Part shown: piece by piece, positions 1 through 64,000 of the stretch | Layout of the letters: each line of letters opens with the position of its first letter | Numbering within the stretch: position 1 is the first letter of the stretch | DNA from: Pyrinomonadaceae bacterium | GTDB lineage: Bacteria > Acidobacteriota > Blastocatellia > Pyrinomonadales > Pyrinomonadaceae | Reading direction: 5' to 3' | Assembly: GCA_035491875.1 (NCBI GenBank) | Contig: DATJKB010000744.1 | Span: 919 to 64,918 of the forward strand | Length of the DNA: 64,000 bases | Notes under the pieces: model-generated | The model's input: the letters and a program-made list of their open reading frames with translations, nothing else | Told to the model about the DNA's origin: nothing | Databases searched by the model: none | Translations under genes and position numbers: made by a program

Positions 1-1904
1 TTGAGAGAAGCGATGTCAGTGGGCGAGAAGTCGAGTGATGCAGTGGCGCTGTCCGCGAGATTGTTGACCGAGTCGCTTAAGCTAAGCGCTGTCGCAGATC
101 TGAGTTGTACGCTGATTGCGTCGCTCAAATTGAGACTATCGGAGAACGACGACGTTTGCGTCACTGCAACGAGCTTGTTCAGTGCATCACTCAGTCCGCT
201 GAGACTGTCTTCCAACTCGAAGTGCATATGCAGCGTGAGTGAGAATCCGGGTGCGACATAGGGCTCAAACGCTGCTGCGCCAACGCCATATTGGTCCTCG
301 GTGCAGTTGAGTTGGATCTGCGTCGTCTCGTCTGTCGCAAGTGCTTGGACCTCAGCTACACGTAGTACCTTGACGAAGTTGTCCACGTTATCGATGTACT
401 TGATGACACTACCCGGCTCCAATGTATAACCATCGCGATTCACCGTGAGACTGAACGGAGGACGTGGATATGAACCTGCACGGAGTTCTCGCGTTCCAAC
501 CAGCGCCGCACTCACTCCATTGCTCACTCCATCCAGCGATTGGGAGAGCGAGCGCGTGCGCCCGGTGAGCATCTTGTTCGCGGTGTCTTGGACATACCTT
601 GTCGCTTTGAGATAGTTGTTATCTCTGTCAACGTAATCGAAACTGAAATCATTCGCCGTGCTGGCCCATGTTCCCGGCGTGAAGCCATCGACTTTGATGA
701 CGTTGTAGAGTTCCGGTGATGATCCATCCGGTCCACGTCTGAACACAGGTAAGGAGCCAAACGAGTAATCTCTCTCGATCACCTTGTAACGAATCATTCC
801 CGAGTTGAATGAGTAGTAGATGATGGAGTCTCCCAGCGCGGTGAATTTGTCGAGCGCTGTTTCGACATCCGTATCCGCGTTCATCTCAATTGAGATTCCG
901 AGTCCGCGATCGAAGTGGGTCTGCGCGCCGAGTTGGAACGAAGCGAGGTCGATCTTACTCAATGGCAGCTTCTTGACGCCGAAGGTGGGCGAAGTTAACC
1001 ACTCGTAGCAGCACTCGGCGATATTCGCGTCTCCGTTGATGTCATGGTAAGCACTCACGCCGAGGTTGTTCGGGAGACGTCTGACTCGCAACTTGATCGG
1101 CCTGACCGCGGGTGCTCCTTGTGGAGTCGCAGCGAAGTATCCCGACTCAGGATAGCCGGAGAATCCATAGACGAGAAACAACGCCTTCCCACTCCACGAC
1201 GACGTATTCGCCCCTAATTGCGCAGCGATGTACGGATCAATCCCCTGTGTCGGCCAGAAGTGGCCGGGGATTGCTTTAGCGAGTGCGTACACCCCACCAT
1301 CGACGTGATCCCCGCCCCATGCTTGGGGATCGTCGATGAGGAATTGATTCCCAGCCGGAGCGCCGAAGCTGACGATGCGCTCATCTACTTTCACCGCTTC
1401 GATCGAGTCAATCACTCCATGACAAATCCCATAGAGGAACCCGCAGTAGTAGCGATAGGACGCAGTACGAAGTTGGCCCAGTCCCGCGACAATCGCTCCC
1501 AGCACCGCTCCTTCAGCCAGCCCAATGAACGCAGTCGGTGGATCAGGTGCAAGTCCGAACGTGCCACCACCTGCGACATACCCTGCTAATCCGTCCAATC
1601 CCGCGCTAATGAGCATTTGCGCGACTGAAACATCATTCTTCACCTTCTTGCTGTGAAAGTCGAAGTAGGAGATGAGATGCGGGACTGTTTCGACCGTGCC
1701 TGCGATGTAGGAGACAGTGTCGGAGGCTTCTCCCGGTGACACACTGAAGTCATTGAAAGTGGCGCGTTTAACTCCAGTGGGTTCGAGGAGAATGCCCAGT
1801 GCTTGTGAACCTGCGAGGAGGAGGGTCGAGGAGAGAACAGAGGAATTCGTCGGCCCGCGATTCAACGCGCTACCTGCTGCCCGTCCTAATGCGCCGCCAC
1901 TCAT
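1..1904 (-). CDS. Tail-tip / host-specificity protein (lambda J-like central fibre), distal end cut by window edge
   Basis: Not in the ORF track because no stop lies in the window. Hand translation from ATG 1904..1902 gives an uninterrupted 634-codon frame to position 1 (MSGGALGRAAGS...). It follows the DUF2163/BR0599-like gene as in lambda/GTA-type tail-tip modules. The last ~80 residues carry L-[ST]-D repeats like the 1286-aa protein. Confidence 0.6.
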   Translation of the reverse strand, partial: MSGGALGRAAGSALNRGPTNSSVLSSTLLLAGSQALGILLEPTGVKRATFNDFSVSPGEASDTVSYIAGTVETVPHLISYFDFHSKKVKNDVSVAQMLISAGLDGLAGYVAGGGTFGLAPDPPTAFIGLAEGAVLGAIVAGLGQLRTASYRYYCGFLYGICHGVIDSIEAVKVDERIVSFGAPAGNQFLIDDPQAWGGDHVDGGVYALAKAIPGHFWPTQGIDPYIAAQLGANTSSWSGKALFLVYGFSGYPESGYFAATPQGAPAVRPIKLRVRRLPNNLGVSAYHDINGDANIAECCYEWLTSPTFGVKKLPLSKIDLASFQLGAQTHFDRGLGISIEMNADTDVETALDKFTALGDSIIYYSFNSGMIRYKVIERDYSFGSLPVFRRGPDGSSPELYNVIKVDGFTPGTWASTANDFSFDYVDRDNNYLKATRYVQDTANKMLTGRTRSLSQSLDGVSNGVSAALVGTRELRAGSYPRPPFSLTVNRDGYTLEPGSVIKYIDNVDNFVKVLRVAEVQALATDETTQIQLNCTEDQYGVGAAAFEPYVAPGFSLTLHMHFELEDSLSGLSDALNKLVAVTQTSSFSDSLNLSDAISVQLRSATALSLSDSVNNLADSATASLDFSPTDIASL

Positions 1905-2038
1905 CTATTGAATCCTTGCTGGATGAAGATTACAATCACGATATGTTCAACTCGACAGGTGAAATAACTAAAACTTTAACTGGACCAATCAACTACACCG
2001 AAATCGTCTATGCTCTTTATTCATACTCCATCGCAGAA

Positions 2039-2311
2039 TCAATCATGCAGGACGTACGCGACGGGAAGCCTGTAGATCTTGAAGCGGTTGCATGGGCTAG
2101 TCGCTTTGAGTTCATCCCGCATATAGAAGTAGCGATCACCTCTTGACAATGTGTTGTATACTTGCGTCATGTGGACAGGTAAAGTAGCCGACGTAAGATT
2201 CTTTCCCTTTGTCATGTGGCAGTGGGAGCGGAACATGATGTATAAGCACTGGCTACATCCACCCCGTTGGTTTGAGGCGTGGCTGCTACTCCGTTCCTCG
2301 ATAGGACGCAT
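2039..2311 (-). CDS. Hypothetical small protein between tail-tip genes
   Basis: 90-aa track ORF co-oriented with the flanking tail genes. It sits where GTA-type modules carry a small peptidase, but only a loose Cys...His pattern is visible, so no function is assigned. Confidence 0.3.
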   Translation of the reverse strand: MRPIEERSSSHASNQRGGCSQCLYIMFRSHCHMTKGKNLTSATLPVHMTQVYNTLSRGDRYFYMRDELKATSPCNRFKIYRLPVAYVLHD

Positions 2312-2324
2312 TCGTCATCGTCTG

Positions 2325-3173
2325 CTATGACACCTCAATCCTCCCAATCGCATGAACGTTCTTATTCGCTTGCAGGTGGTTCCCACCAAACGCTGCCCCA
2401 TTACCAGTCTCCCCGCCGAACTTGTCCCTGCACGTCTGATAGAGATGATCATCCCCATCGATCAATGTCGCACTGTCCCCCACCTTTAACGACGACACGG
2501 GAAAGTTCTGTAGCAATGTAAGCACATCGCCCGTATGGTCTAAGATGAAGCGCTTATCCCCATTCGCGACCGAGAACACTCCCGCATTGAACCAGTGGTC
2601 GATCTGCGTAATCCCTGTCACTTGCACAGTGAAATTCTCCGTATCGATCGCGCTCACCACTACCGCAGTTGAGTGATTCGCCACCTGTGCCGGACAAGGA
2701 AACTGGTAAGTCATAAACGGACAAGTCGGAGCCCACTTCTCACTGAGCCCTTCACTCCCCGCCACTACCGCTGCCCAGTGTTGCGAGCGGATGATTCCAG
2801 TCGAACCGACGATCGGCGTCTCAATCACCACCCCGGACCAGATCTCGAACACGTCTCCGCCGATCTCATTCTGTCTCCACACGGTCACTTCCGTGTCGCC
2901 AGCGGGAGGGAATTCTCGGTGCGCGCGGATAATTGGGTTGCGATGACTGACAGTGATTTCCAAGTTCCCCCGATCCGCCTGTGGGGACATCGTTGGATCG
3001 TTGTGCGAGATGCCGCCGCGTGGATGGAGGAAGCGAGTCGAGATGGTGGCGATCGTGGCGTCAATAGCGATAGGCGCGGAAGTCCAGCGGAAAGTTCCAC
3101 TTGGGCCACGGAACTCGTATAGGAATGTTTGTGCAGCGGAGTATTCGCTAACTTCAACGGATGGGTAACTCAT
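2325..3173 (-). CDS. Tail-tip protein, DUF2163 / BR0599-like
   Basis: 282 aa. The C-terminal motif DGDDHLYQTCRDKFGG...FGGN resembles the BR0599 signature (GCD..TC..KF..NFGG). The gene lies downstream of the tape measure and upstream of the J-like gene. Confidence 0.55.
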   Translation of the reverse strand: MSYPSVEVSEYSAAQTFLYEFRGPSGTFRWTSAPIAIDATIATISTRFLHPRGGISHNDPTMSPQADRGNLEITVSHRNPIIRAHREFPPAGDTEVTVWRQNEIGGDVFEIWSGVVIETPIVGSTGIIRSQHWAAVVAGSEGLSEKWAPTCPFMTYQFPCPAQVANHSTAVVVSAIDTENFTVQVTGITQIDHWFNAGVFSVANGDKRFILDHTGDVLTLLQNFPVSSLKVGDSATLIDGDDHLYQTCRDKFGGETGNGAAFGGNHLQANKNVHAIGRIEVS

Positions 3174-3550
3174 ATTAGTCGGATCGTTAGAGAACTGATT
3201 GGAAACGTCCTCTTTCTCCCCTCCAACAACGTGAACGGCGCATCTAACAAGTCGTAGTACCTCGGACTACCTCCAGTTGACGCATCCCACAACCCCACTT
3301 CATCGGCCTGATCCCAGTCACCACCCGACGCACTCGGCGTCTCAAACTCCACTCCATTGCTAATCACCTTCGTCGCAGTGACCGGGAAGTTGGTGGAGTT
3401 AGCCGTGAGTGGAATGCGTGCGTAGCCGTTGCCGCTGAGTTCGCTACCTGCACCCCTAAAACCCACGTACCAGATCGCGGGCGGGGTGTAACTCGTGCCA
3501 TTGAAGTCGAGATTCAGGAAATCCGCTCCTGCGCTATCACTGATACTCAT
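3170..3550 (-). CDS. Conserved tail-associated protein of unknown function
   Basis: 126 aa with a 4-nt overlap to both neighbours. It is the first gene after the tape measure. The pattern ...WYVGF...ELSGNGYARIPL...WD..DEVGLWDA.TGG... recalls a family seen next to phage tail genes. Confidence 0.4.
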   Translation of the reverse strand: MSISDSAGADFLNLDFNGTSYTPPAIWYVGFRGAGSELSGNGYARIPLTANSTNFPVTATKVISNGVEFETPSASGGDWDQADEVGLWDASTGGSPRYYDLLDAPFTLLEGRKRTFPISSLTIRLI

Positions 3551-6500
3551 GCAAACTGCAATCCTCCAGTCTTACGATTCCACCTGCCGCGCACGATCTG
3601 CGCGCGTCTTCCTTGTGGCGTCAGTCGATGCGATTCCATTGCATCGCTCACCGCATCATCTCCAAGCGCGACAATCGTCCGCACTTCTCCATTTGACTTG
3701 CCTACCACCGCGCTCATCTGGTCTAAGTTGTAGATCCGCCCACTGACATTGGGCCGGAAGAATTCGTTGTCGTGGACTTGGTAGATTCGTCCCGCGTTGA
3801 CTGGCCCACCTGTCGCGCGCCCGCCACCGAACAGTCCACCGAGCACATCCGATACCTGTCCAATTCCGTGCCCGACTTCGTGGAGCGCCGAACTCAACCC
3901 GCTCTCGATGTCGAGTGGTGCTGTGCCGCCCATCGAACGAGTCAGTGCGTGAATCGCAGCGGTGTTGGATTGAGTTGCTTTCGTATTGTCTGAGACTGCT
4001 GCGTTTGGCTCACGTGCGCGTAGTAGCGGGTTGACGATCGCGCCAATCAGCCCCTCTGCACCTTGCGCTTGTCCGGTAATTAACTTCTCAAGGAACCCTT
4101 TGAACAACTCGTCGCGAATCTGTTTGGCAAAGTTCGTCGCGGATTGTTTTAACGACTTCCAGAACTCGTCGCTCGACTTACCAATCGCGTCAAAGATGTC
4201 AGACGCAATCGAAGCGAGATCATCCGCCACTTGCAGCATCTCCTGACGACGTTGCTCAGCGGCTTGCGTGGTAATTTGACCGAGGCGGGCTTGATGGAGT
4301 TCTTCTTCAGCTTCGGACTGCGCGCGAATTCCGCTCAATACCGCCGCCAATTCCTGCTCGTTCTTAATACGAATCTGCGCGAGTCTCGCCTCGTCATCCA
4401 ACCCGCTCATCACCTGATCATGCCGTCGCTTCTCCCGCTCGATCTCAAACTTCAACTCCGCATCCCAGAGCTGGTGGCGGGTGAGGATCGAGTTACGTAA
4501 AGGTTCAAGATTAGCTTCCCCTGCTTCGAGTCGGACATCAGCCGCACGTTGGAATGCGTCTCGGATTTGTGCGGCGAATTGGATCACGTGCTCAGCATCG
4601 GAACGAATCGCGGCGGCAATCGCACGACTACTGGATTCAATGAACGATTTGCGCTCAGCGTTCAGCTCATCAAGCTTATTCCGCGCCTCGTTGCGCTTCT
4701 CAGCATTGTCACCAGCTTCCCTCAGCTCCTGTCGAATGAGTTGCTCTCTCGCGTTGAACACCCGCAGCGCCTGATTCTCCTCGAATTCAGCCGCTTGTTG
4801 CTCGGTAACAATACGGAAGTCAGCTTGCTCACGTATGCGCGCCTTGACTTGATCGGTTTGCGTTTCAATGATACGTAACTGAGATTGCGCGGTCGCTTGT
4901 CCGATGCGCAACTGCTCAGCGGCAGACTCATCGGTGATCTGCTGGACTTCCTTCGCACTGCGACGTTCCTCTTCCTTAATCCGTGCATTGATCTCCGCGA
5001 CTTTAATCGCACGCTGTCCCGGCTTGCGAATCTTCTCAGCTTCGTCTAACTCCTTCCGCAACCCTGCAATCGTCTCCTGACGACGACGGAGTTCGAGATT
5101 GATTGCATCCTGCGTGTAGCGATTGCGTGAGACAAGGTTCTGGTCTAACTGTCGTTCCAGTGCGTCATGCTCAGCTTGTAGTCCTTTCAACGTCTCCTGT
5201 AGTGAGATCTCCGCCAGTCGTCGCGCGGTCTCAGCCGGATCTTCTCCTTTATGCCCACCGCGTCCTTTCGGCGCGAATGCACTGCGAATCTTATTCGCCG
5301 CATTCTCAGCCACGTCCTGCGCTTGACGATCCTGCGTGAAAGTGCGTCGTGCAAGAGTCGAATCAGGAAGCGGTGCTTTCTCTCCAATTGTTTTGCCAAT
5401 CAACTCCGCAATGTCGGAAGTAGTATCCCCGCTTGGTGATTTGAAAGAGCGTGCGATACGCAACTGGATCGTGACCGGAATGAGCAGTGATAACCCGGTC
5501 AGCTTTAGTAAGATCGCGCCGAGGTTAGTCAGCGTCTCCGCTACATGCTCAATTGCCTTGGCCCAGTCAGCGATCTCAGTGCGATTGGTTGCGATCCAAT
5601 TGCTGAACTTAGTCGCAGCGTCGAGCACGGTCGGGAGTGCTTCTTCACCGATGACGCGCTTAACTGATTCAAATTGTGCTTCGATGAGAATGAGCTGATC
5701 GTGAAACTTGCCCGCAGTCTTAATTCCATCTTTATCAATATGAACGCCAGCGTCGATAAACTGCTTCTTGAGTCTGTCGAGTGCGCCATCAGCATTCCCG
5801 ACGCTTTCCTCGATTTGATCAACGACACCCGCGACCTCTCTCCCGCCGCGCCCGAAGATCTGCATCGCTGCGCCTGTGCGGGCGTTGCCACGCTCAACCT
5901 TGCTCAGTAGATCAATTAATTGCCCGAGTGCGATGTTCGGATTATCAAGATCGACTCCAAGTTTCTTTAATCCAATGCTCAGTCGTGAAGTCCCGCCCTC
6001 GCTTGCGTCCACTAGCTTCCGCTGCAACTGGCCCACGGAGCCAATGAACTTGTCGATATTGGATCCAGCCTGCCGTGTAGTGATTTCGAGAACTTGCAAA
6101 TTGTCCGTACTCAGTCCGGTTTGACGACTGAGATCGTCGAGATGTTCCTCCGTGTCCGTGACGGACTTTGCGAGGTAGAACATCCCTACTGCTGCGCTGA
6201 TTGAGAGCGCTGCCATTGCGGTCAGTCCGGCCACTACTACACCGACAGCTATTCCAACTGGCCCTAATATACCCAACAGACTCGCCGCACCCCCCGCCGC
6301 TCCTTCCATGCCTGCTGCTGCAACTAGTGACTTACCCGCGAGTTGCTCAAAGTTCAATGCGAGCTTACCGACTCCGACCGCAGTGAAGCCGAGATCGCCC
6401 GCTACTCGTTGACCTAATTGACGAAAGAGGAAGTTGTTTTGCAGGAATAGCTTCTGGAGATTTGCAAACACCCCACCTGTAGCCGCACCAACTTTCTTTG

Positions 6501-7059
6501 CTTCAGCTTCGACTACTTTTGAGCCGCCGCTGATAATCTTCGCGAGTTCCGCCTGAGTAAGAGTTGCGCCTGTTTTAGCGTCGCGGATGACAGTTGAGGT
6601 AGCCTTGGCGGCGTTTGTCACTCGACGCGCCAGCACCTGCTCCTCCGCTGCGGCCAGCCTGCTAGCTGCGCGGGCTTGCTCAGTATCGGCCAACGACCAC
6701 GCTTTCTCAACGGTCTTAGCCGCATTAGTAGCCTGTGTTCCCTGCCGCGCCCAGAAGGCAGTGCGATCAAACTTCGACGTAGCCTGCTCGACTTGCTTAA
6801 CAGTATTCTGCGCAGTGCTGACAACTTCAGCCGCAGCTTTCTTCTCACTTGCGAGATCAATGCCGAGGAAGCGTACAGGCGCACGTGAGGTGAGAGTTGA
6901 CTCAATTCTCTTCGCTTCATTCGCAACTGTTTGCGAGGCTCCGCCTAGACCACTGGCTTGCGCCTGAGTCTCTTTCAGCCGCTTCTGAACGTGATCGGTT
7001 ACGCGATCAAAGTCAGCCGACGTGGCGGAGTAGACCGCCCTTAGTTCTGCTACATCCAA
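3547..7059 (-). CDS. Tape measure protein
   Basis: 1170 aa with long Ala/Gln/Glu-rich coiled-coil stretches and a hydrophobic Gly/Ala-rich segment (GILGPVGIAVGVVVAGLTAMAAL). It lies immediately downstream of the G/GT chaperone pair. TTG start at 7059. Confidence 0.9.
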   Translation of the reverse strand: MDVAELRAVYSATSADFDRVTDHVQKRLKETQAQASGLGGASQTVANEAKRIESTLTSRAPVRFLGIDLASEKKAAAEVVSTAQNTVKQVEQATSKFDRTAFWARQGTQATNAAKTVEKAWSLADTEQARAASRLAAAEEQVLARRVTNAAKATSTVIRDAKTGATLTQAELAKIISGGSKVVEAEAKKVGAATGGVFANLQKLFLQNNFLFRQLGQRVAGDLGFTAVGVGKLALNFEQLAGKSLVAAAGMEGAAGGAASLLGILGPVGIAVGVVVAGLTAMAALSISAAVGMFYLAKSVTDTEEHLDDLSRQTGLSTDNLQVLEITTRQAGSNIDKFIGSVGQLQRKLVDASEGGTSRLSIGLKKLGVDLDNPNIALGQLIDLLSKVERGNARTGAAMQIFGRGGREVAGVVDQIEESVGNADGALDRLKKQFIDAGVHIDKDGIKTAGKFHDQLILIEAQFESVKRVIGEEALPTVLDAATKFSNWIATNRTEIADWAKAIEHVAETLTNLGAILLKLTGLSLLIPVTIQLRIARSFKSPSGDTTSDIAELIGKTIGEKAPLPDSTLARRTFTQDRQAQDVAENAANKIRSAFAPKGRGGHKGEDPAETARRLAEISLQETLKGLQAEHDALERQLDQNLVSRNRYTQDAINLELRRRQETIAGLRKELDEAEKIRKPGQRAIKVAEINARIKEEERRSAKEVQQITDESAAEQLRIGQATAQSQLRIIETQTDQVKARIREQADFRIVTEQQAAEFEENQALRVFNAREQLIRQELREAGDNAEKRNEARNKLDELNAERKSFIESSSRAIAAAIRSDAEHVIQFAAQIRDAFQRAADVRLEAGEANLEPLRNSILTRHQLWDAELKFEIEREKRRHDQVMSGLDDEARLAQIRIKNEQELAAVLSGIRAQSEAEEELHQARLGQITTQAAEQRRQEMLQVADDLASIASDIFDAIGKSSDEFWKSLKQSATNFAKQIRDELFKGFLEKLITGQAQGAEGLIGAIVNPLLRAREPNAAVSDNTKATQSNTAAIHALTRSMGGTAPLDIESGLSSALHEVGHGIGQVSDVLGGLFGGGRATGGPVNAGRIYQVHDNEFFRPNVSGRIYNLDQMSAVVGKSNGEVRTIVALGDDAVSDAMESHRLTPQGRRAQIVRGRWNRKTGGLQFA

Positions 7060-7070
7060 AGTAACTCACC

Positions 7071-7783
7071 TCACATCTCATACGGATCGACCGGAATAAT
7101 CGGCATCAATTTCGCACTTCCGATGTTGTGCGACTTCGCCTCACGATTCGCTTGTAGGATGATTCGCGCCTCCTCCTGATAGTGAAGGGGCACGCGACTT
7201 AGCAACCAGACCGGAACTTGGAGAAACCGGGCTATGCGATGCTGGTCAACGTAGCTTGGTTTTCTTCCAGCGGGGTTGCCGGGGTGAGTGAGCCAGCGTC
7301 GGTAGTCTCGGAGATCATCTGGCTGGCTGCTGTCGTTGGGATCTCCGGCGATTTTGGGACTGAGTGCTCCAAACAGAAGCTATACAAGTCGGTGACAAAG
7401 TCGGGATGTAGTCGATTCAACTCGTCGAGAGTGATCGGAATCGTCTCACCATCTCGTGTCAACTCCCAGCCCATAAGCACAGGAGTGTCAGGTGTGCCCG
7501 CGAGGAGCCGCGCGTAGATCTCACGCTGAATTTCCAACTGTCGTGCTCGCGCATCGAAGTTCAATGCCACCCGTTCATTGTCGTCTTTCTTTGCCTTCTT
7601 GAACGCTTCAGTTGCTTGCGCATCGCCGTCCTTAGCCTGCTGGTGAATCTCGCGAAACATCTGCGCGGCACTACGAAAGAAGTCCGGCGTGAAGGCGTCA
7701 GTATTGAACGTCACCTCCATCGACTTGCCGTGACGAGTGAAAGTTTCAGTCTGGGGATTAGCTTGAAATTGGAGTACGTCCAT
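7071..7783 (-). CDS. Tail assembly chaperone GT fusion (-1 frameshift product, about 237 aa)
   Basis: After the slippery heptamer CCCAAAA (7358..7352) the -1 frame stays open for 93 codons. I checked every triplet from 7356 down to 7074. The stop is TGA 7073..7071, 12 nt before the tape measure start. Confidence 0.6.
7232..7783 (-). CDS. Tail assembly chaperone (G-like)
   Basis: 183-aa acidic protein located between the major tail protein and the tape measure. It contains an in-frame slippery site. Confidence 0.75.
   Translation of the reverse strand: MDVLQFQANPQTETFTRHGKSMEVTFNTDAFTPDFFRSAAQMFREIHQQAKDGDAQATEAFKKAKKDDNERVALNFDARARQLEIQREIYARLLAGTPDTPVLMGWELTRDGETIPITLDELNRLHPDFVTDLYSFCLEHSVPKSPEIPTTAASQMISETTDAGSLTPATPLEENQATLTSIA
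7352..7358 (-). promoter_or_regulatory. Programmed -1 ribosomal frameshift heptamer C CCA AAA
   Basis: X XXY YYZ pattern in the correct zero-frame register (GTC CCA AAA TCG). The downstream -1 ORF fills the otherwise non-coding 7071..7231 gap. Confidence 0.6.
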
Positions 7784-7953
7784 CAGCGAGCAACCTCTTT
7801 GATCATTGAGTTGAAATAAGCACCATACTGGAGCAGGAGGATGAGTAGCGCTGCGAAATACGTGAGACGACAGATTTCACGTAATCTCACATACGAGTCG
7901 TTCAGGACGAGAAATCCCGCCAGCGCCAGAATTGTAATAACCAGTGTAAGCAT
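7783..7953 (-). CDS. Small two-TM membrane protein (56 aa)
   Basis: Found by hand, below the track cutoff: MLTLVITILALAGFLVLNDSYVRLREICRLTYFAALLILLLQYGAYFNSMIKEVAR. Its ATG overlaps the tail-protein stop (TAATG) and its stop overlaps the chaperone ATG (TGATG). Confidence 0.4.
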   Translation of the reverse strand: MLTLVITILALAGFLVLNDSYVRLREICRLTYFAALLILLLQYGAYFNSMIKEVAR

Positions 7954-9296
7954 TAGAGTGCCGTCAGCGAGTTGATCACCTCGATCTCATACGCTGCTCC
8001 ACTTGCGTGTTCAGAAGTGAAATCCGCATTGTGCAGCGAGTTAAAGTTAAACTTGTAACCAAACACTCCATTTGCATCTTCCTGCTTCTCGGGATTACCG
8101 AACTTCGCCGCGACATCGACGCGGATCGTCTCATTGTTCACGCCGACATCAATCTCATTCCCAGTTGCGAGTAATCTCACCCACTTCCACGGGTTGGTCT
8201 TCACCGCATTGTACAGCGCGCGGGACTGAGCGTTGTGTGGAGTAGAGAATGAGCAAGTGACATCGGCAGCGATTCGCACGGTTGACTGGAACGAATCGTA
8301 GTCGGTGTTCAATGCCCAGAAGGGTTGCACTTTGTCTCCGATGCGAAAGTCGCCTGCGTAGGCTTGTGCAACTTTGGTTGTGCCGATTGCGCCAAACGTA
8401 TCGTTGACAAAAATATCCACATGCATACGACTGACGGGGGATTGTGCAATTGAGCTAATGTCCGCTCCACCTGCAATCGCAGTCGCAACGACGTAAGTCC
8501 CACCCCCAGTCAATCCAGTTGAGTCCACCGTGATCGCGCTGACATTTGTCCCCTTCAACGTGCCTTGGAAGATGATCGTAATAGGAGTCGTCGAAATCGG
8601 CCCGCCACTAACTACTACGTCTCCCGGAGCGAGATTGGAGAGGGCGATGAGTGCAGCCTGAATCTCAGCCGCGGTCGCGTCGAAGTCGATGGCTGAAGTA
8701 GTCTGAGCGGAGTAAGTGATCGTGAAAGTTCCAGCAGTGACAGTGCCGGACTTAGTAATCGTCTGCTCCTCGTCGGTTTTTGTCGTAAGCGGCTCATTAT
8801 CCACCGGAAAGCGCGCGAACAAATTGCCCGTCATATTCGACGCATCGTTCGTCCACTCCAAGCCGAACGAGGAGAATTTCAACCCTTCCCCAACCTGTAC
8901 CGCATCGCTATCACCTTCCTCGATCGTGAATGACTTAGGCAAAGGATCAGCCCCGGACGACACTGGTGCAAATAACCAGCTCCGCGCATTCGTCGCTCCA
9001 ATCGGAGTCGCAGGCTCACTTGCAGTCTGCAATCCAATCAGCCCACTCAACGGATAGATCACTTGATTGTAATCAGCGATTCCATTCCACGTTCCATTCG
9101 CCCACATCTTTTGCGGGACGGAAGTGGTAGGAATATTGAACCCGCGCGCACGGAACAGTTGAAACTCAGCCTGCGGGTTGAGCGAGATGTTCACGCCGGG
9201 TAGTCGTCGAGTAGCCGCAACTCTTACTCCGTAATCATGCTCAACACCAATTTGCAGGATCGTATCAACTGCCGCTCTAACATCAAGTAGGGCCAT
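7953..9296 (-). CDS. Major tail (tube) protein with inserted display-type domain
   Basis: 447 aa, located between the tail terminator and the chaperone genes. A central ~95-aa insert (TFTITYSAQTTSAIDFDATAAEIQAALIAL...) is shared with two head-proximal proteins. Confidence 0.6.
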   Translation of the reverse strand: MALLDVRAAVDTILQIGVEHDYGVRVAATRRLPGVNISLNPQAEFQLFRARGFNIPTTSVPQKMWANGTWNGIADYNQVIYPLSGLIGLQTASEPATPIGATNARSWLFAPVSSGADPLPKSFTIEEGDSDAVQVGEGLKFSSFGLEWTNDASNMTGNLFARFPVDNEPLTTKTDEEQTITKSGTVTAGTFTITYSAQTTSAIDFDATAAEIQAALIALSNLAPGDVVVSGGPISTTPITIIFQGTLKGTNVSAITVDSTGLTGGGTYVVATAIAGGADISSIAQSPVSRMHVDIFVNDTFGAIGTTKVAQAYAGDFRIGDKVQPFWALNTDYDSFQSTVRIAADVTCSFSTPHNAQSRALYNAVKTNPWKWVRLLATGNEIDVGVNNETIRVDVAAKFGNPEKQEDANGVFGYKFNFNSLHNADFTSEHASGAAYEIEVINSLTAL

Positions 9297-9313
9297 TGGT
9301 TATCGTCTCCAAG

Positions 9314-9814
9314 TTAGACTACGTTTACCGCGTCGTTCAAATTCACTGAATCACCCATCTCCACTACCTTGCGTCCCAGACTGAACACTTCCAGTCGATA
9401 CAACCCGCCGAGGTGGAAATAGAGCGTGCCTGCGACAGTCGGATCGCGCTCCATGAACTGCACGGCAGCTTCTCGTCGCGAACTGACAGCGAACATATCG
9501 CCAGCAGTGGAGATGAAGCTGTCCTTAGTCGTCTTACCCACGATTTCATCGATGCGATCCGCTGCCAGATTGACGAGAGACGACGGACTGCCGCGCGAGA
9601 TAACTTTGACGAGATAGAGCGGACGAGCGAGAATCCGCACCGTGCCCAGTCCTTGAAAGTCGGAATCGGACGCGAGGGAGTAGATAACGAGCGGGTAGAT
9701 CGGTGATTGCGGGAGGGCGTATTTGTAGATTCGCCCGCCGACAACTGACGTAATTTCGCCATCGCTCGCAAGCTTGTCATGTAACCAGTTCTCCGCTGCG
9801 GGTAGTTCATTCAC
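9314..9814 (-). CDS. Tail terminator / tail completion protein (DUF3168-like)
   Basis: 166 aa. The N-terminal pattern ...ITSVVGGRIYKYALPQSPIYPLVIYSL... is typical of DUF3168 proteins. It lies directly upstream of the tail tube gene. GTG start. Confidence 0.5.
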   Translation of the reverse strand: MNELPAAENWLHDKLASDGEITSVVGGRIYKYALPQSPIYPLVIYSLASDSDFQGLGTVRILARPLYLVKVISRGSPSSLVNLAADRIDEIVGKTTKDSFISTAGDMFAVSSRREAAVQFMERDPTVAGTLYFHLGGLYRLEVFSLGRKVVEMGDSVNLNDAVNVV

Positions 9815-9957
9815 TGTCGCCTCGCTCTGACGATGATCAAAATCTCCTCGATATACCTAGCTGGAACATTGACCAGATGGACTACTGGCAAGTTAAGGAA
9901 TCGCGCTACTTCAATCACTTCAATCCACATCAGTTCGTCGTAGACAAGTTCACTCAC
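9811..9957 (-). CDS. Hypothetical 48-aa protein
   Basis: Hand-found ORF that fills the 9815..9953 gap, with GTGA overlaps at both ends. No motif recognised. Confidence 0.25.
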   Translation of the reverse strand: MSELVYDELMWIEVIEVARFLNLPVVHLVNVPARYIEEILIIVRARRQ

Positions 9958-10400
9958 GGTTCCCTTACCTTACGCACAACTCCAGTAGTCGGACCTCGTC
10001 GCTGTGTTACTGAACGCCTTACGCCAATCGTCGCAGTCGGTGGCATTCCACCTTTCAATACTGTCTCAGTCACTTGCTTAGCTTCGGCCTTGTACTGGCG
10101 CTTAGCCGACTCGAACGCAGGGAGAAACCACGGCTGCGCTTCCTGTCTCACTGTGCCGAACTCGACCAGCCCTGAGTAGAATTGAGGCGCAACGACATCC
10201 ACTCGAACATTCGCACTCTCAGTTGCAGGCACTTCCTCCGGTTCTTTGTGCGTCGTGTCAGCCATCAGTCCGGTGTCACGGGGAGCAATCTGCTGGGCTA
10301 CTGCAACGTGTGAGTCCGCTGCACGATGCAAACCCACGCCCATTGCGCGATGCATTCGTTGGCGAATTTCAGGAATTCGACTCTTCAGGGTTGCTGACAT
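9954..10400 (-). CDS. HK97 gp10-family head-tail protein
   Basis: 148 aa. The motif APRDTGLMADT...VVAPQFYSGLVEFGTVRQEAQPWFLPAFE matches the gp10-family signature (..tG.L....Ya..vEfGT....aqPfl.pa). Confidence 0.65.
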   Translation of the reverse strand: MSATLKSRIPEIRQRMHRAMGVGLHRAADSHVAVAQQIAPRDTGLMADTTHKEPEEVPATESANVRVDVVAPQFYSGLVEFGTVRQEAQPWFLPAFESAKRQYKAEAKQVTETVLKGGMPPTATIGVRRSVTQRRGPTTGVVRKVREP

Positions 10401-10770
10401 CTAGCACTCCAGCGACTGTGATCAATGCTTCAAATGATTCATCCAGTCGTTTTAATTGCGTGAATATCAATTCACCTTTTCCGTCCCGTGGGGCAACTGC
10501 TACCCGCTGACTAGGTTTGATGGCTTGTGTCACTGTGGTCACTCGCAAGTAGAGCTTCTGGGTTACTGCGCCTCTGGGAGCGGAACCGACAATTGCTTCC
10601 ATGTCATCGACTGCTTCGACTAAGCCGGGAACTGTTTCGATCGTGTTCCAACTCTCACCAAATCCACCCGAGCCATCGTTCGTCGTTGACAATTCCTGAA
10701 TCGCACATGAATCAGGGAGATATTGCTCAGCTAATACTTTCGCCTGAGCTATCAGAATCGCAGGCGTCAT
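10369..10770 (-). CDS. Head-tail adaptor / head closure protein
   Basis: 133 aa, located between the connector and the gp10-like gene. Call is by size and synteny only. Confidence 0.45.
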   Translation of the reverse strand: MTPAILIAQAKVLAEQYLPDSCAIQELSTTNDGSGGFGESWNTIETVPGLVEAVDDMEAIVGSAPRGAVTQKLYLRVTTVTQAIKPSQRVAVAPRDGKGELIFTQLKRLDESFEALITVAGVLDVSNPEESNS

Positions 10771-11294
10771 GCAATCACCACTGGCAGTCGCAATCCGCGT
10801 AACAGTCGTGCCACGTGAATGGGCAAGCCACTCGTGTCGGTTGTCGCTACTGAAGTCACGGTAGACGACGCCGACTGCTGCTGGTACTTCACCTCGACTG
10901 AGTTTCCGATCTTCAAAGAACTAATTGGCCCGAGCCCGGTCGTGAGCGCGGCAGCCCCTCCCGCTGGTCCTAACGTCAGTAAGTAGAAAGCTAACTCGCA
11001 AGTCGCATTCAGTAACGGCACGGGCATCTCGGTTTCATCGTACAACCCGAGAATCAGCTCATCCTCAATCCCAAACCTCGGCCATTTCAATGCTTGAGTG
11101 AGAGTTGCGGCTCGACCGACGTAATCGTACTCCTCCAGCCACTGCGTCGCAGTCATCAGCGCACGTTCCTGATCGTCTGGAACCGCACTGTCCCACGCAT
11201 TCGGCAGGAGCATGTTTTCAAAGAACAAGTTGGCGTAGGCGAGGGTGGGGTAGGAGTTCGCGTTCACGCCTCCTATTGTTGCGTCCAGTGTCAT
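10767..11294 (-). CDS. Head-tail connector (adaptor, gp15/DnaT-like type)
   Basis: 175 aa. The motif NSYPTLAYANLFF...WDSAVPDDQERALMTATQWLEEYDYVGRA...ALKWPRFG resembles the sY.t..eAd.yf...W...k..AL..At..id...f.G pattern of this adaptor family. Confidence 0.6.
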   Translation of the reverse strand: MTLDATIGGVNANSYPTLAYANLFFENMLLPNAWDSAVPDDQERALMTATQWLEEYDYVGRAATLTQALKWPRFGIEDELILGLYDETEMPVPLLNATCELAFYLLTLGPAGGAAALTTGLGPISSLKIGNSVEVKYQQQSASSTVTSVATTDTSGLPIHVARLLRGLRLPVVIA

Positions 11295-11455
11295 GTCTCG
11301 GTCTTCCGCTTACACGTACATTCACTCTCTCCGAAATCGCAAGTCCTGCAAATCCGATTCTCCTGTCCGGGAGGGCAAGGTCTACCCATGAGGTAGTTGT
11401 ATAGATCCACCTTACCGCCGCAGGTCTTGCAGGGAATGTCCCACTCGTCCGTCAT
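11291..11455 (-). CDS. Small Cys-rich zinc-ribbon protein (54 aa)
   Basis: Hand translation gives MTDEWDIPCKTCGGKVDLYNYLMGRPCPPGQENRICRTCDFGESECTCKRKTET, with two CxxC pairs. ATGA overlaps at both ends fill the gap between two structural genes. Confidence 0.45.
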   Translation of the reverse strand: MTDEWDIPCKTCGGKVDLYNYLMGRPCPPGQENRICRTCDFGESECTCKRKTET

Positions 11456-11967
11456 ATCACCGTCCACACCGGGCGCGAATCATCTCCCGTGTTCTCGTAA
11501 ATGTCGTGGTTCGTTGTGTCAACGCAGCAGTTCCCGGTGATAACCCCTTTGTAGTCACCTTTCACCCCGGCAGTGGAGTTGTTCGACGACGCATCCCCGG
11601 TCAGTCCCGTGCAAGTGTCATTGTCATAAGCGATGTTGAGAGTTGCGTCATTAGCCGCCGATTGGAGAGCAGTCAGTGCAACATTCGCCCCTGTACCCCC
11701 GACTGAGAACATCGCCATGACATCTACATCCGCTGCGAGGGCTGCTCGAACCTTCGTTGCAACTTGAGTCGCGGTATCGTTCAACGCAACTGCAACCGTT
11801 AGCGTCTTCGGCGATCCGGTCATCCCTGCGGCAGTCACAGTGACTGACATGTTCCCGCCGAGCGTAATCGTTCCGACAATCACCGCAGTCTCGACCTGAT
11901 ACACCCCACTCGTAGGCACGCCAGCCTTCGTCAACGCCGCTCCGAAGTTTCTAAATCTCGTGCTCAC
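11452..11967 (-). CDS. Structural protein carrying the shared display-type domain
   Basis: 171 aa, within the head module. It has a diverged copy of the domain seen in the 168-aa and 447-aa proteins (ETAVIVGTITLGGN...VATKVRAAL...). Confidence 0.5.
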   Translation of the reverse strand: MSTRFRNFGAALTKAGVPTSGVYQVETAVIVGTITLGGNMSVTVTAAGMTGSPKTLTVAVALNDTATQVATKVRAALAADVDVMAMFSVGGTGANVALTALQSAANDATLNIAYDNDTCTGLTGDASSNNSTAGVKGDYKGVITGNCCVDTTNHDIYENTGDDSRPVWTVI

Positions 11968-12299
11968 TGAGCCGGAGTCTCCTCAATTGGCTTGGACTTA
12001 GATGGAGCAGCCTGAGGTTTCACTTTAGCTTCCGCACTTGGCTTAGTCTCAGGTTCTACTTTAACTTCCTTCACCTCAGACTTTACTTCAACTGGTGCAT
12101 CGAGAGTTTTGAGCATCTCCGCATATCGCACTGGGATCGTTCCACCTCTCCCAGCCAGCACGAACGCAGCCTCTTTCGGCACTTCCTCGCCTTGTTTAAC
12201 GACGATAATCTCCGTCTGGTCCTCGTTGAGATAGAGATCCTCCTGCGCTACCATTCGGTATGCGCCTCGTGCATCGGTTTTAACAATGGTTAAGCCCAT
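11964..12299 (-). CDS. Hypothetical head-module protein with Lys/Pro/Glu-rich tail
   Basis: 111 aa with a 4-nt overlap to the next gene. It has a low-complexity C-terminus (VKSEVKEVKVEPETKPSAEAKVKPQAAPSKSKP). Confidence 0.45.
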   Translation of the reverse strand: MGLTIVKTDARGAYRMVAQEDLYLNEDQTEIIVVKQGEEVPKEAAFVLAGRGGTIPVRYAEMLKTLDAPVEVKSEVKEVKVEPETKPSAEAKVKPQAAPSKSKPIEETPAQ

Positions 12300-12313
12300 T
12301 CAGTCTCCAATTC

Positions 12314-12820
12314 TCATGTCTGACTGCCCACAACTGTCCACGTAGCCACTGGGCCACTAGTCGCAGTGTTCACGTACACCGTGCCCGCAGAGTCCACGCC
12401 CATTTCCTTCGGCTGCGCATATCGACCACTTGCATTCACTCCCGGCGTAGTAGTGGCGATAGCGAGAGTTGGCGCAGTTCCTGTCAGACTGTTTTTGAAC
12501 ACGGTCATCAGCTCAACGTTCTCTTTCGCACGGATTGCGCCAAAAGTCAGGAGCACTGTGCCGATACCCGCAGTCACCGTTCCCGCACTCGCCACACACC
12601 CATTCGTGCCAAGTGAAGGATGTGCGTCAAGGGCCGCTTGGATATTTGCGAGTAGGGTGTTGTTCGTCGCTGACCACGTGATCGCGGAAGTGTTATTCCC
12701 CTCGAAGCGGAGAATGAAAGTTCCGCCTGTCGGAGTGCCGCCGATGGTGAGCGTTTGCACCTCACTGGTTCCCGCTGTCAGGGTGCCCAGATCGCGTAAC
12801 CTGTTTGGAGTTGATGCCAT
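12314..12820 (-). CDS. Putative head decoration protein carrying the shared display-type domain
   Basis: 168 aa, immediately downstream of the major capsid gene. Motif: EVQTLTIGGTPTGGTFILRFEGNNTSAITWSATNNTLLANIQAAL. Confidence 0.5.
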   Translation of the reverse strand: MASTPNRLRDLGTLTAGTSEVQTLTIGGTPTGGTFILRFEGNNTSAITWSATNNTLLANIQAALDAHPSLGTNGCVASAGTVTAGIGTVLLTFGAIRAKENVELMTVFKNSLTGTAPTLAIATTTPGVNASGRYAQPKEMGVDSAGTVYVNTATSGPVATWTVVGSQT

Positions 12821-12881
12821 TGCTTTGAATCTCCCTATTCAATTGGAGGACCAGCATGAACCAGTCCTCCGCTTAACCCGC

Positions 12882-14177
12882 TTACGACGCCAATCCGGTC
12901 GCTTTACAAAACGCCGACGCCCTGAAAATTTCCAAACTCTCCCGCATCTCAGCAACGATCGTCTTCTTATTCTCGATCAATTGATTGCCGATCGTGCCGA
13001 CGATGATCGTGATGCCTTGACGACGGCTAATATGCGAATAGAGTTGGAAGTCGCCAGTGAGTGCAGTTCCGGCAGTCATCGCAGTTGTCACCACGACCGA
13101 CTTACCGAAGATGCGCTCCGGGCCGGGATCGCTCGGCGCACCCCAGATGTACAGGCCGTCGAGGGTCTTGGCGAGACGAATCGGAGTCCAGTTGTTCGGA
13201 TGGACGACTACCGCAGTCGGCTCAGCGAATCCTGTCGTACGAACCTTTGTCATCGCTTTGTAGATCGTGTCGATATTCGTATCACCTGCCGCAGCTTGTG
13301 TCTGCACACCGGACTTGACAAGGAAACCTGTGATCTGCGGCGGTGTGCCAGTGCCGTTGAGCAGATAGTCTTCCTCTTTTAACTGGAGCATCATGCTCAA
13401 TCGATTATTGATGATGCCCTGAATACCGGGAACGTCGTCGAGTTGCTCGGTTGTTACCGGGATGTAGACGGCGATTTTCTCGACCGGGACAGTCACCTCA
13501 GTCCATTCGAGTTCAGCTTCTGGCTTGGGATCACCTTCAGTTACGGCAGCCGCAGGATTAGCATTAGTCGATGCCGTACCCCATGTTGTCTCTTCCATGT
13601 ACTTGATCGAGGTGAGGGTTGTGGCATCAGTTGGGACAAGATCCGCCACAGTCGGACGACGGAGCGCGAAGTTAACAACTGTCGCTGTACGATCATTCGG
13701 CGGTGCGAATCCCGCGCTGGTCGTCATCAAGGTCTTCAACGCCCGCATGTCCAAATTCTCGCCGATCGTATACTGGTAATGCGGCTGGCCATCGTGGAGT
13801 CCTTTGTGAGATTTATAGACTGGAGAGTCGGTGAAGATCTCGCCGATTGATTTGAATGCGTTCGACGGCTGGAATCCGCCTTTGTCGTCAACAATGAATG
13901 GCACTTGACGATTCACCGTGTTCGCTTTGGCGTGCTTCTCCACTGTCTGTTTGAACACTTCGTCCATCTCGCGCAGGTTCTCCCAACGCTTCGTGGCCTC
14001 GGTGATCTCCTTGTTCTTCATGCGGACGATCTCAACCTCGTCCGCGTCCATGACGATCTGGCCGTCTTTGGTATGAGACTTGAAGTAAGTCTCCAATTCA
14101 GCAATTTTAATGTCCTTGTACGCGCCGAGTTCATTAAGACTCAGGTTTTCAAAAGTATTGACCTGTACGTCAGCCAT
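12882..14177 (-). CDS. Major capsid protein, HK97 fold
   Basis: 431 aa with an N-terminal coiled-coil delta-like region followed by a typical HK97-family body. It is directly downstream of, and overlaps, the prohead protease gene. Confidence 0.9.
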   Translation of the reverse strand: MADVQVNTFENLSLNELGAYKDIKIAELETYFKSHTKDGQIVMDADEVEIVRMKNKEITEATKRWENLREMDEVFKQTVEKHAKANTVNRQVPFIVDDKGGFQPSNAFKSIGEIFTDSPVYKSHKGLHDGQPHYQYTIGENLDMRALKTLMTTSAGFAPPNDRTATVVNFALRRPTVADLVPTDATTLTSIKYMEETTWGTASTNANPAAAVTEGDPKPEAELEWTEVTVPVEKIAVYIPVTTEQLDDVPGIQGIINNRLSMMLQLKEEDYLLNGTGTPPQITGFLVKSGVQTQAAAGDTNIDTIYKAMTKVRTTGFAEPTAVVVHPNNWTPIRLAKTLDGLYIWGAPSDPGPERIFGKSVVVTTAMTAGTALTGDFQLYSHISRRQGITIIVGTIGNQLIENKKTIVAEMRESLEIFRASAFCKATGLAS

Positions 14178-15279
14178 TGTGTGACTCCTTTAACTGTTGG
14201 AATTGGTTGTACTGGAATTCCGCAGCCTGCTGGAGCGCGTTACGCTGATCTCTTGTCGTAACTGCTTCTTTGACCATCTTCTCGAACTCGGAGGCGAGGG
14301 CGATCGGGTGCTCAGCTAATTTCTTCAGTTGAGCAATCAACTCGTTCATTTTATCGACTCTCCGTTGCGAGAAAGCACGGCCATCTTTGATAGCGCGAAA
14401 CTCCTGCTTCCTTGCCAAGCGGCCACTGAGCACGTCGAGTGCGGTAGCGGCTTTGGTGTAGTGGGCAATCAACTCCTCAACAGCGGTCGCCACCTTGAGG
14501 GAGTGGGTATCGAGATCGTCGTCGTACGCAGCCGCGAGAGCCGCGTCGAGAGCTTTAGTGGTAAACGGTGGTACTTTTTCCGACTCTACTTCATCAAGCA
14601 GGGACTTCAGTTCAACATGAGCAATCGACTTCAATGGAACCGCCGCAGTGCGTGGCTCCACAGGCATATGGGTCAAGGAAACTTCGATGATGGGCCACGA
14701 CTTCAGCTCGAAGGCTTTCTTGACTGGAACGCGCTCGACGAGGTGTGGAGCAGATCCAGTGGACCAGCCCAGCTTACCTGCCTTCGCCAGCCCATAGACC
14801 GCCTTTTCGTAGTCGTCCGACTCGTTCAGCTTTGTCTCAAACCAAACTCCAGCATCGTCAACTCGGTAAGTCGCACGACCCAATCGGCGGCGCTTCAGCA
14901 CTGAATCCAAACCGTGATCCCACATCGCCAGTAGTGACTCCCGACCATTCAGTTCGAGGTCGGTAGATTTGGTAAAATAATCGCCTTGCAGATCAGGATC
15001 ATCGGCAGTGGTAAACAGCACGCCATACCCGCCCACACGCCCATCGCCCAACGCCTTCACCGCGCCGCCATAGAAAACCAGCGCATCTGTCGCATTATCC
15101 ATTGGCGGTTTACCCTCGCTTTCAATGTCGAGATAGGAGAAGGATTTACCCTCACTTGCGTATAAGGCGCGGACTTGCGCTTCGGCCATCGAGCGGCTGT
15201 CGTGGCAGTGGACGGTACTACCGTCTGTGATTTTCACAACACAGAAACGACCGTCTCTCTCTTCCACTCGCCACGGCAT
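14170..15279 (-). CDS. Prohead protease (HK97 family) with scaffold-like C-terminal half
   Basis: 369 aa. The N-terminal half contains ...GGYGVLFTTADDPDLQGDYF...LLAMWDHGLD..., which is protease-like. The C-terminal half is helical and charged. It lies between the portal side and the capsid gene. Confidence 0.75.
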   Translation of the reverse strand: MPWRVEERDGRFCVVKITDGSTVHCHDSRSMAEAQVRALYASEGKSFSYLDIESEGKPPMDNATDALVFYGGAVKALGDGRVGGYGVLFTTADDPDLQGDYFTKSTDLELNGRESLLAMWDHGLDSVLKRRRLGRATYRVDDAGVWFETKLNESDDYEKAVYGLAKAGKLGWSTGSAPHLVERVPVKKAFELKSWPIIEVSLTHMPVEPRTAAVPLKSIAHVELKSLLDEVESEKVPPFTTKALDAALAAAYDDDLDTHSLKVATAVEELIAHYTKAATALDVLSGRLARKQEFRAIKDGRAFSQRRVDKMNELIAQLKKLAEHPIALASEFEKMVKEAVTTRDQRNALQQAAEFQYNQFQQLKESHNG

Positions 15280-15292
15280 CTTGATGAGTCCT

Positions 15293-15324
15293 CAAACAAA
15301 GAAACCCGCCACTCACCGGACGGG
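15293..15324 (-). terminator. Intrinsic terminator downstream of homing endonuclease gene
   Basis: On the minus strand: CCCGTC-CGGTGAGT-GGCGGG followed by TTTCTTTGTTTG. It ends 13 nt before the protease start. Confidence 0.6.
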
Positions 15325-15377
15325 CTGTTACGCGATCCGGTAAATAGCGGGCGGGGCTGATTGCTCAGCGTGCGACC
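15293..15377 (-). repeat. Structured ~85-nt element, copy A (hairpin 1 - GATCGCG - terminator hairpin)
   Basis: Aligns with 17434..17515. The blocks cgcgatc, ggcgggg and tgcgacc are shared with identical spacing. Both hairpins are preserved by compensatory changes: GCTGA/TCAGC versus GCTCG/CGAGC, and CCCGCC/GACGGG versus GCCTGTC/GACAGGC. Confidence 0.6.
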
Positions 15378-15397
15378 CTGATTAAATTGTTAAAAAG

Positions 15398-16234
15398 CTA
15401 CTGACGTTTCACCAATCGACAATGCTTGTCCAGTAAACCTATCGCAGTTAGTTCCGCTCGTTGCAGAACAGTTAGATTAACATGCGGATAGCGTTCCGCG
15501 AATCTTTTCAACTTCTTTGCGTTCTCTTCAGTCATCCGTCCTTTGATCTCCACGTAGCGATCTTCGGCAGGCAAGTAGAAGTCTGGTGTGTAGCTCGTGC
15601 CGCCAAGATTGAACCAGCGTGGCTCGTACCGCCAATCAATTCCCTGTTCATCCAACCACTCTGCGTAAGCCACTTCCCAACGCGAGCGCATGAGATATTT
15701 TCCTTTTGGGCCATCGTAGTGCGCTCGATACTTGTTGTAGTCCGGGATACGTCCAACCTGTTTGGCCGACATCGCCGCCACTGAGGCGTTGGTAAATATA
15801 GTTAAGCCTTTGTTCCATGACGACTGTCCTTTTCGGGCCTCTGACAACTTTTGTCGATGTGTCTCGCTGCGTGGTTTTGCGTTTGCGGCTTGCAGATTGG
15901 CTAAGTGCTCAGGGGTAAACTCCTTGCCTTTTTGGCTCGCTGAACTTTTGGCACCAATAGCTTGCCGTTCTTCCTCGGAGCGCTTGGCCCATACTTCCTT
16001 GAGTACCTTTACCCGTAACGCTTTGGTTTCCGGTCTACTAAGACCGTGGGCTATCGCCTTACCGCGTGCTATCGGATCGCGAAAACGAGCTGGCTTTCCC
16101 TTTTTCGTTCTCGTATTGGCAGCCGCAACCGCTTCTCGCCACTTACTACTATTACGACGCCCTTCCGCTAGCTTCTCAGCGTGTTCCCCGGACGTATGAT
16201 TCAAAGATCTGCATCTGGTACATCTTTCTTCCAT
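15398..16234 (-). CDS. Free-standing homing endonuclease: NUMOD3 repeats + PD-(D/E)XK nuclease domain
   Basis: Three to four NUMOD3-like repeats (RSETHRQKLSEARKGQSSWNKG, FTPEHLANLQAANAK, others). The C-terminus reads RWEVAYAEWLDEQGIDWRYEP...YTPDFYLP...YVEIKG, giving E...PD...EIK. The start was moved to ATG 16234 behind AAGGAGGAA; the track starts at GTG 16267. Confidence 0.65.
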   Translation of the reverse strand: MEERCTRCRSLNHTSGEHAEKLAEGRRNSSKWREAVAAANTRTKKGKPARFRDPIARGKAIAHGLSRPETKALRVKVLKEVWAKRSEEERQAIGAKSSASQKGKEFTPEHLANLQAANAKPRSETHRQKLSEARKGQSSWNKGLTIFTNASVAAMSAKQVGRIPDYNKYRAHYDGPKGKYLMRSRWEVAYAEWLDEQGIDWRYEPRWFNLGGTSYTPDFYLPAEDRYVEIKGRMTEENAKKLKRFAERYPHVNLTVLQRAELTAIGLLDKHCRLVKRQ

Positions 16235-16257
16235 CTTGTAATTCCTCCTTGAAATGG

Positions 16258-16287
16258 AGTATACCACAAGATGCTACATTGCCGCAA
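16258..16287 (-). promoter_or_regulatory. Extended -10 promoter for the NUMOD3 endonuclease gene
   Basis: On the minus strand: TTGCGG-N18 (last two nt TG)-TATACT. The core GTGGTATACT is nearly identical to the promoter of the neighbouring HNH gene. Confidence 0.4.
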
Positions 16288-16290
16288 ACA

Positions 16291-16815
16291 CTATCCTGAT
16301 ATCGTATAACTCACGGAAAGTGTATTTGAAGTTGATTTGTTTATTGTGCTGAACGTCACGTGTGACAGGAGCGTGCCTGCCGTCGCACTCGACGTATTAA
16401 ACAACCCCGCCTCACCCAGCGTCCCGGTTGCTTCATCAGTGGCGAAACTCACCTCTGCGCGCCACGACGGAGGATTGCTTGTCAGATTCGTAGTAGTGAA
16501 CGTGCCGATCGTCTTGCGTCCCACTGACGCAGTGATTTCAGATCCGAGCGCAGTGTCGCTTGTCGCTGGCGCAGTAGTCGAAGTTCCAACTGCAATCGCA
16601 TTGATCGAGTTCGTCTGGTTGGAGAATGAACCAATCTTCTCCAGTACCCAGCGGCGTCCAGCGGTCACTACCGTGTTCATGCGCATACGATCGCCCACTG
16701 GCTCACCGTTGAAGGCGTTGTGGAGTTGCATCTCAATACAGCCCCGGAGTAGATACGTATCGCCCATTTCTTCAACGACAGCGGGTTGAATAGTGTCTTT
16801 TTTCTTCCGACTCAT
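16291..16815 (-). CDS. Hypothetical structural-type protein (174 aa)
   Basis: Track ORF with AGGAG 9 nt upstream. Ser/Thr/Gly-rich and predicted beta-rich. It lies between the two endonuclease genes. Confidence 0.5.
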   Translation of the reverse strand: MSRKKKDTIQPAVVEEMGDTYLLRGCIEMQLHNAFNGEPVGDRMRMNTVVTAGRRWVLEKIGSFSNQTNSINAIAVGTSTTAPATSDTALGSEITASVGRKTIGTFTTTNLTSNPPSWRAEVSFATDEATGTLGEAGLFNTSSATAGTLLSHVTFSTINKSTSNTLSVSYTISG

Positions 16816-16832
16816 TCGTTCATCTCCTATCG

Positions 16833-17435
16833 GTGAAGTGGTATAATTCGCTCGTGAGCCCCAACAACGTCGAACAATGGAAGCCCGTTAACGGCTTTGA
16901 TTTGTTGTATGAAGTTTCTAATCATGGCCGGGTTAGAAATATCTCTCCACGTCCTAGAACTTCGATCAATCGAATCCGCAAGCCGCAAATCAACGGACGA
17001 AACGGACGTGGCTATTATTTCGTCGTGCTGAGTAACGGAAGAGAGCACCGTAGACAGGCCCTCATCCATCACTTGGTAGCGGAAGCTTTTATTGGGCCAC
17101 GTCCAGCGGGTTACGAAATCAATCACCTCGACGGTGACAAGCTCAACAATCACGCCGAGAACCTTGAATACTGTACTGTTCTGGAAAATCATCAACATGC
17201 CTCCAGAACTGGACTTGCAGCATTTGGTGACAGAAACGGCTCACGTAAACATCCTGAGCGTCTACCTCGCGGGCAAGATAACTTCATGACCAAGTTGCAA
17301 GATGCGCAGGTTTCTGAAATCAAGCAATTACTCAAGCTCGGTTTACCTCAGGCTGAAATCGGTCGAAAATTCAATATCGCTCAGAGCGTCATCTGCCGGA
17401 TTAACACTGGTCAAATCTGGAAACATATCCAGTAA
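16833..17435 (+). CDS. HNH homing endonuclease (NUMOD4 + HNH_3 type)
   Basis: Motifs: WKPVNGFDLLYEVSNHGRVRNI (NUMOD4-like) and ...HHLVAEAFIGPRP.GYEINHLDGDKLNNHAENLEY (HNH). It is on the opposite strand to all neighbours. The true start may be GTG 16854. Confidence 0.85.
   Translation: MKWYNSLVSPNNVEQWKPVNGFDLLYEVSNHGRVRNISPRPRTSINRIRKPQINGRNGRGYYFVVLSNGREHRRQALIHHLVAEAFIGPRPAGYEINHLDGDKLNNHAENLEYCTVLENHQHASRTGLAAFGDRNGSRKHPERLPRGQDNFMTKLQDAQVSEIKQLLKLGLPQAEIGRKFNIAQSVICRINTGQIWKHIQ
16839..16847 (+). promoter_or_regulatory. Extended -10 promoter TGGTATAAT inside the annotated 5' end of the HNH ORF
   Basis: TGnTATAAT at 16839..16847. The predicted transcription start, about 7 nt downstream, coincides with the in-frame GTG 16854. 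Confidence 0.4.
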
Positions 17436-17464
17436 AAACGAAAAGCCTGTCATCACAGACAGGC
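17434..17464 (-). terminator. Intrinsic terminator after the 67-aa gene
   Basis: On the minus strand: GCCTGTC-TGTGAT-GACAGGC followed by TTTTCGTTTTT. Confidence 0.6.
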
Positions 17465-17515
17465 GACTAGCGCGATCTGCAAAATGACAGGCGGGGCTCG
17501 GTTCGAGCTGCGACC
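17434..17515 (-). repeat. Structured ~85-nt element, copy B
   Basis: Direct repeat of 15293..15377 (see that entry). It spans the gap between the stop codons of the HNH gene and the 67-aa gene. Confidence 0.6.
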
Positions 17516-17718
17516 TAAGAAGTTGTCAATCCAAGCTGTTGAATTACCGCACTATCGATGTACTTCGCGGCCCGGCGCTGGGCCAGTAGAAACTCTCTCA
17601 TCTCCTCGCGCACAATGCGTCTGATTTCGACCTCAAGCGCTTCAGTCAGCCGGATTCTATCACCGATTGGCTCGGTTGCAACAGGTTTTATCAGGCGGGG
17701 GATGGATTGGGTGCTCAT
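17515..17718 (-). CDS. Hypothetical protein (67 aa)
   Basis: Track ORF, co-oriented and 6 nt from the upstream gene. Confidence 0.4.
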   Translation of the reverse strand: MSTQSIPRLIKPVATEPIGDRIRLTEALEVEIRRIVREEMREFLLAQRRAAKYIDSAVIQQLGLTTS

Positions 17719-17724
17719 TCGGAA

Positions 17725-18054
17725 TCAATCTTGCCTGCCGTAAATTGCTTCCATTGTGTGTTTATCGTTTGCGCGAGCCTGTTTTAACATCAACTCAATC
17801 GTGCCATCGGGATCTGGACGTTTAAGGTATTTGGCTTTCCACGTCTCAGTACAAGCACACGGTTCCTTACCGCCGCACCACCACTGATGCTGTTTTAGGC
17901 TAGGAATAATAGTTCCTGCCAAGATTTCTAGATCGTCCGGCTCACATGGACCTTCATGGGCCATAGGCAAATCGCAAAGCAATGAAAATCTCCATCCGTT
18001 TCGTTCGATGCTTGGTAGCCGCTTCCCGCATTTTAGGCTGCTAAATTTGCTCAC
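17725..18054 (-). CDS. Hypothetical Cys-rich protein (109 aa)
   Basis: Track ORF with a 4-nt overlap to the portal stop. Confidence 0.45.
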   Translation of the reverse strand: MSKFSSLKCGKRLPSIERNGWRFSLLCDLPMAHEGPCEPDDLEILAGTIIPSLKQHQWWCGGKEPCACTETWKAKYLKRPDPDGTIELMLKQARANDKHTMEAIYGRQD

Positions 18055-19463
18055 GAAACCAACCTCGCTGTTGAAATTGCCGGACTAGGTTTTACCCCAC
18101 TTGTGCCGTTATCGCTTGCACCGTTTCCATTGTTACTCGCAGTTGCGGTCGTAGTCGCAGGAGCAGCGGCATGAGCTGGCGCAGTGGCATCGCGCGCCTG
18201 CGTTGCCCCACCTCTCGGGACGAAATATACGTCGTCAGCCTCAGTTGCGTCCAGTCCGATCGCTCGACGGTACTCAGCGCGAGTAATTCCGCCGCCTAAA
18301 TAATCCTCGCGAATACGTTTGTGACGAGCAGTTTCATCCTCTTGCAGTGCCTTCACATCGGCAGTGTCGTAGAAGACGTAGTGGTTAGGCTGGTTATCAA
18401 AATCGGGCAGCAGGTGATGCGTGAGAGTCTCAGCAAGGTGCTTCCAAAGAGGGACTAGGTAGTTATTAGTAAACCTTTGCTGGCTCTGGAATACATTATT
18501 ATAAATCGAATGCTCCCCCGCCGAGCCAAACTCCATTACCGTACCCGGAATCCCCTTCACCGCGCAAAATCTCTCTTCAGCGAGATAGCGTTGTAGTCTC
18601 AGGTCTAATTCCTGTGGCGAAAACTGCAACTTCTTCGGCTCAGCGTTGGTGATGATCGGCGGCGTGAATTTCTTATCACCGGAGATCTGCGCCATCAGCA
18701 GCTTCTTGATGTTGTTGATGTCTTCCTGCCCGAGTTCGCCAGCTTTATTGTCGATGGACAGGAAGTAGCGGAACCCAGCATCATTCGCCATCAAATTCGC
18801 ATACCAGTTTGCCGATTCGTTGTCACCGAAGATCTCGCGGAAGATGGCGGGGGTGGACGCGAGTCCATAGCGGGGGTTGGCGGGGTCTAGGCCATTGCGG
18901 AAGTGGATGACATCAGTGACAGGGATCGGCAACCAGTCTGGGCCGCGTTTAACTTCATAGTGGGAGATGAAGGACGATCCGTCTTCGGGGTACCTAGCCC
19001 GGATCGTACCATGCGGCTCATACCAAAGTTCTTTCACCCGCCCTTGATCGTTGCGCTCTTTGCGAATGTAAGCGTTGTCGGTCATCACCCAACTGGTGGA
19101 GACGGCTTTGAGCATCGTCGGGGCATCGTAGAAGTCGTTGGGCCGATACCAGAGTTTGACGAGGGAGTGGTTATCGACGATCACTTCCTCGTTCCCTTGC
19201 TGCTCGCGGACTTGCAGCTCAGCTTCAGAGGCAGAGTTACCCACTGCGGTTACTGCGGCCATCATCAACGACGACATCGTGAGATCGCCGACCGCGGAGG
19301 CGTAGTCGCGCTCAGTTCCTTTGAAGCCGATGAGGAGTTGATTAACCGCTTGATCGAAGTCGGCCCATGTCGGGAAGACGGAGACGAGGTTGGGTGGGGA
19401 AGGCGCAGGGAAGCGGAGTGACTTCCATGCAGCGGACATTCGATCTAGAAAGTTGAGGGCCAT
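18051..19463 (-). CDS. Portal protein (HK97 family)
   Basis: 470 aa with a typical portal-family core (...WYRPNDFYD...ANLMANDAGFRYFLS...). The C-terminal tail is Ala/Thr/Ser-rich. It lies upstream of the protease-capsid block. Confidence 0.9.
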   Translation of the reverse strand: MALNFLDRMSAAWKSLRFPAPSPPNLVSVFPTWADFDQAVNQLLIGFKGTERDYASAVGDLTMSSLMMAAVTAVGNSASEAELQVREQQGNEEVIVDNHSLVKLWYRPNDFYDAPTMLKAVSTSWVMTDNAYIRKERNDQGRVKELWYEPHGTIRARYPEDGSSFISHYEVKRGPDWLPIPVTDVIHFRNGLDPANPRYGLASTPAIFREIFGDNESANWYANLMANDAGFRYFLSIDNKAGELGQEDINNIKKLLMAQISGDKKFTPPIITNAEPKKLQFSPQELDLRLQRYLAEERFCAVKGIPGTVMEFGSAGEHSIYNNVFQSQQRFTNNYLVPLWKHLAETLTHHLLPDFDNQPNHYVFYDTADVKALQEDETARHKRIREDYLGGGITRAEYRRAIGLDATEADDVYFVPRGGATQARDATAPAHAAAPATTTATASNNGNGASDNGTSGVKPSPAISTARLVS

Positions 19464-19466
19464 CGC

Positions 19467-19706
19467 TTAACGGGAATCGGTCGTTACTATCCTAAGAATA
19501 GTCGGCTTATCGTCACTCGCTACAATGATCGTCATGCTGTCGCCGTCGTATAAATCAATCGGGAAGTCATCGTTAGAAACAATGAGCGCAACGGGTGGTC
19601 CAGCTTCTGGACGTAGCTTGTGACGACGGGTAAGTAGCCCACTGCGAATCTCTGACAGCGGACGCTTGGTCTCCAGTAGCTCTTTAGTTAATTTAAGCTC
19701 GGCCAT
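19467..19706 (-). CDS. Hypothetical protein (79 aa)
   Basis: Track ORF, abutting its neighbours. Confidence 0.4.
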   Translation of the reverse strand: MAELKLTKELLETKRPLSEIRSGLLTRRHKLRPEAGPPVALIVSNDDFPIDLYDGDSMTIIVASDDKPTILRIVTTDSR

Positions 19707-19907
19707 TTAGTCCCAGTCGTCAGCTTCTTCAAAAGTAACCTTTAGACCAAGTTTTTGCCACAGCGGATCAAGGGAACCGGAACGAAGGTCCATGTCGTCA
19801 GAGCGAATCTTTGTTAAACTCTCCCCGTCCAGCAGCACGTCATATTCAGGTTCCTCAAGGTACGAACCATCATCTTCAGGTATCGGTCGAAAGATAAGTT
19901 CCCGCAT
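19707..19907 (-). CDS. Hypothetical acidic protein (66 aa)
   Basis: Track ORF 19707..19940. The start was moved to ATG 19907, which overlaps the upstream stop (TGATG). Confidence 0.4.
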   Translation of the reverse strand: MRELIFRPIPEDDGSYLEEPEYDVLLDGESLTKIRSDDMDLRSGSLDPLWQKLGLKVTFEEADDWD

Positions 19908-20176
19908 CACCGCTCCTTCACCAGCACGTAGATCGTCCAATCATCCTCTCTAGCACCCGCTGTCTTGACGTGATTCGTGATTGCGTAGCGCTTGCCTTTC
20001 ACTCCACCCGACAACCAGACGACGGTGTTAGAGGGATCGAGAATCGCGTCCGATTCGACCATGATGCCGCTGTCAGCGGAGAACACACTCGTCTGAATCG
20101 TATCCCCTGCAAGATAAGTAGACCAATCGAAGGGATAGTCGAGCACGGCGTTTGGATCTTGGATGAAGGGGGTCAT
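19907..20176 (-). CDS. Conserved phage protein of unknown function
   Basis: 89 aa. The pattern DPNAVLDYPFDWSTYLAGDTIQTS...VWLSGGVKGKRYAITNHVKTAGAREDDWTIYVLV recurs in many tailed-phage structural regions. Confidence 0.5.
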   Translation of the reverse strand: MTPFIQDPNAVLDYPFDWSTYLAGDTIQTSVFSADSGIMVESDAILDPSNTVVWLSGGVKGKRYAITNHVKTAGAREDDWTIYVLVKER

Positions 20177-20370
20177 TGCTTAACGGGGTTTACGTTGGGA
20201 ATGATGTCACGCTCAAGAAATTGCATCGTGCGCTCACACTGACAACCATCTTGCCAGACTTTTTCTAGAAGCTGAGCAAGCGCCCATTCCGATCTTTGGT
20301 CTAATTTGTGCAGCCGCGCAAAAACACGGGCTTCAACTTTCGACGTTTCACTAATTTCGATGTCAGCCAC
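20173..20370 (-). CDS. Hypothetical protein (65 aa)
   Basis: Track ORF with a GTG start and a 4-nt overlap downstream. Confidence 0.4.
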   Translation of the reverse strand: MADIEISETSKVEARVFARLHKLDQRSEWALAQLLEKVWQDGCQCERTMQFLERDIIPNVNPVKQ

Positions 20371-20542
20371 GTATTATCCCCTTCCCTACTGTGACGGGAG
20401 TCCAATCGGATAGTACTACATCGCTTGCGTCTTGCTTGTCCGCGAACCAGATGCCAAAGTCGTAGACATCCTTGTACGCTTCGTCGTCAACTTCAGCGCC
20501 GTACTGCTTAATCAGGTCACGCAACTCTGCGGGGTCGATCAT
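20363..20542 (-). CDS. Hypothetical acidic protein (59 aa)
   Basis: Hand-found: MIDPAELRDLIKQYGAEVDDEAYKDVYDFGIWFADKQDASDVVLSDWTPVTVGKGIIRG. It has an ATGA overlap with the transferase gene stop. Confidence 0.35.
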   Translation of the reverse strand: MIDPAELRDLIKQYGAEVDDEAYKDVYDFGIWFADKQDASDVVLSDWTPVTVGKGIIRG

Positions 20543-21858
20543 TTCTTTTTACTCTTGGACGAAGACTTAGTTGCCACCTTCCGCTTCTTGTACCCATTAC
20601 TCGACAAACTCATTTCATGATGGGCCTTTCCGTTGTTGGTAAACCGTCTGACTGATTTGGGTGGCTGGCCCAGACTCGGCAAGTCAGCGGGTGGCTGTCG
20701 CCATGCTCTACAATAGATATTGTAACCGGACAACTGAAAATCAACCCGTTTAAACTCGCGCTCTTTTAGCATAACTTCCAAAGTCTGTGGAGTAAAGAAG
20801 AATTGATGGAAGTTCTCTTTGTAGGTTTGGGCTCCCAGAACGACATTCATCACGTCGTCATCGACCTTGTTCTGCATGATGCGCTCTGCGGCCCATTGGA
20901 TATTCGGGAGCACGAGTCGCAGTTCACCGTCTGGTTTGAGTACGCGAACCGCTTCGTCCATGACTTTGACGACATCCGCACGGGAGAAATGTTCAAACAC
21001 GTGCGAACTATAGACTTGATCAAATTCCCCGGTCGCGAATGGTAGTTGACGCAGATCCGCACGGTAGTCAGGGTTAACATCCTCGCGAATATCGACTGTC
21101 AATACGTCACCTTCATCAGACTGGTATTTACTCTCACCACAGCCTAAGTCGAGAATCTTTTTCTGACCCTTGACTGCGGTAGTGGCGCGGCGCATCGGCG
21201 GGGAGTCGGCTGGGAGCGTCGTCGCAGTCATCGTGTTGTAATCCCAGTGTTCGCACAGGACCGCGCCGTCAGCGTAGATCTTAAACCCTGCGTCTCTTAC
21301 CAGTTTTGAAAACCAAAGATCTTCCGTCCACACTTCTGCTTTCGTCTTGCCGTCGAAGTATGCGCTGAGATCGTCAACTGTGCGAAACCAAGGCTTAGGC
21401 AAGTGCTTGAAGACTTCCGTTTTGATCAACGTGCAGCCCATCGCAATGCCATCAACTTCAAATAGCTCGCCCGCTTTCCAATCGAAGTATGGACCAGCGC
21501 CCATACCGCGAAACACCATCGGCATTGCAGGCGGAGATTTATGGCAGTAGATACCGCCGATGACCATTGCCTCTGGCCTGTTCTCGGCTTGATAGATGAG
21601 CTGACGCAAAGTGTGGCCCGGTGCAACGACATCTTCGTCAAGGGTAAAAAGGTAACGGGCTCCGTTTGCGATCGCCTGCTCAGCGAAGTAATTGCGCGCT
21701 TCTGCAATCGGCGCTTTCCACGTATGGCAAGTGATGACGTTGTAGCACATGGGCGGATGGAGGGCCGCGTAACCGAAGGCCCACTGCGGCACGATGGGCC
21801 GACCGCTGAGGGGAATACCAATCATTAGACCAGTGAACATTGGGTAGTGTCCAGACAT
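20539..21858 (-). CDS. Bifunctional GT-A glycosyltransferase / class I SAM methyltransferase fusion
   Basis: 439 aa. The N-terminal half has a DxD-type motif (LFTLDEDVV) and TEDLWFSKLVRDAGFKIY..CEHW. The C-terminal half has methyltransferase motif I ILDLGCGES, then FDQVYSSHVFEHF and LKPDGELRLVLPN. The tail is basic. Confidence 0.8.
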   Translation of the reverse strand: MSGHYPMFTGLMIGIPLSGRPIVPQWAFGYAALHPPMCYNVITCHTWKAPIAEARNYFAEQAIANGARYLFTLDEDVVAPGHTLRQLIYQAENRPEAMVIGGIYCHKSPPAMPMVFRGMGAGPYFDWKAGELFEVDGIAMGCTLIKTEVFKHLPKPWFRTVDDLSAYFDGKTKAEVWTEDLWFSKLVRDAGFKIYADGAVLCEHWDYNTMTATTLPADSPPMRRATTAVKGQKKILDLGCGESKYQSDEGDVLTVDIREDVNPDYRADLRQLPFATGEFDQVYSSHVFEHFSRADVVKVMDEAVRVLKPDGELRLVLPNIQWAAERIMQNKVDDDVMNVVLGAQTYKENFHQFFFTPQTLEVMLKEREFKRVDFQLSGYNIYCRAWRQPPADLPSLGQPPKSVRRFTNNGKAHHEMSLSSNGYKKRKVATKSSSKSKKK

Positions 21859-21873
21859 TCAGTCTCCTTATAG

Positions 21874-22107
21874 TTAGAATTCGTCGGTGCGGCGAAACTC
21901 TCTTCCGAGGCTTGTAGTACTAAACATAGCAGTGCTTATCATCGTATGCTCACCAAAGTAGCCGGAGGTACTAAAGTATCCGCGCTCACGGGGATCGACT
22001 CCCGCTCGTAGTCGAATCGGATCACCTTGATGAACGTAGCGATTAGGCGCACCACAACCAGCACAGGTTTCGTCTCTTACGAATCGTCCACAGTATTCAC
22101 AGTTCAT
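21874..22107 (-). CDS. Zinc-ribbon protein (77 aa)
   Basis: Motif: MNCEYCGRFVRDETCAGCGAPN (CxxC...CxxC). Confidence 0.45.
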   Translation of the reverse strand: MNCEYCGRFVRDETCAGCGAPNRYVHQGDPIRLRAGVDPRERGYFSTSGYFGEHTMISTAMFSTTSLGREFRRTDEF

Positions 22108-22108
22108 T

Positions 22109-22330
22109 TCAATTCAGCCTTCCATTGCTCGAAACAGTTGACGCAGGCTTCAACTTGTACCTCAGTCGCAACCTGTCCACACTCACCGCGAAGTGATTCT
22201 CGTCGAAAGTGAACGGCAGCCCGCACTCGTCGCAGTGGATTGTCACTTCAGCGATGAACTCAATCGGAGAGCGATCGACGATGCGCCCTACTTCAACCGA
22301 GCCGCTGAAGGATTCGTGCGTGCAGGTCAT
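22109..22330 (-). CDS. Hypothetical protein (73 aa)
   Basis: Track ORF, tightly packed. Confidence 0.4.
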   Translation of the reverse strand: MTCTHESFSGSVEVGRIVDRSPIEFIAEVTIHCDECGLPFTFDENHFAVSVDRLRLRYKLKPASTVSSNGRLN

Positions 22331-22521
22331 CGAGATTCATCTCCGTCATGATCGCGATACTTGGTAATCTGAACAACTCCACCTTCAAATAACTGATCGT
22401 CTTCCGATGAATCGCCAACCCCATACTCAGCTAATTGTTGAAAGTGGGCCGCAAGCCGCTTGAAAGCATCGTCAATGTTCTCAGCCTCAAAGGTCGCATT
22501 GGCAAACAAGCAAAATTTCAT
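22327..22521 (-). CDS. Hypothetical acidic protein (64 aa)
   Basis: Track ORF with 4-nt overlaps. Confidence 0.4.
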   Translation of the reverse strand: MKFCLFANATFEAENIDDAFKRLAAHFQQLAEYGVGDSSEDDQLFEGGVVQITKYRDHDGDESR

Positions 22522-22775
22522 AGCTCCTCATAATCCCGCTTCAATGTCTCCCTTGTCGTCGTGTATTCCTCACTACAATCCTTCACCTTCACGAGAAAGA
22601 GGTCGTTGGGATCGTCTGAGGATGGATCAACCAAGCACCGCACGAAGACGATTGCCGGATTGCGCAAGTAGCGCTTTGTGCAGGAGTGGTTCTCAGTTGC
22701 GACCTGACCGCAGAGGCCGCAGTTGAGTGTGATTGAGACGCCATCAGCTACTGCGAGTTTGTCGGAGAAGGCCAT
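22518..22775 (-). CDS. Hypothetical protein (85 aa)
   Basis: Track ORF with a 4-nt overlap. Confidence 0.4.
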   Translation of the reverse strand: MAFSDKLAVADGVSITLNCGLCGQVATENHSCTKRYLRNPAIVFVRCLVDPSSDDPNDLFLVKVKDCSEEYTTTRETLKRDYEEL

Positions 22776-22994
22776 TCACTTCACCTCAAAGTTTGGTTCA
22801 GGGGAGAACTCAACTTCCAGTCCGTAGATCTTTGGCCTGCCGGACGTGAGTGGATACATTGGCAGCAAGGGCACGAGTTCATCAACGAGCGCATCCCAGC
22901 TACGGGTATCACAGACCAGCCGCTCCGGCTTCTTACCTATTTGCTGCATCACGACTATCTGCTGACGGATGTTATTGAGCAGGAATTCCCCCAC
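22776..22994 (-). CDS. Hypothetical protein (72 aa)
   Basis: Track ORF, abutting the previous gene. Confidence 0.4.
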   Translation of the reverse strand: MGEFLLNNIRQQIVVMQQIGKKPERLVCDTRSWDALVDELVPLLPMYPLTSGRPKIYGLEVEFSPEPNFEVK

Positions 22995-23178
22995 TGTCCC
23001 TCCTCTCCACCGCCCGTCGATACGAATTGATGAACCGAATCACACTGTCGTCGGATTCCATCTGCGGCATGTTGAGTAGTTGATCCACGATCGCCTGCGC
23101 TTTGTCCGCGTTATCAGGGTGGTGCTCGTTGATGTCGGCGACGATCAGTTCGCGGAGTTGGATGCGGGCGGTGCTCAT
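22972..23178 (-). CDS. Hypothetical protein (68 aa)
   Basis: Track ORF. Confidence 0.4.
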   Translation of the reverse strand: MSTARIQLRELIVADINEHHPDNADKAQAIVDQLLNMPQMESDDSVIRFINSYRRAVERRDSGGIPAQ

Positions 23179-23183
23179 TGAGA

Positions 23184-23495
23184 TTATTTAATGAAGCGCC
23201 GAACTACGTAACCTCGATAACGATTAGCGTCGAACCCCGGACACTGGAAAAGCCCCTGCGCGGTGAATACCCATTCTCCTGCATTGGCTGAACGCATAGT
23301 CTTCTCGATTTCAACGGTGACAATCGTACTACTATCAGTCGCCGATACAGGGATTTTTAACTGGGCCGTCAGTGCAGTATTCTTAGCTTTCAGATTTTCG
23401 ATTTCGTTCTCAGCGCTTCCTAACTGGCAACGCAGTGCGGCAACCTGTTTATTCAGGGCCTTGTTGGACCTTTGCGCAATATCGAGAGCGTTCAT
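23184..23495 (-). CDS. Hypothetical coiled-coil protein (103 aa)
   Basis: Track ORF. The N-terminal half shows a heptad-like pattern (ALNKQVAALRCQLGSAENEIENLKAKNTALTAQL). Confidence 0.45.
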   Translation of the reverse strand: MNALDIAQRSNKALNKQVAALRCQLGSAENEIENLKAKNTALTAQLKIPVSATDSSTIVTVEIEKTMRSANAGEWVFTAQGLFQCPGFDANRYRGYVVRRFIK

Positions 23496-23590
23496 TGAAT
23501 CGTTACCGTTTAGAATTTCACTAATCGACAGTCGATTCTCAAAGGCATCAGGTACGCCATCGCCATCGCTATCTGGATAAACATCTAAAG

Positions 23591-26500
23591 CTAATTCAGC
23601 CTTGCTCGTTCGATTCTCGTCATTCTGTCACTCGGCGGCACTACAATTCCTGTTCGTTTAGCTGGGATCGTCACCCTCGCGCGGGATGGTACTACAATAT
23701 GTCGTTTAGCGCTAGGGGTGTAGGGATAGCGGAGGTCGAAATAGTGGTCAGTAAGTGTGATCGTATCGGTGAGTTGCAACTCGATGCGTAGTTCATTGCC
23801 GAGCGAGATCGAGATCGCGTCGGTCAGTAGCAACGAATCACTCGGCGCCTCGTCCAAGTCCGGCCCGCGCAGGTCAATGGCGACACTGTCTGAGATGACG
23901 AGCGTGTCGTCGAACTCAATGAACCCAGCGCTGAACTTCGCGAGCGAGTCAGTGAGTGCGAGCGCGTCGCTGAGTTGAAGCTGGCCTGTACCAAACAAGG
24001 AAACTGAGTCAGTGAAGATTGGCCCATTATCCGCGATAATCAGGGTTAGACCAGGGGTAAACAGGGCGGAATCAGCTAATAATGCAACATTATCCGCAAG
24101 TGAGAGGATGTGGGTGAGAGTGGTGGTGGACGAGTCGGTGAGGGCGATCGAATCAGACGTAGCGAGTTCGTAACCCAATTGCAACTGAACACTATCGGTG
24201 AGTGTGAGTGAGTCAGCAAGAGACTGATTATAGCTGAGTGTCGTTGCGATGGAATCCGTCAGCGTAAAACTATCAGCGAGTTGCGTGCGATATGACAGGT
24301 TGAGTTGTACGTCATCAGTTAGAGTGAGGTTGTCCGAGAACGCGAGATTGTAACTCACACGCAGGGAGATATTATCGCTGAGCGAGAGCACATCCGCATT
24401 CGCAATCTCATAACCCACCTGCAACTGGATTGAATCACCGAAGACGAGAGCGTCAGTCAGTGGGAGCAAGTGGTTCAAAGTGGGAAAGATCGAGTCCGAG
24501 AGTGCGAAGAGATCGCTAAAGGAAGTTCGCAAACCTTCGATCAATGCCGAGGAATCGTCGAGATTCGCCACCGTGTCGGCGACGGAGAGCAAGTAGTCGA
24601 GTCTGAGTAAAACTTCATCAGTGAGCGGTGTAAGCGCATCTGTCACGCCAACCTCGCGCAACGGCCCCTGTGGCGCACTAGTGAGGATGTCGTCCATGAG
24701 GAAACTGGCGTCGTCGGTGAGAGCGAGGCCATAGCCGAGGACGAGGGAATCGATTAACGTGATGGAGTCACTGAAGCTCAGTACTTCGCCAAGCGTGAAA
24801 GTGAGTGAATCGCTGAGAGTGTTGAGCGAGTCGGTAAAGGTTAGCCGTTGTTCAAGTCGCTGCGTCTCATTATCGAGAAGATTGTCGATTGAGTCGGCGA
24901 ATTGCAGCTCATAGGCGAGTCGGAGCGAGACGTTGTCTGCGAGAACTAGCGAATCACTGAAATTGAGGAGTTCGTTAAGTCTGACTGAGATCGAGTCGGT
25001 AAAGGTTGCAACGTTATCCGTGAATAGTAGTCCGAAGCCGAGTGCGACCTCGTCAGTAAGGACGAGTAGGTCTGAGAAAGCGCGCAACTGGTCTAGTCGA
25101 TGTGACTCAGCGTCCGTGAGCAGAAGTGAATCACTCGCGCTCTCTGCATAGCCGAGGGTGATGACAACGCTATCAATAATGATGAGTGAATCGCTGAAGT
25201 CGAGTAAGTGATCGAGTTGCGTGGAGATCGAGTCAGTAAGAATCGCAGCAGTATCTGCGAAAATTAACCCAATACCCAACGCAAGTGAGTCAGTGAGTGT
25301 GATCGTCTCCGTGAAAGTGAATCGATAACTTAGCTCGTTAGTCTCCGCGTCAGTCAGAACGAGAGTGTCAGTCGCTTGTTCCTCGTAGCCTAGTGTCGTT
25401 AACTCACTGTCGGTGAGAGTGAGCGAGTCGGAGAGTGCTGCTAGCTGGCCCAACTGGAGACTGACACTGTCATTAAACGACTGGAGCGAGTCGGAAAATT
25501 GGGCGAGATAGCCGAGTTGAACCGCAACGCTATCAGTGAGCGAGACTGAATCAACGCAACTCAATCCATGTCCCAGCGCGCACGAATCATCCAGTGACAG
25601 TTGATCGTCTAGCTCCAGCTCCAGCACGCTGCTGATGACATGCAGGTGGAGAGTGAAGGCGTCAGTGAGAGCGAGAGAGTCTGAAGTACGCAACTCTCCG
25701 TCACTGTGCAGATTGAGAGTCTCGGTCAGTGCATCCAGCGCCTCTGTTATCAGCAACCCGTAACCAATCGCGAAAGGCGTAGTCGCACCCTCTTGAACTT
25801 GAGAGATTGATAAATGCGCAATCGCCGAATCGCCACTGTCGAACGTTCCATTGATGGCGATCCGCAATATCGTCGAGGTAAAGACGTGCTCGACAGTGGT
25901 ATTGTTCGCAGGCCAATTAGCGGCGGTATGGATCGTCCCCGTGGCGTCGGCGAATTCTCCGGCGTTGGTATCTATCGGGCTAAAGGTAATGAACGGCGTG
26001 TTGTTGTCTCGTACTTCAATATAGCTCCGCGCACTGGCGCTGAAGTCACCAATAGCCAGACCGACGCGATACGTACCAGCGGTAGGAAGATCGAGACGGA
26101 AGACGTACGTAGCCTCTTCTTCGTTAGTAGCAAGGTGCGCTCCGGCCAGTCTCGGATCAGTGCCAGTGGAGCGATCGACACGGGCTATTCCCGGTATTTG
26201 ATAACCGAAATTAAAGTCATCCCGGGTAACAGGATAGGTATTCGATAGTACGTAGGTCTGATCTGCGCCATCGGTGACGAAGGTAGAAGTGGAGCGAAAG
26301 TTGAATCCGTGCGTTAGCTCGGGAATCGAGTCCGATAGAGTGATTAAGTCTGAAAAAGCAAGCTGGATAGTAACGAGGCGAGATTCATCGTCCGTGAGCG
26401 GTTCGAGTGAATCGGTGAGGGCGAGAGTTATGCCAAGTTGGATAGTTGCGGCATCAGCCGTGTTGAATGAGTTGTCTGCGAGCGCCAGTCGTTGCGAGAG

Positions 26501-27451
26501 GAGGAGTTGATGCGAGTCGGCCCAGTTAGCAGCTTCCGTATCAGCGAGCGCAAGTAAGTAGCCAAGTAGTTGTGCATTCGCATCTGAGAGTGCAGCGAGA
26601 GTATCGGCGAGAGTTGTTTGAGTGCCGAGGAGACGCGCTTCTCCGTCAGTGAGGGTTACTGTGTCAGTCGCAGCGACACTGTAGCCGAGGACGATTTGAG
26701 CAGTGTCAGTGAGAGCGTTGAGCGTGTCCGCGTGGAGATTGCCATAACCCAGCCCACGCGCATCAGCGAGATTATTGACATCGTCCGAAGCTGACTGCGT
26801 GAGCGGCACGGTAATGTCGATCTCCATCGCGTGCGCGCAGAACTGGGTGGATGACGCTGCCCCAAAAGTGATCGTCGTACCAGTGAAGCCTGACGCACGT
26901 GAGGCGGATTCAAGGGCAACTGTGTCATTAATCTGGCTCGTGTCGAGAATTTCAGTCCAGTTAGTCGGGGGAGTTGTCGTCGTGTCGGCTGAGCCTTGCG
27001 CGACGAGTGTGCCGTTGTTGGTGAGCGCGGCTTGATTCAGGGTTGGAGCCGCAGTCCCAGCCGCTTGGTTGTTCTGCGATCCTTTGCTACGGACTGCGTT
27101 TGCTCCGGTGCGTGTGACTCCCGTGCAGGGAACGACGTGGATCGTGCCGGAGGTGTTGCTGCCAGTTGCAACTGTGATCGTCGTCGCAGTCGTATTCACC
27201 ATCAAGGCCGTGCGAATGAACACGCTGAGTCGATAGTTCACTGTGGAGATAGCAAAGTTGAGCGTGTCGATGAGGTCGTAGGTGCCGGAATTGTCGTCTG
27301 AGCAAGTGGGAGTGTCGTTCGTGTTCGCGGCGACGCAACAGTAGACGACGACGAGATCTCCCACTGCCGGAGTGAAAGTCGCAGTGCGATTCCCCGTGCC
27401 GGAGGACGAGCCACCAGATGCTACCCCAGCCGTGCGTACCGCGAAGGCCAT
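23591..27451 (-). CDS. Giant repeat protein (1286 aa): N-terminal globular domain, central beta-sandwich-like domain, ~40 copies of a 20-aa SDSLxLTD repeat; probable fibre/host-recognition protein
   Basis: Single long ORF. Residues 1-215 are Thr/Ala/Gly-rich and globular. Repeats occupy residues 222-378. A non-repetitive domain occupies 383-560. Repeats occupy 585-1236. The C-terminal tail is basic. Confidence 0.8.
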   Translation of the reverse strand: MAFAVRTAGVASGGSSSGTGNRTATFTPAVGDLVVVYCCVAANTNDTPTCSDDNSGTYDLIDTLNFAISTVNYRLSVFIRTALMVNTTATTITVATGSNTSGTIHVVPCTGVTRTGANAVRSKGSQNNQAAGTAAPTLNQAALTNNGTLVAQGSADTTTTPPTNWTEILDTSQINDTVALESASRASGFTGTTITFGAASSTQFCAHAMEIDITVPLTQSASDDVNNLADARGLGYGNLHADTLNALTDTAQIVLGYSVAATDTVTLTDGEARLLGTQTTLADTLAALSDANAQLLGYLLALADTEAANWADSHQLLLSQRLALADNSFNTADAATIQLGITLALTDSLEPLTDDESRLVTIQLAFSDLITLSDSIPELTHGFNFRSTSTFVTDGADQTYVLSNTYPVTRDDFNFGYQIPGIARVDRSTGTDPRLAGAHLATNEEEATYVFRLDLPTAGTYRVGLAIGDFSASARSYIEVRDNNTPFITFSPIDTNAGEFADATGTIHTAANWPANNTTVEHVFTSTILRIAINGTFDSGDSAIAHLSISQVQEGATTPFAIGYGLLITEALDALTETLNLHSDGELRTSDSLALTDAFTLHLHVISSVLELELDDQLSLDDSCALGHGLSCVDSVSLTDSVAVQLGYLAQFSDSLQSFNDSVSLQLGQLAALSDSLTLTDSELTTLGYEEQATDTLVLTDAETNELSYRFTFTETITLTDSLALGIGLIFADTAAILTDSISTQLDHLLDFSDSLIIIDSVVITLGYAESASDSLLLTDAESHRLDQLRAFSDLLVLTDEVALGFGLLFTDNVATFTDSISVRLNELLNFSDSLVLADNVSLRLAYELQFADSIDNLLDNETQRLEQRLTFTDSLNTLSDSLTFTLGEVLSFSDSITLIDSLVLGYGLALTDDASFLMDDILTSAPQGPLREVGVTDALTPLTDEVLLRLDYLLSVADTVANLDDSSALIEGLRTSFSDLFALSDSIFPTLNHLLPLTDALVFGDSIQLQVGYEIANADVLSLSDNISLRVSYNLAFSDNLTLTDDVQLNLSYRTQLADSFTLTDSIATTLSYNQSLADSLTLTDSVQLQLGYELATSDSIALTDSSTTTLTHILSLADNVALLADSALFTPGLTLIIADNGPIFTDSVSLFGTGQLQLSDALALTDSLAKFSAGFIEFDDTLVISDSVAIDLRGPDLDEAPSDSLLLTDAISISLGNELRIELQLTDTITLTDHYFDLRYPYTPSAKRHIVVPSRARVTIPAKRTGIVVPPSDRMTRIERARLN
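23744..25699 (-). repeat. In-frame tandem ~60-nt (19-21 aa) repeats, block 2
   Basis: Unit consensus: [ST]D[ST]LxLTD + 12 residues with alternating hydrophobics (for example SDSLTLTDSELTTLGYEEQA, TDTLVLTDAETNELSYRFTF). It includes a ~79-aa four-unit super-repeat duplicated at 24899..25375. Confidence 0.85.
26318..26788 (-). repeat. In-frame tandem ~60-nt repeats, block 1
   Basis: About 8 more degenerate units of the same family (ADTLNALTDTAQIVLGYSVA, TDTVTLTDGEARLLGTQTTL, others). Confidence 0.7.
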
Positions 27452-27555
27452 GAGTGGGAATGTAGCATGGAATTAGCGATGAAGTTGAGGTATAATGCGC
27501 GGCATCTTCCAATCCCTATGGAACCAACTAGGGCCAGCTTGCTTTTCCGACAGGT

Positions 27556-27795
27556 TTACAGGCTGGCTTTGGTTGTGTTTGCGACCTTAGCTTCCCGACG
27601 CAGGTCCGCAGCCAGTCCTCCAAGCGTGGCGGCAATCATAAACTTGCCCCATAACCACCAGTCAACGTGCGTGCCGCCGAGGTTACACCAATAGCCGAAG
27701 AGGATGCCGCTGAGAAGGGCAATAATGCGACTGGCCCAGATCATTGTCATTAACCCTTCGAGTGCCCAATATGCCACGAACCACAGAAGTCGCAC
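27556..27795 (-). CDS. Small multi-TM membrane protein (holin-like topology)
   Basis: 79 aa with 2-3 hydrophobic helices and a charged C-terminus (ADLRREAKVANTTKASL). An alternative start at ATG 27750 overlaps the upstream stop. No endolysin lies nearby, so a lysis role is not supported. Confidence 0.4.
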   Translation of the reverse strand: MRLLWFVAYWALEGLMTMIWASRIIALLSGILFGYWCNLGGTHVDWWLWGKFMIAATLGGLAADLRREAKVANTTKASL

Positions 27796-28007
27796 TGATA
27801 GGCGTCATAACTATCTCCGGTCTTTGCGTGCATTGCCTCCGCTGCTGTTTCCGCCGTCTCGCGATGGCCGTACTTTACCTTTGGGCAATTGAAGACAAAT
27901 TCCACGCTGCGAGCGTTGGCGATCATAGATTCAATCTCGGCGCGTTGTTCGTCCGTCATCTCAGCAAGTGCGCGCTCCCAGAGTTCGTACTGTGCTATGG
28001 TTCTCAT
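27750..28007 (-). CDS. Hypothetical protein with C-terminal CxxC..H motif (85 aa)
   Basis: Track ORF. Confidence 0.4.
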   Translation of the reverse strand: MRTIAQYELWERALAEMTDEQRAEIESMIANARSVEFVFNCPKVKYGHRETAETAAEAMHAKTGDSYDAYQCDFCGSWHIGHSKG

Positions 28008-28168
28008 CTCCGCTCCGATTCCAACTGGCCCACACGACGCTGGAGGTCGCGGATTTGATCAGTGGAGCCCTTACTCACCCATACAATCATAATAACCAGT
28101 GCAAGCACGGAAAAAATTAGCAGGCATCCTACTTGCTGCGTCGTCAGTTCTTCGCCTCGCTCACTCAT
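28004..28168 (-). CDS. Single-TM membrane protein with coiled-coil tail (54 aa)
   Basis: Track ORF 28004..28252. The start was moved to ATG 28168, which is preceded by AAGGAG. Sequence: MSERGEELTTQQVGCLLIFSVLALVIMIVWV... Confidence 0.4.
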   Translation of the reverse strand: MSERGEELTTQQVGCLLIFSVLALVIMIVWVSKGSTDQIRDLQRRVGQLESERR

Positions 28169-28430
28169 TGCTCGGGCTCCTTGATCGCCTCGGAGGTAGT
28201 TTCCGGCGGGCTCGTTCAGCCGACTCGCAAATTGCATTACCAGTAGCAGCAATTAAATCCAATGACCCGCTATTACGCGCCCTGACAAGCATCTTTACCC
28301 CTTCCTGAAAAGGAACCCAATGACCCCAGTAGCCGGGTTCGGCGTCTGCTGTCATCGTCACGATCTCTTCGAGCATTTTGGACGCCTTGATGTAGCGCGT
28401 AAACCGTTCGCGATCGTATTCATCGCTCAC
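28161..28430 (-). CDS. Hypothetical protein (89 aa)
   Basis: Track ORF. Confidence 0.4.
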   Translation of the reverse strand: MSDEYDRERFTRYIKASKMLEEIVTMTADAEPGYWGHWVPFQEGVKMLVRARNSGSLDLIAATGNAICESAERARRKLPPRRSRSPSNE

Positions 28431-28696
28431 TTCTGCTCCTTCCCCGCACCGTTCGCAACTCCATATTCAGCTATTATGTCAACAATTAAGTCACGACAAC
28501 TCTCGGCAAGACTTTTGTTCTTTGTTTCCAGCGCAATCTCCGTCAGGGCATGGACCGCCATTGTCGCATTCTCGCGATCTGCATGAACCTCCACCTCGGC
28601 AAAGAAAGGCGGCATCTTATAAACACCGCCCTCGCACTTCTCATCAATACCGGGTATTTTCTTTAAGTCGTCAAATGAAATCTCTCCGCCCATCAC
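28427..28696 (-). CDS. Hypothetical protein (89 aa)
   Basis: Track ORF with a GTG start. Confidence 0.4.
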   Translation of the reverse strand: MMGGEISFDDLKKIPGIDEKCEGGVYKMPPFFAEVEVHADRENATMAVHALTEIALETKNKSLAESCRDLIVDIIAEYGVANGAGKEQK

Positions 28697-28863
28697 TTCC
28701 CCTCCTTCTTCCGCGTTTCACTCACTGGTCCATTCTTCTTGTTACTCGGCGTATCTCTCAGTGGAGAGAGACCCCAACATGCCCCGCACTGACGCGGCTG
28801 CTCAACGCGCGGAATGAACTTGTGCCCGCAGTGACGACAGGTGGCGTAGACGAGTTTGACCAT
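28693..28863 (-). CDS. Zinc-ribbon protein (56 aa)
   Basis: Hand translation: MVKLVYATCRHCGHKFIPRVEQPRQCGACWGLSPLRDTPSNKKNGPVSETRKKEGK. Its stop overlaps the next start. Confidence 0.45.
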   Translation of the reverse strand: MVKLVYATCRHCGHKFIPRVEQPRQCGACWGLSPLRDTPSNKKNGPVSETRKKEGK

Positions 28864-28866
28864 AGG

Positions 28867-29112
28867 TTACGAATCCAAGTGATCACCTAAGTGCTTACTG
28901 ACAACATCTGCCAAGTAGAGATCGTCGTCCCAGTCGTTATCGCCGTGCTCCTCACATAGACCACGCAGGACAGCAATCGTATCGACCCGCTCTTTAATTA
29001 ACTCCTCACGGCTATACTCATCGCTGTCGAGATGTCGTAGTGCCGTACCTAACATCTCGCGATAGATCGACTTCTGGCCCAGTGCGTAGGCAGCCTCTTC
29101 TCGTTCATCCAT
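28867..29112 (-). CDS. Hypothetical protein (81 aa)
   Basis: Track ORF 28867..29178. The start was moved to ATG 29112, which is preceded by GGAG. Confidence 0.4.
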   Translation of the reverse strand: MDEREEAAYALGQKSIYREMLGTALRHLDSDEYSREELIKERVDTIAVLRGLCEEHGDNDWDDDLYLADVVSKHLGDHLDS

Positions 29113-29323
29113 GTTGCGGCTCCGGTAAATTATGAGCCGCGCGATATTCACGCCTTGCTCGCTGACGGGCCATGTCACGACGAGTACGGCGAGAAATCCG
29201 ACGACAGTTGCCGCGCTCGATCGTTTCGCCGTTACGTTTGACTTGCTCGGTCCACGTCTCCCAGTAGGGCATGGTCACGACAAATGTCTGAAAGCGTGTG
29301 TGACGCTCGGCTTGACGTTGCAT
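29105..29323 (-). CDS. Hypothetical basic protein (72 aa)
   Basis: Track ORF. Confidence 0.35.
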   Translation of the reverse strand: MQRQAERHTRFQTFVVTMPYWETWTEQVKRNGETIERGNCRRISRRTRRDMARQRARREYRAAHNLPEPQHG

Positions 29324-29334
29324 TGTCTATCTCC

Positions 29335-29538
29335 TTAGTAACCGCTATTCCACTGCACAGCCTTTTCAAATGAACAATGCCTAACCACGTAGCCGCCCGA
29401 GTTAGATTCACTCAATACCGGAGCGCAAGGGCAGTCCGTTCCAGTATAATGATAGTAATTCACCTGTTCGCCTTCATCTTCAAAGACGTGCAATATCTCG
29501 GGTTTGCCGTCATGGGCTAGTACAAGAATTTTCACCAC
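29335..29538 (-). CDS. Hypothetical protein (67 aa)
   Basis: Track ORF. Confidence 0.4.
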   Translation of the reverse strand: MVKILVLAHDGKPEILHVFEDEGEQVNYYHYTGTDCPCAPVLSESNSGGYVVRHCSFEKAVQWNSGY

Positions 29539-29540
29539 GA

Positions 29541-29738
29541 CTACTTTCTCCCCGACTTTGCGCTACTGGCTCGCTCGCCGTAATAACGATCGTATAGCTC
29601 GCGTTGCAATGCTGGCATCTTCAGGCCAACTCCTTCAAGAAGATGATGCAGTGCAATCATAATCAACTGCTCATCGGTCTTCGGAGCGTAGAGCAGATTA
29701 CGTTGCCGCTCGATTGCTTCGTCCATGTTCGCGCTCAT
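29541..29738 (-). CDS. Hypothetical protein (65 aa), first gene of the operon behind the tRNA-like leader
   Basis: Track ORF with GGAG 8 nt upstream of ATG 29738. Confidence 0.45.
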   Translation of the reverse strand: MSANMDEAIERQRNLLYAPKTDEQLIMIALHHLLEGVGLKMPALQRELYDRYYGERASSAKSGRK

Positions 29739-29766
29739 CGTCGTCGCTCCATTTTAATCGTTGTTA

Positions 29767-29868
29767 GGTGTCCCGCCGACGCGGACTCGAACCGCGATCC
29801 CTTAGTTCCGTTTTACGGAGCACCTGACTGGCAGGCGGCGTCTTCCTCTTTGCACACAGCAGCGAGAC
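29767..29868 (-). ncRNA. tRNA-like element forming the 5' leader of the small-gene operon
   Basis: It has a canonical T arm, CGCGG-TTCGAGT-CCGCG (29796..29780). GTCTCGC (29868..29862) can pair with GCGGGAC (29776..29770), and ACC follows. Internal hairpins lie at 29821..29837 and 29807..29819. It does not fit a standard cloverleaf. Confidence 0.35.
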
Positions 29869-29875
29869 GGGGATT

Positions 29876-29905
29876 AGAATAGCCCGTTCCACAAGATATT
29901 GTCAA
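29876..29905 (-). promoter_or_regulatory. Sigma70-type promoter TTGACA-N18-TATTCT
   Basis: On the minus strand: -35 at 29905..29900 and -10 at 29881..29876. The predicted start is about 29869, at the 5' end of the tRNA-like element. Confidence 0.5.
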
Positions 29906-29908
29906 CCC

Positions 29909-29950
29909 GAGAAGATTACAGGGCGAGCAGCTTACCCTAGCCACCCGCCC
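29909..29950 (-). terminator. Terminator-like 12-bp hairpin after the tRNA cluster
   Basis: On the minus strand: GGGCGGGTGGCT-AGGGTA-AGCTGCTCGCCC (with G-U pairs) followed by TGTAATCTTCTC. The U tract is only moderate. Confidence 0.45.
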
Positions 29951-29958
29951 CATTGAGT

Positions 29959-30031
29959 TTGCGATAGCAGGAGTCGAACCTGCGACCTCAAGATTATAAG
30001 TCTTGCGCTCTGCCAGTTGAGCTATGTCGCG
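29959..30031 (-). tRNA. tRNA with anticodon UAU (Ile, AUA), class I
   Basis: Fold: D arm GCTC-AACTGGCA-GAGC, anticodon arm CAAGA-CTTATAA-TCTTG (anticodon 29998..29996), variable AGGTC, T arm GCAGG-TTCGACT-CCTGC. Acceptor CGCGACA/TATCGCA has two C-A mismatches (1-72 and 6-67). A73. No encoded CCA. Confidence 0.7.
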
Positions 30032-30083
30032 GTTTTGATCATCTATATCCGTGTCCGGCTTGCCATTGCGCTAAGTTTCAATG

Positions 30084-30168
30084 TCCCATGTTCTACCGCT
30101 GAACTACGGACGCATAAGTAATATTTGGAGCGTCCGGTGGGAATCGAACCCACGCATAGGACTGTTAG
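30084..30168 (-). tRNA. Split, circularly permuted tRNA-like gene (Gly-type acceptor): 3' half - 12-nt linker - 5' half
   Basis: The 3' half (30168..30126) has a T arm GTGGG-TTCGATT-CCCAC, then CGGACGC-T-CCA. The 5' half (30113..30084) is GCGTCCG-TA-GTTC-AGCGGTA-GAAC-A-TGGGA. The acceptor strands are 7/7 complementary and the anticodon-stem strands TGGGA/TCCTA pair. Confidence 0.45.
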
Positions 30169-30274
30169 TTTTGCTTTAGCTTACCTTCATTCAGATAGTG
30201 ATCGGTTTAAGATTCTGTGGAATAGGTTGATTCTCATGTTCAGCCTAAGCCTCAGATTAAAACTTCCACACTCG

Positions 30275-31006
30275 CTAGCCTAACACGTATTCAAATAACG
30301 TGTCAGCGATCTTTTGCCTCGGAGCTTCGACCTCGTTGGCCTTGCCGCGTGCTAACTTGACCGCGCTAAGCAGTTCCTCAATCTTCGTAATCAGTTCCTC
30401 TTTCTGCGGCACGGGAAGCGCCGCCGACAGCTTAGTCTGGTCCCAGTAGCCGACTGTTACGTCTTTAGTTAGTTGGGCCACCTGAGCCGGGTGTTCCTTC
30501 GTCGCTTCTGAGACAGTCTTAAAGTCAACTATCTTCTCGGTACGGTGGCGAGTTGTAATATCCGTACGCCACTGTCCGGTTGATGGGTCTACTTTCCACT
30601 CCTCGGATTCGTCCAACGTAGGCAGTTTCTCGACGTAGTTACGAAAGTGGTCCAACTGCTTGCTTAGGAATAGCAAATGAGTAACAGGTACCGCTATAAG
30701 AATCACCTGACCGTTAACTTCCACATCGGCCCGCGCTTCCATGTTGGCCCAGTCCTTCGTCGCAGTCAGGTCGATCAATTCAGTCTTGGCTTTGATGAAC
30801 TTGTCAATTTCTTTACGCGCGTCTAACTGTACTCGCTTATGTTCAGGAGGTAGCGGTTCACCGCCTTCGTCCTTTGGTCGATACGTGCGAGCTAGTCCGT
30901 TAAACGAATCGGGCTTTAACGCTTCCCGTTCCAGCATTGCGGTGACAGATCCTATCTTGTTCTTCGCGTCTTCTTCGATAGCGATGATTTGATGTAGTTT
31001 TGGCAT
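30275..31006 (-). CDS. Conserved hypothetical protein (243 aa)
   Basis: Track ORF 30275..31018 (TTG start). ATG 31006, behind GGAGAAGGA, is preferred. The protein is helical and charged. No motif assigned. Confidence 0.6.
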   Translation of the reverse strand: MPKLHQIIAIEEDAKNKIGSVTAMLEREALKPDSFNGLARTYRPKDEGGEPLPPEHKRVQLDARKEIDKFIKAKTELIDLTATKDWANMEARADVEVNGQVILIAVPVTHLLFLSKQLDHFRNYVEKLPTLDESEEWKVDPSTGQWRTDITTRHRTEKIVDFKTVSEATKEHPAQVAQLTKDVTVGYWDQTKLSAALPVPQKEELITKIEELLSAVKLARGKANEVEAPRQKIADTLFEYVLG

Positions 31007-31039
31007 TTCCTTCTCCAACGATTAAGATTTAGAAAAGGA

Positions 31040-31068
31040 ACAATACACTGTGCACAACATCTTGTCAA
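31040..31068 (-). promoter_or_regulatory. Sigma70-type promoter TTGACA-N17-TATTGT
   Basis: On the minus strand: -35 at 31068..31063 and -10 at 31045..31040. It drives the 30275..31006 gene. Confidence 0.5.
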
Positions 31069-31090
31069 CTCGAATTGCTTATGCTACACT
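31062..31090 (+). promoter_or_regulatory. Sigma70-type promoter TTGTCA-N17-TACACT
   Basis: -35 at 31062..31067 overlaps the -35 of the divergent promoter, forming the palindrome TTGTCAA. -10 at 31085..31090. Confidence 0.5.
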
Positions 31091-31194
31091 CCCCCTCGAT
31101 CACTCCTCCGTGGAGTGGTTTCCTGTATGGTGAGGACTGGCCCGTTGTGCGAGGGGCATGGCGGGCTGGTTCTGATTGGGAGAGCGAGTCGCGT

Positions 31195-31443
31195 ATGTCT
31201 AGCCTATCAACCGGAAGCGACGAATTTGAATACGCCACGCGCGACGACGTGAACATTGCAATTCTGCGAGAAATTGCAAAGATTCGTTTTCGTGAACGAT
31301 TCCGCCGAACAGGGCCACTGATCGCGCGGGGTATTGTTAAAAACCTTATCGCTGCCGGAGTTGATTTCAGTAAGGTAGACTTCTCGAAAGTCACGGAGCC
31401 GACAGACGAAGAGTTAGACGCGATTTACGAGGACTTCAAATGA
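31195..31443 (+). CDS. Hypothetical protein (82 aa)
   Basis: Track ORF 31075..31443. Its 5' part overlaps the promoter, so ATG 31195 is preferred. The start is uncertain. Confidence 0.4.
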   Translation: MSSLSTGSDEFEYATRDDVNIAILREIAKIRFRERFRRTGPLIARGIVKNLIAAGVDFSKVDFSKVTEPTDEELDAIYEDFK

Positions 31444-31775
31444 GCATTGCAAGTTCACTGAGACGGCGAGCACGTAAGTCGTCGTCGTTCATACTGAGAT
31501 CAGGCCCACGACCAGAGAAGACGTACTGGAATGGCGAGCCAGCAAACTGTCGCCGAGTGATTGTCCGCGTCGGTACAGTTGAAAAACCTACGTGGTGGTG
31601 CGCTGATATGGAAGGTACTGAGCGCGTGGCGGTTGAAGTCAACTACGGCAAGCAGACATTCTATCTTGACGATGAAAACGGATCGGCGTGGGGTAAGGTT
31701 ACAGGCGGCATGGGCGGGCCGGAGTGGGGTCACAAGAGTTTGCCTGATGACTCGGAGGTTATCCGTGAACGCTGA
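31440..31775 (+). CDS. Hypothetical protein (111 aa)
   Basis: Track ORF with an ATGA overlap to the previous gene. Confidence 0.45.
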   Translation: MSIASSLRRRARKSSSFILRSGPRPEKTYWNGEPANCRRVIVRVGTVEKPTWWCADMEGTERVAVEVNYGKQTFYLDDENGSAWGKVTGGMGGPEWGHKSLPDDSEVIRER

Positions 31776-31792
31776 GATCGGAGAGCAGTATT

Positions 31793-32044
31793 TTGTCACC
31801 TAGCTTAACCCTCTTAATTTCAACTGTCTCAGGTTTCGTACTGAGTCTCTCAATCTGCTTACTTCTATCTGGTTGCAATCCTTTGAACCGGATTGGCTAT
31901 GCGGTGTTTGTAAGTTTAACCCCAGCGATCGTCCCACTCATTGCAATGAAGATCTGGAAGTTATCGTCAAGATGGATAGCGATCCTCTACGCGGGTTTAT
32001 TCTGGGTGATCGTAATTCTTCAGGGAGTGTTGAGAGATGTCTGA
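31793..32044 (+). CDS. Membrane protein with lipobox-like signal (LLLSGC) and two further TM helices
   Basis: 83 aa with a TTG start and GGAGAG 7 nt upstream. Confidence 0.45.
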   Translation: MSPSLTLLISTVSGFVLSLSICLLLSGCNPLNRIGYAVFVSLTPAIVPLIAMKIWKLSSRWIAILYAGLFWVIVILQGVLRDV

Positions 32045-32468
32045 AGAACTAAGTGGAAGAGAGCTTGAGCTTGAAGTAGCAAAGCGCGTCTTTAACTTTC
32101 GTTGGTTTCATTGCGAGGCAAATGAAGTCGAGCGTAACCAGTTTCTCTCACCGGGGACTGCGGAAGTATGGCGCGAACTGGGATGGGTCTTGACTGAAAT
32201 CGATGGAATGCAGGACGATCAGTTCAACGATGACATTCCGAAGTTTGCCAGATCCATTGAAGCTGCAATGCGGGTAGTTGAGAAGATGCGGGAACAGGGC
32301 TGGTCATTCGCCTGTACGTTGTACGAAGGAAAGTTGCCTTACGCATCATTCTGCAAGGGCACAGTGAAGTCGAGCAGGAATGCCGAGGCCGAGTCACTCG
32401 CGGAAGCAATCTGTCTCGCCGCTCTAGCCGCTATCGAATCTACGCATACAGCACCCGTCTCGGCCTGA
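32037..32468 (+). CDS. Phage ABA-sandwich-domain protein
   Basis: 143 aa. LSGRELELEVAKRVF..W near the N-terminus and SIEAAMRVVEKMREQGW...AESLAEAICLAALAAIE match the pattern of this phage family. The gene converges on the terminase gene end. Confidence 0.5.
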   Translation: MSEELSGRELELEVAKRVFNFRWFHCEANEVERNQFLSPGTAEVWRELGWVLTEIDGMQDDQFNDDIPKFARSIEAAMRVVEKMREQGWSFACTLYEGKLPYASFCKGTVKSSRNAEAESLAEAICLAALAAIESTHTAPVSA

Positions 32469-34839
32469 TGCTGGCTCCGTGCCATGCGAGGGCGAGGCTG
32501 ATGACGCAATTATGGACCACGATGCCATTCGCTATAAATGATCTATCTTCGGCAACTTGAAGATTATAGACCGTGCCTTCAAATTGCCGTTCGGCAATAG
32601 TCTCCACGGGAGAGCCGTAACTAACCGGAGAGAGCTTTCGGGAATGATTATTCTCGGAACCGTCTTCTTTTATCGTAACCCAATATTGAGGCTTAGTAGA
32701 CTTTTCGTAACGCCGCCGCTCATATTTTCTTACCGTTGCGTATAGCCCATTTGCGAGAGCTAGATCTCGCATTCCTAAAGCCAGTCGCGCACTTGTGGTC
32801 GCACCTATCGTGTAGCCGGGAGACTGAACCGTAACGCCGTTCGGTTGCGTTACGTGTGGAGGACGGTGCCAACCATCGCCAGCCAACCATTCATCTACCA
32901 CTGTTTTACCGTGAACTTGTAAACGGTGAAAGTAAGGCGGGAGCTGTTTCTCGCCGGAGGATGAATAACAGGTCTTCAGGGCATGCCATAATAGCTTACT
33001 GGAAAACGTTAAGGCCACGCAGTTACTTCGCGCCTTCTCCGCTCTATTAGAAATTCTCAGCAAGTTGAGATAGTAGCGAAAGTACTCAATCGAATGCACA
33101 TCTTTAACGTTAAATGCGAGGCTCATGGTCCAGCCCGAAGAATTGGAACAGTGACCATCGGCAAGAAAGCGCCCGAGCAAGCTTGCAAATCCTTCATCAA
33201 GTTGCAGTTCTCGCAACTTGATATTCACCGCGCATTTCCCATTGGTGTAAAACTCACGTTCTGTCAGTACATCGCCAACACGCAGTACTGGAGATTCAAC
33301 TACCGTTACCGCACGGTAAGATTTACGCCAGTCGCCCGGTAATACCCACTGCTCGCGTGTAAATGGACCAGAGACATCGCCGGTGTAGTCGCGGCAGACA
33401 GCCAATATTGGGTGATTGTGGCTCAGCGACAGTTCTAGCTGATTTCTAAATTTACAATCATAAAACAGGCCCGAGAAGGGCTTGGTAATCGCCCTCTCTA
33501 CGGGCATATAGCGACCGCGATGAGTAAGCACCTGATCACCGGGTTGGACTTCTTCAATTGGACGATAGCCAGTCAATGTTTTAATCAGCGTTCCCTGCGG
33601 CAAACAGTCATCGTGATAACCTTCCGGGCTCGAATATCTCAGCATCCCACTCGGCAATCTCTCAGCTTCATAGGCTTGCAATTCAGCAATCAGTACTGGG
33701 TTATCAATTATGCGCAAATCGCCTTTCTCCAACGCAAGCGCGAGCGAGTCTATCGCTTCAGCTTTAGACGCATTCGTGGTCGTAAATGGGTGGACGTTGT
33801 AGCCTTCACGCTGGAGTTGCTCAATCAGCGGAATGCCGATGGAGTTGTGCTCAGGGATGAGAGTCTTCGTCTTAAACTTCGTGGCGAGCGTGCGCAACCT
33901 CTCAATCTGCACGGTGTAGTCGATCTGATTGAAGCGATCCACGTAGACCAACTCCTTCGTCGTCACGTCAATTACACTCAGCACCGTGAAATCGTTATAC
34001 TTGCCCCAGTCGATTCCGATCAGGTAGTTATGTCCATCGAGGGCTGAGTCTTGAGCAGTGGCACAAGCTGATTCGAGCACTCGTCTAAACACTCCACCCG
34101 CGTCGTCGATGAACTCAGCCAGATACTCTTGTCGAAAGATGCGCTCCGGCAGTTCCAATCGCGCCGCTTCGATCTCTTTGTCGAGATCGGTGAGGGTAGT
34201 ATTGACCGACGACGGCATCTGCCACGAGCGCCATTCGTCTTTGAGTGGATCTTGTCCCCAGTTGTAGATCGTGCGGAAAAAGTTCGAGCCACGTGGAGTG
34301 GAGAGGAACCACGCATCACCTTGATAGTCAGTGAGAGTGGGTCGAATTGACGCTTGCCATGCATCTCCCAGATAACGCACGAGGGCTGCTTCGTCAACGA
34401 TCACCAGCTTGTACTTGCGACTTCTACCTGCGTCGGGATTGTCCAGCGACCAGCACTCCAGCACCCCTTTCGTCGAGAGTTCCAGTCGATGCTCCTGCGT
34501 GGATTTGTCCACTGTCACTGGAGCGAACACTCGTTGTAAGTCGCGCCAGCTATCTGCGAGAATCTTGTATGAGGGTGCGAACCACCCGACAGGCCAACCC
34601 GCCATGAGATAGTCGCCACTGACATCCTGACCGAATACTGACTTACCCGCGCGTCGGCCTAACGCAGCAACATTGAACCTGCGCGCTTCAGCTTTCATCT
34701 TCTTCTGCGCTTCGTGAAGAGCGGGACGAATCAACCCGCCGCCCTTGAGTCGCTGTCGCCGCGCATCCTCCAGCTTGTCCTCGATGGGCCAGAGGTGCTT
34801 GAGACGGAGGGATGGTGGGAGATTGAGATCGTCGCTCAT
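32440..34839 (-). CDS. terL: Terminase large subunit interrupted by an intein
   Basis: 799 aa. Walker A GRRAGKS and Walker B KLVIVDEA are present. The nuclease domain motifs run ...IGIDWGKYNDF... and end at GYHDD, where the intein begins. The C-extein resumes CVISLALAW. Confidence 0.9.
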   Translation of the reverse strand: MSDDLNLPPSLRLKHLWPIEDKLEDARRQRLKGGGLIRPALHEAQKKMKAEARRFNVAALGRRAGKSVFGQDVSGDYLMAGWPVGWFAPSYKILADSWRDLQRVFAPVTVDKSTQEHRLELSTKGVLECWSLDNPDAGRSRKYKLVIVDEAALVRYLGDAWQASIRPTLTDYQGDAWFLSTPRGSNFFRTIYNWGQDPLKDEWRSWQMPSSVNTTLTDLDKEIEAARLELPERIFRQEYLAEFIDDAGGVFRRVLESACATAQDSALDGHNYLIGIDWGKYNDFTVLSVIDVTTKELVYVDRFNQIDYTVQIERLRTLATKFKTKTLIPEHNSIGIPLIEQLQREGYNVHPFTTTNASKAEAIDSLALALEKGDLRIIDNPVLIAELQAYEAERLPSGMLRYSSPEGYHDDCLPQGTLIKTLTGYRPIEEVQPGDQVLTHRGRYMPVERAITKPFSGLFYDCKFRNQLELSLSHNHPILAVCRDYTGDVSGPFTREQWVLPGDWRKSYRAVTVVESPVLRVGDVLTEREFYTNGKCAVNIKLRELQLDEGFASLLGRFLADGHCSNSSGWTMSLAFNVKDVHSIEYFRYYLNLLRISNRAEKARSNCVALTFSSKLLWHALKTCYSSSGEKQLPPYFHRLQVHGKTVVDEWLAGDGWHRPPHVTQPNGVTVQSPGYTIGATTSARLALGMRDLALANGLYATVRKYERRRYEKSTKPQYWVTIKEDGSENNHSRKLSPVSYGSPVETIAERQFEGTVYNLQVAEDRSFIANGIVVHNCVISLALAWHGASIRPRRVLYA
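32509..33606 (-). mobile_element. Intein (366 aa) with LAGLIDADG-type homing endonuclease domain
   Basis: It starts CLPQGTLIKT at residue 412 (codon 33606..33604 is TGT). It ends ...ANGIVVHN (codon 32511..32509 is AAT), followed by Cys+1. Internal LLGRFLADGH and DEWLAGDGWH resemble the two LAGLIDADG motifs. Confidence 0.8.
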
Positions 34840-35180
34840 TCGATAATGTCCGACCAGTCCATCGCGTCTACTTCTGCACGTACGCGCTCACGCGCAAACT
34901 GTTGAAGCTCAAGCGCCTCAGTTTTCCCGACGATGGCTATCAACGGCGCTAAGCTATCCGGCGTAACGCGCATGATTACAATTCGACGATCGGGTTGAGC
35001 GATGATTACCAAACCGTGCTCAATGGCCCATTCATCAATCTGCTCGTGGCTCCATCCGGCAAACGCGGTTGAAAGTTCAGACGAGCAGCGATAAGTTCTA
35101 CCATTCGCGTCAACGTCTTTAACGATTCGCTCACGGATTCTCGACAAAAGGTCGAAGGGATATTCAGGAACGGTGTCCAT
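34836..35180 (-). CDS. Hypothetical protein upstream of terL (possible small terminase subunit by position only)
   Basis: 114 aa with an ATGA overlap to the terL start. No DNA-binding motif recognised. Confidence 0.4.
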   Translation of the reverse strand: MDTVPEYPFDLLSRIRERIVKDVDANGRTYRCSSELSTAFAGWSHEQIDEWAIEHGLVIIAQPDRRIVIMRVTPDSLAPLIAIVGKTEALELQQFARERVRAEVDAMDWSDIIE

Positions 35181-35222
35181 CGTCGCGCAGTATACAATAG
35201 AACTTGACGGGTATGTGCGCTG

Positions 35223-35510
35223 CTATTCGTTCAACGCAGATCGCAGCCAGTCACTGAGAGTCTTAATGTATTGCTGCTTCATCTCAATCGACTCGCGTAG
35301 TAAGCAAATCGCCGAGGCGTTTGAAATGGCGCAAGAGTAAGGTTCCTGTCGAACGAAAGTAGAAACCGTTATAGTTGCCTCGCCTAGCGGTAGTGAATCC
35401 AACACCCTGATCAGATCAGCAGCATTGGCAATCTCACCTTGCAGTTTAACGATAGCACTTGCGTTGTGAGCAATACTACCAGCAGTGTCGCGGTCTAGTG
35501 CGTTGTCCAT
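35223..35510 (-). CDS. Hypothetical protein (95 aa)
   Basis: Track ORF 35223..35600. ATG 35510 is preceded by a perfect AAGGAGG (35521..35515), so the hydrophobic N-terminal extension in the track is probably not translated. Confidence 0.5.
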   Translation of the reverse strand: MDNALDRDTAGSIAHNASAIVKLQGEIANAADLIRVLDSLPLGEATITVSTFVRQEPYSCAISNASAICLLRESIEMKQQYIKTLSDWLRSALNE

Positions 35511-35519
35511 AATTCCTCC

Positions 35520-35548
35520 TTGACATCCATCATCGCACAAGATATTGT
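35520..35548 (+). promoter_or_regulatory. Sigma70-type promoter TTGACA-N17-TATTGT
   Basis: -35 at 35520..35525 and -10 at 35543..35548. This is the start of the plus-strand block. Confidence 0.5.
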
Positions 35549-35571
35549 TAGGAGTCAATAGTAGGGCGAGA

Positions 35572-36084
35572 ATGAGAAGAGCTAACCTAAAAAACATCAA
35601 AGAAGGCGACCGTGTTTGGGTTGATTACGACCGAAAACAAATCATTTGCACGGTAGTCAGGTTAACGCCTAAGCAGGTCGTAACAGACTGGCCGTGGGGG
35701 AAGGACGGCGCGCGATTCTATCGCGGCAAGCTATCTCGATACGATAAGCAGCCGCATTATCGCAAGATTGGTTACAGCGGGTGGTACGGCTCAGAGATCC
35801 AAGCCATTGCAACCAAATCTCAATGCGCCGAGTACGATGCGGCACAAGAGCAGCGGAAGCAAGAGGCCGAACGGGAAACACTGGCCCGCCAAGAAAAAGA
35901 GGCACATCGCGGTAAACTAAACGCGCTATTCGGTAAACGTATGGTATGTGTTTACGAGAGCCATCATAATAAAAGCGCCGAGTGGCTGGTGCACGTAAGC
36001 CTAACAACGCAGGGGGTCATCAAGCTAGCCGCGCTACTGGAAGCACTGACCATGCAGGAATTACCATCATGGGAAACGGATTGA
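35572..36084 (+). CDS. Hypothetical protein (170 aa)
   Basis: Track ORF 35545..36084. ATG 35572 lies downstream of the promoter. Confidence 0.5.
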   Translation: MRRANLKNIKEGDRVWVDYDRKQIICTVVRLTPKQVVTDWPWGKDGARFYRGKLSRYDKQPHYRKIGYSGWYGSEIQAIATKSQCAEYDAAQEQRKQEAERETLARQEKEAHRGKLNALFGKRMVCVYESHHNKSAEWLVHVSLTTQGVIKLAALLEALTMQELPSWETD

Positions 36085-36338
36085 TCGAGACGAAAAACGA
36101 TCCCAAAACTAGAACCATCCACGTCCGCTGCACCTTCATCATCCCAGTCGAAGTGCCGGACGATCCGAGCTATGACGCCGTGTTCGACATCGAGGAGAAC
36201 CATTGTCCGGGGACGGGGCGAGTGGGAGCGGGAGCGGCGATCGAGCGGTACATAGACGAATGTGGTGAACAGGGGATTTGCTGGGCTTGTGCGTTGGGTG
36301 AGGAGAATAAGATCGTGGAGGTGAAATCGTCACGGTGA
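36069..36338 (+). CDS. Hypothetical Cys-containing protein (89 aa)
   Basis: Internal ATG of track ORF 35982..36338, chosen to avoid a long overlap. Confidence 0.4.
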   Translation: MGNGLIETKNDPKTRTIHVRCTFIIPVEVPDDPSYDAVFDIEENHCPGTGRVGAGAAIERYIDECGEQGICWACALGEENKIVEVKSSR

Positions 36339-36580
36339 GCACGCGACTGCAAAACGAACTTCGTCTCCTCTACGCAGTGGAAGCCGCGTACAAACTCCCC
36401 GCTGCGCCGATCATTCGTCAACTCATTGCGTGGGAGGATGCGGGATTGCCGGATGTACTCCCACCCATGCCCGAGTGGCGAGAGTTCGCATGGCCTGCGA
36501 GTGGCGGGGTGAATTTGGAGGACTACTGGCGCACGGTGGATAAGGGCAAGTTGCAGAAGTGGAGTGGGCCGTACTTATGA
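36335..36580 (+). CDS. Hypothetical protein (81 aa)
   Basis: Track ORF with a GTGA overlap. Confidence 0.4.
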   Translation: MSTRLQNELRLLYAVEAAYKLPAAPIIRQLIAWEDAGLPDVLPPMPEWREFAWPASGGVNLEDYWRTVDKGKLQKWSGPYL

Positions 36581-36948
36581 GTAGGCCGAGAGCCGGACAT
36601 GCGTGGACAGCGTTCAAGGATTCGTCGGGACGGTTTATTCACCTGATTGCCAAATCTGACGGACGCTGGATTACCACCGGAGAAGCGCAGGGCTGGCATC
36701 GCTGTCCGAGGTGTCGGAAGCCATTCGATGTAGATCCGTTCGATTCCGGCTTGTGTGTCCATTGTTACTTTTACGGGAACGACTTACCCTCGGACGAGTT
36801 CTGGCGCATTCACAAAAGCGGCTACCCATTCGCGCCCTACAATATCGGCCAGCGCGTAACGAAGAATCGCCTAGACCTGAGCGGGCTCAGCAGAGGCGAC
36901 TGGCGCAAGGCGCTGCGAGAACAACAGGCTATGGAGTCAGCCAAATGA
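36577..36948 (+). CDS. Hypothetical protein with CxxC...CxxC (123 aa)
   Basis: ATG 36577 has an ATGA overlap. Motif: HRCPRCRKPFDVDPFDSGLCVHC. Confidence 0.45.
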   Translation: MSRPRAGHAWTAFKDSSGRFIHLIAKSDGRWITTGEAQGWHRCPRCRKPFDVDPFDSGLCVHCYFYGNDLPSDEFWRIHKSGYPFAPYNIGQRVTKNRLDLSGLSRGDWRKALREQQAMESAK

Positions 36949-37136
36949 TCACTCCAGACGACGCTCTCAATCTCCTGCTCGACTACCCGACAATCATCCA
37001 TCTCGTGCTGGATGGGTACGAGCCGAGGTTGGCGAGCGTGCTCATTGAGATGTTTCGTGAGTTGGATGATGAGACGGCGAGGATGAGTGTGAAGTTGTGG
37101 GCACAGGCGGCGGAGAAAGAATGCAACAACAACTAA
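36945..37136 (+). CDS. Hypothetical protein (63 aa)
   Basis: ATG 36945 has an ATGA overlap with the previous stop. Confidence 0.4.
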   Translation: MITPDDALNLLLDYPTIIHLVLDGYEPRLASVLIEMFRELDDETARMSVKLWAQAAEKECNNN

Positions 37137-37339
37137 CAACTGACACACCAACTGAAACAGGCTGGTATCCTACTTATTCTACATGGGACGAGAACGAAGG
37201 CATGTTTCCCGGCGCGCATTACTGGAACGGATCAGAATGGGAACCCATAACGACAGCATCGATCACACGCTGGTCCGTAAAATTCGATACGGAACACGAG
37301 GCGCGAATACATGCGGATCAATACGATCCCGAGCGATAG
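37121..37339 (+). CDS. Hypothetical protein (72 aa)
   Basis: ATG 37121 is preceded by GGAGAAAGA. Confidence 0.4.
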   Translation: MQQQLTTDTPTETGWYPTYSTWDENEGMFPGAHYWNGSEWEPITTASITRWSVKFDTEHEARIHADQYDPER

Positions 37340-37356
37340 CAGTGAGGAGCACGCAA

Positions 37357-37740
37357 TTGAACGAAACAGCACACGGCAAGTTGGATAAGGTCAACACTCG
37401 GTTATGTCGAGAGCGGTTATCCGTGTCCTCGTATCTGCAAGCTCTTTATCCTAACTTCAGCTTCTGTGGTCGCTGCGAGTTTCCGTGGCCCGTGGTTCGG
37501 TCGCATGACACGTCATACAGATCGGGTAGTTCATGCTTCCCGCTTTGCGAAGACTGCTGGCAGGAGTTAGGGACGCCCGCAAATCGACTCCCTTACTACA
37601 TGGCACTGATGGACCTATGGGAGAGCGAAGCGCACAGGCTGGATCTTGAGTCCGAACTGGCCGAGTTGCCGCAACGTCGTGAACTGGTTCGGCGAGCGGT
37701 GCTGGAAGAGGGACGGGAACCGGGAGAGGCGAGGAATTGA
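37357..37740 (+). CDS. Cys-rich hypothetical protein (127 aa)
   Basis: TTG 37357 is preceded by GAGGAG. Motifs: FCGRCEFPW and CFPLCEDCW. The start is uncertain. Confidence 0.4.
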   Translation: MNETAHGKLDKVNTRLCRERLSVSSYLQALYPNFSFCGRCEFPWPVVRSHDTSYRSGSSCFPLCEDCWQELGTPANRLPYYMALMDLWESEAHRLDLESELAELPQRRELVRRAVLEEGREPGEARN

Positions 37741-37741
37741 G

Positions 37742-37987
37742 ATGATCGATCACGACGACAACTGCGGCGGCTGTCGCGTCAACCAACGAATGCATAAGCA
37801 TGGCGGTTGCTTCGTCACGAGCGATCTAGCTTACTGTAGGCGTTGTGGTCCAACACGTAACTCAAGCTCATACCTGCATCAAGTTCAAGGGAAGTCCTAC
37901 TGCGCCTCCTGTGCTGACATCATGGCGCAAGCTCACGCCGAGAGCTTCTACGTGGCGGGGATGTATGGCGTGATGCCGAGTTTGTAG
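37742..37987 (+). CDS. Cys-rich hypothetical protein (81 aa)
   Basis: ATG 37742. Three CxxC pairs: CGGC, CRRC and CASC. Confidence 0.45.
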   Translation: MIDHDDNCGGCRVNQRMHKHGGCFVTSDLAYCRRCGPTRNSSSYLHQVQGKSYCASCADIMAQAHAESFYVAGMYGVMPSL

Positions 37988-38021
37988 CTTAGGTAAATTC
38001 AACGCCCGAAAGGTAACTCAC

Positions 38022-38372
38022 ATGTTCAATGAATGGATTCCGTTACGCGGTAGCAACCCGCCCAAGGATACGCCGCTACTGACCGCGGATCGCTACGGGA
38101 ATATCTGTAGCGCCAGAATGTTGGGTAATGTCTGGATTGGCACAAAACTGGGACGAGAACCTACGCATTGGGCGCTCTTACCCCCGCCGCCAGAGCAGCC
38201 CTCCGGCGAGTCCCTGTTCGAGCCCGGTCACTGCAATATGTGCGGTGCTACTGAATCTTTATCGATAATTCAGGTCGTTTCTACCGGAGTTATCCGCACG
38301 GTATGTGAGTACTGCCGGGGACCGCGGAATAACAATAACTACCGCGAATGGCTGGGCGACCAGAAAGACTGA
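38022..38372 (+). CDS. DUF551-like protein
   Basis: Motif: NEWIPLRGSNPPKDTPLL...VWIG...EPTHWALLPPPPE, matching the W...P...vl...THW.pLP.pP pattern. Confidence 0.5.
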   Translation: MFNEWIPLRGSNPPKDTPLLTADRYGNICSARMLGNVWIGTKLGREPTHWALLPPPPEQPSGESLFEPGHCNMCGATESLSIIQVVSTGVIRTVCEYCRGPRNNNNYREWLGDQKD

Positions 38373-38373
38373 T

Positions 38374-38736
38374 ATGAAGCTACATGAAATCGACTCTACT
38401 AAACGCTACGTGCTGGCGATCGAGTGCGCTGACATCGCCACAGAAGATCTCAGTCGAATGCAGGAGCGACTCCAGGAGCGTGGACTGTACAATATCACTA
38501 TCGTCGCAGGGCCAGTCTCCATGTCGGAACCATTGCGCTACTGGGGCATCTGGGTAAGTCCGCCGAATCAGCAGCCGGGCTGGGCACGTAACGGCAGTGG
38601 CGACTTTCTCTACTACCCAAGTCCAGTGCTGGCTGAAGCGCGTCGAACAGATCTAGGCTGGGAGCACTGCGAGGTGAAGGAGTTCACGCTCGGTGATACA
38701 CTGCGGGATGTGGAGGATTGCCTTCGGAAAGGCTAA
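38374..38736 (+). CDS. Hypothetical protein (120 aa)
   Basis: ATG 38374 lies 2 nt after the previous stop. Confidence 0.45.
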   Translation: MKLHEIDSTKRYVLAIECADIATEDLSRMQERLQERGLYNITIVAGPVSMSEPLRYWGIWVSPPNQQPGWARNGSGDFLYYPSPVLAEARRTDLGWEHCEVKEFTLGDTLRDVEDCLRKG

Positions 38737-38742
38737 ATCGCG

Positions 38743-39351
38743 ATGACATGGCTCGACAACGAGGGACAGGTCAGACCGCAATCATGGGAGGAGTATTGCG
38801 AGATCGAAGCAGGTAAGCGCCGCCTGCCGGAATGGATGATTCCGAGTCGTAACTATCTGCCGCAACCATTACACCCGCCTCCACGTCGCATCGCAAAAGA
38901 AGAATCGCGCGAGAAGATCTTAAAGATGCGACTGCGGCTATTTCACGCTGATCCGCATTGCTTCTGGTGCGGACAAAAAACTCTCTACGGCGCAGTGGGA
39001 AATCCCTTACAAACTACCGTAGACCATCTTTATTCACGTCTCCACCCTGAAAGAGCGAATCGCTATCGGGAACAGAAAGGCGTGCTGCACGTATTAGCTT
39101 GTTCAGTTTGTAACAATGAGCGCGGAGTCTGCGAACAGCAACAGCGACCCTTTATTCCAAAACTGGCAGAGCGGCTGTCTTTCGCTCGGCAGGCAGATGC
39201 AACGCTGGCAGGTGGAGGTGGTACTAGTCCATCGCAGACTAACTCCCTGCAAGGGATTGCGTCGGAGGAGCCATCCCGATTGCCGCCGATGCGAGTAATC
39301 CAAACACTGGAAGAAGCTATCGAGTACGCACGGAATAATCCGTCGAGATGA
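38743..39351 (+). CDS. HNH endonuclease
   Basis: Motif CFWCGQKT...TVDHLYSRLHPER...VLACSVCNNERG (C..C...DH...C..CN). Confidence 0.7.
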   Translation: MTWLDNEGQVRPQSWEEYCEIEAGKRRLPEWMIPSRNYLPQPLHPPPRRIAKEESREKILKMRLRLFHADPHCFWCGQKTLYGAVGNPLQTTVDHLYSRLHPERANRYREQKGVLHVLACSVCNNERGVCEQQQRPFIPKLAERLSFARQADATLAGGGGTSPSQTNSLQGIASEEPSRLPPMRVIQTLEEAIEYARNNPSR

Positions 39352-39448
39352 GCAGGTAACAAGATGTTGTATAAGTCGAGAAGGGGAAAATTTACACGAG
39401 GGTGTGACCCCACCCCTCCAGCTCCCCCAACACTTTTAGATTTGAGGT

Positions 39449-39745
39449 GTGAGAGTGATGATGATGATGATCGATTCAGACGATGATAACGACGACGACA
39501 ATCGACTACGCCACGTGAGCAGGTACGGGCGCAGTCAGAGACATGATCGCGGGACGGTGAAAGGTGATAATGATCGTAAAACTACCGCAGTCTTCGCCGG
39601 GGGATTTGCTTTTATGATGCTTCTACTGGCGTTGTCAGTTGCGGCGCGTAGTGGTTGGCCCAGTGTTGCGATACTACCTACAATACTAATACCCCCTATC
39701 TCGTTTGGGTTAATGTATTTCTTTTTGCGATGGCTGGATCTATGA
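39449..39745 (+). CDS. Membrane protein with Asp-rich N-terminus and two TM helices (98 aa)
   Basis: Track ORF. The start is uncertain. Confidence 0.4.
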   Translation: MRVMMMMIDSDDDNDDDNRLRHVSRYGRSQRHDRGTVKGDNDRKTTAVFAGGFAFMMLLLALSVAARSGWPSVAILPTILIPPISFGLMYFFLRWLDL

Positions 39746-39831
39746 CAGCCTAGAACCACGTGGCCCAACGATGACAGTGACGACTATACGCAGTTGTGAG
39801 TAGTGGTCTAAGTGGGTTGTTGAGGGATTAC

Positions 39832-39920
39832 GCTGGCGTAGCACAATGGCAGTGCGGCGGACTTATAATCCGTAAGCCCCGGATTAGGGCGTGATGAAGG
39901 TTCGAGTCCTTCCGCCAGCA
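39832..39920 (+). tRNA. Class II (long variable arm) tRNA with anticodon UAU
   Basis: Fold: acceptor GCTGGCG/CGCCAGC 7/7, D arm GCAC-AATGGCA-GTGC, anticodon arm GCGGA-CTTATAA-TCCGT (anticodon 39864..39866), T arm GAAGG-TTCGAGT-CCTTC. The variable region is 22 nt with a GCCC/GGGC stem. A73. No encoded CCA. Confidence 0.75.
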
Positions 39921-39958
39921 TTAGTTGTGGTCTATGTCTGCTACTGAGAGTAGGGCGG

Positions 39959-40072
39959 TTAATAACGAGGGCGCGAGTTCTGGTACACACGGTAAGCCAA
40001 CCATGCTACGCCACCTACTCCTCCAGCGTATATAGCACACAGGAAAATCAGCGCAAATAAGCTCGAATTCAT
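39959..40072 (-). CDS. Possible 37-aa single-TM peptide
   Basis: Hand-found: MNSSLFALIFLCAIYAGGVGGVAWLAYRVYQNSRPRY. It lies 15 nt downstream of the HTH gene. It is very short, so the call is weak. Confidence 0.2.
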   Translation of the reverse strand: MNSSLFALIFLCAIYAGGVGGVAWLAYRVYQNSRPRY

Positions 40073-40087
40073 ATTGCTTCTGCTCCG

Positions 40088-40612
40088 TTACGAAGGATTG
40101 AGCGCGTCTTCATCGACTACTTCCCCTTGTGCCGACAACTCCTCGCTACTACCACTGGTTGCGCTAACATCAATCGCCGGACTCAACTGCCGCTGCTCAC
40201 TCTCTCCCACTTGCACACTATGCTCTCCTGTGAGTAGTTCAGCTAACTTACTCAGATCAATCTTCGCTCCGTCTGTTTCACTTTGCGCATACTTCAACCA
40301 GTCTAGTGGATCTTTCTCAGTACAAAGGACGCCGTTCTCATCCATCAGCGAACGAATGACCCGCATTACATGACGCATGCGTTCGGCACGTGAGGAAACG
40401 TCCAGCATTACAGATAACCGATCTACTTCCAGGCAAAATTCAGGATCGTCTAACCAGTTGTAAATAGTTGCCCGGCAAACCCCTACGTCATCCGCGACAT
40501 ACTGCTTATTATAGCCTAAAGCCAGTAAAGACGCGGCTCTGGAGCGAGTCTTATCCCAGACGATTTTCTGTTGCTGATGACGCGTGTAATCGGAAACGTA
40601 AGAAGTACTCAT
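40088..40612 (-). CDS. HTH DNA-binding protein (terminase-small-subunit-like N-terminus)
   Basis: 174 aa. LLALGYNKQYVADDVGVCRATIYNWLDDPEF resembles the HTH of small terminase or regulator proteins. The C-terminus is acidic. Confidence 0.45.
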   Translation of the reverse strand: MSTSYVSDYTRHQQQKIVWDKTRSRAASLLALGYNKQYVADDVGVCRATIYNWLDDPEFCLEVDRLSVMLDVSSRAERMRHVMRVIRSLMDENGVLCTEKDPLDWLKYAQSETDGAKIDLSKLAELLTGEHSVQVGESEQRQLSPAIDVSATSGSSEELSAQGEVVDEDALNPS

Positions 40613-40642
40613 CGCAACAAGAGTTTACACAACTTTGTTTCA

Positions 40643-40879
40643 TTAGACTAGAGGTAGCGTTAATCGCGGGTTAAACAGGTGGATTCCCGCTAGTGTTGTT
40701 ATTGTTTGGTAGGGTTTAACAATCCGACAGGCTGGCATTGGAACGGTGTACCCTTTACGTGAAGTCGAGCACTCCGTACACAAGGGACAATGACGTTGAT
40801 CGCAACGTGGATTGCGACACTTCAGGCAGCCGTGACGGCGTACCTGTTTGAGTTTCGGATGATGACGATCTGTGATCAC
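40643..40879 (-). CDS. Cys/Arg/His-rich hypothetical protein (78 aa)
   Basis: Track ORF. Its composition is unusual, so the region could instead be non-coding. Confidence 0.3.
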   Translation of the reverse strand: MITDRHHPKLKQVRRHGCLKCRNPRCDQRHCPLCTECSTSRKGYTVPMPACRIVKPYQTITTLAGIHLFNPRLTLPLV

Positions 40880-40888
40880 TAGTAGTCC

Positions 40889-41089
40889 TCAGTAGTCAAC
40901 CCCCATCCGCGCAGTTGTCTCAGTCGTCTCAGGTCGTTCTTCCGTAGTCGCATCAGTCGCAATTATCACGGTAACGACTGTCAGCAGCACCGCCCAGAAC
41001 GAGAATATCACCTGCGGCATAATAGACTGGGAGCGGATTACGCCAACGAGAGCTGTAACCGCCAAAAGAAAGGTAACGAAAGAGATCAC
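40889..41089 (-). CDS. Two-TM membrane protein (66 aa)
   Basis: Track ORF with a GTG start. Confidence 0.4.
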   Translation of the reverse strand: MISFVTFLLAVTALVGVIRSQSIMPQVIFSFWAVLLTVVTVIIATDATTEERPETTETTARMGVDY

Positions 41090-41238
41090 TGATAGATCCT
41101 CCCTGCTCGCTCAATCCGCCCACTCGTCTCCTCACTTACCCTCGTCAACCACGATTGCAACCCGTAGTAGACACCGAAAGAGAGCGCGAGGATGAGGAGA
41201 ATGGTTAGGGTGTAGTCGGATAAGGTTAGACGTTGCAT
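41086..41238 (-). CDS. Single-TM membrane protein (50 aa)
   Basis: Hand-found: MQRLTLSDYTLTILLILALSFGVYYGLQSWLTRVSEETSGRIERAGRIYQ. It has a GTGA overlap downstream. Confidence 0.35.
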   Translation of the reverse strand: MQRLTLSDYTLTILLILALSFGVYYGLQSWLTRVSEETSGRIERAGRIYQ

Positions 41239-41444
41239 GGGGTTAGATCCTTTGTTGTCGTGATTTCGGATTCCATTTGCATCGCTAAGGCTGACCGCGA
41301 CTCAACCAATGTGAACTCATTGCCACATACGCCGCAGTATCGTACACCGCGCCTCTCCGTCCTCGACTGCGATGAATGAATCCGGCAAGTAGGGCAATAG
41401 GCCGACTCTCTTGCTGGTAGCTTGTTACCTTGTTTCGTACTCAT
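41226..41444 (-). CDS. Zinc-ribbon protein (72 aa)
   Basis: Motif: CPTCR...CGVCG. Confidence 0.4.
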   Translation of the reverse strand: MSTKQGNKLPARESAYCPTCRIHSSQSRTERRGVRYCGVCGNEFTLVESRSALAMQMESEITTTKDLTPCNV

Positions 41445-41459
41445 GTTCTCTCACTCGCA

Positions 41460-41657
41460 TCAACTCAACTCCGCGTTGGTGGTGGTTGCACGCACCTGTA
41501 ACCGATCACCGTCAATGCGTGTAGTCACTAATCCCTTACATTGCAAGGCTAGTACCTCGCCGAGATAATGACGATGATGATCCAGCCACTGATCAGGTCT
41601 TGAGCGCGCGGTCCTGAGAATCATTGTTTCAATCGCTGTCATCTTCGTCTCACTCAT
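41460..41657 (-). CDS. Hypothetical protein (65 aa)
   Basis: Track ORF. Confidence 0.4.
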   Translation of the reverse strand: MSETKMTAIETMILRTARSRPDQWLDHHRHYLGEVLALQCKGLVTTRIDGDRLQVRATTTNAELS

Positions 41658-41680
41658 ACTCCCTCCCGTGGGTTGGTTGG

Positions 41681-41866
41681 TTAGTCGCAGGATTGCAGTC
41701 TATTGCTTCCCTGCGCCTTTATAAAAGCCGTCACTTTTGACTTGTGCCAAGTCTCGCCGCCGTCAAAGGAATAATACTTCACGTTCCAACTAAACTTGAC
41801 TTCGAGCCAGTACCAAATTCCGGTTGGCCTGTGAATCACTCGCTTCATAATCGCCGTTGCGCCCAT
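41681..41866 (-). CDS. Hypothetical protein (61 aa)
   Basis: Track ORF. Confidence 0.4.
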   Translation of the reverse strand: MGATAIMKRVIHRPTGIWYWLEVKFSWNVKYYSFDGGETWHKSKVTAFIKAQGSNRLQSCD

Positions 41867-41983
41867 TCCCTCACCCCTTTCGCTTCGGTCTGCGCGCGAG
41901 TCGTGCTAATCCATTCCAGTAACAAAACCAGCACAATCCCTGCGCGTAATTCAGTGCTCGTTCAAGTTTACAGTGTTTGCACA

Positions 41984-42145
41984 TTACTTAACCTTCCCTT
42001 CAATCCTATCCAACTCAGCCTTGACCGCTTCCCGCACCACCCATGAAGGCGGGCGGTCGATCTGTTTCGCTACCCGCTTAAGTCGTCGGATTAAAGCCTC
42101 TTCCACGCGGGCGAATAACATTTTGTCTTTAGTGGTTGTCGCCAT
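41984..42145 (-). CDS. Ribbon-helix-helix (CopG/Arc-like) regulator (53 aa)
   Basis: Hand translation: MATTTKDKMLFARVEEALIRRLKRVAKQIDRPPSWVVREAVKAELDRIEGKVK. This shows a beta strand followed by two helices. It is divergent from the early promoter. Confidence 0.55.
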   Translation of the reverse strand: MATTTKDKMLFARVEEALIRRLKRVAKQIDRPPSWVVREAVKAELDRIEGKVK

Positions 42146-42155
42146 GTCGAAGGAC

Positions 42156-42184
42156 AGACTACACTAGCCGTCAATCTATGTCAA
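42156..42184 (-). promoter_or_regulatory. Sigma70-type promoter TTGACA-N17-TAGTCT for the RHH operon
   Basis: On the minus strand: -35 at 42184..42179 and -10 at 42161..42156. The -10 ends 11 nt before ATG 42145, so the leader is about 4 nt or less. Confidence 0.45.
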
Positions 42185-42231
42185 GCATTTATTCGCGGTC
42201 AATTTGAACAATGAAATAATTGAGATTGTGC

Positions 42232-42260
42232 TTGACAACGCTAGACAATGATAGTAGAGT
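42232..42260 (+). promoter_or_regulatory. Sigma70-type promoter TTGACA-N17-TAGAGT (early plus-strand block)
   Basis: -35 at 42232..42237 and -10 at 42255..42260. Confidence 0.55.
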
Positions 42261-42283
42261 GCTTCTTACGGAGACAAACTAAA

Positions 42284-42517
42284 ATGATTACCTATCACTA
42301 CAACGGCAAGCGAGTTGATCTGAAACTTAACGGCGAAGATAACCCGTCATGCCCGAACTGCAATCGATACAACGCCATGCTGTTTGAGCGTATGTGTAAC
42401 GGGCCATCCGATGATTACGTTCTTAAGTGCCGCGATTGTGGTGCTGAGGTAATTGTAATAACAAGAGAGGTTGAAATCGAAGTCGAGCCAGACTTAGAAC
42501 AGTTACGACAGGAATGA
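42284..42517 (+). CDS. Zinc-ribbon protein (77 aa)
   Basis: Internal ATG of track ORF 42248..42517, downstream of the promoter, with GGAG upstream. Motifs: CPNCN...CRDCG. Confidence 0.5.
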   Translation: MITYHYNGKRVDLKLNGEDNPSCPNCNRYNAMLFERMCNGPSDDYVLKCRDCGAEVIVITREVEIEVEPDLEQLRQE

Positions 42518-42551
42518 AGACGGTCCCAAGGACGGCTACAGTGTCAGATAC

Positions 42552-42713
42552 GTGCGAGCGGACAATTACGCACAGCTCGTCGCGGCACTGCGAGACGAAC
42601 TTGAGGCAATCCGCCTCTGGCAATCAGCGCGGAATGTTCCGGCTGACGTTCGTGACGGATTGCAAATCAGCACGGAGAAGATTCGCCAAGTACTCAGCCG
42701 CGTGCGGGGGTAG
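42552..42713 (+). CDS. Possible 53-aa helical protein (GTG start)
   Basis: The third frame reads VRADNYAQLVAALRDELEAIRLWQSARNVPADVRDGLQISTEKIRQVLSRVRG. This is far more protein-like than the two track ORFs covering the region. The Shine-Dalgarno signal is weak. Confidence 0.3.
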   Translation: MRADNYAQLVAALRDELEAIRLWQSARNVPADVRDGLQISTEKIRQVLSRVRG

Positions 42714-42737
42714 GGAATGATGACGTTGAAATATTCG

Positions 42738-42766
42738 TTGACAACGGAAGTGACGCCTGATACTCT
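42738..42766 (+). promoter_or_regulatory. Sigma70-type promoter TTGACA-N17-TACTCT
   Basis: -35 at 42738..42743 and -10 at 42761..42766. Confidence 0.4.
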
Positions 42767-42808
42767 GTCGCACGGCAGAAAACCGTAGCAACGGAAAGTT
42801 GAGCGAGT

Positions 42809-42982
42809 ATGAGCCGTTACAAAAGGAAACCGGAACGTAAGACTAGATGCGAAAGTTGTAAGACGCCGCTGACCACTACCCGCAAACTGCAACGGTTCTG
42901 TTCGGACATTTGCAGGTGGCGAGCATGGGATCGCGAACATCCGAGACAAAACATTCAACGAAAGGCAGAATCAAATGCATAA
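42809..42982 (+). CDS. Small zinc-finger protein (57 aa, C..C...FCS..C type)
   Basis: Hand translation: MSRYKRKPERKTRCESCKTPLTTTRKLQRFCSDICRWRAWDREHPRQNIQRKAESNA. Confidence 0.45.
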   Translation: MSRYKRKPERKTRCESCKTPLTTTRKLQRFCSDICRWRAWDREHPRQNIQRKAESNA

Positions 42983-43670
42983 CCGTAAGAACTTCGCAAT
43001 CGGCTCATTGGTAGCCAAATCAGAAGATACCCGTTTCAGTCTGGCAACTGTTCAGATCCATCGGGATAAAACCGTGGCCTGTGACGGGCACGTGCTCGCG
43101 CTCGTGTCGAACACTGAAACCGAGAACGAGAATTTTCCACTCATTGACAACGTTACGCCACTTGCTGAGTTTGAACCATTTCTGATTCCTGCCGCACAAG
43201 CCGCTGCCATCGTTAAGGCGATTCCGAATGAACGCCAACTGCCAGCATTGAACCATGCACTTATCGGCGTCAACGGTGACGGGCAGTCGAAAGTTATCGC
43301 TACTACCGACCTTGAGACTAAGACGGTATTCAAGGTTGACGAGTCGCCACAGCCACCCTCGAAACAGTTTCCAAAGTGGGAGAAAGCTATCCCTGACGGC
43401 GAGCCCGTGGCAGTAGCAACACTCGATTTGAATCTATTACTGCCAGCATTGAAAGCAATGGCTGCGTTCGGGCCGGATAGAACCAAATCCGTCACGATGC
43501 GCGTGTATAAGTCTGAACACGACAAGCCAGATCGTTCTTTCACTCCTGTACGGTTTGACGCGCGGAACTGGGATACAGGGCAGCACATGACCGTTGTGGC
43601 AATGCCGATGAATGACGTAATCGAGGCGAAGGACTGGACGACCGCATCGGAAAAGGAGTCGCATGACTGA
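42975..43670 (+). CDS. Sliding-clamp (DnaN)-like protein, short form
   Basis: 231 aa. VACDGHVLALVS resembles the clamp motif ATDGHRLA. KQFPKWEKAIPDG resembles the FPdy..viP motif. Confidence 0.45.
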   Translation: MHNRKNFAIGSLVAKSEDTRFSLATVQIHRDKTVACDGHVLALVSNTETENENFPLIDNVTPLAEFEPFLIPAAQAAAIVKAIPNERQLPALNHALIGVNGDGQSKVIATTDLETKTVFKVDESPQPPSKQFPKWEKAIPDGEPVAVATLDLNLLLPALKAMAAFGPDRTKSVTMRVYKSEHDKPDRSFTPVRFDARNWDTGQHMTVVAMPMNDVIEAKDWTTASEKESHD

Positions 43671-43827
43671 GCATCGGACTACGCCCACTCAACCCCGCGC
43701 CCAACGCTTCTACTGCCCCGGTTGCTGCGAGTGGCATGAGACGTCGAGGCTGCTGGAAGCAGTGCGGGAGGAGGCGGAGCGAATCAGAGTGGAGAAAAAC
43801 GATGCCGACAACAGCAAAGAGCTTTAA
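43663..43827 (+). CDS. Small Cys-containing protein (54 aa)
   Basis: Hand-found, with AAAAGGAG upstream and an ATGA overlap. Sequence: MTEHRTTPTQPRAQRFYCPGCCEWHETSRLLEAVREEAERIRVEKNDADNSKEL. Confidence 0.35.
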   Translation: MTEHRTTPTQPRAQRFYCPGCCEWHETSRLLEAVREEAERIRVEKNDADNSKEL

Positions 43828-44290
43828 CGGCCGCGAAGCTGAAATCGATGAACTGTATAGCAAAGGGCCAGTAAGGCGCGGGCCGTTCTACTGCTCGCCG
43901 TGGTGCGGCGCGAATTGCACTATCGCGGCCTATGATGCCGCGTGTTTCAAAGGCAAGGCACTGGCTGAGCAGCTTGGCCCGAACTGGAAGCCGCGCATCT
44001 GGGAGAACATGGGCTGGTATTACTGCGCCATCGACGCGAGCGGTTACTGGAAGGTCCATGCGCATGAATACGCAGACGGAGACGTTCACTACACTGCGTT
44101 CCTCGGCGAGCCGGGTAGTGCTGGCGGTAAGTGGGCTGAGTCTGGTAAGACGCCGCAGGCCGCGATTGAGAAAACTAAACATGTTGCGCGGGCAGCGTTA
44201 CGAGAGCTACGGAAGGTGATTGATGCAAGTTTAGTGAATAGCGGAGAGCTATACCTGCGCACCCAGCCACGAAAGGACGGGGAAGGATGA
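43802..44290 (+). CDS. Hypothetical protein (162 aa)
   Basis: Internal ATG of track ORF 43736..44290. Confidence 0.45.
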   Translation: MPTTAKSFNGREAEIDELYSKGPVRRGPFYCSPWCGANCTIAAYDAACFKGKALAEQLGPNWKPRIWENMGWYYCAIDASGYWKVHAHEYADGDVHYTAFLGEPGSAGGKWAESGKTPQAAIEKTKHVARAALRELRKVIDASLVNSGELYLRTQPRKDGEG

Positions 44291-44448
44291 TCGTGAACAC
44301 TGACTATGAGCGCGATAACCCGGAGCGCCGGGAAACTGAACGCTGGTTCAAACCTGCGATATACCCGAGCAACGTCTACGTCTGCCCGTTGTGTGAATTG
44401 CCGGAGACAGAGGGCGTCTACGAATACGAATGTGACTGTTGGGGCTAA
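44287..44448 (+). CDS. Small Cys-rich protein (53 aa)
   Basis: Hand-found with an ATGA overlap. Sequence: MIVNTDYERDNPERRETERWFKPAIYPSNVYVCPLCELPETEGVYEYECDCWG. Confidence 0.35.
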   Translation: MIVNTDYERDNPERRETERWFKPAIYPSNVYVCPLCELPETEGVYEYECDCWG

Positions 44449-44488
44449 CTCAACTCATCAGACCGCAACTTGGAAAGAGGATCAGGTG

Positions 44489-44923
44489 ATGACTAAGACC
44501 TTGACTGAATATCTCTACGGAATTATGCAAAATGGATCAGATGGCGTCGGTGGCGATTGGAGCGCGGAAGAAGCCGCGAAGGCTATCGAGTACGAAGCTG
44601 AACAGTATCTCAAGTCACAACGCACGCAACCCGCGCCGGAGACCGGGGAGTGGTCGGTAGTCGCGAATGAGACTGCCTCTGATTATTATCACTTAATTCA
44701 AAATAATCAGACTATCGGCGTGTTGCTGGTTAAGCCGGAAATCGCCGCGCAAATCATCGCTGACCACGCTGCCGTGCCGCGACTTGAGGACGCTCTCATC
44801 CAAGCTCGTAACAATGCGCAAGTGTTCATAGGCGCTCAATATCTCGATACGGCGCGACAAGGACTGGCAGAGATCGTCAAACAGATCGACGCCGCTCTCA
44901 CCACCCTGCGCCGGGAGGGGTAA
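44489..44923 (+). CDS. Hypothetical protein (144 aa)
   Basis: Internal ATG of track ORF 44306..44923. Confidence 0.45.
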   Translation: MTKTLTEYLYGIMQNGSDGVGGDWSAEEAAKAIEYEAEQYLKSQRTQPAPETGEWSVVANETASDYYHLIQNNQTIGVLLVKPEIAAQIIADHAAVPRLEDALIQARNNAQVFIGAQYLDTARQGLAEIVKQIDAALTTLRREG

Positions 44924-44976
44924 GAGAGTGAATCAGGCTGTGCATAAATAAATTCTCACTATTTCGCTTTACCCTA

Positions 44977-45005
44977 TTGACAAGTCGATATATAGAGAGT
45001 ATAAC
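44977..45005 (+). promoter_or_regulatory. Sigma70-type promoter TTGACA-N17-TATAAC
   Basis: -35 at 44977..44982 and -10 at 45000..45005, followed by AAGGAGG and ATG 45035. Confidence 0.55.
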
Positions 45006-45034
45006 TACCTTCGACTTTAAGGAGGACAACGAAG

Positions 45035-45724
45035 ATGTTACATAACGAACCATACAGACTCGACAAAACACTAAGCCCTGAACGACCGTTCGCTGATGTG
45101 TTGAAACAGACATATACACGGATGGACGGAATGGATACCAAGCTGCGTGAATCCATCGCAGATGCTGTTGCCCGAATCGCTGTCGATCCGACGGATGGAA
45201 TTTCATGGCGTGGTGAGGGACTTATCGAAGATCAAACGACGCTGACCGTGCTGATTGAAGCCAGCTACTCTCTGTCTAAAGCGGCGACATTGGAAGACGT
45301 CCTGCCCGCTTTCGAGCAATTCTGCGAACGGTATAAAGGCTATGTTATCTCGTGGGCACATCAAGGCGAAACGTCCTCGTCTACCATGTCCAATATCGCC
45401 AGTCGGGCCACGCTTGCAGCGACTGCGAAGATGTTTGGTTCATGGGGCTTTGCGCAAGAGCTTGAACGGGAAATAAAAAGAGACATTGAGGAAAGTAGAA
45501 AACGGCTAGTCGTTGTCGAGTTTGTCGATTTGAAAGTTGACGAATGGTTCCGAGCAGAACCGGACGTGGCCGCTATGAGCTATCGCAAGCTGTCACCGCG
45601 CAAGGCAGTCGAAGGAGTATGGCCCATTGCCGATGCGAAGAAGCTGACATTTAGCCCGCGCGATCACGTGTACGTCTGGCGGGTTCCGTTAGAGTCGGAT
45701 GTTCTATACGAGGCGGCGGCGTAG
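45035..45724 (+). CDS. Hypothetical protein (229 aa) with its own strong promoter and ribosome-binding site
   Basis: Track ORF. No motif recognised. Confidence 0.55.
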   Translation: MLHNEPYRLDKTLSPERPFADVLKQTYTRMDGMDTKLRESIADAVARIAVDPTDGISWRGEGLIEDQTTLTVLIEASYSLSKAATLEDVLPAFEQFCERYKGYVISWAHQGETSSSTMSNIASRATLAATAKMFGSWGFAQELEREIKRDIEESRKRLVVVEFVDLKVDEWFRAEPDVAAMSYRKLSPRKAVEGVWPIADAKKLTFSPRDHVYVWRVPLESDVLYEAAA

Positions 45725-45726
45725 TT

Positions 45727-45888
45727 ATGGCCCAAACGTTAAAGCAGCTACTTTGCCTTCGCTGTGGTCATCGCTGGTGGCCGCGTGCAACCGAGAAGCC
45801 ACGCACCTGTGCAAGTTGCAATTCACCGTACTGGGACAGACCACGACAGAAAACGAAGCCGGGACCGAAAGGGAGAGGGAGCAGATGA
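45727..45888 (+). CDS. Zinc-ribbon protein (53 aa)
   Basis: Hand translation: MAQTLKQLLCLRCGHRWWPRATEKPRTCASCNSPYWDRPRQKTKPGPKGRGSR. Confidence 0.4.
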   Translation: MAQTLKQLLCLRCGHRWWPRATEKPRTCASCNSPYWDRPRQKTKPGPKGRGSR

Positions 45889-46097
45889 TTGATTTTGACG
45901 ATCTGACTACGAAGGAAAAGGCTGCGATTGCGCGTTTACGGAAGCTCGCTAAGACGTGGCCTAAAACGCTTGCGTTATTTTCAAACAGCGGCACGCTTGA
46001 GGTCCACAGGTGCGGCGACGGTGAGCCATATACGGGCGACACGCTCATAGATGAAGTTTATGGAATAACCAACGACGGCGGAGATCGCGACGACTAA
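45885..46097 (+). CDS. Hypothetical protein (70 aa)
   Basis: ATG 45885 has an ATGA overlap. It is the internal start of track ORF 45699..46097. Confidence 0.4.
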   Translation: MIDFDDLTTKEKAAIARLRKLAKTWPKTLALFSNSGTLEVHRCGDGEPYTGDTLIDEVYGITNDGGDRDD

Positions 46098-46121
46098 CCC
46101 CACCACCCGAGGAGGCGAAGG

Positions 46122-46352
46122 ATGAGCAAGATCAGTATTGAGGGCAGGATTGGAAATAATTGCAAAGTCGGTAATGCTCACACCGTCGAGATTCACGAGC
46201 ATTATAACGGTTCCGAAAAAGATGCATTCGGCGGCGCGCGAGAGTGGCCGCACGTAACTGCAAAGATCGGATTTCAGGTAGGCGAGGAGCGCCGGGCTAT
46301 CGACTTCGCGCGGAAGCTAACCGCACTCATCAGGGAGGAATTCGGACAATGA
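46122..46352 (+). CDS. Hypothetical protein (76 aa)
   Basis: Track ORF. Confidence 0.45.
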   Translation: MSKISIEGRIGNNCKVGNAHTVEIHEHYNGSEKDAFGGAREWPHVTAKIGFQVGEERRAIDFARKLTALIREEFGQ

Positions 46353-46504
46353 CTGACGAACTTACCCAAACCTTAATCATTGCGTTGCAAGGCGCAGCGG
46401 AAGAGAAGGATCGCGACGCTAACCAGATGGATCTGTGGGCTGGCCAGTCGCGTTCCGGGGGTTGGTCCACGCATCAAGTGGATGCGCAGTTAAAAGCTGG
46501 CTGA
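46349..46504 (+). CDS. Hypothetical protein (51 aa)
   Basis: ATG 46349 has an ATGA overlap. Confidence 0.35.
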   Translation: MTDELTQTLIIALQGAAEEKDRDANQMDLWAGQSRSGGWSTHQVDAQLKAG

Positions 46505-46573
46505 CAAGCTGCGCCGTGAAGCGGCGGGCATACGAAGCGTAATTGCGCAAGCAGCAGAAAGGATCAGACGACA

Positions 46574-46993
46574 ATGACTACAACCACCACCCACGACTCC
46601 GCGACGTGTCAGGCTAACGCAGGTAACCCATGCGCCATGTGTGCCGCCGCCATCAAATTCGAGAAACGACAAGTGCTGGAACGAGTGCGGGAGGCGTTGA
46701 GCGAACCCGACTGCGACTGCGCACTTCATCGACTCTCTCAGACTGAGCGAGCACGAGTGATCGATGCGGCGATTGACGCGACGAATGCGGAGGTTCGTGT
46801 AAATGGAGGTTACCTACTCCCCTCTTTCGATGACGACTGGGAACTTGCGCCGTTGTCGATGACGAAGACCACTGAGCGCGAGTGTGCTGAGTACTGGTAT
46901 GAGCAGGGGAAGCGAGCGGAACGACGCGAGTTGCAGCAAAACTCCGACATGCGCGAGATGTTCCGCGTCGGGAATGAGAGGGTAATGAAATGA
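46574..46993 (+). CDS. Hypothetical protein (139 aa)
   Basis: Track ORF. Confidence 0.45.
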   Translation: MTTTTTHDSATCQANAGNPCAMCAAAIKFEKRQVLERVREALSEPDCDCALHRLSQTERARVIDAAIDATNAEVRVNGGYLLPSFDDDWELAPLSMTKTTERECAEYWYEQGKRAERRELQQNSDMREMFRVGNERVMK

Positions 46994-47184
46994 TCGACGC
47001 TGACAAGCTAAGGGAACGACTCCGCGAGCGAGTTACCGAATCCCGCTCAGACTACGACCACGGCTACTGTCTCAACTGCGAGGCGCAACTGATGAGCGCG
47101 GACGTGGAGAATGATCACACCTGTACGAATTGCGGGAGCGGAATGGACGCGGATGATGAGGACTGTTGTCACTTCGACGACTGA
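46990..47184 (+). CDS. Zinc-ribbon protein (64 aa)
   Basis: Motif: CLNCEAQL...CTNCGSG. Confidence 0.45.
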   Translation: MIDADKLRERLRERVTESRSDYDHGYCLNCEAQLMSADVENDHTCTNCGSGMDADDEDCCHFDD

Positions 47185-47214
47185 CTCCCAGTGATTGCAG
47201 GGAAAGGGGAATAG

Positions 47215-47427
47215 ATGGCTGACACGCTGAAGGAACGGTTGCAAGAGGCTTTTAAGGATCACGTCGAGAAGGACCACGGGCTGATTGCCGGGCCTGATCG
47301 CTTGCTTGAGCGCGTTCTCAAGTCTGTTGGTGAGTGGCTGGAAACTGACGAGGAACAATGGCGCGACACCGAGTCTGAATATGTCGCGGAAGCGTTGCGC
47401 GACTTGCGAGTAAATCAACTGAGATGA
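47215..47427 (+). CDS. Hypothetical acidic protein (70 aa)
   Basis: Track ORF. Confidence 0.45.
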   Translation: MADTLKERLQEAFKDHVEKDHGLIAGPDRLLERVLKSVGEWLETDEEQWRDTESEYVAEALRDLRVNQLR

Positions 47428-47714
47428 AGCTGAATAAAAAAGACGCCCAGACATGGCGGAAAAACATTGAGCAGGTGACAGTACGGATCTCATCCCGCAC
47501 TAACGATGGCGTCGTATCCGAGTTGCTGATTGATCCGTTGAGAGACGATCCTGAAATCATGGCCGTATTAACCGTGAAGTATCTTGAACAAATAGCCGAT
47601 CACTGGCCGACAAGTGAGCCGCTCGACAGAAAGTGTAAGCAGGAATTGTACGATGCCGCATCTCTGATTAATGTCTTACTACTTGAGCTAAGACGCGAAG
47701 AGCAACTAAGGTGA
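47424..47714 (+). CDS. Hypothetical protein (96 aa)
   Basis: Track ORF with a 4-nt overlap. Confidence 0.45.
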   Translation: MKLNKKDAQTWRKNIEQVTVRISSRTNDGVVSELLIDPLRDDPEIMAVLTVKYLEQIADHWPTSEPLDRKCKQELYDAASLINVLLLELRREEQLR

Positions 47715-47914
47715 AACACCAATGGGAAGAATTTCAGAACCCGAATTCCTTTATACGGAGAAGGCGGTGTTTGAACTGTAAAGCAGAACAGGAGCATACG
47801 ACAGAATATCGGTGGGGCCGCGTATTTCGCTATCAGTGGTGGCCCCTTGTTGGGAGATGTCGTACACAGAGTCAGAGGAGACGACAACGCAGGAGCAACC
47901 CCAATGAGCAATGA
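47711..47914 (+). CDS. Hypothetical basic protein (67 aa)
   Basis: Track ORF with a GTGA overlap. Confidence 0.35.
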   Translation: MKHQWEEFQNPNSFIRRRRCLNCKAEQEHTTEYRWGRVFRYQWWPLVGRCRTQSQRRRQRRSNPNEQ

Positions 47915-48131
47915 GGCGACAGCGAAACGTAAGAAGACCGAGGCGGTAGTCATGGTTCCGTTTGATAAGTGGCTGGCCCTGACCAATGCGTTAGAGGCTA
48001 CTCCTGACATTGCAATTGCCGATCTAATTAAGAAGGCAGAGCGAATCGTGAGCGCGCGCAAAAGGAACGGGCGGCGAATCATTGAGCTAGAGGGCCAACT
48101 GCTGAAGAAATGTCCTGATCTGGACAGTTAA
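47904..48131 (+). CDS. Hypothetical protein (75 aa)
   Basis: Internal ATG of track ORF 47847..48131. Confidence 0.4.
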   Translation: MSNEATAKRKKTEAVVMVPFDKWLALTNALEATPDIAIADLIKKAERIVSARKRNGRRIIELEGQLLKKCPDLDS

Positions 48132-48145
48132 AGAAGGGGCTGATT

Positions 48146-48562
48146 ATGGCTGACGAATACGAAGAAGTTCTTGCGGGAACGCTCTCGCTCGGTTATCTGG
48201 ACTGCACGTTGCTGGAATACGCGCGCGGAATCAAATACTTCGTTGACGAAGAGTCCCGCAAACCCAACTGCGATACACACCTTATCAACTTATTACGCCG
48301 TGCGGCTTGTGTTGGCTGGGAGAACATCCACCTGTTCCAGCAATCACCAATAGCCACCACAGTAAACGAACGTGATGCCCTACTTGCAGAGGTAGGCCGA
48401 CTGCGGGAGGCGCTGGTGAAAGCAGCGATACCTTACGAGGCGCTGCTAGCGGACGCTGAAAGTCGCAAGTGGATCGCGCCTGAAGTGTGGGCCGCAATTG
48501 AAGCTGCCGTGATCGAATCTCGCGCCGCACTAAGCGGAAAGGTAGGTGAAGGGAATGGCTAG
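48146..48562 (+). CDS. Hypothetical protein (138 aa)
   Basis: Track ORF. Confidence 0.5.
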   Translation: MADEYEEVLAGTLSLGYLDCTLLEYARGIKYFVDEESRKPNCDTHLINLLRRAACVGWENIHLFQQSPIATTVNERDALLAEVGRLREALVKAAIPYEALLADAESRKWIAPEVWAAIEAAVIESRAALSGKVGEGNG

Positions 48563-48725
48563 TAGGTTCGCAACTGAGTTATCAGCAAAGTTAACCAGCG
48601 GCGTTCCTGAGAATGTTTTGGAATGGGGCCGCAGGATCATCGACGGAGAACTTCAGGAAGTGCAGGAAGTGCTCGCAGGGGTAATTCGTGAGCACGACGA
48701 AGTGAAAGGCTGTGAATCATCGTGA
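48555..48725 (+). CDS. Hypothetical protein (56 aa)
   Basis: Hand-found: MASRFATELSAKLTSGVPENVLEWGRRIIDGELQEVQEVLAGVIREHDEVKGCESS. It fills the gap between two track ORFs. Confidence 0.3.
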   Translation: MASRFATELSAKLTSGVPENVLEWGRRIIDGELQEVQEVLAGVIREHDEVKGCESS

Positions 48726-49006
48726 GCAGAGAAACGCTACTAAAGGATGACGACGGCGAGGTTTATTCACTGGACAATCTCGCCACGCAAAAGTGGCTGG
48801 ACGGTCATTACAGTGGCTTGGATGATTGCTGCGCTTATCTGGAAAAGAAAGCAACGCAGTTGTTTAGCCAGCGACAGCGAGACAAGGCCGTCGAGTTACA
48901 GAACCTCGCAGACGAACTGAAGAAGGAACTTCGGCCCGCAATGGTGAAGCGGGCGAAGGAACACGAGGTCGAGTTCCCGTCGAAAGTGAAAGGCACAACA
49001 GCATGA
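48722..49006 (+). CDS. Hypothetical protein (94 aa)
   Basis: Track ORF with a GTG start. Confidence 0.45.
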   Translation: MSRETLLKDDDGEVYSLDNLATQKWLDGHYSGLDDCCAYLEKKATQLFSQRQRDKAVELQNLADELKKELRPAMVKRAKEHEVEFPSKVKGTTA

Positions 49007-50586
49007 GCACTCAATACACAATTGATGAAATCAAAGAAGGTTGTGCGCCGCTATGGGGCAACGTTGAATGTATGACGTGTTCGCGGTTGCTGAGTTACAT
49101 CGACTACTTACTCTCCCAGCTTAAAGACGGTGGAACTACGAAATGCGTTTGCGGCCATCCTAAATCAGACCACGAACTATTCAGCGACCACGATGAGTGC
49201 TTAGGCTGTCGCGGATTGGACGAACCATGTAGTGAATTCCGCGCCACCGCCCCCACCGAGACGAGTACGCGGTGCGGGGAGTGCGGGCATGAGCGGAAAT
49301 GGTCAGAGCGTAATAGTGAGATTTGCGATTACAACCTAACCGATACTGACCGCTACGTACCGTGTGGCTGCAAGTGCGTATTCCCTGCATCGACTGAACA
49401 GGCGGGGGAGCAGGTGTGCGGCTGCACGGATCACGATCCCGAAGTCTGCCTTGAGGGTGAAGTGGACGAAGGTTCGCGTTATTGTCACTGCACCTGCCAT
49501 GTTCCCGTGGGAACCACGCGCTCTAACACGATCCAATGGTGCGGCATGTGTCGCTCGCTCGATATTGTTACGGGAACTAAAGAGGGGTATCAGCTTGTCC
49601 ACGATCATGTCTTCAAGAAGTGGACGGGAACTCCGAATCTGTTGTGTTGGTGCGGGGCCGTAAGAACGCCCGAAGAAGTTGCGAGTACCGCCCCTGCTCC
49701 CTCAGTAGCGCAACCAGAAGCCGATCCTTATGAGGGCCGTAGGGTTTCAGACAGCGCTCTACGTTTAGTCGAAGAAATTAGGACGAGGCTAGCGGATTCC
49801 GGCTTCACTAATGACTTGGTATTTCAGCTAGCGGAAAATTTACTAGAGCAAGAGAGAAAACAAAAAGAACAGCGTCAGTCAGCGGGCCATACTGTCGAGT
49901 GCGATGTCTGGATTCGGGCTGACGCGATTTGCACATGCGGAGACGGCACTACTACCCCAACCACAACAGCAGTAGAAGATGTTGTTAGAGAGATTATGGA
50001 CCACTTTCTGTCAGTTGAGATTGACGAGTTACCGGATTCTCGAACAGTCCGAGCAATCCTCTCTCGTTACTTACCAGCACAGCAACCAGAAGTTGAGGCG
50101 ATGGGCCATATCACGTCGTTCCTTGATTTAACCTTCATCGCGCGTAATGGTCGCGTCATGTCCACGCCTGAAATCATCGCCAGAATCAAGGAAGTCAGTG
50201 CGGAGCTGGATCAGTTACGCGAAAGCGCGGATGAAATCGAGCGGCTTAAAGGTGAGGTAGAACGACTCACAGCCAAGTATCGCGAATACGAACAGAATTA
50301 CATTCTGCCTTGCTTTCGCTGGGCCGACGAAATCGGATTTGACTTGCGCGAAGCGGTCAAGGACAACACTGGAAAGAACTGCGTCGAGTTGCTTGTAGCT
50401 GAACTTCGCAGACGCGACACCACCGCCCGCGCTGATGCTATTGGAGAGTGCGCGAACGCCGTCAGGACGATGACTGATTTAGATTACAGCGACGGCGACG
50501 GATTACGAACTATCGATCCGCGCGGATTGCGGGAGATTGCAACCACGCTTGAGCAACTCAAGGGAGAGGGAAGTGAGTCAAGTTGA
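49003..50586 (+). CDS. Large Cys/His-rich protein with coiled-coil C-terminus (527 aa)
   Basis: Track ORF. About 30 Cys lie in the first 215 residues, in CxC, CxxC and CHC spacings. The C-terminal third is helical (EIERLKGEVERLTAKYREYEQ). Confidence 0.6.
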   Translation: MSTQYTIDEIKEGCAPLWGNVECMTCSRLLSYIDYLLSQLKDGGTTKCVCGHPKSDHELFSDHDECLGCRGLDEPCSEFRATAPTETSTRCGECGHERKWSERNSEICDYNLTDTDRYVPCGCKCVFPASTEQAGEQVCGCTDHDPEVCLEGEVDEGSRYCHCTCHVPVGTTRSNTIQWCGMCRSLDIVTGTKEGYQLVHDHVFKKWTGTPNLLCWCGAVRTPEEVASTAPAPSVAQPEADPYEGRRVSDSALRLVEEIRTRLADSGFTNDLVFQLAENLLEQERKQKEQRQSAGHTVECDVWIRADAICTCGDGTTTPTTTAVEDVVREIMDHFLSVEIDELPDSRTVRAILSRYLPAQQPEVEAMGHITSFLDLTFIARNGRVMSTPEIIARIKEVSAELDQLRESADEIERLKGEVERLTAKYREYEQNYILPCFRWADEIGFDLREAVKDNTGKNCVELLVAELRRRDTTARADAIGECANAVRTMTDLDYSDGDGLRTIDPRGLREIATTLEQLKGEGSESS

Positions 50587-50617
50587 CCGAAAGTTTAACT
50601 CCGTTGTTCGACCACTA

Positions 50618-50724
50618 GGGAGGATAGGGAGGACTAACCTATTTACCCTGTATATTTTACCTCGGGCGGCGCGATAGTAATAGAGTATAAATAGAGAATG
50701 CCTCCCTATCCTCCCTATCCTCCC
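50618..50724. repeat. 16-bp perfect inverted repeat (GGGAGGATAGGGAGGA / TCCTCCCTATCCTCCC) around an AT-rich 75-nt spacer; right arm lies within 2.7 tandem copies of CCTCCCTAT
   Basis: Arms at 50618..50633 and 50709..50724. The element sits in the convergent gap between the 527-aa gene and the helicase gene. Confidence 0.6.
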
Positions 50725-50738
50725 CAATTGCACGGTTA

Positions 50739-51989
50739 TCATGCACGCAGCTTCAGCCCTCGATAGTAAACGTTGCCAATCTTGACTTTATGGAATCCAA
50801 GGCGTTGCATTTCTTCGGAGAAGCGGGGCGAGGCAAGGGGCTTATGGCCCGTATCGGAGCACCATTCTCGGTACATTTCATAGAGAGTTTGTGCTTGAAT
50901 TTTCCCAGTAGAATCGGCCTCACAACGCTCCTCAACAAACATCCTCGGAATATCATTGTTGATCCGATAGTGCTCAGTTGCCGCTTGAACTACGTCGGGA
51001 ATCTGGAATCGTCCGCGTTGAAGAAGTCGCTGCAATCCGATTCGCGCCCAGTTGAGGATTGCCATACCGGACACTTGAATTTCCTCTTTCACGCGCGGAT
51101 CTCGTTTGTTTTCGTCGATTGATGGGAAATGGACCAGTTTCACTCGGCGAAAGATACCAGCGCCTTTGTCATCCACTCGCGGCAGCTCATTCATCGCCCA
51201 GAGGATTTTGCACTGAGAGGCGAAAGTGACAGGATCGCGGAACTTACGATCTACGGTGACTCTCTCACCAGAAATAAGCGCGTTGACGATATGGGCGGAT
51301 TTGATGAAATGGGCGGGTTGTTCAGTCGAGATTACCAGAGTCTTGCCGGGGAGATTGGTAAGGCCGAAGTTACTTGTCTCAATATCCGATAGCCCGAGTA
51401 CTCCACACTGCGCACCTAACATCGACTCTAATCCGGTGATAAATGTAGATTTGCCGCCACCGGGAGGGCCATACAACCAAACGGCTATCTCATACTTTGT
51501 TAATCCAGTGATTGCATATCCCGCAAATTCTTGCAGGAAGTTGGCTACTTCTTCGCCGACGACTTCAAACAGAAACTTTAACCAACAATCCGAAGTTGCG
51601 TCAGGATCATAAGCAAAAGGCAACTTCGAGGTTCGATAATTCTCAGGCAAGTGCCCACGACGTTCTCCGGTCAGGAAGTCAAGTGTGCAATCGTCAAATA
51701 TAAGCAAGCCTTTATCTCGATCGAATTGGCTGTCGGAAATAAATCTGTGAGCTTTGATAAGATTATAAAGGGAGTTGATGAGAGCATTGTCAACTTTGAT
51801 AGCTACCTGTCGTTGGCCCATTACTGATTCTTGGATCTCACGGCGAATCAGTAATTCGTGAACGACAGGCCAAACTCCATTGTCATATCTGCGCCATTCC
51901 CCGAGCCCGTAGATTGTATTTGGATAATCAGCCAGATACCTGTCGCGTAGACGGATCTGGCGTAAATCCAGTTTAGGGGATGATGGCAT
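50739..51989 (-). CDS. SF3 helicase, phage/plasmid primase P4 / D5 family C-terminal type
   Basis: 416 aa. Walker A YGPPGGGKST is present. KTLVISTEQP..., then ALISGERVTVDRKFRDP... and ILWAMNELP match this family. No primase domain is seen. Confidence 0.8.
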   Translation of the reverse strand: MPSSPKLDLRQIRLRDRYLADYPNTIYGLGEWRRYDNGVWPVVHELLIRREIQESVMGQRQVAIKVDNALINSLYNLIKAHRFISDSQFDRDKGLLIFDDCTLDFLTGERRGHLPENYRTSKLPFAYDPDATSDCWLKFLFEVVGEEVANFLQEFAGYAITGLTKYEIAVWLYGPPGGGKSTFITGLESMLGAQCGVLGLSDIETSNFGLTNLPGKTLVISTEQPAHFIKSAHIVNALISGERVTVDRKFRDPVTFASQCKILWAMNELPRVDDKGAGIFRRVKLVHFPSIDENKRDPRVKEEIQVSGMAILNWARIGLQRLLQRGRFQIPDVVQAATEHYRINNDIPRMFVEERCEADSTGKIQAQTLYEMYREWCSDTGHKPLASPRFSEEMQRLGFHKVKIGNVYYRGLKLRA

Positions 51990-52004
51990 TTGATAGAGCA
52001 GTAC

Positions 52005-52238
52005 TTAAGCAACTAGATCGAATCGATCACGACGGAGCACTTTGGTCTGCTTTGCTTCCGTCTTCGACCGCCGGGTGAGATAGTCCAATTCTTCCGCCGG
52101 AATAGCTTTGCGCTCTCCAAACGCACTGATGCAGCCGATGCGCTTTTCCTTAATGGCGAGGTAAACTGCGGCCTCTGAAATACCAACGCGCTTGGCAAAT
52201 TCCTGAACTGTTAAATACTTTCCATTGGACTTGCTCAT
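52005..52238 (-). CDS. HTH DNA-binding protein (MerR/excisionase-like)
   Basis: 77 aa. YLTVQEFAKRVGISEAAVYLAIKEKRI is a helix-turn-helix. Confidence 0.6.
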   Translation of the reverse strand: MSKSNGKYLTVQEFAKRVGISEAAVYLAIKEKRIGCISAFGERKAIPAEELDYLTRRSKTEAKQTKVLRRDRFDLVA

Positions 52239-52246
52239 AGGTGCTC

Positions 52247-52276
52247 AATATAAATCTTGAATACATTTGATGTCAA
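52247..52276 (-). promoter_or_regulatory. Sigma70-type promoter TTGACA-N18-TATATT
   Basis: On the minus strand: -35 at 52276..52271 and -10 at 52252..52247. The -10 ends 9 nt before ATG 52238, so the mRNA is essentially leaderless. Confidence 0.5.
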
Positions 52277-52289
52277 TGGAAATAAAACC

Positions 52290-52318
52290 TTGATTCTGTT
52301 CAAGGAAGGATGTATAGT
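52290..52318 (+). promoter_or_regulatory. Sigma70-type promoter TTGATT-N17-TATAGT
   Basis: -35 at 52290..52295 and -10 at 52313..52318. The -10 ends 12 nt before ATG 52330. Confidence 0.5.
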
Positions 52319-52329
52319 CCCAAATCACG

Positions 52330-53451
52330 ATGAAAACATCTCGCACAGCGATCACTACATATCAAAGCTGCCCGCGCAAACGTTACTTACAATTCCACTA
52401 CAACTCAACCGGAATCGAACCTCGTCGTCAAGCCGTGCCGCTCGTCTGGGGTCAGGGATTGCATGTAGGAGTTGCGTCGCTCTTGCAGGGCCACGAACCG
52501 GATGACGCTGTCGGACATGCGCTCCTTGCCTACGCCGATCAATGCGAGGAACGCGACTTTGACATCGACGATCTCGAATCTCAGTCATTCGTCTACAAGG
52601 AAGGTCAAGCACTGATCGAGGGATTCATTCGCGCATGGGCGATAGAACGCCTGCCCGACTTTCTCGGGACTTACGAAGTGATCGAGGTTGAGCGAGAGGG
52701 ATTGTGGAGTGAGTGGACTGACAACATTGATCTCGCCTATCGTCCAGACGCCCTCTTGCGCAAGCTCAACACAGGCGGATTGTACATCTTCAATCTGAAG
52801 TCATCCTACGCTTGGACGGATCGAGAATTGAAGTCGTCTCGTTACAATGTGCAGGGATTGAGTGAGATGGCAGCTATCGAGCAGAGATTAGGAGAGAAAG
52901 TCGCTGGAATTCAGGATGAGATCTTCATCAAGGGTTCGAGACAGAAGCAGAAAGACGACTCCTACATTCAGGCTACTTTCCTCGTTCATCCGTGGCTCAA
53001 ATCTGGCATAACCTCGTCAGATGACGAATGGGCATGGCAATACTACTTCGAGAAGAACGGACGTAGATCATCGCTCGGGAATTCGTTTAGTCGAGTGAAC
53101 ATCTGGGAACACATGTCAATCAAGGAATGGATCGAGTTACTTGCAGATCGCAAGGTGCAGGACTCGAATGGACTGAGTGAGTTATTCGTCACTCCCATCC
53201 CGCATGAGAGGAACGCGGCTGAATTATCGGAATGGCTCGTGCAAGCTCAGCATCAGGAGTCGAGAATTGAACGTCAACTGAAAGTGCTCACTCCGGCTAT
53301 GCTCGATGAACATTTTCCAATGTATCGTCATTCGTGCTTCAACTATCAGCGAACCTGTTCGTATGCCCCAATCTGCCACGATCGATTAGATCCTGACTGC
53401 GGGCTGTATGTGCCGCGAGTTGATCATCACGAAGAAATTTCTCCCGACTAA
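52330..53451 (+). CDS. PD-(D/E)XK (Cas4/RecB-like) nuclease with Cys cluster
   Basis: 373 aa. Cys residues lie at YQSCPRKRY and at the C-terminal CFNYQRTCSYAPIC, matching a Cas4-type Fe-S pattern. YRPDALL supplies the Asp motif. The third motif reads IFNLKS, not ExK. Confidence 0.55.
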   Translation: MKTSRTAITTYQSCPRKRYLQFHYNSTGIEPRRQAVPLVWGQGLHVGVASLLQGHEPDDAVGHALLAYADQCEERDFDIDDLESQSFVYKEGQALIEGFIRAWAIERLPDFLGTYEVIEVEREGLWSEWTDNIDLAYRPDALLRKLNTGGLYIFNLKSSYAWTDRELKSSRYNVQGLSEMAAIEQRLGEKVAGIQDEIFIKGSRQKQKDDSYIQATFLVHPWLKSGITSSDDEWAWQYYFEKNGRRSSLGNSFSRVNIWEHMSIKEWIELLADRKVQDSNGLSELFVTPIPHERNAAELSEWLVQAQHQESRIERQLKVLTPAMLDEHFPMYRHSCFNYQRTCSYAPICHDRLDPDCGLYVPRVDHHEEISPD

Positions 53452-53462
53452 CGAAATAAGTG

Positions 53463-53492
53463 TTGACAGATGTCTAGACACTTGTCTATACT
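53463..53492 (+). promoter_or_regulatory. Sigma70-type promoter TTGACA-N18-TATACT with embedded palindromic operator
   Basis: -35 at 53463..53468 and -10 at 53487..53492. The spacer contains the perfect palindrome GTCTAGAC (53472..53479) within a 22-bp near-dyad (53465..53486). Confidence 0.55.
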
Positions 53493-53504
53493 CCGCTCCC
53501 TGAC

Positions 53505-53939
53505 ATGATTACTGCAAAACAGTTTAGGGCCATTCGAGAGAACCTTGAAATGTCACAAGAAGAGATAGCACGGGCTTTGGATGTTTCCGCTAAAACAATC
53601 TCTAGATGGGAAACCGGGGAATCTGCACCGACTAACTCATCGCTAAGGAGACTCGGCTGCTTTCTATATCAAAATGCTTCTCAAGCGTTGCCTTTAAAGG
53701 TTAGACAGAAATTGTATAGCTTGCGTCGAGAAGCTGCACATAAAGTTCATCGAGCAATCATTCAGGGAAAGCTGCCACGTCTTACAAATGGAAATGTACG
53801 TTGTGTTGATTGCCAGAAGAAGGCCCAACATTACGATCACAGGGATTACACCAAACCGCTGACTGTGGAGCCTGTTTGTCAAGGATGTAATTTCCGTAGA
53901 GGCTTGGCAGTTCTAACACTACAACATATCTGGAAGTAG
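53505..53939 (+). CDS. XRE-family HTH fused to an HNH-like zinc-finger module
   Basis: The N-terminus FRAIRENLEMSQEEIARALDVSAKTISRWETGES is a Cro/C1-type HTH. The C-terminus reads VRCVDCQKKAQHYDHRDYTKPLTVEPVCQGCNFRRG (C..C...DH.DY.KPL...C..CN). Confidence 0.6.
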   Translation: MITAKQFRAIRENLEMSQEEIARALDVSAKTISRWETGESAPTNSSLRRLGCFLYQNASQALPLKVRQKLYSLRREAAHKVHRAIIQGKLPRLTNGNVRCVDCQKKAQHYDHRDYTKPLTVEPVCQGCNFRRGLAVLTLQHIWK

Positions 53940-53945
53940 ACGAAA

Positions 53946-54158
53946 ATGGCCCTCAGCATCACTGCCACTTACACGCACGGCACTCAGAAATTTTGGGTGT
54001 ATGAGCACATGAGCGACGAGGGCATTTTCAAGTTCTGGATACCGCACACCAAACGAGTGCAGGGAACATCGAAGTTCTTATCCCAACGTCCACCAACGAC
54101 AATGGACATTCATGTTGAGTTTGAGCGAGACGAAACAAACAAAAAGGAATCTGAATGA
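53946..54158 (+). CDS. Hypothetical protein (70 aa)
   Basis: Track ORF. Confidence 0.4.
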   Translation: MALSITATYTHGTQKFWVYEHMSDEGIFKFWIPHTKRVQGTSKFLSQRPPTTMDIHVEFERDETNKKESE

Positions 54159-55081
54159 GCGACAACTACGCAGCATCAATTCTCTGTTATGGCAGCAGTG
54201 GCACGCTAAAAACTACTAATGTGGGCCAATTCGCAAAATACGTATTCGAGATAACGGGCGCTCCAGTACGGCTGATCAGTGCCGACCCCGGCGGCTGGGA
54301 AACAATCGAACCTTTCATCAAAGCGGGAATAATTCATCCCTATCGCCTCACGGATAGCAAGACGCTCCTTGAGAATATAAGATTGCTGATGAAGGGCCAT
54401 TGGCCTACGCCGGATGGAACGCTTGGCAAAGATCCAAATCTGGATAATGTCGGAGCGTATGCAGTTGAAGGTATTACTAGCATTTCCTTCCTGATCCTGC
54501 GACATTTGGTAAGCAAAGGCCAGAAAATTTCTGAAGACATCGTCGGCCAGTTTCGCGAGGGAGCCGAAGTATTCGGAGCAGCGGGACGATCACACTATGG
54601 TTTCGTGCAGCAATTCGCGCTCGATATGCTGGGCGTCGGCGGTTTTGGCTCGCTCCCTACCCTTTCAAAGCGGGTAATGTTTACGGCCCATGAGGGCAAA
54701 GGGCAGGACCAGCAAACACGGCAGACCGTCTACGGGCCTGCGGCTGTAGGCCAAGCTATTACAGGCGCGATCCCTTTCTATGTCTCTGATCTACTGCATT
54801 TCGAGACTGCCATAATCGATGCGAAGTCAAACAAAACCACAGTGCGTGCTTACTTGCGGCCTCATGCAGACAGTGAATTGCAGTCAATTGTCTGGCCCGC
54901 TAAACCGCGCATGCCTTTTGATCAGATTTCGGCTATTCAGGAAAAATGGCCGGAAGGTTATATCGATCTTAGCAAGGAATCACTCTACGACTATCTCAAA
55001 TTCATGGACTCAGTGCGAGAGAAATCTGCGAACTCAATTCTTGCATGGAAAGATTCGCTGAGCAAAGGTGCGATGAAATGA
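54155..55081 (+). CDS. RecA-fold P-loop ATPase (AAA_24 / Sak4-like)
   Basis: 308 aa. It has an N-terminal P-loop CYGSSGTLKTT. Its position between a Cas4-like nuclease and a putative SSB-like gene is typical of phage recombination modules. Confidence 0.5.
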   Translation: MSDNYAASILCYGSSGTLKTTNVGQFAKYVFEITGAPVRLISADPGGWETIEPFIKAGIIHPYRLTDSKTLLENIRLLMKGHWPTPDGTLGKDPNLDNVGAYAVEGITSISFLILRHLVSKGQKISEDIVGQFREGAEVFGAAGRSHYGFVQQFALDMLGVGGFGSLPTLSKRVMFTAHEGKGQDQQTRQTVYGPAAVGQAITGAIPFYVSDLLHFETAIIDAKSNKTTVRAYLRPHADSELQSIVWPAKPRMPFDQISAIQEKWPEGYIDLSKESLYDYLKFMDSVREKSANSILAWKDSLSKGAMK

Positions 55082-55311
55082 GAGCTAATCCAATCAGCAA
55101 GGAACTAAGAGACTTCGCCCGTGCGCATGATTTGTACGTGTTCCAGACTTGTGTCACCGGCCAATACCGCAAGAGCAGGGATGGTGGTACTGCAATCACT
55201 GGCCCGTGCTCAAAGCGTCTTGCGAAAGAACTTCGCGACTTCATCTGGAACTGGCACAAGCGAGTTATGAAATCAAACGAGAAACTAATCAAATCTGAAG
55301 GAGCAAATTAG
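55078..55311 (+). CDS. Hypothetical protein (77 aa)
   Basis: ATG 55078 has an ATGA overlap. Confidence 0.4.
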   Translation: MRANPISKELRDFARAHDLYVFQTCVTGQYRKSRDGGTAITGPCSKRLAKELRDFIWNWHKRVMKSNEKLIKSEGAN

Positions 55312-55312
55312 A

Positions 55313-55957
55313 ATGAGCACCCCTGAAACAGCAATGGCTGCCAATGGCAGCGATAACACTGAACGCGCTGAGCCAAACTTCGTAGACATCAACGATCCGA
55401 ATTTCATCGAAGGCGAATTAGAAGGATTCGACGACGAGAAAGATCCACTAGCCTTTGCCGTGGTGAGGGCTGGAACGTATGACGCTGAGCTGAATTTCTC
55501 CGAGCAAGATCCGGCTAAGCAATGGACTCAGCGTACTGACAAGTCGAATCATCCTTACTTGTCAACTCGCCTGACTGCGCGGATCTTGGATGGCCCCTTC
55601 GCGAATCGTCTGGTCAATGATGGCTTCGTCTCAACGATGGTCTTCGATGGGACTTGTGCAGTAGCAAAAGTGATCAAGGCAATCGGCGGAGAAGTGAAAG
55701 GATTGCGAACCTCTGCTGATCTCGCGCGCAAGTTGTCCCAGTCACTACCTGCCCGTGCTCGCATCCGAGTGCAAGTCCGCGCTCAGGAGAAGGGCGTCGC
55801 TAAGGCGTTCATCAAGGCCGAGAAAGACTTCCCGCAGAAAGATGATGGCACGCCTGACTTCGATAAAGTGGCGAATTCCGAAGGACCGGAGACTGGTGAT
55901 CAAGTCTACGTGCGGAGTGAGATCACCGGGTATATGGAAGTGAAACATGAAGACTGA
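55313..55957 (+). CDS. Putative ssDNA-binding-type protein (DUF669-like)
   Basis: 214 aa. The call rests mainly on position after the ATPase, its acidic termini, and a central beta-rich region. Confidence 0.35.
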   Translation: MSTPETAMAANGSDNTERAEPNFVDINDPNFIEGELEGFDDEKDPLAFAVVRAGTYDAELNFSEQDPAKQWTQRTDKSNHPYLSTRLTARILDGPFANRLVNDGFVSTMVFDGTCAVAKVIKAIGGEVKGLRTSADLARKLSQSLPARARIRVQVRAQEKGVAKAFIKAEKDFPQKDDGTPDFDKVANSEGPETGDQVYVRSEITGYMEVKHED

Positions 55958-56192
55958 GCTTCTCGAAATCTTACAGGCGTGTCCTTCGACCGAGCCTGCC
56001 ACATTCAGCGAGTTCCTTCGGGGGTTGTCAGACGTTCCCTCGAAGGGAGATCGAGAAGCATGGGCAGACTTGTTCGATAGAGTCCGTCAGGCTGAGAATA
56101 TGGGCCTGATTGAAGTTGAGCGCGATGTTAACGACCGGATGGAGTCTGTCATTCTGACTGGCGATGGCATTGCGTTTCTGAAGAAGAAATGA
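55947..56192 (+). CDS. Hypothetical protein (81 aa)
   Basis: Track ORF. Confidence 0.4.
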   Translation: MKTELLEILQACPSTEPATFSEFLRGLSDVPSKGDREAWADLFDRVRQAENMGLIEVERDVNDRMESVILTGDGIAFLKKK

Positions 56193-56332
56193 GCACCTGC
56201 AAGCATTATCAATGTCTGCTCTGCGGTGATCTGCACGAGACGCCGCAGGAAGCTGAGAAGTGTTGTCAGTCCTATGTGGAATTGCCAGCTTGCTCGAATT
56301 GCGAAGACAAATTTGAAGTCAGCCTGAATTGA
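56189..56332 (+). CDS. Small Cys-rich protein (47 aa)
   Basis: Hand translation: MSTCKHYQCLLCGDLHETPQEAEKCCQSYVELPACSNCEDKFEVSLN. It has an ATGA overlap. Confidence 0.35.
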   Translation: MSTCKHYQCLLCGDLHETPQEAEKCCQSYVELPACSNCEDKFEVSLN

Positions 56333-56335
56333 GTT

Positions 56336-59011
56336 ATGCCCATTCCTCTTCCATCACATTGCAAATCGTGCGTTCTCTATCCCGAGCATCGAGCAGGGTT
56401 GGGATTCTCGAATCTCGAAGGCTCAGGGACGAATGGCGTTCTGGTCGTCGCCGAAGCATTGGGAGAATACGAGGAGATTGATGGCCTACCCTTGCGTCCC
56501 ATGGCCCCGGCAGGCTCGGTCTTCCAGAAGTCGCTGAGATGGCAAGGACTGGATCGATCGGAGTTCACTTTGACGAATATCGTCAGATGTCGTCCTCCGA
56601 AGAACTGGTTAGATGGTGCTCCTTTCGAGAGAGAAGCGATTGATCATTGCCGTACCTACCTAGACGCGGTAATCAAAGAGCGCAAGCCGAAGTGCATTTT
56701 AGCTTTGGGGGGGATTGCGCTCAGAGAATTAACTGGGTTGAGTGGGGAGAAGAGGACGATCTCGCACTTGAGGGGATTCGTGCTGAATTCTCGCTATGAC
56801 ATCCCGCTCGTAGCAACTTATCATCCGTCGTTCATCGTGCGTGGAGCATCGCACTTACTTGGAGTCGTGATTCGTGACGTGAAATTAGCAACTCGCGTGG
56901 CTGCGACTGGGATTCCTGTTGAGCAAGTTGACTATCAGCTCAGCCCGACTCCGAACGAGGTTCGTCAGTGGTTCAACTCACTATTGCCGTCAGATCCAAT
57001 CTCACTCGACATCGAAACTGACATGTTCGAGAAAGACGATGTTGATTTTGCGTCAAACGCGAAGATCACTCAGATTCAATTCTCAGCGAAATCTGGAACA
57101 GCGATCGTCTTACCCTACATCTCCACCTACTTCGACGTGATTGGTGAAGTTCTTGCGTCAGCAAATCCGAAGTGGACGTGGAACGGCAGAATGTTCGACG
57201 TGCCAATTCTCAGAGCTGCTGGATTCGAGGTCAATGGAGAGCATCACGATTTGATGCTTGCATGGAGACATCTCCAGCCTGACTTCGATGCAGAATCGAG
57301 GTTGATGTCGTTGCAGAGTTGTACGTCATTCTATGCTCCATTCTTTAGACCGTGGAAACACGAGTCATCGATCGATCTGCCCCTCTATGGGGCAAAGGAC
57401 GCGGATTCGACATTCAGGTGTGGATCTGGACTCATGTCCGACTTGCAGAAGCGCGGGCTCTGGAGAGGATATTACGAGCACAAATTCAGATTGAAAGACG
57501 TGCTTGATGATCTGGGCAAGCGAGGACTGCCTGTGGATGCGCAGGGACAGGCTGAGTTTAGACTGGAAGTGATGACTGAGTCCGAGAAGTTGAGTAGTGA
57601 GTTGCAGCAACACATTCCATCTCAGTTGCTCGATCTGCACCCGAAACAAGGCTACAAAGTCATTCCGAAGCCGATCAAAGAATTAGTTGCGTCCTGCATA
57701 GGCCAGCCGATCGAGCAGATCGTTGCAAGGGTCAGGTCTGAGTTGAACTATGACTATCGAACGTTCGGCGTCAATGGCGACTCAGTTGAGAGATGGTGCA
57801 AAGCTCTGCCATTCAATCCCAACTCCTCGCAGCAACTTCTCCGCTATATCAAGCACATGAATTACAAAGTCCCCAAGAAATGGGGCGAGGACAAAGAGAC
57901 GACGGGGAAGGATGCGTTGGAGAAACTCTTTCACCAGACCGGGGATCGCGTCATTGGACTGGTGCGTGAAGTCCGCAAGATGAACAAATTAGTCTCAGCA
58001 TTTACGACAGGCAACTGGCGTCCTGCTGACGACGGCAGAGTTCATCCTACTTTCCTATTTGGGACTGCGACTGGTCAATTGAGTTGCCAGCGTCCCAACA
58101 TTCAGCAATTCCCCGTGCATGGAGATCTCGCGTGCAAATTCAAACGCATGATTCGCGCAGAATCCGGTCATACATTTATCTCACTCGACTTCAGATCGTT
58201 CCATGCTCGATCACTTGGATGGATCTCGCTCGACGAGGATTACTACAAACTCGCCGACTTCGACGTTCATTCATTTGTCACTGCTCATTTCGTGCGTCTG
58301 CCTGAAGCAGAACATTTGTTGTCATTACCTGATGAGCAGCTTAGATCTGCCCTGAGCAAAGTCAAATCTCAGTACAAGGACATTCGAGATCAGAAAGCCA
58401 AACGCGCGATCCTCGGACTCGGATTTCACATGGGAGTAAACAAGCTCTACATGATGAATGCGGACAGCTTTAATCCAACTCTTGACGAGGTTAAGTTGCT
58501 CGCGGGCAAAGGATGGAATTCGTGGAACGACGAGCGCCGACAGAAGTATGTCAACAAGTTCGGACTGGCAGAGGCGAAGAAGTTAGTCGCACTCATTCAA
58601 CGACTCTTTCCGAGAGCATTCTCTGACTTTCCACGAGACATCGAGGATCGAATTAGACGAGTGACGAAGTGCTATTTGAAGTCGCCAGCGGGATCGAATA
58701 GATGGTTTTGGGATCTCAACTTGGAAGAAGCAGTAGCGTTTCTCCCGGCGAACATCGCTCATGCTCATATTGACGATGTAGCACTAAGACTCAATGATCA
58801 GGGATTGCTCGACAAGTTTCAGCTCGTCAACTGGATTCACGATTCACTGCTATTCCATTGTCCAACTGATCTAGTTGATGAATGCACCTCGATCGTGCAG
58901 CGAGAGATGTCACTGCCGTCTGAGATTTGCGAGAACGAACTGGGCAAATTTCAATGCAACGTCGATGCGAAAGTAGGAGTTAGCTTAGCTGAAATGAAGG
59001 AAGTGAAATGA
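56336..59011 (+). CDS. DNA polymerase, family A, with N-terminal family-4 UDG-like domain and 3'-5' exonuclease domain
   Basis: 891 aa. UDG-like motifs: CKSC..., AEALGEYEEIDGLPLRPMAPAGSVF, and ATYHPSF. Exonuclease I motif: SLDIETD. Polymerase motifs: TATGQLSCQRPNIQQFP, motif A SLDFRSFHARS, motif B RDQKAKRAILGLGFHMG, motif C NWIHDSLLF. Confidence 0.9.
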   Translation: MPIPLPSHCKSCVLYPEHRAGLGFSNLEGSGTNGVLVVAEALGEYEEIDGLPLRPMAPAGSVFQKSLRWQGLDRSEFTLTNIVRCRPPKNWLDGAPFEREAIDHCRTYLDAVIKERKPKCILALGGIALRELTGLSGEKRTISHLRGFVLNSRYDIPLVATYHPSFIVRGASHLLGVVIRDVKLATRVAATGIPVEQVDYQLSPTPNEVRQWFNSLLPSDPISLDIETDMFEKDDVDFASNAKITQIQFSAKSGTAIVLPYISTYFDVIGEVLASANPKWTWNGRMFDVPILRAAGFEVNGEHHDLMLAWRHLQPDFDAESRLMSLQSCTSFYAPFFRPWKHESSIDLPLYGAKDADSTFRCGSGLMSDLQKRGLWRGYYEHKFRLKDVLDDLGKRGLPVDAQGQAEFRLEVMTESEKLSSELQQHIPSQLLDLHPKQGYKVIPKPIKELVASCIGQPIEQIVARVRSELNYDYRTFGVNGDSVERWCKALPFNPNSSQQLLRYIKHMNYKVPKKWGEDKETTGKDALEKLFHQTGDRVIGLVREVRKMNKLVSAFTTGNWRPADDGRVHPTFLFGTATGQLSCQRPNIQQFPVHGDLACKFKRMIRAESGHTFISLDFRSFHARSLGWISLDEDYYKLADFDVHSFVTAHFVRLPEAEHLLSLPDEQLRSALSKVKSQYKDIRDQKAKRAILGLGFHMGVNKLYMMNADSFNPTLDEVKLLAGKGWNSWNDERRQKYVNKFGLAEAKKLVALIQRLFPRAFSDFPRDIEDRIRRVTKCYLKSPAGSNRWFWDLNLEEAVAFLPANIAHAHIDDVALRLNDQGLLDKFQLVNWIHDSLLFHCPTDLVDECTSIVQREMSLPSEICENELGKFQCNVDAKVGVSLAEMKEVK

Positions 59012-59154
59012 ACGATCCTTATCCTGAACCTTTCGAGTGGTCCGTCGAATTCATCATGCCGATCATCGTTGGACTGATTCCACATGAATGTGAGCAGGGT
59101 TTCTATCCGCTGATTGATGGGAGTCTAATCGAATGTCCGACGTGCAGCAAATAA
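59008..59154 (+). CDS. Possible 48-aa protein
   Basis: Hand-found with an ATGA overlap to the polymerase stop. It competes with the 5' end of the next ORF. Confidence 0.25.
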   Translation: MNDPYPEPFEWSVEFIMPIIVGLIPHECEQGFYPLIDGSLIECPTCSK

Positions 59155-59318
59155 GTGATTCGGAAGACGCTAAGCAGTGGACTCCTGATCGAATAGCGTC
59201 GCTCAAGTGCGTCGTGCGCGAGGACGGGAGACGCTCGCATATCTTCCTCGATCACTCGAATAAGTGTGAGTGCGGGGATAAAGATTTGAATGCGTACAGA
59301 GACATGGAGCTAAGATGA
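59133..59318 (+). CDS. Hypothetical protein (61 aa)
   Basis: Track ORF. Confidence 0.35.
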   Translation: MSDVQQISDSEDAKQWTPDRIASLKCVVREDGRRSHIFLDHSNKCECGDKDLNAYRDMELR

Positions 59319-59512
59319 ACGATAACTTTCTAGCGCGATTCCGCAATGTCAACGTAGCCCGAGCTGATCAGGACTTCAAAGACTACGATCCACCTTATCT
59401 TAGCAATGAACAAACACACACGCTTTTGACGATCGAGCCGCCTGACTGGAAACTAAGTCTGACCGCGATTGAGATTGAGGCCATGAACGTTGCCAAGATG
59501 GAGACGCAATGA
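59315..59512 (+). CDS. Hypothetical protein (65 aa)
   Basis: Track ORF with a 4-nt overlap. Confidence 0.4.
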   Translation: MNDNFLARFRNVNVARADQDFKDYDPPYLSNEQTHTLLTIEPPDWKLSLTAIEIEAMNVAKMETQ

Positions 59513-59700
59513 CCCCTCCCAAACTCGCCATCGTAATCAATCTCAATCAGCTTGAGCAATTGATGAAGGAGTACGTCGCAGAGGAAATCTCAGGCGATGA
59601 ATTCGTTCACGAACAACTACGACTGGGGCACTTCCTGCTCTGGTTGTACAAGAGACGACAGGAGGAAATGGATGTCAGTTCACGTACAGACCGGACATAA
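59509..59700 (+). CDS. Hypothetical protein (63 aa)
   Basis: Track ORF with a 4-nt overlap. Confidence 0.4.
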   Translation: MTPPKLAIVINLNQLEQLMKEYVAEEISGDEFVHEQLRLGHFLLWLYKRRQEEMDVSSRTDRT

Positions 59701-59884
59701 GCTTGACGTGGTTTATAGCGTCAGTAGCGAGGGTCGTCAGCACCTTCAGGGTATTCAGCCCCACGGAGGCATACTACTCCCATTATATGAGAAGCAGGCG
59801 CAGGCACTTATCGACGTACTGCAAAGAATCTTAAACGAAATAACAGAGCAGGAGACAGCAAATGGCAAGAAGTCCACTGACTGA
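59672..59884 (+). CDS. Hypothetical protein (70 aa)
   Basis: ATG 59672 lies behind AGGAGGAAA. It is the internal start of track ORF 59597..59884. Confidence 0.4.
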   Translation: MSVHVQTGHKLDVVYSVSSEGRQHLQGIQPHGGILLPLYEKQAQALIDVLQRILNEITEQETANGKKSTD

Positions 59885-60302
59885 AACGATTCAACGAGTG
59901 AACGGCATGGTTCATTACGTACAAGAGAACCTGAGCGCTGATGAGTACCTATTGTTTCTTGATCTATGCGTACCTGAACCCGAACCGGAGACTGCTAAGC
60001 CCGCTAAGAAGAAGCGCAAGTCGTCGAGCAAGTCGTCACGTGCGTCGAAGCTCTCCACTGCAATTCGCGATAACCTACAGCGACGGGCTGTAACCGAGCA
60101 GTCAGATGACGATCCCAACGCCCACTGCCAGAAGGAATTCGATGGCGGCTTCATTTGCAACGAACCAGCCGACGCAAATGTCCACCACCTACGCGGCGCG
60201 ACCGGGTATCACGAGTTTGTCGTGGGGAAGTTGAGTGCGTCCGTTACTGAACCCTCGAACGATCCGAGCGAGTCGGCTGTAATTGCCGGAGCGGGAGACT
60301 GA
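59862..60302 (+). CDS. Hypothetical protein with Lys/Ser-rich linker (146 aa)
   Basis: Track ORF. Confidence 0.45.
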   Translation: MARSPLTETIQRVNGMVHYVQENLSADEYLLFLDLCVPEPEPETAKPAKKKRKSSSKSSRASKLSTAIRDNLQRRAVTEQSDDDPNAHCQKEFDGGFICNEPADANVHHLRGATGYHEFVVGKLSASVTEPSNDPSESAVIAGAGD

Positions 60303-60303
60303 T

Positions 60304-60909
60304 ATGGGCGGTCCTTCTATCAAGCGCGGTGAGTCGTCAGGCGACATTTGGACGCCGCAAGTCTTCATCGACGCCGTAGAGCGCAACTGGGGACCGCTAG
60401 CAGTGGATCTGGCCGCGACTCCCCAAAGCGCGAAGGCTCCGGTATGGATCGACGAGAAGCGCAACTCGCTATCGCCGGACGTGGGATGGTCTGTACTGCG
60501 TGGAAACCTATGGCTAAACCCGCCCTACTCGAACATTACACCGTGGGCGCGGAAGTGCGCCGAGTCTTACGAGTTGAACGAACAGGTCGAGATCTTCCTG
60601 CTCGTCCCTGCATCAATCGGAGCTAATTGGTTTTGGGACTGGGTGTGGCCTTACGCAACTGTCTACAGCGTGGGTCGGATGGTGTTCGACAACTGTTTCG
60701 ACAAGCACGGCAATCTCGTGACTACGCCCTACCCGAAGGACTTGATTCTTGCGCATTACACGAATACGACGCCGAGTAGCGTGCTACAACGCTGGCCGTG
60801 GAAGCTGTCGTTGACGAAGGAAGAAGCGGATTTAGTTATTGGTGCAATTCCATTACAAGCACTACCCGACGCGAGTGCGCAAAGTGCAGCGGGAGGTTCA
60901 AGTGAATGA
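60304..60909 (+). CDS. DNA N6-adenine methyltransferase (phage Dam type)
   Basis: The NPPY catalytic motif is present (NLWLNPPYSNITPWARKC). The size and layout are typical of phage Dam-like enzymes. ATG 60304. Confidence 0.75.
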   Translation: MGGPSIKRGESSGDIWTPQVFIDAVERNWGPLAVDLAATPQSAKAPVWIDEKRNSLSPDVGWSVLRGNLWLNPPYSNITPWARKCAESYELNEQVEIFLLVPASIGANWFWDWVWPYATVYSVGRMVFDNCFDKHGNLVTTPYPKDLILAHYTNTTPSSVLQRWPWKLSLTKEEADLVIGAIPLQALPDASAQSAAGGSSE

Positions 60910-61189
60910 CTTTGATGAAATTCTGAGGCGCGAGCCGCTAACGCAAGCGAATCTCGACATGCTGGCTCGAACGCTGCGACCGATTGAGGCAATAGTTGTC
61001 CGTCTCGGCGATGCCGATTTGTCGAAAGGCGCGGGGGTGCTTAGTAATAACCGGAAGTGTATCTGGACCAAAGACGGGCATCGAATTACGTTTACGATGA
61101 TTAGTGGCGGCGGATTTCTTAGCAGTCTCAGCAAAGAAGTCGATCCGGCTGCGAATCCCGACGCAACCCCCGCCCCGAGTGGAGAGTGA
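60902..61189 (+). CDS. Hypothetical protein (95 aa)
   Basis: GTG 60902 has a GTGA overlap. The start is uncertain. Confidence 0.35.
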   Translation: MNDFDEILRREPLTQANLDMLARTLRPIEAIVVRLGDADLSKGAGVLSNNRKCIWTKDGHRITFTMISGGGFLSSLSKEVDPAANPDATPAPSGE

Positions 61190-61192
61190 GAG

Positions 61193-61591
61193 ATGGAACG
61201 GATAACTTACATTAGCGAACAGGACAGGGATTACGCCAAAAGTCTGAAAGCTGCGCAAACGCATGACGCGCTCAAGGCTCACGTTTCTGCGTGGCGTTCG
61301 GTTGCGGACGACGCCTTTAAACAAGTAGCCGCGGAGTCGTTCGACTTTGCCGAATTTCAAGAGGGCCGTAAGAAGGAAAGTCGTAATGAATACGCGGGCG
61401 ATGGATGGGCCATGAAGTACGGAGCCATTCTGATGCCGGAAATAATGATCCGCGTTTGCGTTGTAGCGCAACAATATGGTGCTCCGTGGGGCTGCGCGTA
61501 CATTCGACTGAAAGAAGCAGGCGTTATCGACGATAGCAGTGGAATTGCGGTATGGAAGGAACACGACGACAGCTCCAACGACATCAGCTAA
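61193..61591 (+). CDS. Hypothetical protein (132 aa)
   Basis: Track ORF. Confidence 0.45.
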   Translation: MERITYISEQDRDYAKSLKAAQTHDALKAHVSAWRSVADDAFKQVAAESFDFAEFQEGRKKESRNEYAGDGWAMKYGAILMPEIMIRVCVVAQQYGAPWGCAYIRLKEAGVIDDSSGIAVWKEHDDSSNDIS

Positions 61592-61604
61592 CGAGGAGGG
61601 GGAG

Positions 61605-61754
61605 ATGAACGAGTTATGTGAGCATTGCGCTGGAACGATTCCGTACCATCGCGGACGGAAGGTGACGATTTGTACGCGCTGCCGTCTCGAAGGCCACACG
61701 TCGCCGCAAGAGGAATGCGAAGTCTGTCGCAGGTTGGACGAGGACGATAACTGA
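61605..61754 (+). CDS. Zinc-ribbon protein (49 aa)
   Basis: ATG 61605 lies behind GAGGAGGGGGAG. Motifs: CEHC...CTRC...CEVC. Confidence 0.4.
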   Translation: MNELCEHCAGTIPYHRGRKVTICTRCRLEGHTSPQEECEVCRRLDEDDN

Positions 61755-61954
61755 TGCCGTCGTGTTCCGAGTGCTCAACCGACTTTACTCCCCGTGACTA
61801 TCTCCACTTGTGCGATATGTGTGGCGAGCAATTGCAACGCTCCTACGATCAATTACAGGAGTTTCGGGCAGGGGTGTTGGGATTCGAGGTGATTAGTGGA
61901 CGAGTGATGTTCGGCGAAAGTGAGACGAAGGAGAGAGTTTGGAGGGTGGGATGA
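61754..61954 (+). CDS. Zinc-ribbon protein (66 aa)
   Basis: Motif: CSEC...CDMCG. Confidence 0.4.
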   Translation: MPSCSECSTDFTPRDYLHLCDMCGEQLQRSYDQLQEFRAGVLGFEVISGRVMFGESETKERVWRVG

Positions 61955-62397
61955 GTGACTCAACTAAAGAAGCAGAAACAAGACAATTTTCATTACGAGC
62001 AGTACTTACTGTAACGTCTGGTAGGCTGATTACCGAGATAGGCGAAATATATCAAATCCTTAATTGGATAACAGGCGATGAGATATTTACGCATCAGATC
62101 CCGCGCGCTATAGGGTCCGCCGCCCCGTGGCTTCTCAAATGCTTCCCCGAACTCGCGCCCGCGTCCGTCAATCTTGAGAGTCTGGATCGATGGATTAAGT
62201 CTGACCATACAGGTGGCCATGAGGGGATCAGGATGTGGATAACTGAATTGAAAATGATGTTTCCCGATCTGAAAGACCACTACGACATTGTGCCGCTGTC
62301 GGAGGGCTGGATCAGTATGGACCCGCGAATTGAAGCGGAAACGATCGTAGGAGATCGAAGGAAAGTGATAACAGTGGAAAGGCGGCATGACGTATGA
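61951..62397 (+). CDS. Hypothetical protein (148 aa)
   Basis: ATG 61951 has an ATGA overlap. Confidence 0.45.
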   Translation: MSDSTKEAETRQFSLRAVLTVTSGRLITEIGEIYQILNWITGDEIFTHQIPRAIGSAAPWLLKCFPELAPASVNLESLDRWIKSDHTGGHEGIRMWITELKMMFPDLKDHYDIVPLSEGWISMDPRIEAETIVGDRRKVITVERRHDV

Positions 62398-62588
62398 CGC
62401 TCCCACCCACCAAGCAGGAGATCAACGACGTGCTGGAGCGGTTGGACGAGAGTGAGTGGAAGTCTGACGCAGAGAAGCAAGGGCTCCCACTGGCAACGCG
62501 AACGAGCGGCACCGGGGCGAAGTTATTGGATGTAGACGCCACCCTCCGTCGCACGACCCCAACTTACAATAAGGAGAATCACAAATGA
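62394..62588 (+). CDS. Hypothetical protein (64 aa)
   Basis: Track ORF. Confidence 0.4.
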   Translation: MTLPPTKQEINDVLERLDESEWKSDAEKQGLPLATRTSGTGAKLLDVDATLRRTTPTYNKENHK

Positions 62589-62830
62589 CTAAAGTTAGAT
62601 CAATCAAACGTCCGTCAAAGATGGACCAACACAACGAAGCTATCAAGGCTGCAATGCCGGAAGTACGTGCGCTGGTTAAGAAGCATGGGCGCTCAATTAT
62701 CCGCTCTTGTATTGAGCGCATCTACCAGTACGAAAAGAAGGCTGCGCAGGTTGAGAAGTTGAAAGCTGAAGCCAACGCGTTAGAGCAGAAGCTAATGTCG
62801 GATGATGGCACGCTCAGCGCAGCTAGATAG
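62585..62830 (+). CDS. Hypothetical coiled-coil protein (81 aa)
   Basis: Track ORF. Confidence 0.4.
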   Translation: MTKVRSIKRPSKMDQHNEAIKAAMPEVRALVKKHGRSIIRSCIERIYQYEKKAAQVEKLKAEANALEQKLMSDDGTLSAAR

Positions 62831-62835
62831 TCACA

Positions 62836-63123
62836 GTGAAACGCTCCACGCGCACAACTCCAGTTGGTTTAGGCTGTCCGCGTTGTCATCGAGGTAACAG
62901 TTCGGTAATCGACTCCCGCGACTCACTCTCAGGTAAATCTCGGCGACGCCGTCACGAATGTAATCACTGCGGCGAGAGGTTTACTACTTATGAGATCACC
63001 GCTGCTGAGTATGAGAAAATCAAAGCAATGAGATTTGACGCTGCACAACTAGATGCAACGATTGCTACCTTACGCGCAGTGAAAGCTCAATTTGGAGAAA
63101 CCAATGGACATGCCAAAAACTGA
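62836..63123 (+). CDS. NrdR-like zinc-ribbon protein lacking the ATP-cone
   Basis: 95 aa. GCPRCHRGNSSVIDSRDSLSGKSRRRRHECNHCGERFTTYE matches the NrdR N-terminal signature CP.C....V.DSR......RRRR.C..C..RFTT.E. The remaining 45 residues are unrelated to an ATP-cone. Confidence 0.65.
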   Translation: MKRSTRTTPVGLGCPRCHRGNSSVIDSRDSLSGKSRRRRHECNHCGERFTTYEITAAEYEKIKAMRFDAAQLDATIATLRAVKAQFGETNGHAKN

Positions 63124-63337
63124 ATACGACTTCCTGCTGGGGTTTTACCTGCATCTTTCGGTGTTTGATCCTTTCACGTCCACGTTCACCTTTCTTACTC
63201 CACCTGAACGACAGGAAATAATGTTGACGATTTCGGTATTGAAGAGGAAGTTGCAGGAGATTATGCCGAAGGTTCAGGATCGGGAAACGAGTGAGAGTTC
63301 GAGACGCACGCAGCCGGATTACGGGAAGGAGAAGTGA
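63104..63337 (+). CDS. Hypothetical protein (77 aa)
   Basis: Internal ATG of track ORF 63092..63337. Confidence 0.35.
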   Translation: MDMPKTEYDFLLGFYLHLSVFDPFTSTFTFLTPPERQEIMLTISVLKRKLQEIMPKVQDRETSESSRRTQPDYGKEK

Positions 63338-63630
63338 TGAGTAGACTCGACGAAGCGTTTATAGCAGCAGCGGACATACATGAGAGCGATGAAATAGACG
63401 ATGGCCCGTATAACTTTCTTAGACTGGAATGTCTTGGCCCCGCGGGGAGCAAAATGCCGTGGGCGGCAATGTTTGATTGCTCTCAAGGAGATGACGAGTG
63501 GTTCGAGGATCGCTCAATCAACGATTACCCAACCGCATTTAGGGCCAATACGCCAGAAGACGCAATCTTTGGTGCGGTTGAAAAGTTCAATAAGTTAACA
63601 AGCAGGATCGCTAAACAGAGGGATGTTTAA
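63334..63630 (+). CDS. Hypothetical acidic protein (98 aa)
   Basis: Track ORF. It is the last gene of the plus-strand block. Confidence 0.4.
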   Translation: MMSRLDEAFIAAADIHESDEIDDGPYNFLRLECLGPAGSKMPWAAMFDCSQGDDEWFEDRSINDYPTAFRANTPEDAIFGAVEKFNKLTSRIAKQRDV

Positions 63631-63751
63631 TAATCCAAATTGAAAGGAGGACAAAGGAAATCACGTAGAAAAGGTTAATGATTCACTAGTATTCAGTTAA
63701 CGGATAACTCAACTGGATATTAGCGTTCATTTTGAGAAAAGAGAGCAGGAG

Positions 63752-63784
63752 AGGCGCTGCGTAAAGTGGCGTCTTTCTTGTTTG
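63752..63784 (+). terminator. Intrinsic terminator candidate
   Basis: AGGCGC-TGCGTAAAGTG-GCGTCT (one G-U pair) followed by TTCTTGTTTG. It sits in the convergent gap. Confidence 0.4.
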
Positions 63785-63785
63785 A

Positions 63786-64000
63786 TTAGTCTGAGGAGCG
63801 CGGTTTATCGGTCTCGCTATAGCTAATCTCGTGCGCGTCCAGCAGTCCCTTCAACCGCTTCATCTGATGCTCGTGCAGGGTTAGTCTAGTCGCTTGCTGC
63901 GCGCTGCGATTACGCTCATTCTCCAAGTCGAGCATCAAATCAGTAGCCTTTCTTTCCCAGTGATCACGCTCGTCCTGAAGTCGCTCAGCTTTTGTTATCG
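63786..64000 (-). CDS. C-terminal part of a coiled-coil protein whose start lies beyond the window
   Basis: Hand translation: ...TKAERLQDERDHWERKATDLMLDLENERNRSAQQATRLTLHEHQMKRLKGLLDAHEISYSETDKPRSSD, with stop TAA at 63788..63786. It is not in the track. Confidence 0.4.
   Translation of the reverse strand, partial: ITKAERLQDERDHWERKATDLMLDLENERNRSAQQATRLTLHEHQMKRLKGLLDAHEISYSETDKPRSSD

What the first reader, a model, noticed from the sequence alone, without database searches (positions are those of the whole stretch)
15293..17515. Two structured ~85-nt direct repeats bracket a 2.1-kb cassette with two self-promoted homing endonuclease genes, splitting portal from protease
Copies at 15293..15377 and 17434..17515 are in the same orientation. 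They share the blocks cgcgatc, ggcgggg and tgcgacc with identical spacing. Both hairpins differ in sequence but keep their pairing: GCTGA/TCAGC versus GCTCG/CGAGC, and CCCGCC/GACGGG versus GCCTGTC/GACAGGC. The second hairpin plus its U tract is an intrinsic terminator on the minus strand.

Between the copies lie three genes:
- A NUMOD3 + PD-(D/E)XK endonuclease gene.
- A 174-aa gene.
- An opposite-strand HNH endonuclease gene.

Both endonuclease genes carry nearly identical extended -10 promoters: GTGGTATACT at 16258..16266 and GTGGTATAAT at 16838..16847. Compensatory change implies selection on RNA structure.

Copy A ends only 13 nt before the prohead protease start. Late transcription must therefore read through two terminators, or restart, to reach the protease, capsid and tail genes. 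That suggests an antitermination or processing role, or an insulator for the selfish genes. The direct repeats may also mark the boundaries of the inserted DNA.
Basis: partly seen in the sequence, partly recalled or inferred. Interest (0 to 1): 0.65.

Follow-up and report, generated by a model that had tools for sequence, protein, structure and literature searches.

The report
Duplicated terminator-like RNA element beside homing endonucleases
The two repeats are real copies of a conserved, hairpin-forming terminator-like RNA element that sits in front of the capsid-building genes of an uncultured group of soil phages. They flank a resident phage gene rather than a single selfish cassette, and two homing endonuclease genes have since landed next to them.

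Summary
Two same-strand copies of a ~95-nt element lie at 15293-15394 and 17435-17529, and a covariance model finds no third copy in the 64 kb.

Across 23 distinct copies from relatives, each copy has four parts:
- a TGAYAAY box followed by GGGTCGCA;
- a 4-5 bp hairpin;
- a long 16-18 bp hairpin rich in G·U pairs, 96-98% paired, with 9-10 compensatory pairs;
- a U tract 10-25 nt before the next start codon.

Rfam has no match.

The interpretation needs revising.
- The 174-aa gene is resident.
- Copy B is present in every endonuclease-free relative.
- In more distant relatives a single copy sits directly before the protease.
- One relative (L080) has B-174-A with no endonuclease.
- The two endonuclease genes are separate, later insertions.
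- The NUMOD3 gene, copy A and their flanks form a near-identical co-conversion tract shared with a diverged phage.

Best reading: an intrinsic-terminator-type gate or insulator before the protease-capsid genes, duplicated around an inserted gene. Function is inferred, not shown. This is a new variant of known kinds and of moderate interest.

The parts
17435..17529 (-). Copy B of the element. TTGACAAC (17522-17529) also encodes the last codons of the 67-aa gene. It is followed by GGTCGCA (17509-17515), hairpin 1, the CCC linker, long hairpin 2 and the U tract.
   Evidence: Pattern hit. Covariance-model hit at 17435-17515, 78.9 bits. Orthologous copies lie upstream of the 174-aa gene in 14 relatives.
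17496..17508 (-). Hairpin 1 of copy B (GCUCG AAC CGAGC).
   Evidence: Folds. In the hand alignment, 4 of its 5 pairs show changes on both sides and 87% of cells are paired.
17445..17492 (-). Long hairpin 2 of copy B: 10 bp, a UU bulge, then 6 bp. The apical loop carries GAUCGCG. The short alternative hairpin GCCUGUC/GACAGGC (17445-17464) lies inside it.
   Evidence: Minimum-energy fold. Covariation. Terminator scan.
17435..17444 (-). U tract of copy B (UUUUCGUUUU). The stop codon of the reverse-oriented HNH gene overlaps its end.
   Evidence: A U-rich tract follows the hairpin in all 23 distinct copies.
15293..15394 (-). Copy A of the element: a degenerate box TTTAACAAT (15386-15394), GGTCGCA (15371-15377), hairpin 1 (15356-15369), long hairpin 2 (15304-15352) and the U tract (15293-15303). 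The protease ribosome-binding site and ATG follow 13 nt later.
   Evidence: 77.8 bits. Copies at the same position occur in L031, L055, L056, L057, L060 and L080.
16854..17435 (+). NUMOD4 + HNH homing endonuclease gene in reverse orientation. The ORF list starts it at 16833; the likely start is the GTG at 16854, just after the TGGTATAAT promoter at 16839-16847. The whole insert is about 16829-17434.
   Evidence: Pfam HNH_3 at 7e-14 and NUMOD4 at 8e-11. PHROG HNH at 4e-47. The gene is absent from this site in all relatives, where the U tract runs straight into GGAGATGAACGATG. Only distant homologues (44% identity or less) were found in IMG/VR.
16291..16815 (-). Resident 174-aa gene (phrog_5417, function unknown, weak likeness to tail-fibre proteins). 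It is the gene that the two element copies actually bracket.
   Evidence: 77-92% identical in relatives with and without endonuclease genes. PHROG hit. No solved-structure relative by sequence.
15398..16234 (-). NUMOD3 / endonuclease-I-like free-standing homing endonuclease gene in forward orientation. The likely start is the ATG at 16234, after an AAGGAGG ribosome-binding site; the ORF list gives a GTG at 16267. Its promoter-like TGGTATACT is at 16258-16266.
   Evidence: Present or absent at the same site among relatives. 99% identical protein in L031, where the flanking protease is only 76% identical.
15199..16441 (-). Co-conversion tract: the last ~150 nt of the 174-aa gene, the NUMOD3 gene, copy A and the first ~80 nt of the protease gene.
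   Evidence: One mismatch in 1243 nt against L031. Flanks show 5-15 differences per 100 nt on the 174-aa gene side and 37-54 per 100 nt on the protease side.
17515..17718 (-). 67-aa gene upstream of copy B. Its last codons (L-T-T-S-stop) are the TTGACAAC...TAG box of the element.
   Evidence: Homologues end the same way. 36 homologues found.
14170..15279 (-). Prohead protease (S78), followed by the HK97-type major capsid gene at 12882-14177. These are the genes downstream of the element.
   Evidence: Pfam.

Best explanation
The two repeats are paralogous copies of a lineage-specific RNA element of about 95 nt. Read on the gene strand, it consists of:
- a TGAYAAY box;
- GGGUCGCA;
- a small hairpin;
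- a long 16-18 bp hairpin rich in G·U pairs, whose 3' arm can also pair with an internal repeat of its own 5' arm;
- a U tract;
- the ribosome-binding site of the next gene, 10-25 nt further on.

By anatomy it is an intrinsic (factor-independent) terminator with extra conserved parts. Its ancestral place is the junction between the small genes on the portal side and the prohead protease.

In this lineage the element is duplicated around a resident 174-aa gene, with B upstream and A downstream. Two homing endonuclease genes arrived later and independently. A reverse-oriented HNH gene sits between B and the 174-aa gene. A forward-oriented NUMOD3/endonuclease-I-like gene with its own promoter sits between the 174-aa gene and A. 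The NUMOD3 gene, copy A and the flanking coding DNA now move between phages as one gene-conversion tract.

Inferred mechanism. The element stops host-RNA-polymerase transcripts before they enter the protease-capsid genes. These transcripts come from the upstream sigma-70-type promoters and from the forward endonuclease's own promoter. The element therefore acts as a gate or insulator. The capsid genes have no room for a promoter of their own downstream of the element, so productive transcription must pass the gate, either by partial read-through or by an unidentified antitermination step. The conserved non-stem blocks and hairpin 1 are candidate recognition sites for such a step.

Shown: the anatomy, the covariation, the conservation, the distribution among relatives and the mobility tract. 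Inferred: termination itself, read-through, and the order of the duplication events.

The confidence given is for the functional reading (terminator-type gate or insulator). The structural and evolutionary description is much firmer, at about 0.85.
For: Structure:
- All 14 copies first collected fold into the same two hairpins.
- In the hand alignment of 16 copies, 95.4% of cells are paired and 13 pairs have changes on both sides. None of 500 shuffles reaches this, and slid controls give 30-45% paired.
- In the model-made alignment of 23 distinct copies, including two distant relatives, hairpin 2 is 96.1% paired with 10 of 17 pairs compensated, again 0 of 500 shuffles.
- Several stem positions are G·U in 7-16 of the copies, so the pairing works only on the gene strand.

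Terminator features:
- A U tract follows every copy.
- The two copies rank first and third in the terminator scan of 1-20000, and are the strongest on the minus strand anywhere in the 40 kb scanned.

Constraint beyond the stems: the element is 65-67% identical among 8 genomes whose four-fold degenerate sites are only 42-50% identical.

Placement:
- A single copy lies directly between a small gene and the protease in relatives with about 40% protease identity (L033, L034).
- A single B copy is present in the endonuclease-free relatives L030, L032, L078, L079 and L081.
- B-174-A without any endonuclease gene occurs in L080.
- B-174-HEG-A occurs in the window, L031, L055, L056, L057 and L060.

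Mobility: there is 1 mismatch in window 16441..15199 against L031, with diverged flanks.

Insulator logic:
- The forward, self-promoted endonuclease gene is followed by a copy in 6 of 6 genomes.
- The reverse-oriented HNH gene here has no copy of its own.
- Only 13-25 nt separate the U tract from the next ATG.
- No sigma-70 promoter could be fitted inside the element.
Against: - No transcript data exist, so termination is predicted from sequence only.
- A strong terminator in front of the most abundantly needed proteins (protease/scaffold, capsid) is counter-intuitive unless an antitermination system exists. None was identified.
- L080 has copy A without an endonuclease gene, so A is not simply the endonuclease's own terminator.
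- The same endonuclease family in another genomic context (L058, L059) has no element after it.
- A plain terminator does not explain the conservation of GGGUCGCA, hairpin 1, the GAUCGCG loop box and the internal repeat of the 5' arm.
- The hand alignment was fitted to the structure, so its counts lean towards it. The model-made alignment gives lower support for hairpin 1 (67% paired).
Confidence: 0.5

Rival explanations
1. RNA processing or stability element. The long, imperfect hairpin is cut by RNase III or blocks exonucleases. That would separate the portal-side message from the protease-capsid message and give the downstream genes a defined, protected leader and an unobstructed ribosome-binding site. 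A copy in front of each of the 174-aa gene and the protease would then serve the gene that follows it.
For: - A 16-18 bp stem with a bulge or internal loop and a variable apical loop resembles phage T7 RNase III sites. This rests on my own knowledge, not on a test here.
- Every copy ends 10-25 nt before a ribosome-binding site and ATG.
- The L080 arrangement, element-174-element-protease, fits one leader per gene.
Against: - The U tract directly after the stem is kept in all 23 distinct copies, including distant relatives. A processing site does not need one.
- Endonuclease-free relatives express the protease with no copy directly in front of it.
Confidence: 0.15
2. Conditional terminator or antitermination site. 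A phage or host factor binds the conserved single-stranded blocks and hairpin 1, much as lambda nut sites pair a linear box with a small hairpin. It would then let polymerase pass this terminator and later ones at the right time. The two competing 5' arms would be part of the switch.
For: - The sequence blocks are conserved well above the neutral level.
- Hairpin 1 keeps its pairing with varied sequence.
- The two GRUCGCR boxes change together in L057 copy B, to GGCCGCG and GACCGCG.
- The internal repeat GCCYGUC tracks the 3' arm. The short alternative hairpin is 91% paired with weak covariation.
- The capsid genes depend on passage through the element.
Against: - Both alternative folds keep the 3' arm next to the U tract, so neither is an obvious antiterminator.
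- No antiterminator gene was recognised among the reading frames scanned.
- There is no Rfam match.
- The GAUCGCG box is missing in L032 and L053, although the hairpin is kept.
Confidence: 0.15
3. Recombination cassette. The main significance of the repeat lies at the DNA level. The element and the TGAYAAC box supply short homology at which genes are inserted, duplicated and lost, as the PeSL promoter-terminator motifs do in T4-like phages. The regulatory role would be the ordinary one of a terminator.
For: - The space between the end of the 67-aa gene and the element is occupied differently in different relatives: nothing, a 65-aa gene, a 70-aa gene, or 100-370 nt of non-coding DNA. Each insert is bracketed by copies of the TGAYAAC...TAR box.
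- The 174-aa gene is bracketed by two element copies in L080.
- In other relatives the 174-aa gene sits elsewhere, next to a methyltransferase gene and without the element.
- PeSLs are described as composite terminator/promoter motifs that mediate indels (PMC4122927, PMC2839356).
Against: - There are only two copies per genome.
- No promoter part was found.
- The A and B copies in this window are 74% alike over the aligned span, too diverged for ongoing homologous exchange.
- This reading does not exclude the functional readings above.
Confidence: 0.2
4. One reading: the two repeats are the boundaries (target duplication or carried ends) of a single 2.1-kb mobile cassette holding both endonuclease genes.
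For: The repeats are direct and flank the three genes.
Against: - Copy B is in place in all endonuclease-free relatives.
- The 174-aa gene is resident.
- The HNH gene is unique to this phage, whereas the NUMOD3 gene is shared.
- L080 has both copies and no endonuclease gene.
Confidence: 0.02
5. A small RNA gene of about 80 nt with its own promoter. GAYAAY would be the -10 box, the start would be at GGG, and hairpin 2 with the U tract would be its terminator.
For: - The GAYAAY box lies 4-8 nt upstream of GGG in all copies.
- The 5' single strand, small hairpin and terminator with U tail resemble the layout of bacterial small RNAs. This rests on my own knowledge.
Against: - No -35 box is found at 16-19 nt in any copy; the best match is 2-3 of 6.
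- The box is GACAAC in about half the copies and is degenerate in A copies.
- In several genomes the box is simply the coding end of the 67-aa gene.
Confidence: 0.05

Closest known systems
Intrinsic (Rho-independent) transcription terminators inside phage late operons, and 'moron'-type promoter-gene-terminator units of lambdoid and HK97-like phages
   Same: - A GC-rich stem directly followed by a U tract, on the gene strand.
- Position between two late structural genes.
- The forward endonuclease gene has a promoter-like site upstream and the element downstream, like a moron.
   Different: - The stem is unusually long (16-18 bp) with a 10-18 nt apical loop.
- It is preceded by a conserved hairpin and conserved sequence boxes.
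- It is kept at one locus across relatives down to about 40% protease identity.
- The 174-aa gene it brackets has no promoter of its own.
PeSL composite promoter-terminator motifs of T4-like phages (PMC2839356, PMC4122927)
   Same: - Short conserved regulatory repeats with a stem-loop lie at the edges of inserted or swapped genes.
- Homing endonuclease genes and small reading frames of unknown function populate the same spots.
   Different: - PeSLs include an early promoter and occur in many dispersed copies in hyperplastic regions of T4-like genomes.
- Here no promoter is detectable, there are two copies, and the setting is the head-gene operon of an HK97-type phage.
Free-standing homing endonuclease genes of phages and their expression controls (T4 mobE, seg genes; review PMC2988022)
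   Same: - Presence or absence at one intergenic site.
- Co-conversion of flanking markers.
- Own promoters.
- Terminators placed so that expression of the neighbouring essential gene is preserved.
   Different: - In T4 mobE the terminator lies inside the endonuclease gene and a promoter downstream restores nrdB expression (PMC2988022).
- Here the endonuclease gene sits just upstream of a paralogous copy of a resident structured element, and that copy travels in the conversion tract.
Lambda nut (boxA + boxB) and HK022 put antitermination RNAs
   Same: A conserved linear box followed by a small hairpin, or two hairpins in tandem, transcribed from the operon they would regulate and close to a terminator.
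   Different: - There is no sequence or model match.
- The loop of hairpin 1 is not conserved.
- The second hairpin is itself terminator-like.
- The location is a late structural operon.
- This resemblance is recalled from memory and is a lead only.

Membership tests
Intrinsic (Rho-independent) terminator | Stable GC-rich hairpin immediately followed by a U-rich tract, on the transcribed strand | tested here: met
   Folding energy is -31.6 (B) and -47.1 (A) kcal/mol for the stretches folded, with z-scores of -2.4 and -5.1. A U tract follows all 23 distinct copies.
Intrinsic (Rho-independent) terminator | Stem maintained by compensatory change in relatives | tested here: met
   96-98% of cells are paired, 9-10 pairs have changes on both sides, and 0 of 500 shuffles reach this.
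Intrinsic (Rho-independent) terminator | Transcripts end at the U tract | not testable with these tools
   The phage is uncultured and no RNA data were available.
PeSL mobile regulatory cassette | Contains an early (sigma-70) promoter joined to the stem-loop | tested here: not met
   No consistent -35/-10 pair fits with either TTGAYA as the -35 box (by reading the aligned copies) or GAYAAY as the -10 box.
PeSL mobile regulatory cassette | Many dispersed copies per genome | tested here: not met
   Two copies in 64 kb; the next hit has E 0.22.
PeSL mobile regulatory cassette | Copies coincide with insertion, deletion or replacement end points | tested here: met
   The 174-aa gene is bracketed by copies. 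Variable inserts are bracketed by the TGAYAAC box.
Free-standing homing endonuclease gene (NUMOD3 gene, 15398-16234) | Recognisable nuclease and DNA-binding modules | tested here: inconclusive
   Pfam Phage_endo_I scores 21.8 bits against a cut-off of 29.1, and NUMOD3 scores 19.6 against 20.4. PHROG endonuclease/resolvase families reach E 2e-16.
Free-standing homing endonuclease gene (NUMOD3 gene, 15398-16234) | Present or absent at the same site in related genomes, with a co-conversion tract | tested here: met
Free-standing homing endonuclease gene (NUMOD3 gene, 15398-16234) | Site-specific cleavage of the empty site | not testable with these tools
   Needs the purified protein and empty-site DNA of the L080 and L030 types.
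Free-standing homing endonuclease gene (HNH gene, 16854-17435) | HNH catalytic motif with NUMOD4 or helix-turn-helix DNA-binding modules, and insertion absent from relatives | tested here: met
   Pfam hits above the cut-offs. PHROG at 4e-47. The site is empty in all relatives.
Any Rfam family | Match to a curated covariance model | tested here: not met
   Only two tRNAs reach the gathering score. Nothing better than E 1.3 was found in 15200-17700.
Lambda-type nut site | boxA consensus followed by a boxB hairpin with a conserved loop | tested here: not met
   Hairpin 1 loops differ (AAC, GCAA, UAAU, UAACU, GUU). A boxA-like run appears only in front of copy A of the window and L031, by eye.

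The most novel reading that the evidence does not exclude
The element is a new class of regulated terminator RNA. It would gate host RNA polymerase into the head-assembly genes and be opened by a factor that reads GGGUCGCA, hairpin 1 and the loop box. It would also act as a portable 'leader cassette' whose duplication lets new genes, and then homing endonuclease genes, settle inside an essential operon without upsetting its control.
Probability: 0.15. Interest if true: 0.65.

Novelty: new variant of a known kind. Interest (0 to 1): 0.4.

Why it matters
- The element is a clean, covariation-supported and previously uncatalogued RNA element from an uncultured soil phage lineage. The closest cultured phage has only 37% capsid protein identity.
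- It shows how selfish endonuclease genes and an acquired structural-like gene sit inside an essential head-gene operon next to duplicated copies of a resident control element.
- If the element is a regulated gate, it would point to late-gene control by termination and antitermination in a phage group where this is unknown.
- If it is only a terminator, the case is a tidy but ordinary example of operon insulation and homing with co-conversion.

Tried and rejected
- **Promoter inside the element.** With TTGAYA as the -35 box, no -10 box lies 16-19 nt downstream. With GAYAAY as the -10 box, no -35 box is found; the best match is 2-3 of 6. Rejected.
- **T7/T3-type polymerase promoter** (CACTA-GGG likeness). 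The spacing varies by indels, and no single-subunit RNA polymerase was found among the large reading frames. Rejected.
- **tRNA-like reading of GGTTCGAGC in copy B.** The hairpin loop is 3-4 nt, and ARAGORN and Rfam find nothing. Rejected.
- **Dispersed repeat family.** The covariance model with filters off finds only two copies. Rejected.
- **Copy A as an intrinsic part of the endonuclease cassette.** Contradicted by L080, which has A without the endonuclease gene, and by L058 and L059, which have the endonuclease gene without A.
- **Prophage copies, to name a host.** The pattern scan of reference genomes gave four hits, about the number I estimated by chance. Model scores were 22 bits or less for three of them, and the fourth gave no match at E ≤ 1. 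No host was inferred.
- **First IMG/VR pattern scan.** Only 4 of the 29 stretches hit, on two contigs related to this phage, are real copies. The other 25 are chance matches in GC-rich DNA.
- **rrn boxA likeness of GCTTTTTAACAA before copy A.** Seen by eye in the window and L031 only, and not in other A copies. Treated as chance.
- **A 3-bp helix GGG/CCC enclosing hairpin 1.** Inconsistent across copies. Not pursued.
- **The repeat finder** missed the pair because the copies differ by indels.

Full report
**What is in the window**

All head genes in this part of the window are on the minus strand. In the direction of transcription the order is:
- portal, 18051-19463;
- a 109-aa gene;
- a 67-aa gene, 17515-17718;
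- copy B;
- an HNH gene on the opposite strand;
- a 174-aa gene, 16291-16815;
- a NUMOD3/endonuclease-I-like gene, 15398-16234 (ORF list: to 16267);
- copy A;
- the S78 prohead protease, 14170-15279;
- the HK97-type capsid gene, 12882-14177.

The composite pattern GGTCGCA-N-CCCGCC-N-GATCGCG occurs at exactly the two reported places and never in shuffles. The two copies are 74% alike over the aligned span and differ by small indels. That is why the repeat finder missed them.

**Structure**

The conserved CCCGCC block is the foot of the 5' arm.

An internal repeat of the 5' arm (GCCYGUC) lies at the top of the long stem and can pair with the same 3' arm.

**Relatives**

Searches with proteins and DNA patterns in IMG/VR, JGI metagenomes and Logan/ENA assemblies gave a set of related uncultured phage contigs; one sample name (GD_farmland) points to soil. 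The nearest cultured phage has only 37% capsid protein identity.

I collected 23 distinct copies of the element. All 14 first tested fold the same way.

- **Hand alignment of 16 copies.** 95.4% of stem cells are standard pairs and 13 pairs have changes on both sides. None of 500 shuffles reaches this, and sliding the partners drops pairing to 30-45%.
- **Model-made alignment of 23 distinct copies.** The long hairpin is 96.1% paired, with 10 of 17 pairs compensated.
- **Hairpin 1.** Support is good in the hand alignment (87% paired, 4 of 5 pairs compensated). It is weaker in the model-made one (67%) because its 5' arm shifts register. It is degenerate in two copies.
- **Short alternative hairpin.** It is 91% paired with only weak covariation.
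- **Strand.** Several stem positions are G·U in 7-16 of the copies, so the structure exists only in RNA, or single-stranded DNA, of the gene strand.
- **Sequence constraint.** The element is 65-67% identical among eight genomes whose four-fold degenerate sites are 42-50% identical. Sequence is therefore constrained as well as pairing.
- **Known families.** Rfam has nothing.
- **Copy number.** The model finds only two copies in the window and none in reference bacterial genomes beyond chance-level hits.

**Where the copies sit in relatives**

This is the decisive evidence for interpretation.

1. In relatives with about 40% protease identity (L033, L034), a single recognisable copy lies directly between a 57-aa gene and the protease. 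The 57-aa gene ends in TTGATAAC..TAG. These relatives have neither the 174-aa gene at this site nor an endonuclease gene.
2. In close relatives without endonuclease genes (L030, L032, L078, L079, L081), one copy of B type lies upstream of the 174-aa gene. That gene then runs into the protease within 6-35 nt. L049 shows the same 174-to-protease junction, but its upstream side is cut off.
3. L080 has B, the 174-aa gene, A and the protease, with no endonuclease gene.
4. The window, L031, L055, L056, L057 and L060 have B, the 174-aa gene, the NUMOD3 gene, A and the protease.

The 174-aa gene is therefore resident, 77-92% identical across these genomes. The two copies bracket that gene, not an endonuclease cassette.

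In other relatives the 174-aa gene lies elsewhere, next to a methyltransferase gene and without the element. The same endonuclease family can follow it there too, again without the element. The endonuclease thus tracks the 3' flank of the 174-aa gene.

**The endonuclease genes**

*NUMOD3 gene.* Its protein is 99% identical between the window and L031, while the protease next to it is only 76% identical. At the DNA level there is one mismatch between 16441 and 15199. Divergence then rises on both sides. This is the classic co-conversion signature of homing, and copy A lies inside the tract.

*HNH gene.* It was found only in this phage. In every relative the U tract of copy B runs straight into the GGAGATGAACGATG start region of the 174-aa gene. 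Here about 600 nt carrying the reverse-oriented HNH gene and its promoter lie between them.

*Promoters.* Both genes are preceded by the only two TGNTATAMT sites in the window. That number of matches is itself no more than chance would give.

**How it probably works**

By anatomy the element is an intrinsic terminator. The two copies are the strongest terminator-like sites on the minus strand in the 40 kb scanned, which covers the structural-gene region.

Only 13-25 nt separate the U tract from the next start codon, and no promoter fits inside the element. Transcripts for the protease and capsid genes must therefore cross it.

My preferred reading is a gate or insulator that keeps ordinary host-polymerase transcripts out of the head-assembly genes. 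These include transcripts from the forward endonuclease's own promoter. Productive expression would depend on partial read-through or on an unidentified antitermination step.

This fits two observations. The forward, self-promoted endonuclease gene is always followed by a copy (6 of 6). The reverse-oriented HNH gene has none of its own.

It does not explain why hairpin 1, GGGUCGCA, the loop box GAUCGCG and the internal arm repeat are conserved. Those features leave room for a regulated terminator or a processing site. All of this is inference. No RNA data exist for this uncultured phage.

**Evolution**

The simplest history has three steps:
1. one element in front of the protease;
2. duplication of the element when the 174-aa gene settled there, or later gain or loss of the downstream copy;
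3. invasion of the site between the 174-aa gene and copy A by the NUMOD3 gene.

L081's junction keeps both the left-flank and right-flank sequences that surround HEG+A elsewhere. The direction of these events cannot be fixed with the present sample.

The short TGAYAAC..TAR box is the coding end of the 67-aa gene. It is repeated after each gene inserted between that gene and the element (65-aa and 70-aa genes, non-coding inserts). This spot is therefore a hot spot for insertions.

**Comparison with known systems**

The element works like an intrinsic terminator, and the locus resembles a moron or a PeSL-bracketed cassette. It fails two defining PeSL features: it has no promoter part and only two copies. 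It matches no Rfam family.

I file it as a new variant of known kinds, of moderate interest.

Noticed in passing
window 32440-34839 (-): The large terminase gene (799 aa) carries Hint/intein splicing domain matches, which suggests an intein inside the terminase.
   Followed up: partly
L030 1924-4605; L055 1-2317; L056 91-2670: The portal genes of three relatives are 860-893 aa instead of 470 aa and show intein and LAGLIDADG hits. The window's portal lacks this insert. In L030 the insert is about 1.2 kb and maps to window position ~18507.
   Followed up: partly
L056 3060-3200; L080 3200-3470; also L055 3170-3320, L078 3200-3300, L079 3520-3680: 100-370 nt of non-coding DNA lie between the 67-aa gene (or, in L079, the 68-aa gene after it) and copy B in some relatives. 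L056 and L080 share a conserved stretch ending in a tRNA-like T-arm (GTAGGTTCGAGTCCTAC). ARAGORN finds no tRNA in L055-L057, and Rfam finds no family in L055, L056, L078-L080. This may be another structured RNA or a relic.
   Followed up: partly
L030 5138-5335; L031 4161-4358; L057 927-1139; L060 2513-2725: Different small genes (65 aa or 70 aa) occupy the space between the 67-aa gene and copy B in different relatives. Each is bracketed by a repeat of the TGAYAAC..TAR box, which marks an insertion hot spot.
   Followed up: partly
L044 2085-2351: A reverse-oriented gene sits between the 174-aa gene and the protease start site. Its C-terminus resembles that of the window's HNH endonuclease (…GRTWKHLD* against …GQIWKHIQ*). 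This is a third kind of endonuclease insertion at this junction.
   Followed up: partly
L046 ~940-1409; L058 2989-3849; L059 1523-2383: NUMOD3-type endonuclease genes with their own promoter-like sites also follow the 174-aa homologue in more distant relatives, where the downstream genes differ (51-aa and 68-aa genes, then a methyltransferase). The 3' flank of the 174-aa gene is therefore the likely homing target.
   Followed up: partly
window 16239-16272 and 35510-35543: The promoter and ribosome-binding region of the NUMOD3 gene is 79% identical over 34 nt to the region at the head of the leftward structural operon (TTGACT-18-TGcGATGAT, AAGGAGG, ATG at 35509). The endonuclease gene may be expressed with that promoter class.
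   Followed up: partly
window 16839-16856 (+): The HNH gene's -10 box (TATAAT, 16842-16847) is only about 6 nt from the first in-frame start codon (GTG at 16854). Its mRNA may therefore be leaderless, or nearly so.
   Followed up: no
window 29959-30031 (-) and 39832-39920 (+): Two tRNA genes reach the Rfam gathering score.
   Followed up: no
window 56336-59011 (+): A family A DNA polymerase reading frame has an N-terminal uracil-DNA glycosylase superfamily domain (891 aa).
   Followed up: no
window 15378-15399 (-): The run GCTTTTTAACAA just upstream of copy A resembles the ribosomal RNA operon boxA sequence as I recall it. It is present only in the window and L031 copies, so it is probably chance.
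   Followed up: partly

Follow-up and report, generated by a model that had tools for sequence, protein, structure and literature searches.

The 1286-aa repeat protein encoded by an ATG-started open reading frame at 23591..27451 on the minus strand of the window (the whole 64,000-nucleotide stretch of DNA analysed here) is best explained as a long virion fibre or adhesin of a siphovirus-like phage, anchored by its C terminus and probably held at the neck by a gp77-like collar, a reading to which we assign a probability of about 0.6. As the sequence-only reading had noted, the large terminase gene (TerL) stands on one side of the gene and the portal gene on the other; both share its strand, as do the genes for the S78 protease, the HK97-type major capsid protein, the major tail protein and the tape measure. 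The start sequence of the repeat protein, MA(A/F)AVRT, is common to its close homologues, and its start codon has no Shine-Dalgarno-like sequence upstream. What the analysis establishes is the repeat architecture, the modular make-up, the conservation of the gene module and the fold class of the two globular domains; a place in the virion, the site of attachment, a solenoid shaft, the oligomeric state, glycan binding and glycosylation are inferences.

The protein is very acidic, has a mass of 137 kDa, and carries two arrays of 20-21-aa units with the consensus xF[ST]D[ST]LxL[TS]D...LG[YG]xL. Array 1 (26306..26806, minus strand; aa 216-382) holds about eight units of 20-21 aa and array 2 (23744..25699, minus strand; aa 585-1236) about 30 units of 20 aa. 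With an HMM trained on the protein's own units, 38 are recovered, 31 of them firm (i-E<1e-3) and the rest weak; the tandem units first described are thus real, and their count of about 40 was slightly generous. Of 31 units, 30 have Asp at position 4 and 23 have it at position 10; Leu is the consensus at positions 6, 8 and 16 and G[Y/G] at 17-18, and the two Asp of each unit are invariant columns over 14 family members. BLOSUM autocorrelation against shuffled sequences recovers lags of 20 (z=11.6) and 40 (z=7.5) in aa 585-1236, with sub-lags of 6 and 14 at z of about 7, and a lag of 21 (z=5.2) in aa 216-382; by the same measure the N-terminal domain, the middle domain and the C-terminal tail have no period. 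The proposed 60-nt periodicity of the DNA is detectable as a lag-60 identity of 0.34 versus 0.273 in codon shuffles (z=7.1), but Tandem Repeats Finder reports no period-60 repeat, and the repeat is therefore a feature of the protein level.

Superimposed on array 2 is a longer repeat, four units or 79-80 aa in length (lag 79, z=5.3-6.0). The two 79-aa blocks singled out earlier, residues 693-771 and 772-850, are indeed alike, with 38 of 79 residues identical (48%; 55% in nucleotides), and identities of 41-47% are found in other in-register blocks of the protein as well. A private, recent duplication is not what this similarity records: most homologues show the same four-unit lag, near 80 aa, with z up to 12.5, and the LALGxGL marker of every fourth unit falls in columns conserved across the family. 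Because comparison among relatives shows that homologues differ in unit number, gain and loss of units is nevertheless plausible. Inside array 2 lies a conserved Pro/Gly break, TSAPQGPLREVG (24647..24682, minus strand; aa 924-935), with the family consensus IxTSAPQGPLRQVGVTDAL, which from its sequence may act as a hinge.

The repeat family, which the sequence-only reading did not recognise, is absent from both Pfam (no family at E<=1) and NCBIfam, and in a set of 34 diverse members of the family no repeat is matched by Pfam. PHROG matches are to families of unknown function alone (phrog_2988 at E 0.02 for this protein; phrog_12240 for 21 of the 34 relatives), and tblastn of the protein against 50,697 phage records found nothing, leaving no cultured relative in that set. 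The only PDB match of the family profile is a weak one to the beta helix of Hap (3syj, E 4.2e-4, about 107 residues). Among more distant proteins with the repeat, Laminin_G_3, Kelch, GH5 or EPTP domains are found. We considered and rejected two other repeat classes: pentapeptide repeats, which build a quadrilateral beta helix of 20 residues per coil from A(D/N)LXX, do not fit autocorrelation peaks at 6, 14, 20 and 40 rather than 5/10/15 and likewise give no Pfam match, and the RTX calcium-binding beta roll (GGxGxDxUx) does not fit a period of 20 rather than 9, a unit consensus with a single Gly and, again, no match in Pfam.

For the fold of the shaft the evidence is indirect. An AF2 model of the shaft places three short strands in each 20-aa unit at low confidence (mean pLDDT 44.6), and in array 1 the monomer AF2 model is of low confidence as well. 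Foldseek gives the shaft model 17 neighbours, weak and non-significant; every one has a solenoid or beta-rich repeat architecture, for the most part a beta helix, and SepA, EspC, Hbp, Pet and EspP match the model at E>1. Together with the Hap match and the CBM-like and minor-tail-like globular domains described below, the modelled strands lend indirect support to the earlier picture of a beta-structured shaft presenting binding domains. Such a shaft could be a beta solenoid in which each coil of 20 residues would contribute three strands and the two invariant Asp and the Gly would occupy the corners. This arrangement would recall the beta-helical passengers of autotransporter adhesins (Hap and the SPATEs), which resemble the protein in a repeat length of about 20 residues and in the three short strands modelled per unit, and which make up the biggest class among its model's closest, though non-significant, fold matches. 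Members of the AIDA-I/TibA class have repeats of about 19 residues that are modified by dedicated glycosyltransferases, and here too a dedicated GT-like enzyme is encoded beside the repeat protein. Unlike autotransporter adhesins, however, the protein sits in a phage structural block and lacks both signal peptide and translocator: it has no Pfam autotransporter match (E<=1) and no beta-barrel translocator, its C terminus is a 50-aa basic tail, and no hydrophobic core, signal peptide or membrane segment is visible in its N terminus, MAFAVRTAGVASGGSSSGTGN.

The N terminus forms a globular, Thr-rich domain, as predicted, and is rich in beta structure (26807..27451, minus strand; aa 1-215; 19% Thr; AF2 pLDDT of about 90). 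A Foldseek search of BFVD gave 71 matches with E<=1e-3. One is to a Sinorhizobium phage phiN3 protein of 244 aa (E 1.5e-10, TMt 0.66); others are to 'minor tail proteins' of mycobacteriophages (E 4e-7 to 4e-5 for those of PP, Stubby, Shauna1 and Tweety) and of Gordonia phages, a label that is in these matches an annotation alone and not a tested function. Stand-alone homologues of 220-250 aa occur in tail-fibre and baseplate modules, where they adjoin Baseplate_J, Tail_P2_I and a 712-aa gene in fibre position, or lie within a tail-fibre-like cluster. The region between the two arrays (25700..26305, minus strand; aa 383-584) is the non-repetitive middle domain noted before, but a confident fold is limited to a beta-sandwich core at about aa 440-555 (25787..26134, minus strand; AF2 pLDDT of about 90). 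PDB searches with Foldseek yielded mostly alignments of about 105-130 columns to CBM35/CBM6/CBM4, PA14 and malectin-like domains; the CBM35/6/4 and PA14 matches have probabilities of 0.97-1.0, TMt of 0.37-0.50 and E of 0.02-0.17, in output that does not show the aligned model domain. As modelled, this domain resembles a CBM-like beta sandwich, and it recurs as stand-alone proteins of 190-225 aa and within a 2050-aa protein bearing an NPCBM_assoc domain.

The last 50 residues (23594..23743, minus strand; aa 1237-1286) form a basic tail of pI 11.5 with two V-V-P-x3-R-x-T motifs; without it the protein has a pI of 4.05. All 14 close homologues with this Pro/Arg-rich tail of 45-50 aa keep it at 49-76% identity regardless of the head they bear, with two to five copies of the motif (V-x4-R(-T)). 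Across the 14 close homologues, shaft and tail are conserved and the N-terminal heads are swapped: at least five other head types replace the N domain in close relatives, and at least six unrelated types occur in all. The N domain is the variable and presumably distal head, and the constant C terminus is presumably the anchor. This polarity, with a constant C terminus and a swapped N terminus, is unusual and escaped the sequence-only reading. The protein is also the fastest-diverging conserved gene product of the block, at 38-57% identity among relatives versus 83-93% for the portal and 70-87% for the capsid protein. A constant anchor and shaft with exchangeable heads is likewise found in Ackermannviridae tailspikes and lambda Stf-type side fibres, to which the rapid divergence seen here is a further likeness, and relatives of the repeat protein carry lectin or hydrolase domains as do other phage fibres and spikes with swappable modules. 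It differs from the tailspikes and Stf in its reversed polarity and its gene outside the tail module, and none of the fibre repeat families described in Pfam or NCBIfam matches the repeat of its shaft.

The fibre gene belongs to a conserved module with genes for a 174-aa protein, a GT/MTase and a gp77-like adaptor, and the module recurs in three lineages: the group of the window itself (PF04860 portal), L007 (Portal_Mu) and L013 (SU10_MCP). The gp77-like adaptor (19907..20176, minus strand; 89 aa), a predicted Ig-like collar protein, matches PF23148 at E 4.3e-22 (score 78.9 against a cutoff of 27 bits) and 8jou_D in the PDB at E 1.9e-4. A copy lies close to the repeat gene in all three lineages, directly downstream of it in L007, and in seven loci the gp77-like gene immediately precedes that of the portal, a long way from the genes for the tape measure and tail tip; none is present within the available DNA of the repeat-protein loci L011, L012 and L014. 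By the same single-sequence search, genes of the gp77 family are found in just 77 of the 50,697 phage records, and in cultured phages they adjoin 'minor tail protein' genes. The 174-aa beta protein (16291..16815, minus strand) is strongly conserved and co-inherited with the fibre: close relatives keep it at 85-95% identity, L007 at 75% and L013, which has its gene right behind that of the fibre, at 30%; it matches phrog_5417 (E 1e-19) and phrog_4176, 'tail fiber protein' (E 2.9e-9). An 85-aa Cys-containing protein (22518..22775, minus strand) without a family match is conserved downstream of the fibre gene, with homologues in L001, L002, L003, L009 and L010 (57-76% identity) and also in L007.

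In phage GP4, the adaptor gp77 is a 93-aa Ig-like protein of which fifteen copies surround the head-to-tail adaptor and mediate fibre attachment (PMC11445570), and a homologous collar-whisker complex is present in Bas63, a Felixounavirus (PMC12609058). In both phages the fibres or whiskers are mounted on an Ig-like collar where head and tail join. The window encodes a clear member of the gp77 family (PF23148; 8JOU for GP4), whose gene adjoins that of the portal and is co-inherited with that of a large fibre-like protein; the phage described here differs from the podophage GP4 in its long tail with a tape measure, and neither phmmer with the whole fibre protein nor hmmsearch with its profile, across all PDB entries, matched the GP4 chains (fibre I, fibre II and rope). 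Since gp77 rings the head-to-tail adaptor of GP4, a neck or collar adaptor, or a generic fibre adaptor, is indicated rather than the capsid shell. We propose that the fibre is fixed to the particle by its constant C-terminal tail, most likely at a ring of the gp77-like adaptor at the head-tail junction, as in GP4. The tail has a pI of 10.4-11.9 in the close family and the adaptor one of 4.5, but the acidic tail of L007 means that this charge complementarity is not general.

A capsid fibre, as the earlier reading had suggested, is an unlikely alternative, in which the basic tail would sit on vertices or hexamer centres of the shell and the gp77-like protein would serve some other appendage. In T4 Hoc, a C-terminal domain anchors projecting N-terminal domains, and the polarity of the repeat protein resembles that of Hoc rather than of classical tail fibres; its gene, moreover, lies in the head block between terminase and portal, and in L013 it closely follows the capsid gene. 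We nevertheless find no specific support for a head fibre, as the protein contains no Ig-like or known decoration domain and what is consistently linked to it is a GP4-type fibre-tail adaptor homologue rather than a capsid protein. The same module also occurs with three different capsid/portal types, a pattern easier to explain by docking on a co-transferred adaptor than by docking on the capsid lattice.

Comparably improbable is a reading as a side fibre carried at the tip or baseplate of the tail, whose gene would have moved out of the tail module, the gp77-like protein then being a tail-tip adaptor. In mycobacteriophages the gp77-like genes fall in the tail-tip gene cluster, among minor tail genes just after the tape measure in cluster L, and the adaptor therefore does not by itself fix attachment at the neck; in this respect the actinophages differ from GP4. 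The N-domain fold of 'minor tail proteins' and the stand-alone N-domain homologues that come after baseplate genes point the same way. Against a tail-tip location, the gp77-like gene is directly upstream of the portal and far from tail-tip genes in the seven loci mentioned above, the solved GP4 adaptor surrounds the head-to-tail adaptor, and in Rhodococcus phage Madraxi the adaptor and 'minor tail' genes adjoin the terminase. A non-virion role, whether as an infected-cell adhesin or exclusion factor, a substrate or scaffold for the GT/MTase, or an internal protein packaged by way of its basic tail, could draw on the start codon without a ribosome-binding site and on a basic tail that might in principle bind DNA, but is very doubtful given the lack of a signal peptide, membrane segment or autotransporter barrel, the RBP-like cassette swapping in the fastest-diverging gene of the block, the tight linkage to a fibre adaptor and a tail-fibre-like protein, and the domains in common with tail-module proteins.

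The remaining member of the module (20539..21858, minus strand; 439 aa) is a fusion of a GT2-like region, with an invariant LDEDVV and a DxD motif, to a class I SAM methyltransferase. Pfam assigns Methyltransf_11 at E 1.8e-12 and Glycos_transf_2 at E 1e-3, below cutoff, and the family profile matches methyltransferases alone in the PDB. The gene is present in nine of 11 repeat-protein loci, and the 50,697 phage records contain one weak partial match. Virus-encoded glycosylation of virions occurs on mycobacteriophage capsids and tails, and A064R of chlorovirus PBCV-1 is a GT-GT-methyltransferase; the likeness here is a GT-like and SAM methyltransferase fusion in a structural block, co-inherited with a Ser/Thr-rich, presumably surface-exposed protein, although the GT assignment is weak by comparison (Pfam E 1e-3, no GT in the PDB). 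The fusion is a possible fibre-modifying enzyme, which might act on the fibre or specifically on its Ser/Thr-rich repeats.

We further propose that the swappable N-terminal and internal domains bind host surface glycans, which would allow an initial, reversible contact ahead of commitment by the tail tip. The fast divergence of the fibre is the pattern expected of a host-range determinant. Its 20-residue repeat is common in metagenomes, where the family profile matches 4688 protein clusters, and yet it is described in no curated library that we searched.

Our verdict on the gene at 23591..27451 (minus strand), which encodes a 1286-aa protein, is that its product is most likely a modular phage fibre with an undescribed shaft repeat, an unusual polarity and a conserved four-gene setting. 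The start codon is supported because homologues open with identical residues. The tandem repeats of about 20 residues proposed in a sequence-only reading of this gene proved to be real. BLOSUM autocorrelation against shuffles placed the period at 20 residues for aa 585-1236 (z=11.6; sub-lags 6 and 14) and at 21 for aa 216-382 (z=5.2); no period was detected by this measure in the N domain (aa 1-215), the middle domain (aa 383-584) or the C tail (the last ~50 aa). We refer to the two arrays together as the shaft. At the nucleotide level, identity at lag 60 within the gene is 0.34 compared with 0.273 in codon shuffles (z=7.1), and Tandem Repeats Finder identified no period-60 array in it. The repeat is therefore old and conserved at the protein level only.

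A unit HMM trained on the fibre itself located 38 units, 31 of them firm, so that the earlier estimate of about 40 is slightly too high. Units follow the consensus x-F-[ST]-D-[ST]-L-x-L-[TS]-D-[SD]-x-x-L-x-L-G-[YG]-x-L. In an alignment of 14 family members, nearly every invariant column is Asp; each unit has two, at spacings of 6 and 14 residues. The second array is broken at aa 924-935 by a conserved stretch, TSAPQGPLREVG. The protein is very acidic (pI 4.05) except for its last 50 residues, which have a pI of 11.5 and carry two V-V-P-x3-R-x-T motifs. The 79-aa super-repeat described from the sequence is also present, with blocks 693-771 and 772-850 being 48% identical in protein and 55% in nucleotides, but a recent private duplication is rejected as its source because a lag-80 signal (z=3.5-12.5, autocorrelation) was found in most fibre homologues; the super-period of four units characterises the fibre family as a whole. 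Most aligned homologues lack part of the first 79-aa copy, and unit numbers therefore differ among relatives. Units may thus plausibly have been gained and lost.

The shaft repeat is absent from curated libraries yet very common. Pfam and NCBIfam searches with the whole fibre returned no match, in agreement with the initial failure to recognise the repeat family, and its sole PHROGs match was phrog_2988 (function unknown, E 0.02). No Pfam match fell in the repeat region of any of 34 diverse family representatives; 21 of these matched phrog_12240 (function unknown), and the accessory domains found among them were Laminin_G_3 (4 proteins), a Kelch propeller, a GH5 cellulase, EPTP and LVIVD. A word-indexed search with the fibre recovered 33 proteins, every one metagenomic and unnamed, and an exhaustive search with a shaft profile recovered 4688 protein clusters (50% identity) at E<=1e-3, 1693 at E<=1e-10 and 161 at E<=1e-30, with representatives ranging from ~100 to 3900 aa in length. 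Neither the whole fibre nor a distant repeat-protein relative (P0092) had a tblastn match among 50,697 phage records, a null to which the BLAST low-complexity filter may add; the non-repetitive fibre domains likewise found nothing. A shaft-profile scan of the genome collection yielded no relative, and IMG/VR yielded only three repeat-protein loci. Clavibacter phage CN1A was considered as a cultured carrier of the repeat and rejected, as the repeat is absent and only the N terminus of gene 51 resembles the N domain. In this phage (34500..41950), a phosphodiesterase with an N-domain-like N terminus is flanked by SGNH-hydrolase 'head decoration' and 'tail fiber' genes.

There is no solved structure of the shaft repeat. 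The single fibre sequence had no match among PDB sequences, and the fibre family profile produced one weak PDB match, to the beta-helical stalk of the Hap autotransporter (E 4.2e-4). AF2 applied to aa 585-1286 with 13 homologues gave a low-confidence model (mean pLDDT 44.6), usable for strand spacing only, that places three strands of 3-5 residues in each 20-residue unit, for example at 424, 444, 464 and 484. Foldseek with this model returned no significant match, and 17 of 17 weak neighbours were solenoid or beta-rich repeat proteins, mostly beta helices, including autotransporter passengers, tailspikes, tapirin, an ice-binding protein and a PL6 lyase as well as RsaA and an RTX complex. The strand spacing, the weak Hap match and the weak solenoid neighbours make a beta solenoid the most likely shaft, with a triangular 20-residue coil in which SD, TD and G would occupy the three corners. 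A pentapeptide repeat and an RTX beta roll were both rejected on the autocorrelation period of 20 with its sub-lags of 6 and 14 and on the lack of a Pfam match, and membership of the autotransporters was rejected on the latter ground.

The shaft and C tail are common to 14 close homologues, with C tails 49-76% identical, and the first 150 residues of these proteins fall into at least six unrelated types; the types were sorted by comparing these 150 residues, as clustering of non-repeat segments is confounded by weak repeats. Judged from these sequences, the polarity of the fibre is unusual, with a constant C terminus and a swapped N terminus. AF2 with a 19-row alignment confidently modelled the N domain as beta-rich and a beta sandwich at aa ~440-555, and modelled the first array poorly; this aperiodic sandwich bears out the non-repetitive beta domain that had been placed between the arrays. 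The N domain is also found at the N terminus of proteins without the repeat, internally in other proteins, and as stand-alone proteins of 220-250 aa. One stand-alone copy, in a Pyrinomonadaceae MAG, lies directly after Baseplate_J, Tail_P2_I and a 712-aa gene in tail-fibre position, and a second sits in a tail-fibre-like cluster. Foldseek against predicted viral structures gave 71 matches to the N domain at E<=1e-3, including mycobacteriophage and Gordonia 'minor tail proteins'. The middle domain also exists as stand-alone proteins, and its nearest solved folds are apparently CBM35/6/4, PA14 and malectin-like sandwiches, with high Foldseek probability and weak E-values, as assigned from alignment lengths of ~105-130 columns.

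The gene does lie between terminase and portal, as the sequence-only reading had it. All on the minus strand and in this order are TerL (32440..34839, 799 aa), a full-length DUF7873 protein (30275..31018, E 6.7e-87), small ORFs, the fibre, small ORFs, a GT2-like/methyltransferase fusion (GT/MTase; 20539..21858) in which the GT2-like domain has LDEDVV as an invariant motif and the methyltransferase is of the class I SAM type, an 89-aa ORF (19907..20176) and the portal (18051..19463). This order continues with a 174-aa ORF (16291..16815; phrog_4176 'tail fiber protein', E 2.9e-9), a NUMOD3/endonuclease I-like ORF (15398..16267) that is probably a homing endonuclease and separates the portal-side genes from the prohead protease, the S78 protease, an HK97-type capsid protein and tail genes. 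The ATPase and nuclease parts of TerL are separated by an intein (Hint_2 E 3.9e-7, Intein_splicing E 7e-5); in two related loci, L003 and L010, it is instead the portal (~860 aa) that bears an intein. The related loci examined all lack the DUF7873 gene. A tRNA-Ile gene with anticodon TAT lies on each strand (29959..30031, minus; 39832..39920, plus). In the replication arm, a family A DNA polymerase carries a UDG-superfamily domain at its N terminus (56336..59011, plus strand), and a D5-like primase/helicase is encoded at 50739..51989 (minus strand). No Shine-Dalgarno-like sequence precedes the fibre start codon (27452..27473), unlike the capsid protein, GT/MTase and 174-aa ORF, which are preceded by AGGAG-like sites.

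Pfam assigns the 89-aa ORF to PF23148, 'Podophage GP4 fiber-tail adaptor protein gp77' (E 4.3e-22), and PDB 8JOU chain D is a further match. Two papers describe the GP4 structure: gp77 is a 93-aa Ig-like protein that forms a 15-copy ring round the head-to-tail adaptor and mediates fibre attachment (PMC11445570), and Bas63 has a homologous collar with whiskers (PMC12609058). Single-sequence tblastn located gp77-like genes in 77 of the 50,697 phage records, where they adjoin 'minor tail protein' genes. In cluster L mycobacteriophages both kinds of gene follow the tape measure, and in Rhodococcus phage Madraxi (1..9277) gp77-like gene 2 and 'minor tail proteins' 3, 5 and 6 lie upstream of the terminase. 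In both cultured actinophages, Madraxi and CN1A, fibre-like genes likewise lie inside the head block or ahead of it.

Five close relatives (L001, L002, L003, L009 and L010) preserve the gene order fibre ... GT/MTase, gp77-like, portal, and the fibre, GT/MTase, gp77-like and 174-aa genes also occur together in two unrelated backbones. In the first (L007), which has a Mu-type portal, the gp77-like gene begins 4 bases after a repeat protein that is 30% identical, and upstream of the latter are a GT/MTase (58% identical) and a 174-aa protein. The second (L013), with an SU10-type capsid protein, has the order repeat protein, 174-aa-like protein, GT/MTase-like, gp77-like. No gp77-like gene was found in the available sequence of L011, L012 and the short contig L014. 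Identity to close relatives is 83-93% for the portal, 70-87% for the capsid protein, 67-88% for the gp77-like protein, 56-89% for GT/MTase and only 38-57% for the fibre, a low value relative to its neighbours, as would be expected if the protein interacts with the host. Conservation of the 174-aa protein is much stronger than that of the genes around it (85-95%), with homologues 75% identical in L007 (4903..5433), whose portal and capsid differ, and 79% identical on a 2.2-kb contig (L018, 1021..1521); it had no Pfam match and no match in a profile search against the PDB. GT/MTase had one weak partial match in the 50,697 phage records, a near-absence that matches the absence of the repeat protein there, and its profile matched PDB entries in the methyltransferase half only.

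On sequence and models, the best reading of the protein is a fibre or adhesin of the virion, in which the constant basic C tail would serve as the anchor and the exchangeable beta sandwiches, at the N terminus and inside the chain, would point towards the host. The neck is the most likely mounting site, favoured because the adaptor family is structurally known from the neck and the gp77-like gene adjoins the portal gene; the tail tip and the capsid are less likely sites. The linked GT2-like/methyltransferase, whose GT assignment is weak, suggests that the fibre or something touching it may be glycosylated. A more elaborate and rather improbable proposal is that the fibre, GT/MTase, 174-aa protein and gp77-like collar constitute a horizontally mobile 'glyco-fibre' cassette, in which the enzyme would glycosylate and methylate Ser/Thr beside the invariant Asp of the 20-residue coils, and a sugar-coated beta-solenoid neck fibre would use a collar of its own to plug into phages whose portals and capsids are unrelated. 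If true, this would be the phage counterpart of glycosylated autotransporter adhesins.

The finding is unsurprising in kind, because modular fibres are common in phages. Two independent pointers weakly suggest the Pyrinomonadaceae (Acidobacteriota) as host group, namely the stand-alone N-domain homologue in a prophage-like baseplate cluster on a 348-kb contig of a Pyrinomonadaceae MAG (L005) and the 174-aa protein on the L018 contig, likewise binned to a Pyrinomonadaceae MAG. To our knowledge, few phages of this group have been described. With a model of the repeat, thousands of large phage proteins now labelled 'hypothetical' could be annotated, and the reversed polarity matters when host range is predicted from fibre sequences. 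The linkage to a gp77-type adaptor extends the collar-and-fibre principle of GP4 and Bas63 to long-tailed environmental phages, and suggests that the appendage module brings its own docking ring.
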